Source: Eledone cirrhosa (Eukaryota). Taken from it: a DNA stretch of 64,000 nt. The notes beneath the pieces were generated by a model. That model had not been told where the DNA came from and ran no database searches. It saw only the letters and a program-made list of their open reading frames with translations. The position numbers and the translations under genes were made by a program. Shown here in pieces: positions 1 through 64,000 of this stretch. Location: NCBI GenBank assembly GCA_964016885.1, contig OZ024743.1, forward strand, positions 92,070,001-92,134,000, given 5' to 3'. The number at the start of each line of letters is the position of its first letter. The stretch's first letter is position 1.

Positions 1-18
1 CATACATACATACATACA

Positions 19-50
<32 letters not shown>

Positions 51-142
51 CATACATACATACATACATATATACATACATACAGACAGACATACAGACA
101 TACATACATACATACATACATACACGTGCATACATACATACA

Positions 143-176
<34 letters not shown>

Positions 177-182
177 CATACA

Positions 183-214
<32 letters not shown>

Positions 215-535
215 CATACATACATACATACATACAGACAGACATACAGACATACATACATACATACATACACGTGCATACATACATACATACATACATA
301 TACATACATACATACATACATACATATACATACATACATACATACATACATACATACAGACAGACATACAGACATACATACATACATACATACACGTGCA
401 TACATACATACATACATACATACATACATACATACATACATACATACAGACAGACAGACAGACGCATTCACACACATATACACATACGCACATATACACA
501 CTCACATACTACATACACATACACACATTTACATA
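1..535. repeat. (CATA)n compound microsatellite
   Basis: Direct tetranucleotide repeat with CAGA/CACG variants; the HTYI-type ORFs are by-products. Confidence 0.95.
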
Positions 536-805
536 CACTATTGTACTTATTAGGTACCAAAACTGAAGTGGATTTCTCTTTCAGAACCTGTGTTATCTGT
601 AAAATAATGTGTGAGTGATTAGCAGGAATGTGGGGTGTACCTACCCTGCGTGGGGTAAATGGTGGGGGTAAATGGTGGGGGTAAATGGTTTTTATATTTT
701 ATATTATATCTTGTGTTTTATAATAATTTTATACTTATTTCATGTTTTATATAAATTTCATCTGTCTATTGTATTATATCCTTAAATTAATAAATCTGCC
801 TTCCT

Positions 806-886
806 AACAACAACTCATCCCCGACCGGTCCTTTAAGACCTTCACAAACAACAACTCATCTCCGACCGGTTCTTTAAGACCTTCAC
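806..886 (+). repeat. Two tandem ~40-bp direct repeats
   Basis: aacaacaactcatc(c/t)ccgaccggt(c/t)ctttaagaccttcac occurs twice, immediately upstream of a hammerhead-like motif. Confidence 0.85.
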
Positions 887-894
887 GGGGATAC

Positions 895-934
895 TCCTTT
901 GATAATGAGCTTTTAAACCCGAAAATATTTGGGA
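895..934 (+). ncRNA. Type I hammerhead-like motif, U3-A8 variant (degenerate stem II)
   Basis: tcct-TTGATAA-tgagcttttaaaccc-GAAA-atat-TT-ggga; stem I tcct/ggga, palindromic stem III AATATT, followed by AATAAA. Confidence 0.5.
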
Positions 935-1059
935 TAATAAAATTTGCTAAGGTAAAATTCTATCGTTATCTTGGCACCTTCTAATGCATTGTCGAGCTTT
1001 TAATATTATTTAAAATGATATTCCCTATTCAATAATGCTTGAAACAAACTACAACACTG

Positions 1060-1390
<331 letters not shown>

Positions 1391-2127
1391 CAAATTATAA
1401 AATAAGAAGAAGTAATAGACACAGATATATATACCTATTATTTCTTCAATGTCCCGACTGTACAGTTTTGCTGGTCAGTAGCAACAATTTTACATTATAG
1501 AGGTGCAATATCGTTGTGAGACACACCAGCTTTTCAAATAATTCCTCAGGGAAGGAACGCTTTCCAGGCACGTTCGTAGCATATATATATATATATGTAC
1601 GTACGTATGTGTTATGTATGTATGTATACGCACATACACGAGGCCATTATACGTAAGAGGTGTAAAACCAACAAAAATATCTATTCAATCGTCTAGTCAT
1701 TTCACCCTTTCATCTTTCTCTGCATTATAATGTCATACATATATGTATATATACATACATCCATATACATACATACATACATACATACATACATACATAC
1801 ATACATACATACATACATACATACATAGAGAAAATCATATTGAAAGCTGCTGGAGGTCTGTATAGGGAAACAAACGACGAGTTCAACACGCAAGCTGAAT
1901 TGGTAGAAGAACTGGCACAAAGCTACTACTAGCATGTTGAACAAAGATAATATAAAATAGATGACTCAGTACTGATTACTTCCCTTCAGGAAGTGATATA
2001 CCGGAAATCCTTAGACTCAGTTCTCAAAACAGGGTACCGGTTTAAGAATATCATCTTTCATCGACAAGATTTAATAAGGTTGTATAGAGAGGCACGCAAG
2101 AAACCCCAATAGTTATCAACTGCAATT

Positions 2128-2320
2128 CTTCTTCTTCTTCTTCTTCTTCTTCTTCTTCTTCTTCTTCTTCTTCTTCTTCTTCTTCTTCTTCTTCTTCTTC
2201 TTCTTCTTCTTCTTCTTGAGAGGGTTGTGAGAACAAAGTCCTCAAACTCTCCTTCCAGCAGGTCCTGTCAGAAGCAACCGTTTCCAACTCCCCCACCTGG
2301 ACCCCCAAGCGAGACAAGCC
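2128..2320 (-). mobile_element. RTE-type LINE extreme 3' end with (GAA)n tail
   Basis: ELETVASDRTCWKESLRTL resembles the RTE C-terminal A.DR..W motif and runs into (GAA)n. Confidence 0.6.
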
Positions 2321-2369
2321 GAGATCATAGATGTTATCTAATCATCTTGCTCGGGGGTCTCATTCCCCA

Positions 2370-3576
2370 AAATGCTCAAACCACTCATGTTAATTACCGT
2401 GCAATAGCTTACCAGAACGTCATTTACAAGTTATGCAATGCGAGGTGGGGGTGAGTGACATATGGGACTATATAAAGTAGCTATTAAATAACAAAATGAA
2501 CAACCGGCAGTGGTGTGATGGACTACCAGAAGGCCTTTGATAGTATACCACGTGGTGGGTGGATTATCAGGGCTTTATAGTTAACTGAAATCCCACAACG
2601 ACAAGTAGGTGCTATCAATACCTGCCCAAGACTTGGTACGCCACTTTGCTTCGTAGTGGTGATAAAAGCAAATTGTGTCTGATATCATGCACTACCAAAA
2701 AGGCATTCTGCTTGTCAGTGCTGCTGTTCGTCTCCTCTCGTTAAACCCACTATCATACCTTCTCACAAAACATGGTGGTCATAAAAATAGATTCAGAACT
2801 ATTTCCCACTTTTTGGTTGTCGGTGACCTGAGTTGCATAGGCAAAATTTCAACTACATCAAAAAACAATTGGACTTCATTACCTAATTCTCTACAGACAT
2901 GGAAATGGAATTTAACAGGTCAAAAATGTACATTTTGGGTGATAAAACGAAAAAAATGCTGTGCCCTCCGCTTTTTACAGTTAGGTGAAAACTACAGAAA
3001 TGTTGGACCAGGAATGAATATCATAGAGGAGTAATATGGTCATCAGAACCTTCAGCCTACAAGCCAATTGCCTACAATACCCTTGACTTTCTGAACTGAA
3101 TGAGATGAAAGTAAAGACTCGCAAGCTGTTCAATGATAGAGGATATTTTAATATCAATGTTTAAATCCTCAATTGATAATAAATGTAAGCTGTGCAAAAC
3201 AAAGACCGAAGATGTTAGCCATATTGTTGCAAAATGAAAGAATGTCTTCTAGTTACTACCTTCCCATGAGACTTGGTGGGGGGTAACCAGAATAATCTAG
3301 AAAACACTATGAAAAACGGTAATAAAAAATAGAGATGAATATAGTGAGACTGGTAGCTCAATGAGTTATTGGTGGAACCTAAAAATAAAAACGACCACCA
3401 AATTAAAACACAACCGGCCTGATAGTGTTGTTTAGAACCACACATCAAAATATCCTCTGTTGTAGCAATACTGCTTATATCAATGTAATAAGGAAGATAA
3501 AAGAGGAGGATATTTACAGACCATTGGTTATGAGTTTACCGATGCAGTAGCTAAAATACACATTCAGTTTCATACC

Positions 3577-3580
<4 letters not shown>
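2370..3580 (+). pseudogene. Old, heavily degraded R4/Dong-type retrotransposon (RT, CCHC, RLE remnants)
   Basis: Scattered motifs in colinear order: NYRAIA, DYQKAFDSIP, LSLNPLSYLL, ISHFLVVGDL, KCKLCKTKTEDVSHIV, KHNRPD, FIPIII. Confidence 0.75.
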
Positions 3581-3610
<30 letters not shown>

Positions 3611-3611
3611 C

Positions 3612-3796
3612 GGGCGGTGGATTGGCAGTATCAGTAGAGGGTCGGACGCCATGCTTTCAAGCATAGTTACGTCCCTTTACGATCTGAGTTCAAATCCCGC
3701 CGAGGTTAACTTTGCCTTTCATCCTTACGGGGTCGATAAAATAAAGTACCAGTAATGCACTGGGTATTTGCTGGCCTTGTGCCTAAAGTAGAAACA

Positions 3797-3800
<4 letters not shown>
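3612..3800 (+). mobile_element. tRNA-derived SINE (family S1)
   Basis: B-box-like GAGTTCAAATCC, central tttgcctttcatccttacggggtcgataaaataaagtaccag, 3' end ggccttgtgcctaaagtagaaac plus (ATT)n. Confidence 0.85.
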
Positions 3801-3835
<35 letters not shown>

Positions 3836-4040
3836 GGGCGGTGGATTGGCAGTATCGGTAGAGGGTCGGACGCCATGCTTTGCAGCACAGTTACGTCCCT
3901 TTACGGACTGAGTTCAAAACCGGCCGAGGTTAACTTTGCCTTTCATCCTTAAGGGGTCGATAAAATAAAGTACCAGTAATACACTGGTATAATTGCTGGC
4001 CTTGTGCCAAAAGTAGAAACAATTATTATTATTATTATTA
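3836..4040 (+). mobile_element. tRNA-derived SINE (family S1), tandem copy
   Basis: Near-identical to 3612-3800; ends in (ATT)n. Confidence 0.85.
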
Positions 4041-4123
4041 TTGTTATTGTTATTCCTTGAATCTCAGTCATTGATGTTGGTTAACTGGAAAGTCCGTTGG
4101 ATTGAATATCAAGCCACTACCTG
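4041..4123 (-). mobile_element. ~70-bp 5'-truncated R4/Dong 3' end
   Basis: Identical by eye to 7654-7735, including the ttgttattgttatt tail variant; (TAA)n on both sides. Confidence 0.9.
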
Positions 4124-4168
<45 letters not shown>

Positions 4169-4175
4169 GTTATTA

Positions 4176-7100
4176 CTCTTTGAGTCTCAGTCATTGATGT
4201 TAGTTAACTGGAGAGTTTGTTGAAATGAATATCAAGCCACTACCTGCAGCCTCAGATATTCAGGACGTATCGGAGGGTTCTTGCTGTTCCCAGCAAGCAT
4301 GCCTTTTGAAGCGTTCCAAAAAGCGTGAAGGGGCCAATTTTCTTTAACCATCCCTGGAAACTTTTTGAGATAGTCCCTAGTGCGCCTATGACAATCGGGA
4401 TCACTTTGACTTCATGGCAGTTCCAAATCCTTTTTACCTCCCACTTTAAGTCCTGGTATCGGTTAATTTTCTCCCTCTCCTTCTCTTGCACTCTCGTGTC
4501 GAATGGGCAGGCCACATCCACAATCAGGCACGATCTTTTTTCTTTGTTCAGGTCTATTGTGTTCCAGTTTCTTGTCCGTCTGTATCCTAAAATCCCACAG
4601 CACCTTCACCTGATCGTTTTCTATCACCGCCTCTGGCTTATGCTCATACCACTTCTCAGAATGTGGTAAATTGTTTACTTTGAATAGGTGCCAGTGGATC
4701 ACCCTGCCCATCACATCATGTCTCCAGCCCTTATAGTCTCCTCTCTCTCTCCACAGATCCTGCACAGTGGGCTCGCCTCCTCCTTGTAAATGTGGTGTTT
4801 CAACCACTTCGTTTTGAGGGCCTGCTCCTGCGCAGCCATTAACATTCCTTCTGTAGCCTTTTTAAGGTCTCCTCTTTTCAACCAGTTCCATGTCTGTGGA
4901 TCTCTAAATTCAGTTTTCTCAAAGAAGGTACTATGAAGGGATTTTTCCTGAAGGCTGCTCTTTCTCCTTGATGTTATTTCCTCCTTGGACATCCCCTGGC
5001 CTATTGTCTCCTCCTTCAGTACAGTTCTGAGCATTGGCTCCTTACTATCAGTCACGTATTTGTGTAGGTTGTTTTTCTCCATCTGAACACAGTCCTATAT
5101 GCTGATAAGACCTCTTCCACCTTCAGATCTCCTTAAGTAGAGTCTATCGACATCACTCCTCTTGTGGAACATATTGTAGATAGTCAATAGCTTCCTAGTC
5201 TTCCTATCCATTTCTTTTTGTTCAGCAACATTTCATCTCAGAACTCCCGCACTGTACCTAATAATAGACACAGCTCGGGAATTTACTGCACTTATGGCAT
5301 TCCTACTGTTCAGATGTGACTTTAATACGCTCCTCACTCTCCGAAGGTATTCAGTTCTTATCAATTCCTTCATTATTTTGTTCTTGATGTCATCAGCCTC
5401 CGGAACGCCCAAATACTTGTATCCTTCCTCAGAGTCAATTTCCTTTATCATCTCACCTGTTGATATCTGGATTCCGTTACTTCTGCTCAACTTACCCCTC
5501 CTCATCACAATGACTCCACACTTACTAATACCAAATTGCATACATATATCATTGCTGAAAATACGGACAGTGTCAACAAGCACATCCAACTCCTTCTCAC
5601 TCTTCCCGAAGAGCTTAAGATCGTCCATGAAGAGGAGGTGATTGATGGTAAGCCCTCCCTTTCCCAACCTGTATCCTGCTCTCACTTTTCGCAGTACACT
5701 GGTCAGGGGCATCAGGGCCAGGACAAACAACAGAGGGGACAGACTATCTCCCTGGAAGATACCTCTCTTGATGTTCACGCTTCCCAAGGATTCTCCAGTT
5801 GATGTCAACTCTGTTTCCCAGGACTTCATACTTTTGCCCAACAACTGTCTGATGTTATCTGCCACCTTGAAGATCTCCAGGCTTTTGGTGATCCAAGAAT
5901 GAGGCACCATGTCAAATGCCTTTTTGTAGTCTATCCATCCCATGGCAAGACCAGTGTGTCTCCTCTTGCAATTCCTCATTACCATCTTATCAATAAGTAA
6001 CTGGTCCTTTGTACCACGTGACTTCTTTCGGCATCCTTTCTGTTCGTCCGGTAACAAGTTGTTTGTGTGGAGGTGATGGTAGATTTCCTTAGACATAATG
6101 CTTGTCAACAGTTTCCACATTACGGACAGACATGTGATAGGTCTATAGTTGGTAACATCATTACCCTTGATTCGGTCTTTCATTATCAGAATTGTGGTAC
6201 ATTTTGTCAACCACTCTGGTACCTCACCTGACATCAAGCAGTCATTGAACATGGTTGTCAGTTTCGGGTGGAGGGATGTTATGTTTTTAATCCAATACCC
6301 CTGCACACCATCTGGGCCAGGTGATTTCCAGTTGGTTAGTTTTTTGGCCTGCCCCTTAAGAGTTTCAACTGTGATACTCAAATCAGTTTGTTGGTGTGCC
6401 TATTCACTGATCTCCTTCTGTACTGTCTCAATCCACACTGCCTGGCCATTATGTTTAACATCCTGCTCCCATATTCCTCTCCAGAATTGTTTAGTTTGTT
6501 CCGCCTCAGGGATCAAGTCGTTGCCTCTTTCTTTCCCTTCAAGCTGTCCAAACAGCATCTTCTGGTTGTTGTCGAACATGCGGTTCTGTCTATACTGACT
6601 GACTCTGTTCTCGTATCGCCTGATTTTTGCACTCTTTGCTACAATGCGTTGCTTCAGTTCCTCTATGATAATATTTAGCTTTTTCCTCCTAGTTTTGTAC
6701 TTTATTTCCAGTCTATTTTTAGTGTCTATGTTTTTTAGTGTCCCATTCAGTAGGGACTCAAGCTTTCCAATGTCATTTCTCATTTCCCTGATTTGACCAC
6801 TCAGTCGTTTCTTCCACCAAGGCTCTGCTCTTTCTTGTCTGTTGTTTCCTCTCGCTTTTATACCAAGTAGTTTCCTCACCGTATTTGCTGTTGCTTTGAG
6901 GATATTGTTGCACTGGTGAAGGCTCCTCGCCTCAAGGTATGGGATGACTTTGTTACCTTAGCTGTTGTTTCTTTTAACTTTTTCCTGTCTACAAATCTTA
7001 GGTTCATAGGTCTCCCACTATCATTGTTCAATTCATCTACCACTAAGTTTAGGATATATACCAAATCTTGTCCTAGCCCGTCAGCATTCATCTCCTCAGT

Positions 7101-7290
7101 GGCCGTATCTCTGTTCCAGGTATTATTTATCTCAGCATTCAGATCATTGTCTGCTTCGGGTGGTTCCTCCGTTCTCTCGACCTCTTCACTTTCATTTCCC
7201 ACTGGCTCGTTTGCCTGGCATACTCCACCCTCCATCTCCAAGCTAATCTCTCTGCTCAGTTCCTCCAGTTCCAGCTCGCCATTAGTTCTT
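4176..7290 (-). pseudogene. R4/Dong-type RLE non-LTR retrotransposon, frameshifted copy
   Basis: ORF pieces 6876-7241, 6400-6879, 5233-6381, 4711-5082 and 4252-4521 are colinear with the 7741-10872 ORF; small deletions in the CCHC and RLE regions; (TAA)n at both ends. Confidence 0.95.
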
Positions 7291-7309
7291 TATTATTATT
7301 ATTATTATC

Positions 7310-7650
7310 ATTTTGTTGAAAGATGGGTGAGAGAAGCAAGTATGGCCCGAATGAATGGGCCTTCTCTGAGTATGTGTCTGTAAATTAAAGGTGGAAAACT
7401 GGGAGAGGGCACTTGCCCTGGTGGTCAGGGCCACTGTGGTCTTTTAATGGGCTTTCTCCACAAATGTCCCTCGGAAGTCTCCCCCCTATTGGGGAATTTT
7501 TCTTTGTTATTTTATTTCAACCTCCGTTTTTTTTACACGCAGAAATGCCCATTTGTACCGTCCTGTATTGTCCTGTACTGTCCTTAATGTCTACTTTATG
7601 TAAACCCTTGTGGTTAATAAAGAAAACATTATTATTATTATTATTATTAT
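7310..7650 (+). mobile_element. 3' end of an L1/Tx1-like LINE
   Basis: C-terminal FVERWVREASMARMNGPSLSMCL* (F..RW motif), 3'UTR, AATAAA and (ATT)n; terminus related to the minus-strand copy near 52085. Confidence 0.55.
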
Positions 7651-7654
7651 TATT

Positions 7655-10600
7655 GTTATTGTTATTCCTTGAATCTCAGTCATTGATGTTGGTTAACTGG
7701 AAAGTCCGTTGGATTGAATATCAAGCCACTACCTGCAGCCTCAGATATTCAGGACGTATCGGAGGGTTCTTGCTGTTCCAAGCAAGCATGCCTTTTGAAG
7801 CGTTCCAAAAAGCGTGAAGGGGCCGATTTTCTTTAACCATCCCTGGAAACTTTTGGAGATAGTCCCCAGTGCGCCTATGACAATCGGGATCACTTTGACT
7901 TCATGGCAGTTCCAAATCCTTTTCACCTCCCACTTTAGGTCCTGGTATCGGTTAATTTTCTCCCTCTCCTTCTCTTGCACTCTCGTGTCGAACGGGCAGG
8001 CCACATCCACAATCAGGCACGATCTTTTTTCTTTGTCCACAACCACCAGGTCAGGTCTATTGTGTTCCAGTTTTTTGTCCGTCTGTATCCTAAAATCCCA
8101 CAGCACCTTCACCTGATTGTTCTCCATCACCGCCTCTGGCCTATGCTCATACCATTTCTCAGAATGTGGTAGATTGTTTACTTTGCACAGGTGCCAGTGG
8201 ATCACCCTGCCCATCACATCGTGTCTCCAGCCCTTATAGTGGGTCTGGGCTAGGTGTTTACACTCGGACACAATGTGAGCCACAGTCTCCTCTCTCTCTC
8301 CACAGATCCTGCACAGTGGGCTGGCCTCCTCCTTGTAGATATGGTGCTTCAACCACTTCGTTTTGAGGGCCTGCTCCTGCGCAGCCATTAGCATTCCTTC
8401 TGTAGCCTTTTTGAGGTCTCCTCTTCTCAACCAGTTCCATGTCTGTGGATCTCTAAATTCAGTTTTCTCAAAGAAGGTACTATGAAGGGGTTTTCCCTTA
8501 AGGCTGCTCTTCCTCCTTGATGTTATTTCCTCCCTGGACATCCCCTGGCCTACTGTCCCCTCCTTCAGTACAGCTCTGAGCATTGGCTCCTTACTATAGG
8601 TCACGTATTTGTATAGGTTGTTTTTCTCCATCTGAACACAGTCCTCTATGCTGATAAGACCTCTTCCACCCTCAGATCTCCTTAGGTAGAGTCTATCGAC
8701 ATCACTCCTCTTGTGGAACATGTTGTAGATAGTCAATAGCTTCCTAGTCTTCCTATCCATTTCTTTCTGTTCAGCAACATTCCATCTCAGAATTCCCGCA
8801 CTGTACCTAATAATAGACACAGCTCGGGAATTTACTGCGCTTATGGCATTTCTGCTGTTCAGATGTGACTTCAATACGCTCCTTACTCTCCGAATGTATT
8901 CAGTTCTTAACAATTCCTTCATTTTTTTGTTCTTTATGCCATCAGCCTCCAGAACGCCCAAATACTTGTATCCTTCCTCAGAGTCAATTTCCTTTATCAT
9001 CTCACCTGTTGGTATCTGGATCCCGTTACTTCTGCTCAACCTACCCCTCTTCATCACAATGACTCCACATTTACCAATACCAAACTGCATACATATATCA
9101 CTGCTGAAAATACGGACAGTGTCAACAAGCACATCCAACTCCTTCTCACTTTTCCCGAAGAGCTTAAGATCGTCCATGAAGAGGAGGTGATTGATGGTAA
9201 GCTCTCCCCTTCCCAACTTGTATCCTGCTCTCACTTTTCGCAGCATAATGGTCAAGGGCATCAGGGCAAGGACAAACAACAGAGGGGACAGGCTATCTCC
9301 CTGGAAGATACCTCTCTTGATCTTCACGCTTCCCAAGGATACTCCAGTTGATGTCAACTCTGTCTCCCAGGACCCCATACTCCTGCCTAGCAACTGTCTG
9401 ATGTTATCCGCCACCCTGAAGATCTCCAGGCTTTTGGTGATCCAGGAATGAGGCACCATGTCAAATGCCTTTCTGTAGTCTATCCATCCCATGGCAAGAT
9501 CAGTGTGTCTCCTCCTGCAATTCCCCATTACCATCTTATCAATAAGCAACTGGTCCTTTGTACCACGTGACTTCTTTCGGCATCCTTTCTGTTCGTCCGG
9601 TAACAAGTTGTTTGTGTGGGGGTGATGGTAGATTTCCTCAGACACAATGCTCGTCAACAGTTTCCACATTACGGGCAGACATGTGATAGGTCTATAGTTG
9701 GTAGCATCATTACCCTTGATTCGGTCTTTCATTATCAGAACTGTGGTACCTTTTGTCAACCACTCTGGCACCTCACCCGACACCAAGCAGTCATTGAACA
9801 TGGCCGTCAGCTTCGGGTGGAGGGATGTTAGATGTTTAATCCAATACCCCTGCACACCATCTGGGCCTGGCGATTTCCAGTTGGTTAGTTTTTTGGCTTG
9901 TCCCTTAAAAGTTTCAACTGTGATACTCAAATCAGTCTGTTGCTGTGCCTGCTCACCGATCTCCCTCTGTACTGTCTCAATCCACCCTGCCTGGGCATTG
10001 TGTCTAACATCCTGCTCCCATATTCCTCTCCAGAATGTTTTAGTTTGCTCCGCCCCAGGGATCAAGTCGTTGCCTCTTTCTTTGCCCTCAAGCTGTCCAA
10101 ACAGCATCTTCTGGTTGTTGTCGAACATGCGGTTCTGTTTATACTGACTGACTCTGTTCTCGTATCGCCTGATTTTTGCACTCTTTGCTACAATGCGTTG
10201 CTTCAATTCCTCTATGATAATATTTAGCTTTTTACTCCTAGTTTTGTATTTTATTTCCAGTCTATTTTTAGTGCCTATGTTTTTTAGTGTCCCATTCAGT
10301 AGTGACTCAAGCTTTCCTATGTCATTTCTCATTTCCCCGATTTGCCCACTCAGTCGCTTCTTCCACCACGGCTCTGCTCTTTCTTGTCTGTTGTTTCCTC
10401 TCGCTTTTATACCAAGTAGTTTCCTCACCGTATTTGCTGTTGCTCTGAGGATATTGTTGCACTGGTGAAGGCTCCTCGCCTCAAGGTATGGGATGACTTT
10501 GTTTACCTTAGCTGTTGTTTCTTTTAACTTTTTCCTGTCTACAAATCTTAGGTTCATAGGTCTCCCACTATCATTGTTCAATTCATCTACCACTAAATTT

Positions 10601-10875
10601 AGGATGTCAACCGAATCTTGTCCTAGCCCGTCAGCATTCATCTCCTCAGTGGCCGTATCTCTGTTCCAGGTATTATTTATCTCAGTACTCAGATCATTGT
10701 CTGCTTCGGGTGGTTCCTCCGTTCTCAGGACCTCCTCACCTTCATTTCCCACCGGCTCGCTTGTCTGGCATACTACACCCGCCATCTCCAAGCCATTCTC
10801 TCTGCTCAGTTCCTCCAGTTCCAGCTCGCTTATCCACCCATTAGTTCTTATTACCCGAGCCTGCCCGGCCATATT
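7655..10875 (-). mobile_element. R4/Dong-clade non-LTR retrotransposon, 5'-truncated, young
   Basis: Flanked by (TAA)n at 7629-7654 and 10880-10905; short 3'UTR; single uninterrupted ORF. Confidence 0.95.
7741..10872 (-). CDS. Reverse transcriptase + CCHC zinc knuckle + restriction-like endonuclease polyprotein
   Basis: KSPGPDG, NYRPITCL, IDYRKAFDMVPHSW, GIFQGDSLSPLLF, LFMDDLKL, CRICGEREETVAHIVSEC, RHD, RPDLVV...IVDVACP...EKINRYQDL. Confidence 0.95.
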   Translation of the reverse strand: MAGQARVIRTNGWISELELEELSRENGLEMAGVVCQTSEPVGNEGEEVLRTEEPPEADNDLSTEINNTWNRDTATEEMNADGLGQDSVDILNLVVDELNNDSGRPMNLRFVDRKKLKETTAKVNKVIPYLEARSLHQCNNILRATANTVRKLLGIKARGNNRQERAEPWWKKRLSGQIGEMRNDIGKLESLLNGTLKNIGTKNRLEIKYKTRSKKLNIIIEELKQRIVAKSAKIRRYENRVSQYKQNRMFDNNQKMLFGQLEGKERGNDLIPGAEQTKTFWRGIWEQDVRHNAQAGWIETVQREIGEQAQQQTDLSITVETFKGQAKKLTNWKSPGPDGVQGYWIKHLTSLHPKLTAMFNDCLVSGEVPEWLTKGTTVLIMKDRIKGNDATNYRPITCLPVMWKLLTSIVSEEIYHHPHTNNLLPDEQKGCRKKSRGTKDQLLIDKMVMGNCRRRHTDLAMGWIDYRKAFDMVPHSWITKSLEIFRVADNIRQLLGRSMGSWETELTSTGVSLGSVKIKRGIFQGDSLSPLLFVLALMPLTIMLRKVRAGYKLGRGELTINHLLFMDDLKLFGKSEKELDVLVDTVRIFSSDICMQFGIGKCGVIVMKRGRLSRSNGIQIPTGEMIKEIDSEEGYKYLGVLEADGIKNKKMKELLRTEYIRRVRSVLKSHLNSRNAISAVNSRAVSIIRYSAGILRWNVAEQKEMDRKTRKLLTIYNMFHKRSDVDRLYLRRSEGGRGLISIEDCVQMEKNNLYKYVTYSKEPMLRAVLKEGTVGQGMSREEITSRRKSSLKGKPLHSTFFEKTEFRDPQTWNWLRRGDLKKATEGMLMAAQEQALKTKWLKHHIYKEEASPLCRICGEREETVAHIVSECKHLAQTHYKGWRHDVMGRVIHWHLCKVNNLPHSEKWYEHRPEAVMENNQVKVLWDFRIQTDKKLEHNRPDLVVVDKEKRSCLIVDVACPFDTRVQEKEREKINRYQDLKWEVKRIWNCHEVKVIPIVIGALGTISKSFQGWLKKIGPFTLFGTLQKACLLGTARTLRYVLNI

Positions 10876-10933
10876 ATCATTATTATTATTATTATTATTA
10901 TTATTGAAGCTACAGGATATGTACCAATCCACC

Positions 10934-11206
10934 AATTCAGTGGATGGAAAAAAGCAAGCGTGGACTAAATTCCAAGACATTGAAAAAATCACTGCCTACT
11001 TGGTCGGTGGCAAATTCAAAAGAATCAATCACGTGACATCGAGGTTAATCAGTGAGGAGTGGGGTGTTAAAAAGACAGTATCCAAGCCATTACTATGAAC
11101 TATAGTAGCAGTTTTGTCAAATTTTTGCTCAACAAAATAATTTGGAGTTAATTATAAAGAATTAGTATATTTAGTCCACGCTTTCTTTTTTTCCATCCAC
11201 TGAATT
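10934..11206. mobile_element. MITE-like element with ~37-bp terminal inverted repeats
   Basis: aattcagtggatggaaaaaagcaagcgtggactaaat (10934-10970) is inverted at 11169-11206. Confidence 0.7.
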
Positions 11207-11495
11207 ATTTTCGTATAAGTTCCCTGTGTCCACGCATCGCCAGGTATCTTAGCTGAGAACGGCTTCTCCATGTTTTCCATTTGGAAACCATGTTTATTCC
11301 CTTTCAGAAACTAATTAGTTGGAGTGAAATTTTAGTAAGTAAGATAATTTTTATAATTTTCTTATTTTACGTCATCCATATAATTGTTCTGCATCCCCTT
11401 GCATTGAACTACAAAGTTACTAAGACAAAACCTATATATTTGCTAGCATAGGTATGCATCTGTATATATATGTTGGTAGATACACTAATTCTTTA

Positions 11496-11530
<35 letters not shown>

Positions 11531-11755
11531 AAATGTGTGTAATCCTTGGTACAGTTAGGTATATTAAGACAGGGGGGAAGAAAAAAATGGCTTCACTTGT
11601 GCTTTCAACAAATTTATTTTCTTCACAAAATCTAAAAAGAATTTTTTTCCGGATTAGAAAAAATTTTTTCTTTAAAAAAATTATTTTATAAATTAAGTTG
11701 TTGGTTGTTGGTTAGGAGTTCTTGGTTAACGTAGGAGGTATTGTTTCGTTTTTAG

Positions 11756-11790
11756 AACGACCTTTCACGCTGAGGTGCGCTTGTCAAACT
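11756..11790 (-). ncRNA. Hammerhead-like motif, U3-A8 variant
   Basis: Minus strand agt-TTGACAA-GCGC-acctca-GCGT-GAAA-g-GTC-gtt; stems I and III are weak. Confidence 0.5.
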
Positions 11791-11974
11791 GATGTGTATG
11801 TGGTGTGTTGTTCTATATATAGGGATTTAACATGTCTGTAGTGTGGTGGGGGTTTTTTTTCTTTCTCCCCCTTTAATAAGTGTAGGGGTGTAGGTGTGTT
11901 GAAAAAGTGTTAATAGCAGTAATGAGTTGAGACGATGAGTAGGGTTGGGTGGGGAGAAATGTAGCAAGTGCGGC

Positions 11975-12040
11975 CTACACATACATACATATACATACAC
12001 ATACAAATACATACATACACACATACATATATACACATAC

Positions 12041-12097
<57 letters not shown>

Positions 12098-12430
12098 CAC
12101 ACACATACATACACACATATATATATATATATATATATGTGTACACACAAGCACATAAAGACACATATATACATACATATACATATATATATATATACAT
12201 ATATATACATACATCTACATACATACATACATATACACATACAGAAACATACATATATGTACACACATATATACACACATGCACATACATACACACACAC
12301 ACATATAAAGATACATACATATACATACACACACATATAAACATATATCTCTCTCTATATATATATATACATACATATATATACAAACATACACATACAT
12401 ACATATACATATACATATATATACATACAT

Positions 12431-12471
<41 letters not shown>

Positions 12472-12580
12472 TACAAACATACACACATCGATACATATAT
12501 ATACACACACATACACACACCCACATACATATATACCCACACGTACATACATCCATACATACCTACACACGTATATGTGT
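11975..12580. repeat. Compound (CA)/(TA)/(CATA) microsatellite
   Basis: Direct inspection. Confidence 0.95.
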
Positions 12581-12667
12581 GGGTCTCACCGTTCACTCAG
12601 ATATTCATGTGTACACATAAGAAGAGGGGGGGGGTAGTGAAATGGAATTTTACCTCCGAGTGTTAAT

Positions 12668-13564
12668 TCATTTTTTCGTGTTCAGTAGTGGTTTAAATTT
12701 TTCAATGAAGAATTCTTCTTTATATCTGCGGAAATGTTCGTTACCCTACCATATCTTGAAGAAAGGGAAGATTGTGAATTTTCCCTTCCCGCATGATGCA
12801 AAGTGTGCGCTACATGTGGTATTTCTGACTGTGGGGTCTTTAATTTGTTGTTTATGTACCCGGACTCTATCATGTAATCCCGTTCCGGTTTCCCCAATGT
12901 AATACTCTTTACACTGTGGACATGTTGCGCAATATATTAGGTTTTTCGTTTTGCAGTTCATGTTTGCATTGACCTTGAAATTATCATGGTTTTTGAAGGA
13001 CAACTGTTTGCCCTCTTCGATGAGTTCACAGGTTCCACATCTAGGGTCCCCGCATTTCGTCACTTGCATTGATTCCATGTTGGTCGTAAATTTTGCCTTG
13101 GTAATTAGTTTTTTAAGGTTGGGTGCTTGGCGTCTGCTATAAATTATCTGTGTGTTTTTTAAGAGTGCATTCATTTTGGTAGATTGCTGTAGAAACGGGA
13201 GATACTGCTTAGCAGTTTTCACAATATTGATGTTCCCTGGGTTGTGAGTGATGACAAAAGAGATAGCAGGGTTTTCTTTTTTATGTTGTGGGTTTGGTTT
13301 TCTCAGTGTTGTTATTGGGATGTTCTTAGCCTTGGCTGCGTTGATGAGTTTCATCGGGTATTCTTGTTTTTTAAGGAATTTTTTCAGGTCACATAATCTT
13401 TTTTCTTGTAGTACGGGGTGTGTTGCTACAGTGCATATGCGCCTTGCCATGTTGAAGGGAATGTTCCTTTTCGTATGTGAGGGGTATGCTGACCGGAAAT
13501 TTAAGTATTGGTGTGTGTCAGTGGGTTTGCAAAATAGGTCCGTTATGATATATTCGGTTTGCAA
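12668..13564 (-). pseudogene. Penelope RT thumb/linker + GIY-YIG endonuclease, one frameshift near the C-terminus
   Basis: TDLFCKPTDTHQYL, CGDPRCGTC, NLIYCATCPQCKEYYIGETG..L.DRVRVH; the shifted frame continues EHFRRYKEEFFIEKFKPLLNTKK*. Confidence 0.9.
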
Positions 13565-13589
13565 AATAGGTCCGTTATGATATATTCGG

Positions 13590-14203
13590 TTGTTTACTTA
13601 TACCTCTTAAAAGGGTCTCATTATAATTCCGTCCCACCTAGTAAACCTTTCTTTAGTCTAGCAGTACCAGTGAGAGACTTGATAGCTGTCCTGAGGTTAT
13701 AGTAACCAGAAATTGTTTTTTTACATTTAATTGTTTTTTAACACTCCCGGTTTTTTTCTATATATTTACCCCATATTGTTTTACTTACTGTTTCGACTTC
13801 CTCCCCCCCCCCTAGTATCTTCTTTGACCTCCTGCCCAGCTGTGGTTGGCACTATCAATGCACGACTGGGTTTCATCCACCCCCTATCCCTCTTTCTTCT
13901 ACTGGCAGGTTCAGCTACCCCCTCCCTCCACAAACTGCCATGATAGAATTATTATGTCTCAACAACAAACTTTTGACCAATCCTTGTGACAATCACTTTT
14001 ACCATATATGGAATTACCCCCTGAGAAGCTCGGCTATTCAAATACCAGGATAAAAATTTTCATTTAGTCCAGAATTAGCCGTCGAAACGGCTTGAGCTCA
14101 GCCGCCGGGGTCCTACTCGTTCCTATTACCCACTCTACTACCCTAAGTATTGAGTACTTTGGTGCGTTATGGTCCATCTAGGTTCCTTACCACATTTCCT
14201 TCG

Positions 14204-14205
<2 letters not shown>
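13590..14205 (+). mobile_element. Longer family-A Penelope-like 3' fragment with degenerate hammerhead (14017-14110)
   Basis: cccc-CTGAGAA-gctcggctattc...gaattagccgtc-GAAAC-ggcttgagctcagcc-GCC-gggg, then the same terminus as 1166 and 21639, then (TA)n. The 5' boundary is uncertain. Confidence 0.65.
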
Positions 14206-14298
<93 letters not shown>

Positions 14299-14302
14299 TA
14301 TA

Positions 14303-14540
14303 TTAGAAAGTGAGGGTTTGGGGGGGTTTTTTGGATTTTTTTTACAGAATGAAAAATAACCGAGGTGTCCTACACTAGTGAAAGTATAAAGAAAAAAAGA
14401 TGAAATCGAAAATGCAACTGGAGTCTTATTTTTTTTTAAATATATATATTTATTTGGTTCCTTTACCGGTTTCGCAGTTCTTCAGCTTTTCAAAAGTAGA
14501 GTTGCGATGGAGGGTCTATGGTTTTTCTCACATCTCATAT
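14303..14540 (-). mobile_element. Family-C short repeat with U3-A8 hammerhead-like motif (14461-14496)
   Basis: Minus strand ctt-TTGAAAA-gctgaagaactgc-GAAAC-CG-GTA-aag; homologous to 15929-16010, 21842-22131 and 49556-50105. Confidence 0.65.
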
Positions 14541-14554
14541 ATATATATATGTAC

Positions 14555-15893
14555 CTGGGAAAAGTACAACAGATGCCCTCTTCTTAGTGAGACAGCTACA
14601 AGAGAGGTTCTTAGAGAAGAATAAGCCACTATATTTAGCTTTTGTTGACTATATTTATAAGCCACTATATTTAGCTTTTGTTGACCTTTGATAGAGTACC
14701 CCGATCTGTCATCTAGTGGTCCCTAAGGAAACTAGGTGTAGAAGAATGGCTTGCGAGGACATTGCAAGGTATGTACCGAGGAGCTGTCAGTAAAGTGAGA
14801 GTAGGAATGGAGTTTAGTGAGGAATTCCAGATACAAGTAGGAGTTCGTCAAGGTTCGGTCCTCAGTCCACTCTTATTCATTATAGTTCTCCAAGCCATAA
14901 CAGAAGAGTTTAAGACTGTCTTCCCATGGGAACTTCTCCATGCTGACGATCTGGTACTTATAGCAGAATCTGTAGAGGAGCTAGCGAATAAATTCTGGCT
15001 ATAGAAACAGCAGTTGAAATCAAGGGGACTGAGGGTGAACCTAGCTAAGACAAAAGTGTTGATAAATAAGAAAGAGGATAAAACTCTGATTCCATCAGGA
15101 AAATTGCCATGTTCTGTATATAGAAAAGAAGTTGACATAAACTCTATAGAATGTACACTATGCAGATTTTGGATACACAATAGGTGTAGTGGGATAGCAG
15201 CCAAACTAACAGGAAAGGAAAACTTCATATGTGGTAGATGTTCAGGGAAATTTGATAGTAGAAGTGTCAGTAAAGGGCACATTTTTCAAATGCAGGTAGG
15301 AGTTATAGACGGTTGGTAGATTCCGATACCTTGGTGATCAGATTAGCATGGGAGGAGGATGCTCCACAGTATCTGGAATAATGACTGGATGGAAGAAGTT
15401 TAGGGAGCTACTTCCTCTGTCGACAACGAAGGGTTTCTCCCTACGAACGAAAGGTCGGTTATCTGATGTTTGTGTGAGGAGCGCGATGCTGCATGGTAGT
15501 GAGACATGAGCAGCAACTGCAGAGGATATGCGATGGCTGGGGAGAAATGAAGCAAGCATGCTCCGATGGATGTGCAATGTCAATGTGCATGAACGACCAA
15601 GCATAGACGAGTTGAGAGTGAAACTGTGTATAAGAGGGATAAACTGTAGTGTTCAGGAGAGAAGACTGAGATGGTATGGACATGTGATGCGCATGGTGGA
15701 TGACCGTTGGGTAAAGAAGTGCCAAGAAATCCCAGAAGAAGGAAGACACAGTAGAGGTAGACTACGAAAAACATGGGCAGAGGTGGTGAAAGCTGACCTC
15801 AGATCGCTGAAGTTCACAGACGAGATGACGAGGCACCGTGACGAATGGAGATATGCTGTGCAACCCTTGCAAGCAGGGAAAAGCGGACGTAAA

Positions 15894-15927
<34 letters not shown>
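14555..15927 (+). pseudogene. 5'-truncated RTE-like LINE with PHD-like finger; (TGA)n tail
   Basis: GVRQGSVLSPLLF, LLHADDLVL, GLRVNLAKTKVL, C..Y..SIECTLCRFWIHNRCSG..FICGRC, RRLRWYGHVMRM, RGRLRKTW, RDEWR. Confidence 0.9.
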
Positions 15928-15928
<1 letters not shown>

Positions 15929-16006
15929 AAGGAAAAGAAATCGAAAATGCAACTGGATACTTTTAACAAAATTTTTTAAGAATATTTATTTATTTATTTA
16001 CTTTCT

Positions 16007-16525
<519 letters not shown>

Positions 16526-16614
16526 TGTTAGTTCCACAACAAATTAGCAAACCATACTCGAGGACGCGCTTCACCCAAAGGATTCTCAACTCCCAGTTTT
16601 TTACCACTATATAC

Positions 16615-16708
<94 letters not shown>

Positions 16709-16716
16709 GTTTGTAC

Positions 16717-19700
16717 GTGTCTTACTCTTAGTCTTAGATTCTTCCGCACCGTTCGGCACATCGAGCAGTAAGTACTCGCCAACGGTCACGATCAGCGACA
16801 ACTTTTTCGAGACTGTGCCAGGTGATGTTGGCTGCCATCGGGTCCTTCCGGAACGTTCGTCACCAGGTGATCCCTGGGCAACCCCGCCTCCGTTTACCGC
16901 CAGGCGGAGTCCAGTTCATCGCTGTTTTCGAATGCCGTTCATTTGGCAGACACATATATGGCCAGCCAGACGGCACCGACGCTCCATGACCACTCTTTGT
17001 AGGGTCCACGACTCGGCTCTCCGCAGGATCTCCTCGTTTCGCACTCAGTTGCGCCAGGACACACGAAGGATCTTTCGCAGGAACCACTGGTGGAAAGCGT
17101 TCAGCCGTCTCTCTATTTTTGCTATACTCTTCCAGGTCTCGCTCGCATAAAGCACTGTCGGCAGCACGATGCCCTTGTACAGGCGGAGCTTGCTCTTGGT
17201 GCTAATGCATGAAGACGACCAGACTGGGCACAGCTGCTGGAAAACTGCGGCTCCTTTGCCTATCCGACAGTTGATGTCGAGCTCCGCGTCGCCGCTGCCT
17301 GTCAGGATGCTGTCCAGGTAGGTGAAGTGATCGACTTCCTCGAGGTCCTGTTGGTTGACTCTGATCACTGGACCTGTGTTGCTGGCCGTTCTCATGACCT
17401 TGGTCTTTTTGGCGTTGATTCTCAGGCCGATCTTTTCCGCACTTTCTTGTAGGGATGTTGTTAGGGCCTGCAGATCTGCACTGTTTTCAGCAATCAAAGC
17501 GATGTCGTCGGCGAATGCCAGGTCCCTCAGCCTCGACTGCCTTCTCCGTGGGATTCCTCGACCGGGTCCTTCATCCATTCGCCTTAGTACGAAATCGGCT
17601 GCCAGCAGGAACAACAGTGGAGAGAGAATGCAACCCTGTCTGACTCCGGAGACAATGTCAAAGAACTCCGTCACATCGGACTCAGTCCGCACGCAGCAGC
17701 TGGAGTTTTCATACAGGGCCTTGAAAATGGCGATGAATCTTGCAGGAATGCCGTACAGTTGCGCAACATTCCACAGCGACTCCCAGTGTACACTGTCGAA
17801 TGCCTTCTGGAAATCAATAAAATTGACCGCTAAAGGCTGTTGTAGCTCAACGCATTGTTCGAGAATTTTGCGTAGTGTAAAGATCTGTTCCGTGCAAGAT
17901 CGATTTTTTCGGAAGCCGGTTTGTTCCTCCCGGAGCACAGAGTCGATGGCCTGCCGGAGTCGACGCAGCAGCACAGTGCAGAACGCCTTGCCTGGGACTG
18001 ACAGCAATGTGATACCACGCCAGTTGTTGCAGTCTACCAGGTTTCCCTTCTTCGGCAGTTTGACGATGACACCGCGCTCCCACTCAAGGGGAACCCGACC
18101 AACCCTCCAGCAGTGGTTCATCAAGTCTGTCAACGCCGTTATCGTGCTCTCCTCACCGAATTTGAGCAGCTCAGCAGAGATCTCATCCAGTCCGCCTGCT
18201 TTGCCGTTCCTCAAGTGGCTAATCGCATCTCTCGTCACTTGCTTGGTGATATGGTCCTCCAGACTTTGAGTACCTCAGTGGTTGCTGGAGTCTCCGCGGT
18301 CAAGTCTATCAGGGCGACCGGATTTTGGTTGGTTAAGCCTCTCCCAGAAGTGCTCCATCCATCTCTGCTCCTGTTCCGCTCCAATGGTCAACGTCTTGTC
18401 ATTTTTGTCCTTCACTAACATGCTGGCACCGCTCGAAATTCCTGTCAACTCCCTCACGATGCGGAACAGTGCTTTTGTGTCGTTTCGACCAGCAGCTTCC
18501 TCTGCCTCAGCACCCTTTTTCTCCAGCCAGTCACGTTTATCCCGCCGGCAGCTTCGCTTTACCAGTCAGTTGATTTGGCGGTATACGGCATCTCTTTTCT
18601 TTTGGTCTTCCTCCGATCTGGCAGAATCTCGCTCGACTTTTGCCTTTTTTCGTCTGTAAATCAGGTCCCACGTTGGTTCTTGGATCCATTTTTCCCTTCT
18701 CGTTCCTCGTCTTCGGCCAATAGTTTCTTGTGCTGCCTCAGTCACCGCTGTCGTGAACATCGTCCATTGATCTTCCAGATCTGCAGCCTCTCTCAACTGC
18801 TGGAATCGGTTGTGTAGCGCCAGTTGGTACAGTCGCGCTTGACCGGGATACTTCAGCTTCTCCACTGCATGTCCGTTTCTTCAGGCGCAGTTGAAGTTCC
18901 GCACATAGTAGGTGGTGGTCTGAGTCCACGTCCGCACCTTGGTCCACTCTGACGTCACGTACCGAGGACCGCCAGCGCTGGTTGATGCAGATGTAGTCGA
19001 TCTCGTTTCGGCTTTTCTGGTCCGGAGACTTCCAAGTAGCGTTGTGAATCGCCTTGTGTTTGAAATAGGTGTTGCTAATGCACAGCTGCAGTCTCTTGCA
19101 GTTGTCCGTGGTGACCGCAGCAGAACCGAATGGCTCAGTAACCTGTTCCAGTCTCTGTCTGTTGCAGCCAATCTGAGCGTTGAAATCATCGATCAGTAGT
19201 TTGATGTCATGGTTGGGCAAGTTATTAAATGTGTCCTGCAGCTGTTTGTAGAAGGCATCCTTGTCGATGTCGGTTGCGTCATCAATCGGTGCGTAGCTCT
19301 GAACAACAGTGATTTTCGCATGCCCACTTTGAAAACGGGAGGTTATGATGCGCTCGCTGACTGGCTCCCATCCAAATCAATGCTCGAGTTGCTCGGGCGC
19401 TAAGCACAAGTCTAAAGCCATGAACGTGCTTGTCTTGGTGTCCAGAGTAGAGCAGAGTTGTGTCTCCACTGTCACTCATCTTTCCGCTGCCGGTCCAGAG
19501 CATTTCACTCACGCCCAGAATGTCCAGCTGGTAGTGGTCGAACTCGCGAAGTAGCTGAGCCAGCTTTCCTGCCTGGTGTAGTGTACGCACGTTCCAAGTT
19601 CCAATTCGCATCTTTGTTTTGGTGCTCAGAATCCGGCTCATTGGAACCCCCACGTCCTTTCGGCTTTGGTGAGGTCCGTCTAGTGTGGAGTGTTTCCCAC

Positions 19701-19905
19701 GCCTTCAGCTTTACGCCGATCATTTTTTCTTTTTTTTGGCTTTTCTTGGTGTTTCTTTAGCGGTTAGAATGTTTACAACAGTGCCGGATTGCTAACCCGA
19801 CGCCTTCCGCCTGTATTTGCCGATTCTTTGCCCACTGAGATTAATGGTTGGCACCCCTTCGCCACGATGAGGCGTTCGGCGAGACCAGGGGACTCCTCAG
19901 GGGAT
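16717..19905 (-). pseudogene. Near full-length RTE-clade LINE (AP endonuclease + RT), multiple frameshifts
   Basis: MRIGTWNVRTL, LDILGVSEM, DFNAQIG, NEIDYI, DSDHHL, NWRGITLLS, FIDFQKAFDSV, GVRQGCILSPLLF, LAFADDIAL; short repeat tail (taagac/taagag). Confidence 0.95.
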
Positions 19906-20065
19906 TTGTACGTGTATGTGTTTGCTTATATATCTATGTGTTTGTGTTTGTGTGTGTGTGTTTGTATTTGTATGTGTGCATACATGCATGTGTGTATGGA
20001 TGTATGCATGTATGTATATATGTATACACGTGACCGTATCTGTGTTTGCGTTTAGTTTTTGTTTA

Positions 20066-20232
20066 TGCCCCGTAACTTAGCGGTTCGTCAAAATAAATAC
20101 GAGAGCGATAAAATAAATACCAAACTTGAAAATATAAGTAAATAAGTACTTGGGAGCCTAAATGAAGGATTAATTCCCTTCAAAGCGCTGCACCAGCTTG
20201 GCCGTTGTCTAATGGCTGACACCAATAAACGG
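20066..20232 (+). mobile_element. SINE 3' portion, diverged
   Basis: cgtaacttagcggttcg...cccttcaaagcgctgcaccagcttggccg; related tail at 53100-53140. Confidence 0.55.
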
Positions 20233-20883
20233 TTTTTAAAAAGTGAATATACAAAATGTCAACGGCCAGCTAAACAAACAAACAAAAAGTAAAACTGAAA
20301 AAAATGAAGAGTGAACTAAGCTGCGGTACTTTTAGTTGTGTGTTGAGGGCTGTCAAGATTGTGTATAAGAGATTTATTTTAATTATAAATGACCTTCAAT
20401 AACTGAAAATTGAAGAGGTAGACTAGTGCAAGAGAGAGTAGAAGGAGGAAAGAAAGAGAAGGGATTTATTAGAAATATTATAGAAAGAAAGATAGAAGCA
20501 AAGTAAAAAGTAATATTGTATAAAGAAAGATAATTATAGCTGTGTCTATGTGAGGTGTATATACATGAGTGTGTATATACATGTATACATGTATGTATAC
20601 ATGTATACATGTATGTATACATAAATACATGCATATATGTATAATATGTATATATATATATGTGTACGTGTATGTTTTCCAGTATAAAGATATATTTCAA
20701 ATATTGTCTTGAGAAAAACACAAACTGTAATTGTGAGTTGGTTTACAACTGAGAATGCGATACTGTGTTATTGTGAGAGAGAGAGGGGGAGGGAGAAAGA
20801 GGGGGAAGGGTTAAACTAATATTCTCGAATTTTAGAGTAATTTTGTTTTTCTATCTCTCCGCTCTCTCTCTTTCTCTCTTTCC

Positions 20884-20922
<39 letters not shown>

Positions 20923-20937
20923 TAGTATGTGTTGGTT

Positions 20938-21001
<64 letters not shown>

Positions 21002-21058
21002 CGTTTCTGAATTTGTTTAGCAACAAGATTCTTTATCTGAAAACGTGTGTTGAAACCG

Positions 21059-21506
21059 ATATTGTTATGCTTTGGGAGAGTCATGTTGCCAATAAGAAAC
21101 ACACGCACCAATTGCTTTCACTCCAATTTATTATAAATTAAATTTATAAATTTAAGAATTTATAAATTTCCGGTTCGTTGGTTGGTTCCACAACCGGACG
21201 GTTGTTCATATATTGTCAAAGTTCTTTCGTCACATATTCTGTGACCTCTTCAGTGACTGGGGATTCTTTTCTTTGTTTTTGCGCCTCTCCTTTGTTCTAT
21301 CCTACGCCAACTTCACTGAAGAGGTCACAGAGTGTGTGACGAAAGAACTTTGACAATATATGAACAACCGTCCGGTTGTGGAACCAACCAACCAACCAAC
21401 CGGAAATTTATAAATTCTTAAATTTATAAATTTAATTTATAATAAATTGGAGTGAAATCAACTGGTGCGTGTGTTTCTTATTGGCAACATGACTCTCCCA
21501 AAGCAT

Positions 21507-21514
<8 letters not shown>
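21059..21514. mobile_element. Family-B fold-back element, ~200-bp inverted arms, 56-bp spacer
   Basis: 21059-21256 is the reverse complement of 21313-21514 with few mismatches; each arm starts with a hammerhead motif; embedded in (TA)n. Confidence 0.85.
21313..21353 (+). ncRNA. Type I hammerhead ribozyme motif (mirror copy at 21216-21256, minus strand)
   Basis: tca-CTGAAGA-g-GTCAC-agagtgt-GTGAC-GAAAG-aa-CTT-tga. Confidence 0.7.
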
Positions 21515-21581
<67 letters not shown>

Positions 21582-21593
21582 TAAAACGAAGTC

Positions 21594-21638
<45 letters not shown>

Positions 21639-21640
<2 letters not shown>

Positions 21641-21831
21641 CAAAGGAAGTGTGGTAAGGAACCAGGTGGACCATAACGCACCAGAGTACTCAATACTTAG
21701 GGTAGTAGAGTGTGAAATAGGAAAATGTTCAAGACCACGACGGCAGAGCTCAAGCCGTTTCGGCGGCTATTTCTGAAATAGCCGTCGAAACGGCTTGAGC
21801 TCTGCCGTCGGGGTCTTGAACATTTTCCTAT
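21639..21831 (-). mobile_element. Family-A terminal fragment with 57-bp-arm palindrome
   Basis: Palindrome 21717-21831 centred at 21774 with 2 mismatches; (TA)n flanks. Confidence 0.8.
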
Positions 21832-21841
21832 ATATATATAT

Positions 21842-22127
21842 GAGGGTATTTTTTTAAATTAAAAAGAAACGAGATGTCCTACACGAGTGAAAGTATAAGG
21901 AAAAAAGATGAAATCGAAAAAGCAACTGGAGACTTTTTAAGAATATTTATTTGTTTCCTTTACCGGTTTCACAGTTCTTTAGCTTTTCAAAAGTAGAATT
22001 GAGATGGAGGGTTTGTGGTTTTTCTCGCATCCGCGAGAAAAGCATAAGAACTGTGAAAAAACCGGTAAAGGAAACAAATAAATATTATTAAAAAGACTCC
22101 AGTTGCATTTTCGATTTCATCTTTTTT

Positions 22128-22131
<4 letters not shown>
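21842..22131. mobile_element. Family-C fold-back element
   Basis: About 21895-21985 is inverted at about 22037-22131; U3-A8 hammerhead-like motif at 21958-21993 (minus). Confidence 0.75.
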
Positions 22132-22179
<48 letters not shown>

Positions 22180-22411
22180 GGTTTTACTAACTGAAACATT
22201 GGCTTAATTGACAATCCATTTAAAAGTAGAGATTACTAACACTAAAACTCCTTAAGGCACTGTCACAGTGAAAACATCACATTGCGCCCGAAGTACGAAC
22301 AACAGAGACTGAATAAGGATGGACATACTCACAGCACACAGTTCATCATGGGTAGACTCACATTCCGTAACAGTTTCAAGTGTTGCAATCGTAAAACAAG
22401 GAATGACATAT

Positions 22412-22550
22412 AATCATCAGGGCCTTCCTGATGATTTCTCACGAATGAAACAGGTTTAGTCCTGTAGAAGCCATTTCTATATTTATACTCTGCTATGTAT
22501 TGAGTACCTTACTTATTGTGGTTACGCCCGATTCAACCCGGGATAAACTT
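22412..22550 (+). mobile_element. Short element with hammerhead-like core; related fragment at 30630-30720 (minus)
   Basis: CTGATGA-tttc-tcac-gaat-GAAAC-ag-GTT at 22428, preceded by the inverted copy aatcatcagg. Confidence 0.55.
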
Positions 22551-22569
22551 ATATATATATATATATATA

Positions 22570-22863
22570 TAGTGAAATAAGATAACAAGGACGATTGGTT
22601 ACTCCGTCATTACGTTTATTGGTTGGTGACGCGCGTTTCGCCACTGATCAGCTCAAGGTTCGATCTGTATCGATCTGACCCGACTCTGTAATCCGCGGCT
22701 CGTCAGACCCCTTGTAATGTTACAATGTGACGAGCCGCGGATTACAGAGTCGGGTCAGATCAATACAGGTCGAACCTTGAGCTGATCAGTGGCGAAACGC
22801 GCGTCACCAACCAATAAACGTAATGAAGGAGTAACCAATCGTCCTTGTTATCTTATTTCACTA
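22570..22863. mobile_element. Family-D palindromic element, ~135-bp arms
   Basis: The whole element is an inverted repeat around a ~22-bp spacer, between (TA)n tracts. Confidence 0.85.
22625..22709 (-). ncRNA. Type I hammerhead ribozyme motif with extended stem II
   Basis: ggt-CTGACGA-GCCGC...GTGGC-GAAAC-GCGC-GTC-acc, followed by AATAAA. Confidence 0.85.
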
Positions 22864-22888
22864 TATATATATATATATATATATATAG

Positions 22889-23400
22889 CCTCCGGATTCC
22901 TCTCCCCCACCCCTCTATCCACACACGCACACACACTCCGACCTACACCCCACCCCACACACACCTCTTCCTGAACATGCAACCCCGTTCTTCCCCCAAC
23001 CCTTGCTTTCACATACACACACACACACGTACACCTACACACACACACCACCTTCAGCCCTCCCCGCTCGGACACCCCGTCTCCCTCTCCCCACTCCACC
23101 CGCCACCACCCCTACACGCCCCACACCCTTCCACCACCTGCTTTACCCCATTTTAATTTTATTTTGATCATGCTTTTATTTTTTAATTTCATTCGCACCG
23201 TTTCCTCCCACCCCCTTTTCGCTATACGTCTCTCCACCACTCCCCTACACACCCTTTCAACTCTCTTCCCACACACTTTTCACCTGAAGAAGGGCTTATG
23301 CCCGAAACGTCGTTCCCCACCACCACCCCACTCTCAAGAGCGTGAAATTAATAAACATTCGTTGTACTGCCTCTCTGTTTTGTTCCTGTTCAAATTTTCC

Positions 23401-23403
<3 letters not shown>
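22889..23403 (+). mobile_element. Penelope-like 3' terminal repeat fragment
   Basis: C-rich tract, minimal hammerhead at 23281, AATAAA at ~23350, (TA)n on both sides. Confidence 0.65.
23281..23313 (+). ncRNA. Minimal type I hammerhead motif
   Basis: CTGAAGA-a-GGGC-ttat-GCCC-GAAAC-GTC; stem I is only 2 bp. Confidence 0.75.
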
Positions 23404-23470
<67 letters not shown>

Positions 23471-23759
23471 CTTGTGTGTACAGAAGCTTCAACGAAATGT
23501 TTGTTTTAAGTGAAGGAATACATCCACTCCATTCCGAGTATGTATAAGTGCATGAGCAAATGTAATACCTATATCAATACGGATGTTAATAGAGCTGTTA
23601 TGTGTGTGACTATATGGCGTGGGTGTGTTTGTGTGTATCTAAGTTAATATAACCGTATGGCTGTATGTCTGCATGTCTATATACGTATATATCTGTATAT
23701 ACGCATTCATGTATGTATGCATATGTGTATGCCTGCGTGTGTGTATTAATGCAATAATC

Positions 23760-24332
23760 CCTGTATGTATATATGTGCGTACGTATATAATGTATGTATG
23801 TATGTATGTATGTACGTATGTATGTATTTATGTATGTACGTATGTATGTATTTATGTATGCATGTATGTGCGTACGTATATAATGTATGTATGTATGTAT
23901 GTATGTATGTATGTATGTATGTATGTATGTATGTACGTATGTATGTATGTATGCATGTATGTGCGTATGTATGTACGTATGTATGTATGTATGTGCGTAT
24001 GTATGTATGTATGTATATATGTATGTGTATGTACACGCATGCGCTTGCATTCTTTGTTCTTTAAGCAAAATTCAATACAACAGTTGTCATGGTTGCGGAC
24101 AGTATAAAGGAGGAGGGGGAAAACACGGGATAAATCGATCTCTAAATCTTTCGATCAATAGAGCATGAAGGTAGAGCTCATGATTTCAATTGATTTGATG
24201 GCTTTTCTTCCACCACTAACATCACCCCCCCCCCCACCCACCCACCCCATCATTCTCTCTCTCACACATACACACACACACATACACACACAAATCACCT
24301 CATTTTCTTCCTTCCTCTCTTTCCTCCTCACT

Positions 24333-24382
<50 letters not shown>

Positions 24383-24642
24383 CTCTCAGTTTCTCTCTCT
24401 CTCTCTGTCTCGTTTTCATTTATCTCTTGTTCTGACTCTCGCTTTCCATTCTCTTTTGCTTTCTCTCACTATCTCCCTCTCTCTATATACATATATGTAT
24501 ATATATTTCTATGTATATATATATGTGTGCGTGTGTGTGCGTGTGTGCGTGTGTGTGTGTGTGTGTATGTGTGTGTGCGCGCGTGTGTGTGTGTGTGCGT
24601 GTGTGTGCGTGTGTGTGTGCGTGCGTGTGTGTGTGTGTGTCT

Positions 24643-24700
<58 letters not shown>

Positions 24701-24763
24701 GTGTGTGCGTGTGTGTGTGCGTGTGTGTGTGCGTGTGTGTGTGTGTGTGTGCGTGTGTGTGTG

Positions 24764-24804
<41 letters not shown>

Positions 24805-24839
24805 GTGTGTGCGTGTGTGTGTGTATGTGTGCGTGTGTG

Positions 24840-24908
<69 letters not shown>

Positions 24909-24943
24909 GGGTGTGTGTGTGTGTATGTGTGCGTGCGTGTGTG

Positions 24944-24975
<32 letters not shown>

Positions 24976-25017
24976 GTTGCGTGTGTGCGTGTGTGCGTGT
25001 GTGTGTGTGTGTGTGTG

Positions 25018-25068
<51 letters not shown>

Positions 25069-25100
25069 ATGTGTGTGTGTACATATATATACATATATAT
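23760..25100. repeat. (TATG)n, (CT)n and (GT)n microsatellite blocks
   Basis: Direct inspection. Confidence 0.95.
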
Positions 25101-25296
25101 ATAATCTTTACATAGACACCGTCCACAGCTTCCCACATCACCATTATCACTGCTGCCAAATGAATCAGGAAGTAAGATGTCGTCACTCATGACTTGAACC
25201 ATCAAAATATCGACGACGACAACAACAACAACAACAACAACAGTGATATCAACACCAAAAACTACAACAGCAATACCCGTAACAACAGCAGCACTA

Positions 25297-25702
25297 ATAA
25301 TTGTTTCTACTTTTGGCACAAGGCCAGCAAATTACCCAGTACATTACTGGTACTTTATTTTTTCGACCCCGTAACGATGAAAGGCAAAGTTAACCTCGGC
25401 GGGATTTGAACTCAGATCGTAAAGAGCCGTAACTCTATGCGTCCAAGCATGGCGTCCGACCCTCTACCGATACTGCCAATCCACCGCAGTAATAAGGGTT
25501 TCTGATTTAGGCACAAGGCCAATAATTGGGGGAGGGAAGTCGATTAAATCGATCCCAGGGCATTACTGGTACTTTATTTTATCGACCCCGTAAGGATGAA
25601 AGGCAAAGTTAACCTCGCAAGATTTGAACTCAGACCGTAAAGAGCCGTAACTCTCTGTCACGAAGCATGCTGTCCGACGCTCTACCGATACTGCCAATCC
25701 AA
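25297..25702 (-). mobile_element. Two tandem S1 SINE copies
   Basis: Reverse complement of 3612-3800, at about 25297-25488 and 25490-25702. Confidence 0.85.
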
Positions 25703-26139
25703 ATAACACCCAAAACAACAACAGCAACAAGCCTAACAGCAATAACAGCAACAACAGCAACAACAACAACAACAACAACAACGCTAATAACAACACCAAA
25801 AACAACAACAGCTACAGCCGTAACAGCAATAGCAATAACAACAGCAACCACCACCACAACAACAACAGTATTAACAACACCAAAAACAATAGCCGTAACA
25901 ACAACAGCTACAACAACAGAAACAACAACAACAACAGCAATAATGACAAGAAATAGCACGAAAACAACGCCACCATTTTACAGTTAATTTATTTATTTTT
26001 TATTTACTTATTTTACTTTTTTTTTTTTACTTTTTATTCTTTTTTTATTTTATAAATTATTAAACAAATGTTGGTTTTTACATGTATTTGAACTTTAACT
26101 CTACTACCAAATAAAACAATATATAGTTGATAATAGCTT

Positions 26140-26320
26140 CATTTGTGTTTTGGCTTATGTGGTTTATGCTTTCTTGACCACTTTTTTCAGTTTGTATGGC
26201 GTTTTAACATATTTACTGTGGTTTTTTAACTATGGAGCGCTTGCCAGCATAACTCTGATTTTTGCGTTTCGTTTCGCTTTTACTACCCGCCGAAATGCGA
26301 TTCTCGCTGAATTTATATTT
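26140..26320. repeat. Unclassified dispersed repeat; inverted homologue at 61150-61325
   Basis: gcgtttcgtttcgcttttactacccgccgaaatgcgattctcgctgaattt matches the reverse complement of 61153-61205. Confidence 0.75.
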
Positions 26321-26689
26321 ATATTTGATAATATATATATATTACTCCTCATTTCCTTCACTCAACAATATTTGAAATACGTCCATATTCTTATCATGAC
26401 GTCATCACTTTCGTGATTTACTTATTTATTTATTTTTATTTACTTATTTATATTTACTTATGTATTTTTTCTCTATTTATTAACATGTTTATTTATATAT
26501 TTATTTACTTATTGATGCATTTATTTTTATTTATGTATTTATTTATGTATTTATTTATTAGTGTGTGTTTTTATTTGGTTATTGACTCACTTTGGTTCTG
26601 CTCAGCTCAATGGTCAAAGATCAACAGCTTTTGAGTCGACGAAGCTTGACGTTCAATGTCCATCATATAATTGCTGGGGGCGATGGCAG

Positions 26690-27125
26690 TGATGGTGGTG
26701 GTGGTGGTGGTGGTGGTGGTGGTGGTGGTGGTGGTGGTGGTGGTGGTGGTGGTGGCGATGGTGAGGACGGTGGTGGTGGCGGTGGTGGTGGTGGCGGTGG
26801 TAGTGGTGGTGGCGGCGGCGGTGGCGGTGGTGGTGGTGAGGATGGTGGTGGTGGTGGTGGTGGTGGTGGTGGCGGCGGTGGGAGGAATGTGGTGGTGGCG
26901 GTGGGAGGAATGTGGTGGTGGCGGTGGGAGGAATGTGGTGGTGGCGGTGGTAGTGGTGGTGGTGGCGGCGGTGGCGGTTTTGGTGGTAGTGGTGGAGGTG
27001 AGGACGGTGGTGGTGGTGGTGGTGGTGGTGGTGAGGACGATGGTGGTGGTGAGGACGGTGGTGGTGGTGAGGACGGTGGTGGTGGTGGTGGTGGTGGTGG
27101 TGAGGACGGTGGTGGTGGTGTGGCG
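26690..27125. repeat. (GGT)n degenerate trinucleotide repeat
   Basis: Direct inspection; a similar block lies at 28930-29280. Confidence 0.9.
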
Positions 27126-28064
27126 GACATTTCTGACTAGAGCTATATCATTTTCATATACATGCATATGTATATGTATATGTATATGTATATGTGCTTA
27201 TATATATATGTGTGTGTGTGAGAGTGTGTACGCGCGCGCGTGTGTGCGTGTGCGTGTGTGTGTATGTAGATATGTATGTATGAATGCATATAATATATAT
27301 ATTTTTTACATGTATGTACAAAGACATATTCATATATATATATATACCTACACATACACACACATACATGCACACGCACGCGCACACACACACATATATA
27401 TATACATATATATATATGCATGTGCTAAACTTGTTTTAAATTTCTTTATATGAGACCTTTCCGGTTATATTGTTTTTGCTGCTGCTGTTTTATTTAGCTT
27501 TGGTTTCTATTAACATTCTATAATATAATCTCTATGAGAAATTCTATTAATATTAAGCAGAGTTCAAACGACCAATTTTTTCAACCATTTCAGTCTCCAT
27601 TAGCTTTTTATTAAGCGCCATGTTTTTTCTCGCTCATATTTGTGATAATTTTTCTAACATGGGAGGTATATGTAGTAAAGAGACGTGGTCAGAACCGGCA
27701 TTACCATTATGGCCGATTATGCAGCTGCCTAAGGCGCAGACCTCAGAGAGGTGTATTATTGAACTTTAAAGGTTTGTAGTTTTATAGAAATTGAATTAAA
27801 TCAAATATTTAATAATTTCCTTCGATCAATAAATATATTGCTAAACCTCTTTGTTGCGTAGCAGTGTTGTAGAAATATCCAGAATCGTATGGTGTTATGA
27901 CATATCACATGATTTGGCGTGGGCATGTTTGAACTATATAGTCGAAAATGCAGGTTTTGTAATTTTCTCTGAGTGTGGTCAAACTTAAAATTGTCAAAAA
28001 TTAGATTCGAAAATGATTTAAAAAATTGGGGGAAATTTAATAATATAACAAACTTTCAGATTAA

Positions 28065-28430
28065 GGTATGTTTTGGAACATAACTTAACAAAGGTTTTTA
28101 CATAAAATTATGATGGAAGGATTTTAGATAAATATTAACACTTCAAAATAAACAGTTTTGTATCGTAGATCCTGGGTCAGCTTAACTGATGTATGGAACA
28201 TAATTTAATATATTCTTTCATAAAATTACGATGAAAGGTTTTAGATAAATATAAACACCTTAAAATAAAGTTTTGTATCATAGCATCAGGCGCAGCTTTG
28301 GTGAGGTTTAGTATCATAAGGGTTAGTATCTGGTGTTTGGAACATAATTTAACAAAGGTTTTTACATAAAATTACGAGAGAAGGATTTTCGATAAATATG
28401 AACACCTTAGAATAATTTTGTATCATAGAA
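28065..28430 (+). repeat. Degenerate ~120-145-bp tandem repeat; further copies at 53390-53470 and 53740-53835
   Basis: Recurrent ttacataaaattatgatggaagg..ttttagataaatat..acac. Confidence 0.7.
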
Positions 28431-28819
28431 CCTGGGGGAGTTCCATGGTTTTGTATCATAGAAACAGGCGCATTTTCATTGGAGTTTAGTATCAAAAAGT
28501 TTAATTTCGAGAAAGAATTTCTGTTGGAAGAATCATGAGTCATCTTTTTTTTTTTTACATTTGTTTTTTTCTTCTGTTATTTATTTAAATTATTTATGTT
28601 TTGTTGCTGTTTATTTTTTGTCTTTGTTCTAGAAGTGTCTAGATGGAGGCAGCTAATTTATAACAATTATTTTTCCTCCAAGAGCAGACCAAAGTACAGG
28701 TTACAACCAATCAACCGCTCTGTTTCACTCCTATTTTAGGTTCATTTTCATCAAACACCATTTCTTTATATCCGCCTTCGTCTGTGTTAGTCCTTTGTTG
28801 TGATTTGTTTTGTTATTGA

Positions 28820-28853
<34 letters not shown>

Positions 28854-29647
28854 ATTGGTGCCTTTGTTGGTGATTGTGTTATGGTTATGATGATAATCAT
28901 AAAGATGATGAAGGTGTTGTAGTTGTTAATGCTGGTGGTGATGGTGGTGGTGGTGGTGGTGGTTGGTGGTGGTTGGTGGTGGTGCTGGTGGTGGTGGTTC
29001 TGGTGGTGGTGCTGGTGGTGGTTCTGGTGGTGCTGGTGGTGCTGGTGCTGGTGGTGGTGGTGGTGGTGGTGGTTCTGGTGGTGGTGGTGGTGCTGGTGGT
29101 GGTGGTTCTGGTGGTGGTGGTGGTGGTGGTGGTGGTGGTGGTGGTGGTTGATAGTGGTGCTTGCTGGTGGAGGTGGTGGTGTTGGTTGGTGGTGGTGATG
29201 GTGGTGGCAGTGGTGATGGTGATGGATGATTATGACGATGACGACAATGATGATGATGATGATAGTGATGATGATGACGTTGCCTTGCAATTTGTATTTA
29301 TTGCACACTAACGATAATACTTTAAGCTTCTAGCATTCAACCTCGGTCACCTGGAATCAAACGAACGGTTGTTTGCCTGGCAAACGACAATTTATCAAAA
29401 CCTAAATGTCTGCTTGCAAAAAAAAAGAAACAAAATGGCGACGTAGTGACATCAGATTGTCACCATCGCTCATATAAACCAGACTACTCTCGCCTGTGAG
29501 GAGACTCATAAATAGAAATCTGTGAGATTAAAGACACGACTGTGTTTGACTTCCATTTTCTATATTATTATTGAGTTTGTCTTGATTTTGTTTTGTTGTT
29601 TTTGTTTATATACACAGATATATATAAATATACATATATATATATAC

Positions 29648-29806
<159 letters not shown>

Positions 29807-29919
29807 TACATATAAATATATATATATATATATACATACATATAATTATATATACATATACCTATATATATGTGTATATACATGCATACAATTATATATA
29901 GATATACCTATATATATGA

Positions 29920-29959
<40 letters not shown>

Positions 29960-30034
29960 GTATGTATATACACATATATATAGGTATATGTATATATAAT
30001 TATATGTATGTATTTATAAATGTATATATATATG

Positions 30035-30500
<466 letters not shown>

Positions 30501-30570
30501 GATTGTATATATAATAATATATATATAGGTGTGTGTATGTCTGAGTGTGTGTGTGTGGGGGGGGGGGGGG

Positions 30571-30616
<46 letters not shown>

Positions 30617-30752
30617 ATCATAGTTAAATAAGTACTCAGTATACTAGTAGAGTATAAACATCCTTATTTAATATAGAAATGGCTTCTACAGGACTAGAAC
30701 TGTTTCATTGGTATGGAATCACGATATATATATATATGTATATATTTGTATA

Positions 30753-30849
<97 letters not shown>

Positions 30850-31046
30850 GTGTAAAAGTTCTATTTAAATTGTTGGGATTCAACAAGCAAATATTTTTTT
30901 AACTGATATAAAGCACTCAACAAATAAAACTGCTCTATATTATATTTTATCTAATGAAAGCACACCATAATTTAACTTGGTGTCCTTGAAATATGTATAA
31001 TGAAATAAATCTGGTTTTATAAATATAGTTTCCATTTGTTAATATC

Positions 31047-31109
<63 letters not shown>

Positions 31110-31191
31110 TATATACATATATATATATACATATATATATATACATATATATACATACATATATATATATACATACATATATATATATATA

Positions 31192-31231
<40 letters not shown>

Positions 31232-31374
31232 TATATATATATATGCATATATATATATATGCATATATATATATATATTATTCTAGTCGATCGACTTTCG
31301 TCAAATCGGACCGAGGAAACTATGTTTCCGTTGGTCTTTCCAATTGCTAATACTATCTATCGGTCGCAACTCCA

Positions 31375-31498
31375 GGTAGAAGGAGCAACGTGAAATAAAG
31401 TGTCTTGCTCAAGGACATAACGCATCGCCTGGTTCAGGAATCGAACTCACAACCTCACGATTGTGAATCGAATACTCTAACCACTCAGCCACACGCCT
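31375..31498 (-). mobile_element. tRNA-derived SINE (family S2), 5' half
   Basis: Minus strand tggctgagtggttagagt (A box), gagttcgattcc (B box), ccttgagcaagacactttatttcacgttgctcc. Confidence 0.8.
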
Positions 31499-31534
31499 AT
31501 ATATATATATGCATATATATATATATATAACATC

Positions 31535-31574
31535 CCGAGCTGAAGATCCGTGAAGGTGAAACAATTGTTCTCGG
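31535..31574 (+). ncRNA. Type I hammerhead ribozyme motif in an ~80-bp insert
   Basis: ccgag-CTGAAGA-tCC-gtgaa-GGt-GAAAC-AATT-GTT-ctcgg; 5-bp stem I, palindromic stem III. Confidence 0.8.
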
Positions 31575-31609
31575 TATGGTGAACTAACTAACAGTTGTGT
31601 AACCACTTC

Positions 31610-31645
<36 letters not shown>

Positions 31646-31694
31646 AAAGATGAATATAAAATGAAAGTGCTTTTATAAATGAATTTATTAGGTA

Positions 31695-31807
31695 TTGACA
31701 TATGTTTCTGTAACAGACGGAATACCTATGTATCGCTGCTTGCATAATCATATAATGTTAGCAAGTATTCGATAGCAAATGTATAATCAGTTGTCACTTC
31801 TTCAGAG
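31695..31807 (-). ncRNA. Hammerhead-like motif with large stem II loop
   Basis: Minus strand CTGAAGA-a-GTGACA...TGTTAC-a-GAAAC-ATAT-GTC; lies between 26-bp inverted repeats at 31643-31668 and 31919-31944. Confidence 0.55.
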
Positions 31808-32048
31808 ATATTGGATAAATTGGAAAAAATCAGAAAAATTGAAGTATTTATATTAGTTGTAAGAAAGGAAGAAGAGAGGGGATAGTATATGACAGACGGC
31901 AATTCAATTTGCTGATAAACTTTCATTTTATATTCATCTTTTCTACATTTTCTCCGGAATATAATTTATACTCGTTGAGCAAACCTACACGTACGCTGTT
32001 CATCTCTAACGTGACGATATATTATCACTACATTATTGATAACTTTAA

Positions 32049-32089
<41 letters not shown>

Positions 32090-32090
<1 letters not shown>

Positions 32091-32458
32091 GTGAAGGCTT
32101 AGTGGCTAGAACATTGGGACTGCAATTGAGAGGTTGTGAGTTCGATTCTCAGACCGGCTGATGTGTTGTTTCCTTGAGCAAGACACTTTATTTCACGTTG
32201 CTCCAGTTTACTCAGCTGTAGAAATGAGTTGCGACGTCACTGGTGCCAAGTTGTATCAGCCATAGCCTTTCCTTTAGACAACATCGGTGGCATGGAGAGG
32301 GGAGGTTGGTATGCGTGGGCGACTACTGGTCTTCCACAAACACACCTTTCCCATATATGGCACAAAAAACTTTGCCCATATATATATGCCCTTGCTTGTA
32401 CCTCGGGGGGAAACTTTCTAGGTGCAAAACCATGGTCATTCGTGACTGAGTGGGGCCA
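32090..32458 (+). mobile_element. tRNA-derived SINE (family S2), near full length
   Basis: gagttcgattc B box, ccttgagcaagacactttatttcacgttgctccag body, long 3' tail; diverged relatives at 59450-59735, 57750-57830 and 34295-34370. Confidence 0.8.
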
Positions 32459-32856
32459 AAGAGAAAGAGAAGAAAGATATATATACATATATATATAGAG
32501 AGAGAGAAAAAGTGTGTGTGTGTGTGAGAGGGAGAGAAAGAGAGAAAGAGAGGGAGAGGGGGTGGATGGATCGATAAATAGATAGATAGATAGATATGAA
32601 AAAATATTTTTCATATCTATTATTTGCTGATCGTTGACTGGCGTACTAGGGACAAATCTAATATTGGTTTCCTGAAGAGATTTCATATGTGATTGTAATT
32701 GTTTATTTATTTGGATTGATTAATTAATTAATCTGCAAATCATTATTAATATTTTGTGATTGTAATTTTGTGATTAAAATTGAAACAGACGTAGAAATTA
32801 ATAAAATTATTTGAAGTATTTTCTTCGTCTTTTTTACCTAAATTAAATTATATATC

Positions 32857-32933
<77 letters not shown>

Positions 32934-32937
<4 letters not shown>

Positions 32938-33750
32938 GGAATAGAATGAAACGAAATTTCATTTCTCACTCTTAGTACAGCACTTACTTAAATGTAAGTA
33001 TGTATGTATACGTACATACATATATGTATACAGACGTACAGTAGTATGTATATATATACATACATGCACACACATATATATATGCACGTATCGGTTTACC
33101 GAACATTTATTATAATGCTCGGTTTGTTTGCTTGTTTGTAAACAAACAAACAGCCCGGATTACGCCGTACAGTGTTTAGGCAACCACGTCACCTTTTTGT
33201 TCAACACTGACACAGGAACGATGTACTAGTTTCAAGCTTATTAGCTATCGTCAGCATCGTATACCTTCCTGCCAGATGGTTGAACGTCTGAAAGTATATA
33301 CTTTCCTTATGCATATTAACGGCTGAGCAGCCTAATTTGCATATCGAGTGAGTTCAGTCGACCAGGCGCATCGAAAACGATAAATGGAATAGAATGAAAC
33401 GAAATTTCATTTCTCACACTTAGTACGGCACTTACTTAAATGTAAGTATGTATGTATGTACACGTACATACATATATGTATACAGACGTACAGTAGTATG
33501 TATATATATACATACATACATGCACACATATATATATGCACGTATCGGTTTACCGAACATTTATTATAATGCTCGGTTTGTTTGTTTGTTTGTAAACAAA
33601 CAAACAGCCCGGATTACGCCGTACAGTGTTTAGGCAACCACGTCACCTTTTTGTTCAACACTGACACAGGAACGATGTACTAGTTTCAAGCTTATTAGCT
33701 ATCGTCAATGCCGTTAATATGCATAAGGAAAGTATATACTTTCAGACGTT
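32934..33750 (-). mobile_element. Tandem (447-bp period) Penelope-like terminal repeats plus short inverted segment
   Basis: 32934-33260 is repeated from 33381; 33710-33750 is the reverse complement of 33282-33322; (TA)n flanks; third copy at 50122-50530. Confidence 0.8.
33218..33260 (-). ncRNA. Type I hammerhead ribozyme motif
   Basis: acgatg-CTGACGA-tAGCT-aata-AGCTt-GAAAC-TA-GTA-catcgt; 6-bp stem I, intact core. Confidence 0.9.
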
Positions 33751-33757
33751 AATATAT

Positions 33758-33831
<74 letters not shown>

Positions 33832-33833
33832 GT

Positions 33834-33873
<40 letters not shown>

Positions 33874-34032
33874 TATGTGTGTGTATATGGTGTGAGTACC
33901 GAGAAGGCCACAAATCAGGGTAGTATTCTATGCATGTTGAGATGCAGAGTAGATATAGTGAATAACGAATCCTAGTTGGCATCAGTTATCATCGCAATTC
34001 ATTTCATTCCAGCTGAGGGAACAGAACCAACG

Positions 34033-34271
34033 TTAACCCTTTAGTTACAACCCGGCCAGAACCAACTCTGGTTCTATGAAATAAAACAACCTATTTTAAA
34101 AGTTTCCAATTTAAATTAAAATCTTCCAACATAATTTTATATAAGAACCTTACATTAAGTTACTATTTTAGTTATGAAATAATTAATAATTTTAACAAAT
34201 CTCTCGAAGTTCTTCATTAATTAATTGAAATAAAATGAATTTCATTAGAGATGTGGTCATGAAAGAGTTAA
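34033..34271. mobile_element. Possible piggyBac-type MITE
   Basis: TTAA-CCCTTT ... AAAGAG-TTAA termini. Confidence 0.4.
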
Positions 34272-34725
34272 ATAAATTGTAGTTCTCAATAACACAATGC
34301 ATTGCCCAGTCCGGGAATCGAACTCACGGCCTTATAATTATGAGCTCTCCCTCCTACACACTAGAACACATGTCTTCCCATACATGTCCCAGATGTACTT
34401 AAAACCACTAAACATCACCATCTATGATATACAAACTGACTACTCTGGTTGCTTAATTGTAAACTTTAAAGGAAAACCATATTTTGTGTCATGACTTTTA
34501 CTGTTCATTGCTCAAGTAATAAATGATGTTGAAGTAAAGTAGTGGGTAATGCTGAAACGTTTATCATTGGTAATAAATTTTAGAAAAATTATATCCACCT
34601 AATAGCAGGGTGTGGGACATACTGCAGAAATTATAACGTAAAATTATATGTCAAAAATATCGTCTTAGTTTTTTTTTACGCTGATCTCTTTATTTTTTTA
34701 AAGGGCAGAAATGATCGTGGGGGAG

Positions 34726-37700
34726 TATTAAATTTAAGGAAGTGGCTATATAGCCGGTCCCGGTAAATAGACTCCCAGGTTATTTAGCCGGTAAGAGTGT
34801 CAGACAGCATGAGTTGCGACCCGAGTTAAGACAATTGTTAAGACAATTTGAAATCTTTTCCACCATCAATTGTTAAAAAAACAAGTTAAAATCATTTAGT
34901 CATCATCTTATTATAATTCTACTTGTGTTTTGTCCCTTCGTAACATACGTTATGCTTTCGTTACATACACATATTTAATGAGTTACATACACACACATCT
35001 ACTGAGTTACATACACACATATCTACTGAGTTACATACACACACACAGATCTACTGAGTTACATACACACATATCTACTGAGTTACATACACACACATAT
35101 CTAATGAGTTACATACACACACATCTACTGAGTTACATACACACATATCTACTGAGTTACATACACACATATCTACTGAGTTACATACACACACATCTAC
35201 TGAGTTACATACACACACAACTACTGAGTTACATACACACATATCTACTGAGTTACATACACACACATCTACTGAGTTACATACACACATATCTACTGAG
35301 TTACATACACACATATCTACTGAGTTACATACACACACAACTACTGAGTTACATACACACACATATCTACTGAGTTACATACACACACATCTACTGAGTT
35401 ACATACACACACATCTACTGAGTTACATACACACATATCTACTGAGTTACATACACACACATCTACTGAGTTACATACACACATATCTACTGAGTTACAT
35501 ACACACACAACTACTGAGTTACATACACACATATCTACTGAGTTACATACACACACATCTACTGAGTTACATACACACACATCTACTGAGTTACATACAC
35601 ACACATCTACTGAGTTACATACACACACATCTACTGAGTTACATACACACATATCTACTGAGTTACATACACACACATATCTACTGAGTTATATACACAC
35701 ACATCTACTGAGTTACATACACACACATCTACTGAGATACATACACACACATCTACTGAGTTACATACACACACATATCTACTGAGTTACATACACACAC
35801 ATCTACTGAGTTACTTACACACACATCTACTGAGTTACATACACACATATCTACTGAGTTACATACACACACAACTACTGAGTTACATACACACACATCT
35901 ACTGAGTTACATACACACACATCTACTGAGTTACATACACACACATATCTACTGAGTTACATACACACATATCTACTGAGTACATACACACACATCTACT
36001 GAGTTACATAGACACATATCTACTGAGTTACATACACACACATCTACTGAGTTACATACACACATATCTACTGAGTTACATACACACACATATCTACTGA
36101 GTTATATACACACACATCTACTGAGTTACATACACACACATCTACTGAGATACATACACACATATCTACTGAGTTACATACACACATATCTACTGAGTTA
36201 CATACACACACATATCTACTGAGTTAAATACACACACATCTACTGAGTTACATACACACACAACTAATGTGTTACATACACACACATCTACTGAGTTACA
36301 TACACACACATTTACTGAGTTACATACACACACATTTACTGAGTTACATACACACACATCTACTGAGTTACATACACACACATCTACTGAGTTACATACA
36401 CACACATTTACTGAGTTACATACACACACATTTACTGAGATACATATACACACATCTACTGAGTTACATACACACACATCTACTGAGTTACATACACACA
36501 CATCTACTGAGTTACATACACACATATCTACTGAGTTACATACACACACATCTACTGAGTTACATACACACACATATCTACTGAGTTACATACACACATA
36601 TCTACTGAGTTACATACACACATATCTACTGAGTTACAGACACACACATATCTACTGAGTTACATACACACATATCTACTGAGTTACATACACACACATC
36701 TACTGAGTTACATACACACACAACTACTGAGTTACATACACACATATCTACTGAGTTACATACACACATATCTACTGAGTTACATACACACACATATCTA
36801 CTGAGTTACATACACACACATCTACTGAGTTACATACACACACATCTACTGAGTTACATACACACACATCTACTGAGTTACATACACACACATATCTACT
36901 GAGTTACATACACACATATCTACTGAGTTACATACACACATATCTACTGAGTTACATACACACACAACTACTGTGTTACATACACACATATCTACTGAGT
37001 TACATACACACACATCTACTGAGTTACATACACACATATCTACTGAGTTACATACACACACATTTACTGAGTTACATACACACATATCTACTGAGTTACA
37101 TACACACACATATCTACTGAGTTACATACACACACATCTACTGAGTTACATACACACACATCTACTGAGTTACATACACACATATCTACTGAGTTACATA
37201 CACACACATATCTACTGAGTTACATACACACATCTACTGAGTTACATACACACACATCTACTGAGTTACATACACACACATCTACTGAGTTACATACACA
37301 CATATCTACTGAGTTACATACACACACAACTACTGAGTTACATACACACATATCTACTGAGTTACATACACACACATCTACTGAGTTACATACACACACA
37401 TCTACTGAGTTACATACACACACATCTACTGAGTTACATACACACACATCTACTGAGTTACATACACACATATCTACTGAGTTACATACACACACATATC
37501 TACTGAGTTATATACATACACATCTACTGAGTTACATACACACACATCTACTGAGATACGTACACACACATCTACTGAGTTACATACACACACATATCTA
37601 CTGAGTTACATACACACACATCTACTGAGTTACTTACACACACATCTACTGAGTTACATACACACATATCTACTGAGTTACATACACACACAACTACTGA

Positions 37701-40700
37701 GTTACATACACACACATCTACTGAGTTACATACACACACATCTACTGAGTTACATACACACACATATCTACTGAGTTACATACACACATATCTACTGAGT
37801 ACATACACACACATCTACTGAGTTACATACACACATATCTACTGAGTTACATACACACACATCTACTGAGTTACATACACACATATCTACTGAGTTACAT
37901 ACACACACATATCTACTGAGTTACATACACACACATCTACTGAGTTACATACACACACAACTACTGTGTTACATACACACACATCTACTGAGTTACATAC
38001 ACACACATTTACTGAGTTACATACACACACATTTATTGAGTTACATACACACACATCTACTGAGTTACATACACACACATCTACTGAGTTACATACACAC
38101 ACATTTACTGACTTACATACACACACATTTACTGAGATACATATACACACATCTACTGAGTTACATACACACACATCTACTGAGTTACATACACACACAT
38201 CTACTGAGTTACATACACACATATCTACTGAGTTACATACACACACATCTACTGAGTTACATACACACACATATCTACTGAGTTACATACACACATATCT
38301 ACTGAGTTACATACACACATATCTACTGAGTTACATACACACACATATCTACTGAGTTACATACACACATATCTACTGAGTTACATACACACACATCTAC
38401 TGAGTTACATACACACACATCTACTGAGTTACATACACACACATATCTACTGAGTTACATACACACATATCTACTGAGTTACATACACACATATCTACTG
38501 AGTTACATACACACACAACTACTGTGTTACATACACACATATCTACTGAGTTACATACACACACATCTACTGAGTTACATACACACATATCTACTGAGTT
38601 ACATACACACACATTTACTGAGTTACATACACACATATCTACTGAGTTACATACACACACATATCTACTGAGTTACATACACACACATCTACTGAGTTAC
38701 ATACACACACATCTACTGAGTTACATACACACATATCTACTGAGTAACATACACACACATATCTACTGAGTTACATACACACATCTACTGAGTTACATAC
38801 ACACACATCTACTGAGTTACATACACACACATCTACTGAGTTACATACACACACATCTACTGAGTTACATACACACACATCTACTGAGTTACATACACAC
38901 ACATCTACTGAGATACATACACACACATCTACTGAGTTACATACACACATATCTACTGAGTTACATACACACACATCTACTGAGTTACATACACACACAT
39001 ATCTACTGAGTTACATACACACACATCTACTGAGTTACATACACACACATCTACTGAGATACATACACACACATCTACTGAGTTACATACACACATATCT
39101 ACTGAGTTACATACACACACATCTACTGAGTTACATACACACATATCTACTGAGTTACATACACACACATCTACTGATTTACATACACACATATCTACTG
39201 AGTTACATACACACACATATCTACTGAGTTACATACACACACATCTACTGAGTTACATACACATATCTACTGAGTTACATACACATCTACTGAGTTACAT
39301 ACACACACATATCTACTGAGTTACATACACACACATCTACTGAGTTACATACACACACATCTACTGAGTTACATACACACATATCTACTGAGTTTCATAC
39401 ACACACAACTACTGTGTTACATACACACATATCTACTGAGTTACATACACACACATCTACTTAGTTACATACACACATATCTACTGAGTTACATACACAT
39501 ACATCTACTGAGTTACATACACACATATCTACTGAGTTACATACACACACATATCTACTGAGTTACATACACACACATCTACTGAGTTACATACACACAC
39601 ATCTACTGAGTTACATACACACATATCTACTGAGTTACATACACACATATCTACTGAGTTACATACACACACATCTACTGAGTTACATACACACACATCT
39701 ACTGAGTTACATACACACACATCTACTGAGTTACATACACACACATCTACTGAGTTACATACACACATATCTACTGAGTTACATGCACACACATCTGAGT
39801 TACATACACACATATCTACTGAGTTACATACACACATATATCTACTGAATTACATACACACACATCTACTAAGTTACATACACACACATTTACTGAGTTA
39901 CATACACACATATCTACTGAGTTACATACACACACATCTACTGAGTTACATACACACATATCTACTGAGTTACATACACACACATATCTACTGAGTTACA
40001 TACACACACATATCTACTGAGTTACATACACGCACATCTACTGAGTTACATACACACACATATCTACTGAGTTACATACACACATATCTACTGAGTTACA
40101 TACACACACATCTACTGAGTTGCATACACACATATCTACTGAGTTACATACACACACATCTACTGAGTTACATACACACATATCTACTGAGTTACATACA
40201 CACACATATCTACTAAGTAACATACACACACATCTACTGAGTTACATACACATATATCTACTGAGTAACATACACACACATATCTACTGAGTTACATACA
40301 CACACATCTACTGAGTTACACACACACACGTCTACTGAGTTACATACACACATCTACTGAGTTACATACACACACATATCTACTGAGTTACATACACACA
40401 CATCTACTGAGTTACATACACACACATCTACTGAGATACATACACACACATCTACTGAGTTACATACACACATATCTACTGAGTTACATACACACACATA
40501 TCTACTGAGTTACATACACACATCTACTGAGTTACATACACACACATCTACTGAGTTACATACACACACATCTACTGAGTTACATACACACACATCTACT
40601 GAGTTACATACACACATATCTACTGAGTTACATGCACACACATCTGAGTTACATACACACATATCTACTGAGTTACATACACACACATATCTACTGAGTT

Positions 40701-43700
40701 ACATACACACACATCTACTGAGTTACATACACACGCATATCTACTGAGTTACATACACACACATCTACTGAGTTACATACACACACATCTACTGAGATAC
40801 ATACACACACATCTACTGAGTTACATACACACATATCTACTGAGTTACATACACACACATCTACTGAGTTACATACACACACATATCTACTGAGTTACAT
40901 ACACACACATCTACTGAGTTACATACACACACATCTACTGAGATACATACACACACATCTACTGAGTTACATACACACATATCTACTGAGTTACATACAC
41001 ACACATCTACTGAGTTACATACACACATATCTACTGAGTTACATACACACACATCTACTGATTTACATACACACATATCTACTGAGTTACATACACACAC
41101 ATATCTACTGAGTTACATACACACACATCTACTGAGTTACATACACATATCTACTGAGTTACATACACATCTACTGAGTTACATACACACACATATCTAC
41201 TGAGTTACATACACACACATCTACTGAGTTACATACACACACATCTACTGAGTTACATACACACATATCTACTGAGTTACATACACACACAACTACTGTG
41301 TTACATACACACATATCTACTGAGTTACATACACACACATCTACTGAGTTACATACACACATATCTACTGAGTTACATACACATACATCTACTGAGTTAC
41401 ATACACACATATCTACTGAGTTACATACACACACATATCTACTGAGTTACATACACACACATCTACTGAGTTACATACACACACATCTACTGAGTTACAT
41501 ACACACATATCTACTGAGTTACATACACACATATCTACTGAGTTACATACACACACATCTACTGAGTTACATACACACACATCTACTGAGTTACATACAC
41601 ACACATCTACTGAGTTACATACACACACATCTACTGAGTTACATACACACATATCTACTGAGTTACATGCACACACATCTGAGTTACATACACACATATC
41701 TACTGAGTTACATACACACATATATCTACTGAATTACATACACACACATCTACTAAGTTACATACACACACATTTACTGAGTTACATACACACATATCTA
41801 CTGAGTTACATACACACACATCTACTGAGTTACATACACACATATCTACTGAGTTACATACACACACATATCTACTGAGTTACATACACACACATATCTA
41901 CTGAGTTACATACAGGCACATCTACTGAGTTACATACACACACATATCTACTGAGTTACATACACACATATCTACTGAGTTACATACACACACATCTACT
42001 GAGTTGCATACACACATATCTACTGAGTTACATACACACACATCTACTGAGTTACATACACACATATCTACTGAGTTACATACACACACATATCTACTAA
42101 GTTACATACACACACATCTACTGAGTTACATACACATATATCTACTGAGTAACATACACACACATATCTACTGAGTTACATACACACACATCTACTGAGT
42201 TACATACACACACGTCTACTGAGTTACATACACACATCTACTGAGTTACATACACACACATCTACTGAGTTACATACACACATATCTACTGAGTTACATG
42301 CACACACATCTGAGTTACATACACACATATCTACTGAGTTACATACACACATATATCTACTGAATTACATACACACACATCTACTAAGTTACATACACAC
42401 ACATTTACTGAGTTACATACACACATATCTACTGAGTTACATACACACACATCTACTGAGTTACATACACACATATCTACTGAGTTACATACACACACAT
42501 ATCTACTGAGTTACATACACACACATATCTACTGAGTTACATACAGGCACATCTACTGAGTTACATACACACACATATCTACTGAGTTACATACACACAT
42601 ATCTACTGAGTTACATACACACACATCTACTGAGTTGCATACACACATATCTACTGAGTTACATACACACACATCTACTGAGTTACATACACACATATCT
42701 ACTGAGTTACATACACACACATATCTACTAAGTTACATACACACACATCTACTGAGTTACATACACATATATCTACTGAGTAACATACACACACATATCT
42801 ACTGAGTTACATACACACACATCTACTGAGTTACATACACACACGTCTACTGAGTTACATACACACATCTACTGAGTTACATACACACACATATCTACTG
42901 AGTTACATACACACACATCTACTGAGTTACATACACACACATCTACTGAGATACATACACACACATCTACTGAGTTACATACACACATATCTACTGAGTT
43001 ACATACACACACATCTACTGAGTTACATACACACACATATCTACTGAGTTACATACACACACATCTACTGAGTTACATACACACACATCTACTGAGATAC
43101 ATACACACACATCTACTGAGTTACATACACACATATATACTGAGTTACATACACACACATCTACTGAGTTACATACAGACATATCTACTGAGTTACATAC
43201 ACACACATCTACTGATTTACATACACACATATCTACTGAGTTACATACACACACATATCTACTGAGTTACATACACACACATCTACTGAGTTACATACAC
43301 ATATCTACTGAGTTACATACACATCTACTGAGTTACATACACACACATATCTACTGAGTTACATACACATACATCTACTGAGTTACATACACACACATCT
43401 ACTGAGTTACATACACACATATCTACTGAGTTACATACACACACAACTACTGTGTTACATACACACATATCTACTGAGTTACATACACACACATCTACTG
43501 AGTTACATACACTTATATCTACTGAGTTACATACACATACATCTACTGAGTTACATACACACATATCTACTGAGTTACATACACACACATATCTACTGAG
43601 TTACATACACACATATCTACTGAGTTACATACACACACATATCTACTGAGTTACATACACACATATCTACTGAGTTACATACACACACATCTACTGAGTT

Positions 43701-46700
43701 ACATACACACACAACTACTGAGTTACATACACACATATCTACTGAGTTACATACACACATATCTACTGAGTTACATACACACACATATCTACTGAGTTAC
43801 ATACACACACATCTACTGAGTTACATACACACACATCTACTGAGTTACATACACACACATCTACTGAGTTACATACACACACATATCTACTGAGTTACAT
43901 ACACACATATCTACTGAGTTACATACACACATATCTACTGAGTTACATACACACACAACTACTGTGTTACATACACACATATCTACTGAGTTACATACAC
44001 ACACATCTACTGAGTTACATACACACATATCTACTGAGTTACATACACACACATTTACTGAGTTACATACACACATATCTACTGAGTTACATACACACAC
44101 ATATCTACTGAGTTACATACACACACATCTACTGAGTTACATACACACACATCTACTGAGTTACATACACACATATCTACTGAGTAACATACACACACAT
44201 ATCTACTGAGTTACATACACACATCTACTGAGTTACATACACACACATCTACTGAGTTACATACACACACATCTACTGAGTTACATACACACACATCTAC
44301 TGAGTTACATACACACACATCTACTGAGTTACATACACACACATCTACTGAGATACATACACACACATCTACTGAGTTACATACACACATATCTACTGAG
44401 TTACATACACACACATCTACTGAGTTACATACACACACATATCTACTGAGTTACATACACACACATCTACTGAGTTACATACACACACATCTACTGAGAT
44501 ACATACACACACATCTACTGAGTTACATACACACATATCTACTGAGTTACATACACACACATCTACTGAGTTACATACACACATATCTACTGAGTTACAT
44601 ACACACACATCTACTGATTTACATACACACATATCTACTGAGTTACATACACACACATATCTACTGAGTTACATACACACACATCTACTGAGTTACATAC
44701 ACATATCTACTGAGTTACATACACATCTACTGAGTTACATACACACACATATCTACTGAGTTACATACACACACATCTACTGAGTTACATACACACACAT
44801 CTACTGAGTTACATACACACATATCTACTGAGTTTCATACACACACAACTACTGTGTTACATACACACATATCTACTGAGTTACATACACACACATCTAC
44901 TTAGTTACATACACACATATCTACTGAGTTACATACACATACATCTACTGAGTTACATACACACATATCTACTGAGTTACATACACACACATATCTACTG
45001 AGTTACATACACACACATCTACTGAGTTACATACACACACATCTACTGAGTTACATACACACATATCTACTGAGTTACATACACACATATCTACTGAGTT
45101 ACATACACACACATCTACTGAGTTACATACACACACATCTACTGAGTTACATACACACACATCTACTGAGTTACATACACACACATCTACTGAGTTACAT
45201 ACACACATATCTACTGAGTTACATGCACACACATCTGAGTTACATACACACATATCTACTGAGTTACATACACACATATATCTACTGAATTACATACACA
45301 CACATCTACTAAGTTACATACACACACATTTACTGAGTTACATACACACATATCTACTGAGTTACATACACACACATCTACTGAGTTACATACACACATA
45401 TCTACTGAGTTACATACACACACATATCTACTGAGTTACATACACACACATATCTACTGAGTTACATACACGCACATCTACTGAGTTACATACACACACA
45501 TATCTACTGAGTTACATACACACATATCTACTGAGTTACATACACACACATCTACTGAGTTGCATACACACATATCTACTGAGTTACATACACACACATC
45601 TACTGAGTTACATACACACATATCTACTGAGTTACATACACACACATATCTACTAAGTAACATACACACACATCTACTGAGTTACATACACATATATCTA
45701 CTGAGTAACATACACACACATATCTACTGAGTTACATACACACACATCTACTGAGTTACACACACACACGTCTACTGAGTTACATACACACATCTACTGA
45801 GTTACATACACACACATATCTACTGAGTTACATACACACACATCTACTGAGTTACATACACACACATCTACTGAGATACATACACACACATCTACTGAGT
45901 TACATACACACATATCTACTGAGTTACATACACACACATATCTACTGAGTTACATACACACATCTACTGAGTTACATACACACACATCTACTGAGTTACA
46001 TACACACACATCTACTGAGTTACATACACACACATCTACTGAGTTACATACACACATATCTACTGAGTTACATGCACACACATCTGAGTTACATACACAC
46101 ATATCTACTGAGTTACATACACACACATATCTACTGAGTTACATACACACAAATCTACTGAGTTACATACACACGCATATCTACTGAGTTACATACACAC
46201 ACATCTACTGAGTTACATACACACACATCTACTGAGATACATACACACACATCTACTGAGTTACATACACACATATCTACTGAGTTACATACACACACAT
46301 CTACTGAGTTACATACACACACATATCTACTGAGTTACATACACACACATCTACTGAGTTACATACACACACATCTACTGAGATACATACACACACATCT
46401 ACTGAGTTACATACACACATATCTACTGAGTTACATACACACACATCTACTGAGTTACATACACACATATCTACTGAGTTACATACACACACATCTACTG
46501 ATTTACATACACACATATCTACTGAGTTACATACACACACATATCTACTGAGTTACATACACACACATCTACTGAGTTACATACACATATCTACTGAGTT
46601 ACATACACATCTACTGAGTTACATACACACACATATCTACTGAGTTACATACACACACATCTACTGAGTTACATACACACACATCTACTGAGTTACATAC

Positions 46701-49418
46701 ACACATATCTACTGAGTTACATACACACACAACTACTGTGTTACATACACACATATCTACTGAGTTACATACACACACATCTACTGAGTTACATACACAC
46801 ATATCTACTGAGTTACATACACATACATCTACTGAGTTACATACACACATATCTACTGAGTTACATACACACACATATCTACTGAGTTACATACACACAC
46901 ATCTACTGAGTTACATACACACACATCTACTGAGTTACATACACACATATCTACTGAGTTACATACACACATATCTACTGAGTTACATACACACACATCT
47001 ACTGAGTTACATACACACACATCTACTGAGTTACATACACACACATCTACTGAGTTACATACACACACATCTACTGAGTTACATACACACATATCTACTG
47101 AGTTACATGCACACACATCTGAGTTACATACACACATATCTACTGAGTTACATACACACATATATCTACTGAATTACATACACACACATCTACTAAGTTA
47201 CATACACACACATTTACTGAGTTACATACACACATATCTACTGAGTTACATACACACACATCTACTGAGTTACATACACACATATCTACTGAGTTACATA
47301 CACACACATATCTACTGAGTTACATACACACACATATCTACTGAGTTACATACACGCACATCTACTGAGTTACATACACACACATATCTACTGAGTTACA
47401 TACACACATATCTACTGAGTTACATACACACACATCTACTGAGTTGCATACACACATATCTACTGAGTTACATACACACACATCTACTGAGTTACATACA
47501 CACATATCTACTGAGTTACATACACACACATATCTACTAAGTTACATACACACACATCTACTGAGTTACATACACATATATCTACTGAGTAACATACACA
47601 CACATATCTACTGAGTTACATACACACACATCTACTGAGTTACATACACACACGTCTACTGAGTTACATACACACATCTACTGAGTTACATACACACACA
47701 TATCTACTGAGTTACATACACACACATCTACTGAGTTACATACACACACATCTACTGAGATACATACACACACATCTACTGAGTTACATACACACATATC
47801 TACTGAGTTACATACACACACATCTACTGAGTTACATACACACACATATCTACTGAGTTACATACACACACATCTACTGAGTTACATACACACACATCTA
47901 CTGAGATACATACACACACATCTACTGAGTTACATACACACATATATACTGAGTTACATACACACACATCTACTGAGTTACATACAGACATATCTACTGA
48001 GTTACATACACACACATCTACTGATTTACATACACACATATCTACTGAGTTACATACACACACATATCTACTGAGTTACATACACACACATCTACTGAGT
48101 TACATACACATATCTACTGAGTTACATACACATCTACTGAGTTACATACACACACATATCTACTGAGTTACATACACACACATCTACTGAGTTACATACA
48201 CACACATCTACTGAGTTACATACACACATATCTACTGAGTTACATACACACACAACTACTGTGTTACATATACACATATCTACTGAGTTACATACACACA
48301 CATCTACTGAGTTACATACACACATATCTACTGAGTTACATACACATACACATACATCTACTGAGTTACATACACACATATCTACTGAGTTACATACACA
48401 CACATATCTACTGAGTTACATACACACACATCTACTGAGTTACATACACACACATCTACTGAGTTACATACACACATATCTACTGAGTTACATACACACA
48501 TATCTACTGAGTTACATACACACACATCTACTGAGTTACATACACACACATCTACTGAGTTACATACACACACATCTACTGAGTTACATACACACACATC
48601 TACTGAGTTACATACACACATATCTACTGAGTTACATGCACACACATCTGAGTTACATACACACATATCTACTGAGTTACATACACACACATCTACTGAG
48701 TTACATACACACATATCTACTGAGTTACATACACACATATCTACTGAGTTACATACACACACATCTACTGAGTTACATACACACACATCTACTGAGTTAC
48801 ATACACACACATCTACTGAGTTACATACACACACATCTACTGAGTTACATACACACATATCTACTGAGTTACATGCACACACATCTGAGTTACATACACA
48901 CACATCTACTGATTTACATACACACATATCTACTGAGTTACATACACACACATATCTACTGAGTTACATACACACACATCTACTGAGTTACATACACACA
49001 CGTCTACTGAGTTACATACACACATCTACTGAGTTACATACACACACATCTACTGAGTTACATACACACACATCTACTGAGATACATACACACACATCTA
49101 CTGAGTTACATACACACATATCTACTGAGTTACATACACACACATCTACTGAGTTACATACACACACATTTACTGAATTTTAGCATACACACACATTTAA
49201 GAATTTTAGCAGAATCAAATATTTTCGAAATTAAGAATTTTAGCAGAAAGTCACAACCTGGGTTCTAAAACACTATTTATTATTTATTGGTAATCTAAGC
49301 TTCCAGGAACCCCCGGCTAGAGTTGCGTCCCTTTAGGGTTTACCGATAAAATAAGCTTAAAAGCATGTTTGTCTGTTTTGCCGGGACCGGCTACGTAGCC
49401 TATTCTTAAATTTAATAT
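34726..49418. mobile_element. Putative non-autonomous TIR DNA transposon enclosing the minisatellite
   Basis: Left tattaaatttaaggaagtggctatatagccggtcccggtaaatagac versus right (reverse complement) tattaaatttaagaataggctacgtagccggtcccggcaaaacagac. Confidence 0.65.
34960..49196. repeat. ~14.2-kb minisatellite, 24-bp unit TCTACTGAGTTACATACACACA(C/T)A with 20-26-bp variants
   Basis: Uninterrupted tandem array, roughly 590 units by length. Confidence 0.98.
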
Positions 49419-49472
49419 ACATTTATATATATTTATTTTTCTGTACCTTTCCTACTGAAATAGTTCATTTAC

Positions 49473-49555
<83 letters not shown>

Positions 49556-49557
<2 letters not shown>

Positions 49558-50105
49558 AAAATGAGGGTTTTTTTTTTATTAAAAAACTAAAAGGAAAAAG
49601 AACGAGATGTCCTACACGGGTGAAAGTATAAGGAAAAGAAATCGAAAATGCAACTGGAGTCTTTTTAAGAATATTTATTTATTTACTTTACTGGTTTCAC
49701 AGTTCTTATGATTTTCAAAAGTAGAATTGGGATGGAGGGTTTGTGGTTTGTCTCGCATCTGGTTGGTGTTCGAAAGTTCTTTCTGTTTTTAAATTACACT
49801 TTTAAAAAGATAACAATTTGAGCCGCATTTTTTAAGGCAAATACAATAAGAACTTTGGAACATGAACTGGCGCGAAATTTATTGCACTTATTCACGAGAC
49901 AAATAACTTTTAAAAAAACAGCAATTCGAGCCACTCTTTCCACATAAAACAGAAAGAACTTTCGAACACCAACCAGATACGAGACAAACCCCAAATCCTC
50001 CATCTCAATTTTACTTTTGAAAAGCATACGAACTGTGAAACCGGTAAAGTAAATAAATATATATTCTTAAAAAGACTCCAGTTGCATTTTCGATTTCTTT
50101 TCCGT
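49556..50105. mobile_element. Family-C fold-back element, ~160-bp arms
   Basis: About 49630-49790 is inverted at about 49945-50105; (TA)n flanks. Confidence 0.8.
50010..50053 (+). ncRNA. Hammerhead-like motif, U3-A8 variant
   Basis: tttactt-TTGAAAA-GCA-tacgaac-TGT-GAAAC-CG-GTA-aagtaaa; 7-bp stem I. Confidence 0.65.
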
Positions 50106-50121
50106 ATATATATATATATAT

Positions 50122-50183
50122 ATAAATGTAAGTATGTATGTATACGTACATACATATATGTATACAGACGTACACTGGCATGC

Positions 50184-50246
<63 letters not shown>

Positions 50247-50530
50247 CAGGTACACATACATATATGCACATATCAGTTTAGCGGACGCTTATTATAACGC
50301 CGCTTTGTTCGTTTGTAAACAAACTGAACAGCCTGAATTTATGCCATACGGTGTTAAGGCAACCACGTCACCTTTTTGTTCAACACTGACACAGGAACGA
50401 TGCACTAGTTTCAAGCTTGTTAGCTATCATCAGCACCGTATACCCTTCTGCCAGATGAACGTTCGAAAGTATATACTTTCCTTATGAAAATTAACGGCTA
50501 AGCAGCCTAATTTGCATATCGAGTGAGTTA
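50122..50530 (-). mobile_element. Diverged copy of the 32934 repeat; hammerhead at 50397-50439 with GUG cleavage triplet
   Basis: Colinear homology; CTGATGA-tagctaacaagctt-GAAACTA-GTG. Confidence 0.8.
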
Positions 50531-50579
50531 AATCCCAGATGAGAGTGAATGAGAAAGGGACTAATTCTGTCTGGTGCCG

Positions 50580-50920
50580 TAGCCTAATAGTGGGGTTTGT
50601 AAATCTCTAAGAAATGGAAAAAGATAAGTATTGGCGTACACGGGAGTCGAATCCACTATCAGGCTATAATTTCTTTAGTCAAAAGATACGGCGAAAGCTT
50701 CTATTTCTACTTTCAAACTCGCACCGTGTTTCAAAAGATACTTACTTGTCGTTATACTTGCTAAGAATGTAGCTTCTAATTTAAATGGAAGGAGATTGGT
50801 GATGTGTTGGTGTAATGGTAGCACAGTGGTCTGGATAACCAAAGATGTGAGTTCAACTCCCATGTACGTCATTACTCGTCTTTTTCCATATCTTAGAGTG
50901 TTCTAAACCCCACTATCAGG

Positions 50921-50924
<4 letters not shown>
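50580..50924. mobile_element. Short tRNA-derived SINE (50797-50924, +) with inverted partial copy (50580-50655)
   Basis: A box TGGTGTAATGG, B box GAGTTCAACTCC, tail ccccactatcaggcta mirrored at 50580. Confidence 0.6.
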
Positions 50925-50958
<34 letters not shown>

Positions 50959-51057
50959 CAGGGAGTGTAACGCGGAATTACTGTAGGTTCACCCGGGTGA
51001 GCACTCGATGTTTAGGTTCACTTCAGTGACGAGGTATTGAGCTAGACAGAGTGTAAA

Positions 51058-51335
51058 ATAATAATACAAGGACGAATGGTTACTCCTTGATTACGTTTAT
51101 TGGTTGGTGACACGCGTTTCGCTACTGATCAGCTCAAGGTTCGATCTATATCGATCTGGCCCGACTCTGGAATCAAAAGCTCATCGGACCTCTGTCAACA
51201 GAGGCCCGATGAGCTTTTAATTCCAGAGTCGGGCCAGATCGATATAGATCGAACCTTGAGCTGATCAGTAGCGAAACGCGTGTCACCAACCAATAAACGT
51301 AATCAAGGAGTAACCATTCGTCCCTGTTTTATTAT
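51058..51335. mobile_element. Family-D palindromic element, second copy
   Basis: Near-perfect palindrome centred at 51196-51197; hammerhead-like CCGATGA-GCT...AGC-GAAAC-GCGT-GTC-acc on both arms. Confidence 0.85.
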
Positions 51336-52059
51336 ATATATATATATAAATACAGATTTGTTTTATAAATAAATATTGACATACCCGGAATAAAATAAAT
51401 ATGGTTTTATAAATGAAATAAATATGGTTTTATAAATATAGTTTCCATTGATTAATATATTGTGTATTTACTCCACTTATCTGTTGAGTGCTTTATATCA
51501 GTTATAAAAATGTTTAAGCTTGTTGAATCCCAACAAATTAAATATAACCTCTGCATATATATATATATATATCCATGTATGTATGCATACGTGTGCGTGT
51601 CTGTGTGTGCGTGTGATGTTTGCTACTTTGAATCCTAATAATTGCTTATCAATTAATGTATTGTTCTCTATTTATTCTCTATTTGCAGTTTACTCCTCCT
51701 TCGGACATCTTTTGTAAAAGGGAAGCTGAGTAAATAAAGAATCTCCCATTAAGGTGTAGTAAGTAAGTAAAACAATGAAATGGAGAACTGAATGGACGTC
51801 GTGTGAGCAATAGAAATACAACATATGAATAACGGTGTGAAGACAACACAGGTGGCCAGTGTCAGCGCCTTATCAATGTCACGTGACCAATATGTCAGTG
51901 TTGTCAATCAACTTCGTTGTCATCAATACTTCAATTCGACGAAAGAACACAAGTAAATTGACTACAACTGATTTGTGTTCCTCACCTATTGACAAAAGAG
52001 AGTATCGACAGCTGCAGTAACTGCATCATCAACAACAACAACAACGACAACTACTGATA

Positions 52060-52340
52060 ATAATAATAATAACAATAATAATAATTGTTTCATTTATTGG
52101 CCACAAGGGCCTACATATTGGGGGACAATACAATAGAGAGAGACAGTAAGGATTCACCATAAAATCGAGTAAAAATACACAATAACAAAAACAAATAATG
52201 AAAATATATAAAAAATATATAGAAATATAAAAATATATTTTTTAAAATATATAAAGATATAAAATATATATAAATATAATAAAATAAATTCCGCAATAGT
52301 GGAGCGAACCACCCAGGGGCCACTCAGGTACCCAACAACG
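52060..52340 (-). mobile_element. LINE 3'UTR related to 7310-7650
   Basis: The minus strand ends ggcccttgtggccaataaatgaaacaattattatt. Confidence 0.55.
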
Positions 52341-53532
52341 ATAATGATATAATAATCCGAATATAATTGATAAAAAAACATATATAATCCCTATAATAAT
52401 AGGGACTCAATACGGTGACAGATACGTTGTTAAAAGCCCAGAATTTACAAATATATACAACATACAGAGACTAGCGCTGCAAGGTACTGCACATATATTA
52501 GTTGCAAGGTACTGCACATATATTAGTCTCAATACAACTGAAACAATAACAACACTGCACATACCCAAGGTGCACAAAGCTGTGTTCAGTAATGTGGTGA
52601 CGGCATGCAATAAATATAAGACTAATGGTAATAATAATGATAGTAATGATAAAGCCGTCATCCGGTGTATGACAAATGCTTAGTTAGATTCCGGCCGGCG
52701 GTTCTGTCCACTTTGTTCCATCTCCGGGAGATACTTTACCCGAAAGTTCGACTATTGTTTGTAGTTTATCTGTATTGTGGTCGCTTTCAAAAAGGCAAAA
52801 TCGTATTTTCAAACTTCCTCTACGTTTCGTAAACGAAAACAACATTGTAATGATAATAATGTTCTTAACTACAAGAAGGCTATAACAAAGTGACAACCAC
52901 AACCGCCACCACTACAATAACAACAACAGAAGCAATATGGCTGAGCGAGTAACAACGACAACAACAGCAACAACAAGTACTGTTACAAGATCCACAACAT
53001 CATCATCATCATCAACCACAACAATAACAACAACGACGACGACAACGTAAACAATAAGAAATGTGCAATTAGCAAAACAATTTCTTTAAAAAAAATAAAG
53101 TGATGCCCCAGCATGGCCGCAGCTCACGGGCTTGAACAATACTAAGAATGACCTCAGCAAGAACAACAAACATTAGCATCATTTATCTCTTTCTTTCAAA
53201 CCAAAGTAATGGCCGATATATTTTGTTAACGGTGAACACTGCTTCGATCTAAACTCATTGTTAGACTGTCTGACCCCTTTATTTCTATATTTCTGATCAA
53301 ATAATACTGCCTGTGATGTTAGAATCATTTTGAAAATAATCAAAAATTTTGTAGGATCAAGCAATATAGCCCACATTTTTATAATCTAGTTTTTGGAACA
53401 ACTTTAAAAAAAGAGTTTTACATAAAATTATGATGGAAGGTTTTTAAGATAAATATAAACACTTTAAAACCCTTCATTCTTACATTTCTAATGAAATGAC
53501 ACTGGACATCAAGAATTAGGAAGGATCTAGAA

Positions 53533-53702
53533 CAGGGTTACCCCAAACTTTTTGAAACGCGGAACCCTTTTTGGTTCAGAAACTTTTGAGGGAACCCCAA
53601 ATATCTAATACTGTTATATGGTCGTAATATAAATATACTCTTCTACCTTTTTTTCGGGGAACCCTAAAAACTCCTTTGCAGAACCCACTTTGGGAACCAC
53701 TG
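53533..53702. mobile_element. hAT/Charlie-type MITE
   Basis: CAGGGTTACCCCAAAC...TTTGGGAACCACTG; 8-bp TSD atctagaa/atttagaa. Confidence 0.85.
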
Positions 53703-53912
53703 ATTTAGAAAACAACTAACCTTTGCATTATTTAGCTGGTGTTTAAAACTTAATAACAAAGTTCTTACATAAAATTGATGGAAGGTTTTTAGATTAATAT
53801 AAACCCATTAAAATAAAGAGTTTTGTATAGTAGAACTAGGGGTTTGTTGTTTCGGTTGGTTTGTTATCAAAAGAGTTAACCAGCCTTGCATGAGGTGCTG
53901 ACCTGCTTACCT

Positions 53913-53977
<65 letters not shown>

Positions 53978-54986
53978 TGGAAATGGAAATAAAAAATTAG
54001 TAAATTAAAATACATTTGCAAACGCACAACTAGAGGGCGCACGTGTATCGTGTAGTGGCAGTGGCGGCGTTTACACGCGACATTTCACCACAGCAACAAA
54101 CAGCCGTCTAACTTTGTGGTGATTGATTGCAGTAAGAGGAAGAGAGAGAAGGGGACGAAGTAAGAGGTAGAGAGCAACAGTTGTGGTGGTGATGGGAGGA
54201 GGAGAAGCAAGAGGAACTGAGACATAACTACTGGGGAGGAAAAAGAAAGTGGAAAATAGTGAAGAAGTAACAGTTCTATTTCTACGACTACTACTGCTAC
54301 TACTATTAAGACTACTGCTACCACTACTATTACTGCTACTAATACTGCTGCTACGACCAGTTCGATCACAACTACTATTACTACGACTGCTGCTCAGAAG
54401 TCATTCGTGAGTTTTATATACAACAAAAAGTTATAGTGATAATAAAATAGTAAGAGTGATTGTTGTAAGAGAGAAAAAGAAGGACGGGGAGAGTGTGTTT
54501 GTGTGGTGGTGGCTATAAGAGTGGTAGTAAACGTAGTGATTCTGTGTAGGAGGAGGTGACAGACGACAGCAGTAATAAAAAGTAGTGTAAGGTAGTGGTG
54601 GTGGCAGACGATAGAACATCAAGGACGAGGGCAGAGTGCAGCATACGAAAGTATAACAACAACTGTCGTGCCTCTTTTTATATTTACAATGACGGCCCTG
54701 CCAGGAGATTAAGTACTGCTTGATACTTTTTTCCCCAGGCAGGGCCCAGACGCAATGGTAACACGAATAATTCAATAAGTTTCACATAAAAAGAATGCGA
54801 GAGAGATTGATAGAAAGAGAGAATAAGGGATACAACCTACCAACATACACACATACATATAGGTGATTATCCACTTTTTTTTTCTAACGCAAGGGGTTAC
54901 ACCCTCGATCTATTCACAAATATATTTATATAAAGATTCGCACACCGTGCTTTTTTGCTCCATAGCAAATACATACCTTTAAATTC

Positions 54987-55032
<46 letters not shown>

Positions 55033-55109
55033 AATTCGAACTGAGTGAACTTGGCAGCAAGCCGAGACTGAGAGGGTCCTCCGTTGGATTATACCATATA
55101 TATATATAT

Positions 55110-55250
55110 GTAACTAGCTGTTGAAACGGCAAGAGCTCAGCTGTTGGGTCCCGTCTCTTTATAATATAACTAAACTCTACTACCCCAAGTATCGAGTACT
55201 CTGCAGAGTAATGGTCTAACCAGTTTCAAACTGAATCAATCCTGATTTAT
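55110..55250 (+). mobile_element. Diverged family-A fragment; another tail at 59238-59275
   Basis: tagctgttgaaacggcaagagctcagctgttggg...ctctactaccccaagtatcgagtact. Confidence 0.6.
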
Positions 55251-56047
55251 TTATATATATATATGTGAAGAAGAGAAATAAAAAAAAAATCAAACTGATA
55301 ATAGAAAACAGTAAAGTTTACTTAAGCTACCTACAAACACGAGAATCAATCAAATACAAATTCATAAACAAAATCTGAACAAAATGCCAAAAGAAAGATA
55401 ACAGTATTTATTGATCATAATAACAAAAAGAGAGATCCAAGCTTCATTTTATCAATCTGGTTTGTTTACCGATAATTTATTTATTTAAAAAATATATAGA
55501 AGTATCCACAACACACACATATACAAAACATGTCTCGTACAAGTTCAATCTATTATACATGCCGGGATGTATATTTGAATTACTGAATCTCTTTATATAT
55601 CCAAGTAATTTATATTATTCTTGTTCGTCTTCTGGAGTTTTGGAGTATACCTTGCTGTAAAGAAAAAGAAAAAAAACTCAAGAAAACACCATCTATATCC
55701 GAATCACGGAAGTACTTTAAACACATATAAACATATATAACGTTTATCATACGTGTTTTAATCTATGCATAATATGGTAACATCTAACATAACCTGTTTG
55801 CCTATTCCAACGAATCCTGTCTAAAAATCCTATACATGTATACATATATATATATATATATGTGTGTGTAACGGAGTAAACTAATGTTATGTCATGTATT
55901 GATGGTCTTAAGCGAATGAGAGGATGCAATGCCAACAAGTTTACCTCTTGCTAAGAACTTACTATTTTCTTGGATTACTACATTTCATTCGGTGCAATTC
56001 ACCAGGTAAGTACTTTATACTTGTCTTAACTTGGGTCTCTGTCTAAA

Positions 56048-56884
56048 TACTTTCGGGTCCCATATAATAGGGGGGAGAAGAGGGATTGAAAGATGAAGAG
56101 GGGTGACATTTGCTTAAATTCTTATAAGCGGGGGGGTTCGTATAAACGGGGCGAGGTCGTAAAATGGGATTTCTTGTAATGTTCTTTTTTTTTTTGTCAT
56201 ATGTAATGTTTTTATTTTAATAAAATTATTATTAGATTCACCAGCTGCTGTATCAATAAGAATCACTTACAATAAAAATTCACCGGAGATAGATTAGCAA
56301 AATTTAATAAACGAAGGGGGTGGAATAAAAGTGGAATGGGGGGGGGGGGGGATCTGAAAAATTAATAAGCGGTTGGGGGCACTATTATTCAAGACCTGAG
56401 AGTACATATAAGATTTCCCAAACGACAGCAAGGAGCAAAAGTCATTAATACTTCTATTCGTTAAATACTCTCGGGTCTCGAATAGTCACCCCCTGCGCTC
56501 CTCGCTTATTAATTTTTCAGATTTTTTCCAAACCCCTCCCCACTGCTCTTATTCTATCTCTCCAGTGAAATGTTATTTTAAGTGGTAGCAATCCTGTGAC
56601 AATCATTTATTTTCTTTATACATTAAAAAACATTATCCATCGCAAAAAAAGTCCATTGCTAGAAATCTCATACATTATAAAATAGATAGGATGGGTTGGG
56701 GGTCTCAATATGTAAACTAAACGACTAATTCTGTTTTTTTTTTTTTTAAATCAACAGACAACCTAGAAAAATTACCCCACACCACACCACCCCAGCTTAT
56801 TCCACACACACATAACCACACACACACACACACACAAAACCCACCTATTCACCCCCACCTGCAGTTATTTGGGACCCGAGAGTA
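56048..56884. mobile_element. Two MITE copies (56048-56404, 56466-56884) in opposite orientation
   Basis: TA-CT(T/C)TCGGGTC...GACC(C/T)GAGAG-TA termini; internal ctgaaaaattaataagcg is mirrored. Confidence 0.75.
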
Positions 56885-56916
56885 TTTAAGCTAATTTCTA
56901 TTATTACACCCGTCTC

Positions 56917-57135
56917 CAGGCGGTGTATTAGCAGTATCGGTAGAGTCGGACACCATGCTTTGCAGCATGGAGTTACGGCCCTTTACGGTCTGAGTTCAAA
57001 TCCCACCGAGATTAACTTTGCCTTTCATCCTTACGGGGTCGATAAAATAAAGCACCAGTAACGTACTAGGTCGATTTAATCGCCTTTCCCCTCCCTTCAA
57101 ATTACTGGCCTTGTGCCTAAAGTAGAAATCATTAT
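56917..57135 (+). mobile_element. S1 SINE
   Basis: Full-length match to 3612-3800. Confidence 0.85.
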
Positions 57136-57259
57136 TACACTCGTCTCCGTGACGGATCTAATAATAGGTTTTATTTAAAAATTATAGCTATAAAAAAATA
57201 CTGCTCACTTATCTAGGACTTTTATTTCGTTTTATTTATATAATTATTTAAACTACATG

Positions 57260-57386
57260 CAGGGTGTTCCCAAAGTTACCGAGGATTTAAGAATCAAATA
57301 ACACATCTATTCGTTATGTTAGGTAAATTTCATTAAAACTATATTAAATATTTCAAAACACCGTTGGTGACTTTGGGGACACCATG
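57260..57386. mobile_element. Tc1/mariner-type MITE
   Basis: CAGGGTGTTCCCAAAGTTACC ... GGTGACTTTGGGGACACCATG. Confidence 0.7.
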
Positions 57387-57549
57387 TGTCTGTGTATTTC
57401 ACGGTATAGCTATCTGTCTGTTGTGTGTCTACCTACCTGTGCAACTGACAGCCTACTACTACCTGGAGGCGAGTATGTCAAAACTTTTGTATTGTGTACA
57501 TTATTACTTTCAGCGCTAACGTTTACCGAGTCTATTTATTTTATAGATA

Positions 57550-57581
<32 letters not shown>

Positions 57582-57849
57582 ATCGTGTCTGTGTGTGTGT
57601 GTCTATGTGTACCTGTGTGTGTCTGTGTCTGTGTGTCTGTGTGTCTGTATCTGTGTGTGCCTGTGTGTTATTAAACCACTGCTTTATCCTCGAGAAATTG
57701 CTTTTAAAAATGCGCCTTTTTAAAACAAATTCCTTCCCAGTACAAAACCTCTCATGATTGTATTGTCGTGAGTTCGATTCATCGACCGGGTGGTACGTTG
57801 TGTTCTTCAGTTTCATTTTACTTCATTTAACGTTGTTTTTCGTGATATG

Positions 57850-58230
57850 ACTGAAGTCCCTATCATTACAATCCCCAAGTATTTTCCTGTGAGATGCAAC
57901 CACGTAGGATGCCAGCTAAACCTTCATAGGTGTTATCTGTAATTAAAACCACTGAGAAAACTCCTATGAGATACAACTTCGTCGGAGGTCAGCAAAACCT
58001 GCATAGGTGTGAGCTACAGCATGATAGAACCGGGTTCCTTATTAAAACCGCCGAGAAAACTCCTATGAGATGCTACATTGTCAGAGGCCAGCTAAACCTG
58101 CCTAGGTGTCATCTGTAACAGCAACAACGTGAGATGACTGGGGCCCCATCATTAAAACAGCCGAGAAACATCGTATGAGATGCAGCTTTAGCAGGCCAAC
58201 TAGCTCAATCTGCTTAAGTGTGAGATGTAC
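57850..58230 (+). repeat. Degenerate ~100-bp tandem repeat
   Basis: Recurrent attaaaac..c.gagaaaactcctatgagat...gccagctaaacct.cataggtg. Confidence 0.7.
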
Positions 58231-58329
58231 AATTCATTTTTTTTTTCATTTTATTCAGCTCAAAATGTGGAGAGAAAGCATTAGTCTCACAACATCACGT
58301 ACTTCTGTCTCACCTAACTATTTGTAAAT

Positions 58330-59000
58330 TTGGCAAACGCCAACAATTTGAGGGGAGTAGAACAGTCGTTTACATCGACACCAGAACATGAATTGTATTA
58401 TTTTAAAGACCTCAGAAGTATAGAAGGCAAAATTACCCTCGATGGATTTTGAAATGAAAATTTAAAGAGCAGGAACGAATACGACGAGGCATTTTGTCCA
58501 ACACTTAACCGATTCCGCCTATCTACCGCCCTTGCATTCTATATTAGGCACAAGGTTAGCCATTTAGGAAGGGAAAAGGTCGACTAAATGAATCCAGTAC
58601 TTAACTGATACTATATTTTATCGACCCTGAAAAGAGGAAAGGCAAAATTTACCTCGGCGGGATTTGAACTCGGAATGTAAAGAACCGAAACATACTGCAA
58701 CGCTTTAACGACTCTGTTGATCCACTGCCCGCCTAATAATACTAACAACGGTTTCTGATTTAGGCACAAGGCCAACAATTTGGGGGGAGGGGAAGTTGAT
58801 TAAATCGACACCAGTGCATTACTGGTACTTTATTTTATCGACCCCGTATGGATGAAAGTCAAAGCTAACCTCAGCAGGATTTGAACTCAGAACGAAAAGG
58901 GCCATACTTCTATGCTGCCAATCCACAGCCGTCATTATAATACTGAAACTATATGCCGCAAAGCATGTTGCCCGGCGCTCTACTGATTCTGCCACCCTCG
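58330..59000 (-). mobile_element. Cluster of 3-4 tandem S1-type SINEs
   Basis: Repeated ggcacaagg...tttatcgacccc...aaggcaaa...ggatttgaactc. Confidence 0.8.
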
Positions 59001-59272
59001 TGATAATACTAATAATACTACTTAATCTACTAAATCATACTTTAATGTGTTTGTGATACTTTAGAGTAACCGGCAGATAGATTCTGTGACACGGATTCAA
59101 TTCCCGGTTGAAAGCTGCTGTTTCACATCACAAGTGTGTGTATGTGTTTAGCTGCGTGTGTGCGTGTTTACCTGTGTGGGTATATGTGCTTAGCTGCGTG
59201 TTTGCGTCTTTGCGTGTTTACCTGTATGGGTGTAGGTACTGGTCCACCTGGTTCCTTACCACGCTTTCTTTG

Positions 59273-59309
<37 letters not shown>

Positions 59310-59315
<6 letters not shown>

Positions 59316-59409
59316 GCCTCAAAAAATGTATACACACTTCAACAGCATTCTAATAAATATTTCCTGTACAGGTAATCAAAATGTGTATACATATTTGGGG
59401 GACACCCTG
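59310..59409. mobile_element. Tc1/mariner-type MITE
   Basis: AGGGTGCCTCAAAAAATGTATACAC ... GTGTATACATATTTGGGGGACACCCTG, with TA flanks. Confidence 0.75.
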
Positions 59410-59910
59410 TATATAATGTATATCAATGTAAATATATGTATGTATGCATGTTAGTGTTCGGGTTGACGATCGTAAACTCATCAATACGATTCCTCAACTT
59501 GACAGCACGTTTTGTTCTTGAGCAAGATACTTTATTTCATATTGCTCCAGTCCACTAAGCTAGAAAACACACATCGTATCTGTATTTCAAAGGGCCAACA
59601 TTGTCACTCACTGTGTAACGCTGAAACTCCACGTGTCTCCAATGTTCGGCAACTTGCATATTACTTTTACGTCACGTGTTAGCTGTTCCGTTAACCAAAC
59701 AACTGGAGCACTCATCGTTGAAACTGACGGAAGCTCAACGTATGTATGTATGTATGTATGTACGTATGCATGTATGTATCTGTGTACTGTATATGTCTGC
59801 ATGTATGTATATATGTATGTATGCATTCATGTATGTGTGTATGTATGTGTGTGTACGTATGTATGTGTGTATGTATGTTTGCATGTCTGCATGGTATGTG
59901 TGTACAATGT

Positions 59911-60210
59911 CTAGGGCGGGTAAAATTCCCAAGATCCATGGACGAGTTCTCTCCAGCGGTCTCTGTCCCTCATTATCGCTGCCATGTCCTGCGTCTCCAA
60001 GAGACCAGTGTCTGACCTTAGGGCATCAACATATGTTAACCTCGGTCTTCCTCTTCCAGTGTGTCTGTGCAGGGGCTCCCACAGGAGCACCGAGTGCAGT
60101 GTCAACTCTGGATGTCGGTGAGCATGTCCAGCTAACCTCAGTCTCCTCTGTGTCACTTTCGAGCTGACCTTTGGGAGGCTCCCGTACAGCTCTGAGTTCT
60201 TCATCCTCAG
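59911..60210 (-). pseudogene. RTE/RTE-X LINE 3' fragment
   Basis: NSELYGSLPKVS..RRLRLAGHAHRH..VLLWEP..RGRPRLTYVD..MRDRDRWR. Confidence 0.85.
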
Positions 60211-60504
60211 TGTATACTAATTAGTGTATGTATGTATTCATATATGTATATATGTATGCATTCATGTATGTATGTGTGTGTGTGTATGTATGTTTGTATG
60301 TCTGCATGTATGTATGCGTTCGTATAATTGTTCTCAGGAGACGGACGTTGAGGAGACTCCACGGTAACAGGATACAGGATCAACCTTTATAACTACACTC
60401 CGCTGTGATATTGAGTATCTTTTACTCTCTCTACATCAAAACCAACGGATCTACCTGTGTGAGGTGGGGTGTCAGTGTGTGTGAGAGAGTGAGTAAGTGA
60501 ATGA

Positions 60505-60880
60505 GTGTGTGTACTCAGCCTGAGTGTGTCAATATGCAGGTGTGTGTGTGTGTGTGTGCGTGTGTGAATGAGCGTGTGTGCTTCAGCATGAGTGTCAATA
60601 TGTAGGTGTGTGTGTGTGTTAATGAGCGTGTGTGCTTCAGCCTGAGTGTCAATATGTAGGAGTTTGTGTGTGTGCGTGTGTGTATGTGTGTGTGTGCTTC
60701 AGCATGAGTGCGTCAAGATGTAGGTGTGTGTGTGTGAATGAGCGTGTGTGCTTCAGCATGAGTGCGTCAATATGTAGGTGTGTGTGTGAATGAGCGTGTG
60801 TGCTTCAGCATGAGTGTGTCAATATGATTGTGTGTGTGTGTGCTTCAGCATGAGTGTGTCAACATGTAGGAGTGTGAGTG
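60505..60880. repeat. ~40-50-bp minisatellite (gtgtgcttcagcatgagtgtgtcaatatgtagg)
   Basis: About 8 imperfect tandem units with variable (GT)n. Confidence 0.85.
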
Positions 60881-61104
60881 TGTGTGGAGGTGGGGGAGAA
60901 TGCTATTGTAACCTTGGCAACTAAAAGAACTTTTGTTTGTTTGTATTTGTTCGTTATTTTCCTGTATTGTTATCTAACGGTTCCACTCTACTACTTCACT
61001 AACACCACTTTCACAACCTTACAATCTGTTGTCTGGAAATGTAACCTGCTAACAAGCAAACAGTCACCCCTGTTCCCGCTTATTAACGCTGGTTCATCAT
61101 CATT

Positions 61105-61147
<43 letters not shown>

Positions 61148-61577
61148 TATATATAAATTCAGCGAGAATCGTATTTCGGCTGGTAGAAAAAGCGAAACGA
61201 AACGCAAAATCGTAGAAATGCTGGCAAGCGCTCAATAGTTAAGAAAACTAGAGCTAAACAATATGTTAAAACGCCATACAAACTGGAAAAGTGGTCAAGA
61301 AGGCATTAACCACCTAAGCCAAAAAAACAAATCAAGCTAAACAGGTCAAACAAAATAAATGATAAAAACAGACCTGGACCCAAATGGAATTGAGGGAAAA
61401 ATCCAAATGCAGGGTTTCTATGACACCTAAATCAATAATACTGTCAGCTTAAAACTATAAGCTTTCGGCATAAAGATCGAACAAGGAATATCACGTTATC
61501 AACAGGTATTTTGCTCTGTAACCAACTTTGTGAGTGACGCAGAACCTTGTAAAAGCACATGTGTAACTATATATATA

Positions 61578-61748
61578 CCGTATTTGTATTCCCCGACGCC
61601 GAAGACGCTTCGTCCTCAAGGATGAACCCTTATTCTGATAACCAAAAATTTGAAAAAAAATAATAAACAACTTTCAGCTCCAGGACACATGGTAGATTTT
61701 TGAGACTATTTCAGGGAAAAAGTAGCGTCTTCGACGCCGGGAAATACG

Positions 61749-61749
<1 letters not shown>
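61578..61749. mobile_element. pogo/Tigger-type MITE
   Basis: TA-CCGTATTT..ccgacgccgaagacgct ... agcgtcttcgacgccgggAAATACGG. Confidence 0.7.
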
Positions 61750-61788
<39 letters not shown>

Positions 61789-61914
61789 TGGTCGTTTTGT
61801 AAGCCTCAACAATGCAGATGGGTAAATCTCCGGGTAACAGAATCCGGTGGTAGTGAGAGAGATGTAAGAGGAAATGTAGAATGAGACGTTTTGGGTGTAG
61901 AGGAACGTAGGTAA

Positions 61915-62045
61915 GAGTGTAAAAATAATAACTGTTTCTACTTTAGGCACAAGGCCAGCAATTACCCAGTGCATTACTGGTACTTTATTTTATCGACCCC
62001 GTAAGGATGAAAGGCAAAGTCAACCTCGAGTGTAAAAATAATAAC
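61915..62045 (-). mobile_element. 5'-truncated S1 SINE with 18-bp target-site duplication
   Basis: gagtgtaaaaataataac at 61915-61932 and 62028-62045 flanks a 95-bp SINE 3' half. Confidence 0.85.
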
Positions 62046-62342
62046 ACAAGATAGTTACCATGGAAGTGATTTAATTGTCCCTATATTTCGGATTTCGCAT
62101 CCATCAACTGGGGGTTTTCCGAAGGGGAAAGTTTTGGTCTTCCAAGGTAACTCTATCTCGTGTTATTTTTACATTCTTTCCTACGTTCCTCTACACCCTA
62201 TACGTCTCATTCTTCATTTCCTCTTACTTCTCTCTCATTACCACCTGATTCTCTTACCCAGAGATTTACCCATCTGCATTGTTGAGGCTTCCAAAACGAC
62301 CAATTTTATTATTCCACAATGCTTCAAGCAAACTTCAACACT

Positions 62343-62390
<48 letters not shown>

Positions 62391-62561
62391 TGTGTGTGTC
62401 TGTCTGTCTGTCTGTCTGTCTGTAGGATATCGTATTTTTGTCCGAGTGCCTGATAAGGGCCAGTTTCGAAGAGTCTCCTCCAATATACAGTGATGGCCAT
62501 AACTGGACCCCCGAAATCAATGGTTCCGCATACATTTTAAGTGTATGAAACTTTATTTAAA

Positions 62562-62659
<98 letters not shown>

Positions 62660-62779
62660 GACCTCAGTCGGATCCGACGATGAGTGTTCCAGTTGTTCGA
62701 AGTATACGAAATTAACGTCTGAGCATTTCACAGACACGTGTACTTTTACAGTATTGAAGGATTTTCAGGAGGTCTATTA

Positions 62780-63990
62780 TTGGGAGTATCGGTAGAGAGT
62801 CGGACACCATGCTTCGTGGCGTAGAGTTATGGCCCTTTACGGTCTGAGTTCAAATCCCACCGAGGTTAACTTTGCCTTTCATCCTTACGGGGTCGATAAA
62901 ATAAAGCACCAGTAACGTACTGGGGCCTTGTGCCTATACTAGAAAATTATTATTATTAGGACAATGGCTTGGCATTTACGGTCCTTTACGTTCTATGTTT
63001 ACTTCTTATTAAGCTCGTTAGCTTTGCTTTTCATCTTTACTGCACTCGGGTCGATTTAATCGACTTTCCCCTCCCCTTCAAATTGCTGGTCTTTTGCCAA
63101 AAATAAAAACAATTATTATTATTATTAGGGCGGTATTTTCATCCTTACGGCGTCGATAAAATAAAGTACCAGTAATGCACTGGGTCGATTTAATCGACTT
63201 TCCCCTCCCCAAAAATTGCTGGCCTTGTGCCTATATAAGAAACCATTATTAGGGCGGTAGATTGGCCGTATCGGTAGACCGTCGAACAACAGGTTCTGTG
63301 GCATAGAATTACGGCTCTTTACGTTCTGAGTTCAAATCCCGCCAACGTTAGCTTTGCCTTTCATCCTTACGGGGTTGATAAAATAAAGTACCAGTCACAC
63401 ACTGAGGTCGATTTCATCGACTTTCCTCTACCCCGCAATTGTTGGCCTTATGCCTAAAACAGAAACTATTATTAGGCCGATGGATTGGTAGTATCGGGTC
63501 AGCATCAAACATGCTTTGCGGGATATAGTTACATCCCTTTACGTTCTGAGTCCATCCTGCCAATGTTAACTTTGCCTTTCATCCTAACGGCCTATAAGTA
63601 CCAGTAACGCACTGGGACCTAGTCCCCAATTTAATCGAGTTTCTCTTTCCCTTCAAATTGCTGACCTTGTGATTGGCAGTATCGGTAGAGGGTCGGACGC
63701 CATGCTTTGCAGCAAAGAGTTACGGCCCTTTATGGCCTGAGTTCAAATCCCGCCGAGGTTAACTTTGCCTATCATTCTTACGGGGTCGATAAAATAAAGT
63801 ACCAGTAATACACTGGGATAATTACTGGCCTTGTGCCAAAAGTAGAAACAATTATTATTAAGGCGGTACTTTCATCCTTACTGGATCGATAAAATAAAGT
63901 ACCAGTAATGCACTGGGGCCTAGTACCCAATTTAATCAACTTTCTCTTTCCCTCAAATTGCTGGCCTTGTACCAATGCTAGACTTATTAC
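62780..63990 (+). mobile_element. Head-to-tail cluster of about 7 full or partial S1 SINEs
   Basis: Repeated central domain and ggccttgtgcc..agaaac(ATT)n tails. Confidence 0.9.
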
Positions 63991-64000
63991 TCTCGCCATT

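Follow-up and report, generated by a model that had tools for sequence, protein, structure and literature searches.

For Penelope-like elements (PLEs), those of the Hydra clade included, an inverted, 5′-truncated copy that lies in (TA)n and is tailed on one side has already been published, and the hammerheads of Penelope-13_HM are tabulated on both strands (PMC8557442). Opposite-strand hammerhead pairs 100–700 bp apart were noted in Schistosoma in 2014 (PMC4209133). In vitro, another PLE nicked both strands of AT-rich DNA, and internal reverse transcriptase (RT) starts defined its tail (PMC11167929). PLE hammerheads are described as weak ribozymes that depend on dimers or protein and that insertion in vitro can do without (PMC4209133, PMC11167929). 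The short helix III of the minimal forms is thought to require dimers (PMC4209133), and the pseudo-LTR (pLTR) hammerhead of PAc, Poseidon of Anolis, was not required for in vitro insertion (PMC11167929). The formation of the tandem and inverted structures of PLEs is called unresolved in the cited papers.

The window, a 64-kb stretch of the Eledone cirrhosa genome, contains two palindromes, copy 1 (22570–22863) and copy 2 (51055–51336), both flanked by (TA)n runs. MITEs of TA-targeting DNA transposons are short and palindromic, have TA flanks, and occur in high copy number. Our results indicate that each palindrome is very probably a pair of 5′-truncated pLTR copies of a Hydra-clade PLE, placed head to head in (TA)n, likely by one target-primed reverse-transcription event. 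The palindromes are not MITEs. They do not form a new class either, since published PLE biology already explains them; they represent a new family within a known clade. The undescribed non-autonomous class considered in the original prediction thus gives way to the 5′-truncated ends of an autonomous Hydra-clade PLE, in an inverted, one-tailed layout already published for PLEs.

Aligned with its own reverse complement, copy 1 matched in 280 of 298 columns, and copy 2 in 268 of 284. The two complete palindromes originally proposed are confirmed to this extent, except that the left arm of copy 2 extends for a further ~100 nt to 50957. Copy 1 and copy 2 are 83% alike, no other copy lies within the 64-kb window, and alignment of the arms showed that those of one palindrome are not identical to each other. 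Arms were numbered from C3 of the core as the origin, with the short end at ~+137, the long end at ~+237, and the predicted cleavage at +79 (Table 1). The layout of an arm, read 5′ to 3′, is the 5′ core, GCC..GGC or GCT..AGC, GAAA, a palindromic stem III, UC, and AATAAA. No poly(A) follows AATAAA, whose distance to the short end is ~45 nt. Every arm had been described as a hammerhead with AATAAA and a terminus; this layout is present in all four, whereas the canonical core with a full helix I is found in the copy 1 left arm only. The right arm of copy 1 has G where C3 is expected. Both arms of copy 2 are cut 8–10 nt upstream of the core, and its right arm has a C·A mismatch at the closing pair of helix I. 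The symmetry center lies just upstream of the core in both copies, as predicted.

Table 1. Coordinates of the two palindromes, their parts, and a neighboring head-to-head hammerhead pair in the window.
Feature	Position	Strand	Remark
Left (TA)n target run, copy 1	22550..22571		
Copy 1 left arm	22570..22722	−	PLE 3′ end, −16 to short end +137
Type I hammerhead motif, copy 1 left arm	22608..22719	−	predicted
Distal helix I, copy 1 left arm	22719-22714 with 22613-22608	−	
Helix I, copy 1 left arm	22711-22707	−	
Core CUGACGA, copy 1 left arm	22706-22700	−	
Stem II domain, copy 1 left arm	22699-22640	−	
GAAA, copy 1 left arm	22639-22636	−	
Predicted cleavage, copy 1 left arm	3′ of C at 22628	−	
AATAAA, copy 1 left arm	22615..22620	−	in the putative internal loop of helix I
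Copy 1 inversion junction	22723..22727		5 nt separating the arms
Copy 1 right arm	22728..22863	+	begins at U4, without the helix I 5′ strand; short end
Right (TA)n target run, copy 1	22862..22887		
Left (TA)n target run, copy 2	50925..50953		
PLE tail, ~100 nt, copy 2 left arm only	50957..51056	−	5′ UTR toward the ORF in full-length copies
Copy 2 left arm	51057..51195	−	core CCGAUGA (U4C), C3 at 51187; 5′-truncated at −8
Copy 2 inversion junction	51196..51197		
Copy 2 right arm	51198..51335	+	core CCGAUGA, C3 at 51206; short end, then (TA)n to 51348
Cores of the second head-to-head hammerhead family	21253; 21316	−; +	

The arms matched the ends of ~3-kb RT and GIY-YIG elements in the same 3.0-Gb genome, where one degenerate 25-nt motif of the family had at least 4,062 exact matches. 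Genome searches with the arms yielded 2,031 and 5,671 first-look candidates, of which 40 were scored each time. Upstream sequence was common to the copies over varying lengths. In one locus (L031), the arm was connected through a ~1.1-kb 3′ UTR to a broken ORF with the RT thumb, a CxC-x5-C linker, and GIY-YIG. An RT-linked sample was formed from 20 of the 40 scored loci similar to this RT segment. The arm was found in 14 of the 20 loci, and in five an arm or tail stood immediately 5′ of the ORF start. Two loci (L084 and L087) had the order pLTR, tail, ORF, pLTR, tail, that is, partial tandem pLTRs with the hammerhead motif, which identifies the tail as the 5′ UTR. In two others (L088 and L091), a truncated ORF carried an inverted tailed arm on its 5′ side and an untailed arm on its 3′ side. 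This layout has its shortest form in the two palindromes of the window. The continuity of the arms with an RT–endonuclease element in the same genome bears out the predicted retro-mechanism rather than a MITE.

None of the 20 RT-selected loci held an unbroken ORF. In the broken copies, the motifs followed each other in order, RT and then a C-terminal GIY-YIG in one ORF: YRDD was seen in 13 copies, NCRH (CxH) in 12, CxC-x5-CPL in 10, CxxC..E in 10, ADKT in nine, IIY..YIG in nine, and RW(K/R)A in three. Neither Pfam nor a PDB sequence search recognized RT in the ORF pieces, and the Pfam GIY-YIG match of a relative was sub-threshold (E = 0.012). The RT call is based on the motifs, on five database proteins matching the ORF at 33–42%, and on protein atlas neighbors, which were clusters named RT (0.95). 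Judged from its motifs, the putative ORF matches the definition of the Hydra clade, published Hydra proteins having been compared by eye. No RNA run was among the matches listed for public sequencing runs containing the element. A second Hydra-type PLE family lies in pieces at L031:3086-4900, adjoining the truncated copy upstream.

The frequency of the arrangement was determined in two samples. The first comprised the first 60 loci by position that matched a core pattern including G5–A9. It contained 29 head-to-head pairs, 30 single arms, and one unclassified locus, which is head to head by eye; such a count of palindromic and single-arm copies had been proposed along with the original prediction. 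Both arms reached the core in 13 of the 29 pairs. The tail was on one arm in 23 pairs, on both in three, and on neither in three (binomial p = 0.001 against 0.5 for one tail), and two of the three tail-less pairs were disrupted near their ends. Because copy 1 has no tails and three pairs have two, 'one long, one short' is only a tendency. The second sample relied on a motif that lies 3′ of the cleavage site and outside the core, and it covered 70 of the first 77 places listed. It consisted of 72 arms in 67 loci, with five loci counted twice and at least three loci common to the first sample. An inverted partner was found for 36 of the 72 arms, with exactly one tail in 34 of these. The one-tail pattern also extended to arms separated by 1.1 and 1.8 kb (L224/L225 and L211/L212).

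Two fixed 3′ ends, ~100 nt apart (~+137 and ~+237), characterize the family; at these sites the element's own sequence is TATA and ATAT. Among 88 arms, the 3′ end was short in 44, long in 27, and other in 17. (TA)4 adjoined 22 of the 27 long and 22 of the 44 short ends, compared with a background of 9%. At the 5′ side, 12 of the 72 arms of the second sample ended beyond −50, 31 between −50 and −1, 25 between 0 and 70, and four between 71 and 86, the last showing no excess around the predicted cleavage site at +79. In the core-selected sample, 51 of 64 5′ ends were at most 50 nt upstream of the core. This stop zone just upstream of the ribozyme places the palindrome center just upstream of the core. 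The 60 positional loci contained no short head-to-tail tandem units. Another repeat, of ~150–190 bp, is often located at the AT-rich short-end site (~+130), parting the arm from the tail (L103, L131, and others).

Fifty-seven inversion junctions were mostly different: 20 had a 1–5-nt overlap, two were blunt, and 35 had extra letters, some of which reflect imperfect alignment. As a clonality test, five junction patterns were searched in the genome. The patterns of copy 1 (28 nt) and copy 2 (24 nt) each had a single match, and two others recurred 8 and 9 times. The 8-fold set spans three sub-lineages, and in both recurrent sets the tail was on either arm; these observations point to microhomology hot spots. 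Clonal amplification of the palindromes was rejected by the junction patterns, except for one pair of loci, L094 and L095 (G000:C1:18734769 and 20398758). These lie 1.7 Mb apart in unrelated flanks, have an identical junction and a private variant, and bear their tails on opposite arms; the junction matched these two loci only, genome-wide. Re-mobilization or ectopic gene conversion could explain them. Both arms of a pair belonged to the same sub-lineage, and the arms within pairs shared 19 rare variants in 15 loci, compared with 0.09–0.22 per random pair. This is consistent with one source template, or with later arm-to-arm homogenization or conversion. Five opposite-strand joints of the family occur in public-run contigs, all from one study, which possibly sequenced the source sample.

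We infer a start from two primers by analogy with PAc and with L1 twin priming, which is a loose parallel for a two-primed insertion. The endonuclease of the element would nick both (TA)n strands, and each nick would prime a cDNA at an internal RNA position, the short-end site serving one cDNA and the long-end site the other. Both sites carry a TATA/ATAT microhomology. The two cDNAs would halt early, in most cases no farther than 50 nt upstream of the core, where the RNA probably has its 5′ end; their joining would often occur at 1–5-nt microhomologies. A transcript of the product would fold to a ~135-bp hairpin that conceals the ribozyme, which makes the palindromes probable dead ends. They likely have no activity, beyond at most giving rise to dsRNA. 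The L094/L095 pair, with its shared junction, private variant, and opposite tails, is a point against a pure dead-end model.

Alternatively, one PLE end could have been inserted first, with the new cDNA giving rise to the second arm through fold-back or a template switch, or with palindrome repair adding it later. The rare variants common to the two arms, well above chance, fit this order of events, as do two loci with two tails and many shared variants (L103 and L120) and a 10-nt fold-back in L002. However, 17 of the 36 partners bear a tail that is missing from the main arm, so that RNA or a longer template is needed, and copying from the first arm does not agree with the one-tail pattern at arm spacings of 1.1 and 1.8 kb. 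We consider this route quite improbable. Re-copying of palindromic units by the PLE protein is highly unlikely in our view. It would turn them into a non-autonomous class of head-to-head ribozyme cassettes, and it could draw on the head-to-head share of about half of the sampled loci, on the two junction patterns recurring 8 and 9 times, and on L094/L095, which in unrelated flanks have a junction in common together with a variant absent from all other loci examined. Yet the L094 junction has only 2 genome matches, and this pair may stem from ectopic gene conversion. The recurrent junctions fall at short microhomologies with the tail on either arm, the 8-fold set in three sub-lineages; both window junctions are unique in the genome, the 57 junctions mostly differ, and both arms reach the core in just 13 of 29 pairs.

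The TA flanks, the 280–290-bp palindrome, and the high copy number would also suit a MITE of a TA-targeting DNA transposon, and an assembly artifact could be suspected. Both have a negligible probability. The ends are asymmetric, the center is variable, half of the copies are single-armed, and the arms are continuous with an RT ORF; as to an artifact, the arms differ from each other, and the five opposite-strand joints occur in public-run contigs (one study, possibly the source sample). The family lacks fixed symmetric terminal inverted repeats and a uniform size, and no cognate transposase appeared in the loci analyzed. The original prediction had named two findings that would together speak against it, a cognate DNA transposase and non-conserved core nucleotides. 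The core is indeed not conserved in the larger lineages, whereas the inverted arms enclose an RT–endonuclease ORF instead of a transposase. Two 5′-truncated pLTR copies joined head to head in one target-primed event thus remain our preferred reading.

The fold of the hammerhead motif was assessed in a covariation alignment of 36 arms; seven arms with indels were dropped, and arms without helix I were ineligible. In the proposed three-helix structure, 87% of the cells were paired, compared with 24–42% when the partners were slid. The predicted covariation at the base of stem II (GCC/GGC versus GCT/AGC) extends to the whole family: U–A was found in 16 of the 36 arms, C–G in 13, U–G in four, and three were unpaired. 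A second stem II pair steps through C–G, U–G, and U–A, one helix I pair shifts from G–C to A–U, and one neighboring G–U turns into U·U. The double changes at three pairs are lineage-level and represent few events, not independent samples. Pairs changed on both sides were not above chance against shuffles (252/500), controls that ignore relatedness. In helix III, the double changes resemble those expected from CpG decay. Basal stem II kept 8–9 of its 9 pairs in six of seven lineages, the seventh having two members. The stem II domain of 60 nt is composed of this 9-bp basal stem and ~40 nt of further structure with an inner hairpin, and the internal GATC-6nt-GATC hairpin described for the window copies is present and folds.

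The core has drifted between lineages. U4 was found in 16 of 17 arms of lineage S1 and C4 in 29 of 34 arms of lineage S2, and lineage S3 has the core CCGUCGA (U4C+A6U), with 980 exact genome matches. S3 was hidden in the first sample, since the pattern used there contained G5–A9, and was exposed by the second one. In the latter, 34 readable arms comprised nine canonical, eight U4C, 15 U4C+A6U, and two A6U cores. The invariant core C3 U4 G5 A6 G8 A9 G12 A13 A14 is kept in S1 and in the copy 1 left arm, and not in S2 and S3. U4C has less activity in vitro and still permits viroid infectivity, and an A6C hammerhead variant is slow (PMC3088659). For A6U, no paper was found in a literature search conducted mostly outside subscription journals. 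No hammerhead family was present among the 150 listed of 170 Rfam matches for the window.

According to the folding calculations, the monomer would lack helix III, and its hammerhead fold would lie 6–7 kcal/mol above the minimum (7 for the best window arm). A 2017 paper reportedly dealt with dimers of PLE hammerheads. The modeled folds of the whole palindromes had −265 and −251 kcal/mol with 140 and 133 pairs. A transcript across either palindrome would thus be a hairpin of 133–140 pairs, and the arms could not act as a ribozyme pair in cis. Tentatively, the hammerhead may have become a non-catalytic structure, with helices I–III and the 60-nt stem II kept by compensatory changes while the U4C and the U4C+A6U lineages grew to some thousand copies or more each. 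In that case the fold would be a binding or positioning site for the RT–endonuclease, and two-primer insertion would be recorded in the thousands of inverted pairs that have one tail. We regard this scenario as possible and rather doubtful.

The window has further features. At ~20940–21585, a second, unrelated hammerhead family stands head to head in a long palindrome with (TA)n flanks, as expected if inversion is general PLE behavior. Type I hammerhead motifs of other families lie at 22424–22549 (+), 33254 (−), and 16213 (−). The motif at 22428 adjoins the TA run of copy 1 and is very high-copy in public contigs, with opposite-strand joints. An open 1084-aa frame at 7741–10995 (−) shows RVT_1 (E 4e-23), a zinc-binding motif, and a C-terminal restriction-like motif; it resembles an R4/Dong-type LINE. 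Two more RT fragments and a weak GIY-YIG match (E 4e-4) are located at 5233–6399 (−), 17045–18274 (−), and 12746–13597 (−). A 14-kb tandem array at 34960–49196 contains 589 copies of a 24-bp unit with 91% matches. A tRNA-like sequence, tRNA-Ser(gga) per ARAGORN and possibly a SINE head, lies at 50800–50872 (+), ~85 nt left of copy 2.

Palindromic PLE copies of this type would be taken for MITEs in repeat libraries. The canonical, U4C, and U4C+A6U cores form a natural series on one conserved fold, which bears on the role of PLE hammerheads. With their bias toward one tail, the thousands of short inverted insertions constrain the origin of the tandem and inverted structures of PLEs. It is worth noting besides that one locus pair (L094/L095) shares a junction. 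The literature search, mostly outside subscription journals, turned up no description of a palindromic, non-autonomous class of PLEs.

In comparison with known systems, the family resembles the Hydra-clade PLEs (Craig et al. 2021, PMC8557442; Penelope-13_HM, Hydra-1_Obim) in the C-terminal GIY-YIG, the RWK, DKT, CxCX5C, CxxC, and CxH motifs, the ~3-kb size, the (TA)n target, the type I hammerhead in the pLTR, and the inverted 5′-truncated 5′ copy. It is distinct from the tabulated Hydra members in three respects. Its stem II domain has 60 nt and an inner hairpin, whereas loop 2 of the tabulated hammerheads has 3–10 nt; its high-copy lineages have drifted to CCGACGA and CCGUCGA, whereas all tabulated cores begin with CUGA; and its tail is ~100 nt long, compared with the 30–40 bp stated for PLEs (PMC8557442). 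Moreover, ~110 extra residues lie between the RT thumb and the linker relative to the Hydra clade. Like PAc (Frangieh et al. 2024, PMC11167929), the family has two internal RT starts that bound an optional tail, and an AT-rich target. In PAc, the ORF begins in stem II and the RT starts lack target homology (PMC11167929), whereas the Eledone family has its ATG ~280 nt downstream of the core in the full-length layout and TATA/ATAT microhomology at both ends. The PLE minimal hammerheads (Cervera and de la Pena 2014, PMC4209133) are likewise of type I, with a short palindromic helix III and many solo copies; their helix II has 7–8 bp, compared with the 9-bp basal stem and ~40 nt found here. Non-LTR retrozymes (bioRxiv 10.64898/2026.07.22.740005) are similar in being non-coding, PLE-derived, and equipped with a type I hammerhead, and the terms 'palindrom', 'opposite', and 'head-to-head' are absent from the accessible text of that preprint. 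They form head-to-tail tandems, in contrast to the head-to-head Eledone palindromes with their variable junctions. Unlike MITEs, finally, these palindromes have no fixed symmetric termini, no clonal center, and an RT element as their parent.

Follow-up and report, generated by a model that had tools for sequence, protein, structure and literature searches.

The 64,000-nucleotide stretch of Eledone cirrhosa DNA analysed here (the window) contains a 14-kb minisatellite enclosed by terminal inverted repeats (TIRs), as the initial annotation had proposed. TRF placed the array at 34960–49196 (period 24, 588.7 copies, 91% matches). The features of the locus are:

34729–34737, + strand: left target-site duplication (TSD), TAAATTTAA, 9 bp, identical to 49407–49415
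34738–49406, + strand: whole element, a MITE copy swollen by an internal minisatellite, 14,669 bp (ends from family base frequencies and the TSD scan)
34738–34959, + strand: left MITE arm, 222 bp, 83–92% identity to other copies
34738–34775, + strand: left TIR, beginning GGAAG and containing a 12-bp near-palindrome, 28/38 identities to the right TIR
34743–34794, + strand: pair of direct repeats within the left end, with a spacing of 34 bp in this copy and 35–36 bp in others
34960–49196, + strand: 24-bp minisatellite, ~589 units
49197–49406, + strand: right MITE arm, 210 bp
49368–49406, − strand: right TIR, whose last base is T where the family has C
49407–49415, + strand: right TSD, TAAATTTAA, 9 bp

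Between the array borders and the outer element ends there are 222 bp on the left and 210 bp on the right, close to the ~230 bp first estimated. Positions 34726–34775 align with the reverse complement of 49368–49418 with 40 identities in 49 columns, in agreement with the ~45-bp imperfect inverted repeats described initially, and with strict gap costs the flank-versus-flank local score was 52, against a shuffle maximum of 38 (0 of 2000 doublet shuffles reached 52). With permissive gap costs the same comparison did not rise above the shuffles (69 versus a maximum of 82), and the repeat search of the window was dominated by microsatellites; proof of the inverted ends rests on the family to which the element belongs. 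Contigs of other copies part from the window sequence behind 49405, and the letters at this locus could equally be read as a 10-bp duplication accompanied by loss of the terminal C, in place of the 9-bp duplication listed above. The right arm has a rearranged array junction and misses a 25-bp segment that is present in other copies and satellite-forming elsewhere. A short-read contig, which may derive from the assembled sample, covers 34175–34794 with no differences to the window; the right junction was bridged by no contig from the sequencing runs. None of the runs with the element was listed as RNA, and an Rfam search of 33500–35300 yielded no match.

The family consists of many similar, short, non-coding copies with TIRs of ~38 bp (weak similarity extends to ~70 bp), dispersed in the genome and each flanked by its own 9-bp AT-rich duplication, all of which are MITE characters. 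Most plain copies measure 390–550 bp (typically ~490 bp) and usually carry one 24-bp unit. A first look gave 902 candidates for one arm and 267 for the other, and the copy number is at least ~160, a bound derived from 99 TIR-core matches at a match rate of 20/64. The ends are GG, with the two left G in 27 and 29 of 31 copies and the right ones in 24 and 27 of 31. For the TSD scan we retained 32 of 40 candidates, removing 8 with weak end matches (<17/24). A 9-bp duplication was exact in 13 of these 32 copies and had at most one mismatch in 21 (null expectations, 0.3% and 1.3%), whereas each of the other lengths from 7 to 13 bp was exact in at most 2. Among 14 further copies, 11 showed a 9-bp TSD matching at ≥7 of 9 positions. 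The TSDs of the 32 copies were 91% AT.

These duplications bear directly on the suggestion, made with reserve in the initial annotation, of a T2-MITE-like Kolobok element with TTAA targets. At the window copy, TTAA followed by purines does occur at both ends (34734–34737 and 49406–49409), TTAA and RR ends are typical of Kolobok, and a Kolobok-type MITE, Xmix, seeded the Xstir repeat of Xenopus according to PMC6004289. Nevertheless, TTAA was found at both junctions in none of the 32 copies and at the left junction in 3, and the duplication measures 9 bp, so that the chance of a Kolobok origin is next to nil; the family's GG ends fit the RR dinucleotide but do not discriminate. TTAA here is a chance part of the 9-bp AT-rich duplication, and the symmetry noticed ~8 bp beyond it is real and arises because the target site TTAAATTTAA, which equals its own reverse complement, was duplicated as a 9-bp direct repeat. 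Of the initial reading, the small non-autonomous element with an interior expanded ~30-fold (14,669 bp versus ~490 bp in plain copies) stood, and the Kolobok/TTAA assignment fell.

Sequence features point instead to Mutator or Merlin as the putative superfamily. Mutator-like elements, as described for the Aedes Muta families in PMC5225508, share with our MITE a TSD of 8–10 bp, non-autonomous derivatives and a palindromic motif close to the end, accompanied by a subterminal repeat. However, their TIRs are typically longer than 100 bp (<60 bp in 2 of 14 Aedes families) as against ~38 bp here, and we do not file the family as a member; in addition, the Aedes repeats lie in the TIRs, whereas those of the Eledone cirrhosa MITE are mainly internal (PMC5225508). 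Merlin elements, by the account in PMC8101967, have GG ends, TIRs of 24–462 bp, an 8- or 9-bp TSD and, in some families, internal tandem repeats; the terminal GG, TIR length and 9-bp TSD of our family fall within these limits. Merlin elements are abundant in the genome (447 candidates), and an exact 9-bp TSD was likewise present in 10 of 19 measured copies, several within TA runs, but their readable TIRs start with GGC, unlike the GGA of the MITE, and their TSDs are 71% AT (n = 9) versus 91% (n = 32). The searches for an autonomous partner were negative within their scope. None of the 12 PF10551 (MULE) matches, all checked over 10 kb, ended in the MITE TIR, with one of these loci holding a nested MITE fragment; none of 50 loci checked among 150 scored loci (447 IS1595-type Merlin transposase candidates) carried it either; and 12 loci chosen for perfect TIRs were MITEs, fragments or a second subfamily. 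The PF20700 profile gave no match, and its controls gave no signal. We found no description of the family in the literature, although it may already be catalogued, and the accessible part of the octopus repeat-annotation paper PMC13282606 does not discuss MITE-derived satellites.

The commonest unit of the window array is the single unit found in short MITE copies. There, it is bounded by AGTTACAT and AGTTCCAT, an 8-bp near-direct repeat (7/8 match) with its halves 24 bp apart. Among 18 single-unit copies, the downstream 8-mer is exact in 11 and differs by a single change in 5. Exact junction patterns were recovered from 21 single-unit and 10 multi-unit copies. The MITE also contains longer direct-repeat pairs at 25, 34–36 and 35 bp. 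Arrays of 25/26-bp and 19-bp units match segments of its right arm and adjoin MITE sequence, and the same MITE probably seeded a 35-bp array as well. The pair at 34743–34794 is the likely seed of the 35-bp array at G000:C1:33.02 Mb; 68 TIR-core matches are spaced at 35 bp. As a separate matter, expansion driven by hairpins was rejected: four units fold worse than shuffled sequences on both strands (z = +2.5 and +2.7).

Unit numbers vary enormously between copies. Among 42 complete copies, for which arrays were actively sought so that the numbers are not frequencies, 24 had 0–1 units and 10 had 2–19, followed by single copies with 67, 70, 80, 102, 193, 439, 588 and 8,504. Some of the 2-unit counts are probably matches within a SINE-like insert. 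We located 14 arrays of ≥50 units, the largest reaching ~7,800 units (184 kb, with one TIR), and all 14 abut MITE arm sequence in the same orientation; in seven, one end is missing or incomplete, and some arm sequence remains in every case. Exact 35-mer matches fell within located arrays in 2,517 of 2,695 cases (178 were not located), and all 47 matches of a four-unit pattern lay in arm-linked arrays. One pair of ends is separated by 262 kb and has a TSD of 7/9 by direct reading, for which ungapped end-finding gave 4/9 because the left TIR of that pair has a deletion. The short copies with none or few units and the flanks shared by other arrays, both of which the initial annotation had proposed to look for, thus exist, and its opposite scenario, with independent insertions as ends and units occurring away from these flanks, is not what we observed: there is one element with one TSD, and all located arrays lie beside arms.

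Within the window array, some growth appears recent, as indicated by these internal duplications:

38206–41902, + strand: recent block duplication, copy 1 (period 225 units, 5.44 kb)
43648–47342, + strand: recent block duplication, copy 2, partner of 38206–41902
38862–42098, + strand: nested 78-unit duplication (1.88-kb period; 38862–40214 versus 40746–42098)

The two copies of the large block differ by 3 mismatches and 2 gap bases over 3.7 kb, and those of the nested one by 3 mismatches over 1,353 bp. Given that these ~5.4-kb and ~1.9-kb duplications are 99.8–99.9% identical while the arms differ by 5% from the family majority, the latest array growth must be much younger than the insertion. 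Such near-identical blocks, including ~1-Mb segments on C2 (99.6%), could also be assembly duplications, and a length inflated by mis-assembly would agree with the few differences in the 5.44-kb-period block. We regard this as highly unlikely for the window array, because it shows several nested periods (26, 64, 78, 147 and 225 units), each with distinct differences, because ~360 units remain after removal of one 225-unit block, and because many other loci have comparable arrays flanked by intact TSDs. The feature in the window is very probably a copy of a ~490-bp non-coding MITE (GG...CC ends, 9-bp TSD) in which a single 24-bp unit now numbers ~589, likely expanded in place long after insertion.

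Instead of growing locally, one long array might have arisen once and the swollen element transposed to give the other long copies. Two groups of copies agree with this: C3:321.06 Mb (439 units) and C3:321.75 Mb (193 units) are sisters (support 98/90) that differ in their TSDs and share private unit variants, and the multi-unit copies C1426a, L112 and L186, each inserted at its own site, group together with 100/99 support. Together with the C2:9.80/C2:11.47 Mb pair, these are three small clades made up wholly of multi-unit copies, implying that some first duplications preceded transposition or that arrays were converted between copies. Across the family, the evidence runs the other way. In the left-arm tree, 11 multi-unit copies required 9 changes (shuffled mean, 9.9), and in the both-arm tree, from which copy L006 was left out for its low right-arm identity, the AU test rejected a single clade for the 8 long arrays (p = 0.026); these trees are star-like, with 2–4 well-supported branches and bootstraps that had not converged. 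The arms of the long arrays are no closer than the family background (pairwise identity 85–89%, one pair 92%), and their divergence did not differ between multi-unit (0.078, n = 12) and single-unit copies (0.085, n = 24; p = 0.37). Each long array has private unit variants besides the ancestral unit, and DNA transposition is reported in PMC6431247 to fall above ~6 kb of cargo. Since the long arrays are not one clade and have private variants, repeated growth in place is favoured. A single origin followed by transposition is very improbable and appears largely refuted family-wide, and would apply at most to small arrays within subclades.

Growth in place alone does not explain one copy that combines subfamily-B arms with a subfamily-A array. 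This copy would be expected if a pre-existing satellite had been captured by or converted into the MITE, which would then be carrier and not birthplace, as would three long arrays entirely without a left arm (C2:10.595, C2:12.747 and C2:403.565 Mb). Capture is also the reading that the review PMC12628747 gives for miDNA4, a Tc1/mariner MITE of Xenopus tropicalis (Scalvenzi and Pollet 2014, as related in the reviews PMC12628747 and PMC9659126). We nonetheless consider it unlikely here. The single-unit state is the commonest one, the unit sitting within unique MITE sequence among overlapping micro-repeats; every array that was located borders on arm sequence, always in one orientation; and the same 490 bp have supplied three or four different units. 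Moreover, the right junction of the arm-poor C2:10.595 Mb array is almost letter-for-letter that of the arm-bearing C2:11.66 Mb array, and contigs of a second species carry the arms with the single-unit junction, while leaving the unique left flank uncovered. The unit thus appears native to the MITE.

With this unit inside, the family would have spread in a single ancient burst through a Mutator or Merlin transposase, and slippage or microhomology repair between AGTTACAT and AGTTCCAT would have produced the first duplication. Unequal exchange or replication-based block duplication may then have enlarged the arrays, for which copies with 2–19, tens, hundreds and thousands of units are seen. Further segments of the same MITE would have given the 25/26-bp and 19-bp arrays and the 35-bp-spaced TIR-core run. 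Small arrays could still transpose; big ones would be immobile, with insertions or segmental duplications stripping them of their ends. We propose no function and regard the process as presumably one of neutral or selfish DNA turnover. Because sister copies range from one unit to a 184-kb block, the family likely records the birth of satellite DNA. More tentatively, and with less than even confidence, we suggest that the extinct 490-bp MITE was a satellite nursery, in which four direct-repeat pairs (24, 25/26, 19 and 35 bp) each gave rise to a satellite independently at many loci. Small arrays would have been carried around by transposition and exchanged among subfamilies through gene conversion, and a single insertion would have expanded to a chromosomal satellite block whose ends, now 262 kb from each other, still show a readable TSD (~0.4 Mb of arrays over C2 10.6–12.8 Mb). 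If so, a single genome would preserve every stage between the lone unit and a block of heterochromatin scale, and the point of departure would be known to the base.

Satellites born from MITEs are already known (miDNA4 and Xstir of Xenopus, in the accounts cited); what is new is the completeness, scale and multiplicity. The Eledone cirrhosa MITE resembles miDNA4, as the reviews portray it, in having a monomer present as one copy or in variable arrays within the same ends, short direct repeats at the monomer edges (proposed there to drive copy change) and arrays that later lose the element ends. It differs in superfamily, in its 9-bp TSD and in a unit that appears native rather than captured. 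It has also yielded three or four types of unit, and it has 14-kb arrays that keep both TIRs and an exact TSD, besides arrays of up to 184 kb that keep one TIR. Like Xmix (a T2-MITE of Kolobok) and Xstir, it amplified an internal segment into a tandem family; their TTAA target and proposed stem-loop mechanism using two neighbouring elements, as given in PMC6004289 and PMC12628747, contrast with the 9-bp TSD, one element and hairpin-free unit found here. The 35-bp run at C1:33.02 Mb recalls the Tetris foldback element and TIR-220 satellite of Drosophila virilis, where TIR-derived repeats grow into arrays, but the account in PMC4079207 has those repeats built into long TIRs, whereas our main arrays are internal.

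The origin of a satellite from unique sequence is usually inferred once the starting point is gone. In this family, one can still see the ancestral state with a single unit, the site of insertion and dozens of replicates of the same age, which have ended up with anything from one unit to thousands. It can thus be tested directly whether the runaway copies are set apart by their sequence (micro-repeat length, first duplication) or by their position on the chromosome, and at what rate arrays lengthen when measured against a dated insertion. The family is also a warning for repeat annotation, which breaks a TIR element with an array for its interior into a simple repeat and two orphan ends. Control DNA totalling 391 kb contained no non-microsatellite array of ≥1.2 kb. 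Further long minisatellites occur near some expanded copies, indicating that the region matters as well as the MITE.

The inverted repeats that the initial annotation had described outside both ends of the 24-bp array were recovered ~220 bp beyond either array end as imperfect terminal inverted repeats (TIRs; 40 identities in 49 columns). Under strict gap costs they score 52, where the best shuffle reached 38; with loose gap costs the match does not exceed chance. Base frequencies in the MITE family place the ends at GGAAG and GGAAT and, therefore, the termini of the window element at 34738 and 49406. Its target-site duplication (TSD) derives from a palindromic site, which accounts for the symmetry rightly noticed past the TTAA. 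At this locus alone, a 10-bp duplication with loss of a terminal C fits equally well, 9 bp being the family-wide length.

Features of the window
5233-6399 (-), reverse-transcriptase ORF (RVT_1)
7741-10995 (-), reverse-transcriptase ORF (RVT_1)
12746-13597 (-), weak GIY-YIG match, below cut-off
17045-18274 (-), reverse-transcriptase ORF (RVT_1)
~34050-34350, immediately left of the element, very high-copy repeat pieces with read depth far above that of the MITE
34729-34737 and 49407-49415, TSD TAAATTTAA
34738-49406, MITE copy
34960-49196, 24-bp array, 588.7 copies (TRF)
49162-49224, hybrid right junction

In place of the usual right junction, this copy has a unit fused to 11 bases taken from a 34-36-bp sub-repeat of the arm itself. 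The element contains no recognisable gene, the ORFs inside it being read-throughs of the repeat, and its left end had no match in Rfam. The three reverse-transcriptase ORFs (one of 1,084 aa) and the GIY-YIG match represent LINE-like and possibly also Penelope-like retroelements.

The left flank matched 902 and the right flank 267 first-look candidate places in the 3.0-Gb assembly (G000; contigs C, individually fetched loci L; the window is C4:92,070,001-92,134,000), of which 40 per flank were scored; among the first 29 left-arm loci besides the window, 24 had the right arm inside the fetched 1.5 kb. In microsatellite density and in its wealth of Merlin elements (PMC8101967), the assembly may be like that of an octopod. 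Among the 32 copies with good ends (out of 40 candidates), a 9-bp TSD was exact in 13 and had at most one mismatch in 21. Mismatched pairs gave rates of 0.3% and 1.3%, respectively, and other lengths (7, 8, 10-13 bp) were exact in at most two. We class the element as a superfamily-unassigned MITE with a 9-bp TSD. Target sites of these 32 copies are 91% AT. The family comprises at least ~160 copies, a bound based on 99 TIR-core matches outside one array and a pattern matched by 20 of 64 sampled TIRs. In a second species, contigs match both arms and show the single-unit junction.

The superfamily tentatively suggested at first, Kolobok, requires a TTAA target (PMC6004289); we rejected it, as none of the 32 copies has TTAA at both ends and the TSD is 9 bp. 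This length is compatible both with Mutator, described as having 8-10-bp TSDs and usually long TIRs (PMC5225508), and with Merlin, described as having GG ends, TIRs of 24-462 bp and 8-9-bp TSDs (PMC8101967). The MITE TIR was used at none of the genome's 12 PF10551 matches and at none of 50 Merlin loci checked out of 447 candidates. Merlin copies in this genome have an exact 9-bp TSD in 10 of 19 cases, several within TA runs; they start with GGC and occupy sites (71% AT, n=9) less AT-rich than those of the MITE. We estimate Mutator to be about an even call, Merlin a somewhat weaker though serious candidate, and any other superfamily improbable. Merlin transposons are abundant (L247-L296); some have open frames of 330 aa, TIRs beginning with GGC and TSDs of 8-9 bp, often located inside TA runs. 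A MULE-transposase family carries Foldback-like TIRs of 15-bp tandem repeats, ~45 copies in one TIR (L167, L168, L173, L175; e.g., C1468:282.5-285.6 kb).

Short copies lacking an array, predicted initially, do occur: across the genome, exact junction patterns identified 21 copies with a single unit and 10 with several. In short copies, the single unit begins at AGTTACAT, and AGTTCCAT comes 24 bp on; of 18 single-unit copies, 11 have the latter exactly and five differ from it by one change. In one copy (L023), the unit interior is deleted between short repeats. Since the unit forms no hairpin on folding, its first duplication would likely have involved slippage or microhomology repair rather than hairpins. 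A 19-unit array (L007:1501-2424) already has a four-unit higher-order pattern of one G-type and three T-type units.

We located 14 arrays of at least 50 units, and all 14 adjoin MITE arm sequence in one common orientation, as anticipated if arrays of this unit share their flanks. They contain 2,517 of 2,695 exact 35-mer matches; 178 have no assigned location. Seven retain both TIRs, with TSDs matching at 7/9 to 9/9 positions.

Arrays of the 24-bp unit
Window, both TIRs and TSD, 589 units
C3:321.06 Mb, both TIRs and TSD, 439 units
C3:321.75 Mb, both TIRs and TSD, 193 units
C8:26.93 Mb, both TIRs and TSD, 102 units
C1426, both TIRs and TSD, 80 units
C2:251.77 Mb, both TIRs and TSD, about 69 units
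C4:47.28 Mb, both TIRs and TSD, about 66 units
C28:105.93 Mb, full right arm, left arm cut or missing, at least 210 units
C2:403.57 Mb, full right arm, left arm cut or missing, at least 145 units
C3:318.28 Mb, full right arm, left arm cut or missing, 69 units
C2:10.595 Mb, 308 units
C2:11.472-11.656 Mb, 184 kb, about 7,800 units
C2:12.531-12.686 Mb, 155 kb
C2:12.747-12.793 Mb, 46 kb

On C2, 262,424 bp separate a left TIR (12,531,207) from a right TIR (12,793,630), with flanks CAAAATATT and TAAAATATA matching at 7/9 positions and ~48 kb of foreign DNA inside (an ~880-bp satellite and other DNA). This span sits in ~1-Mb segmental repeats: across C2:10.59-12.80 Mb (L099-L104, L115-L126, L157-L158, L210-L246), one junction, composed of 24-bp array, partial right arm, 19-bp array and ~880-bp satellite, occurs in three copies spaced ~1.05 Mb, two of them 99.6% identical over a 4.1-kb flank. 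These could be real segmental repeats or partly assembly duplication. Unrelated long minisatellites lie close to expanded copies (43 bp x at least 233, L226, C2:12.50 Mb; 38 bp x 38, L142, C2:9.80 Mb region), a hint that the region itself favours expansion. In 391 kb of control DNA there were no non-microsatellite arrays of at least 1.2 kb, a rough comparison as the controls flank other transposons.

The arrays might have grown in place or been carried by transposition. The arms form a star tree whose bootstraps did not converge; on the left-arm tree, the 11 multi-unit copies require 9 changes versus 9.9 when shuffled. A single clade for the eight long arrays, a group chosen by unit number after that tree was known, was rejected (AU p=0.026), and every long array has private unit variants alongside the ancestral unit. 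Arm divergence did not differ between multi-unit (0.078) and single-unit copies (0.085; p=0.37). In the window array, duplicated blocks of 78 and 225 units are 99.8-99.9% identical, whereas the arms differ from the family majority by 5.2%. If the assembly is correct, the most recent growth, at the very least, would thus be younger than the insertion by a factor of tens. Against purely in-place growth, three small clades are entirely multi-unit with differing insertion sites, and small arrays have therefore probably moved by transposition. One copy (L143, C14:23.356 Mb) combines an 18-unit array of the first subfamily's type (A) with arms of a second subfamily (B), suggesting conversion between MITE copies, again counter to a purely in-place model. 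Subfamily B (also L180, L183, L184) differs in its interior and is shorter at the right end, and its other members lack the downstream micro-repeat.

The same MITE has seeded other arrays. A 25-bp right-arm segment bounded by direct repeats, absent from the window copy, forms arrays at C3:318.19-318.28 Mb (88 kb, including an 8.5-kb insertion at 318,237,331 within the 25/26-bp array; L191-L192) and C2:403.57 Mb (9.4 kb), and its shortened 19-bp form makes arrays of 1.9, 10.8 and 12.7 kb on C2. At C1:33,020,125-33,022,629, match positions show 68 occurrences of the TIR core spaced by 35 bp (about 72 units), the spacing of a direct repeat in the MITE left end, and an opposite TIR lies at a distance of 1 kb (33,019,093); this run is likely a fourth satellite, built from the TIR itself.

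Satellite growth inside MITEs is already known from Xenopus miDNA4 and Xmix/Xstir (PMC12628747, PMC9659126), and miDNA4 works in the same way. As far as these reviews describe miDNA4, the present family differs from it in superfamily, in having a unit that apparently arose from micro-repeats of the element itself, in yielding three or four unit types from a single MITE, and in array scale with MITE ends still readable. Our literature search, whose scope lay outside Repbase, Dfam and subscription journals, found no description of this family.

Many copies carry a SINE-like repeat at about one position in the right arm (L009, L012, L013, L020, L027; C3:318.193 Mb), which reflects either a hot spot for insertion or a subfamily that carries the SINE. 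Tandem segmental repeats bearing MITE copies or pieces occur at C3:236.11-236.15 Mb (L064-L067; ~12-kb period) and C17:15.754 Mb (L068; 1.4 kb).
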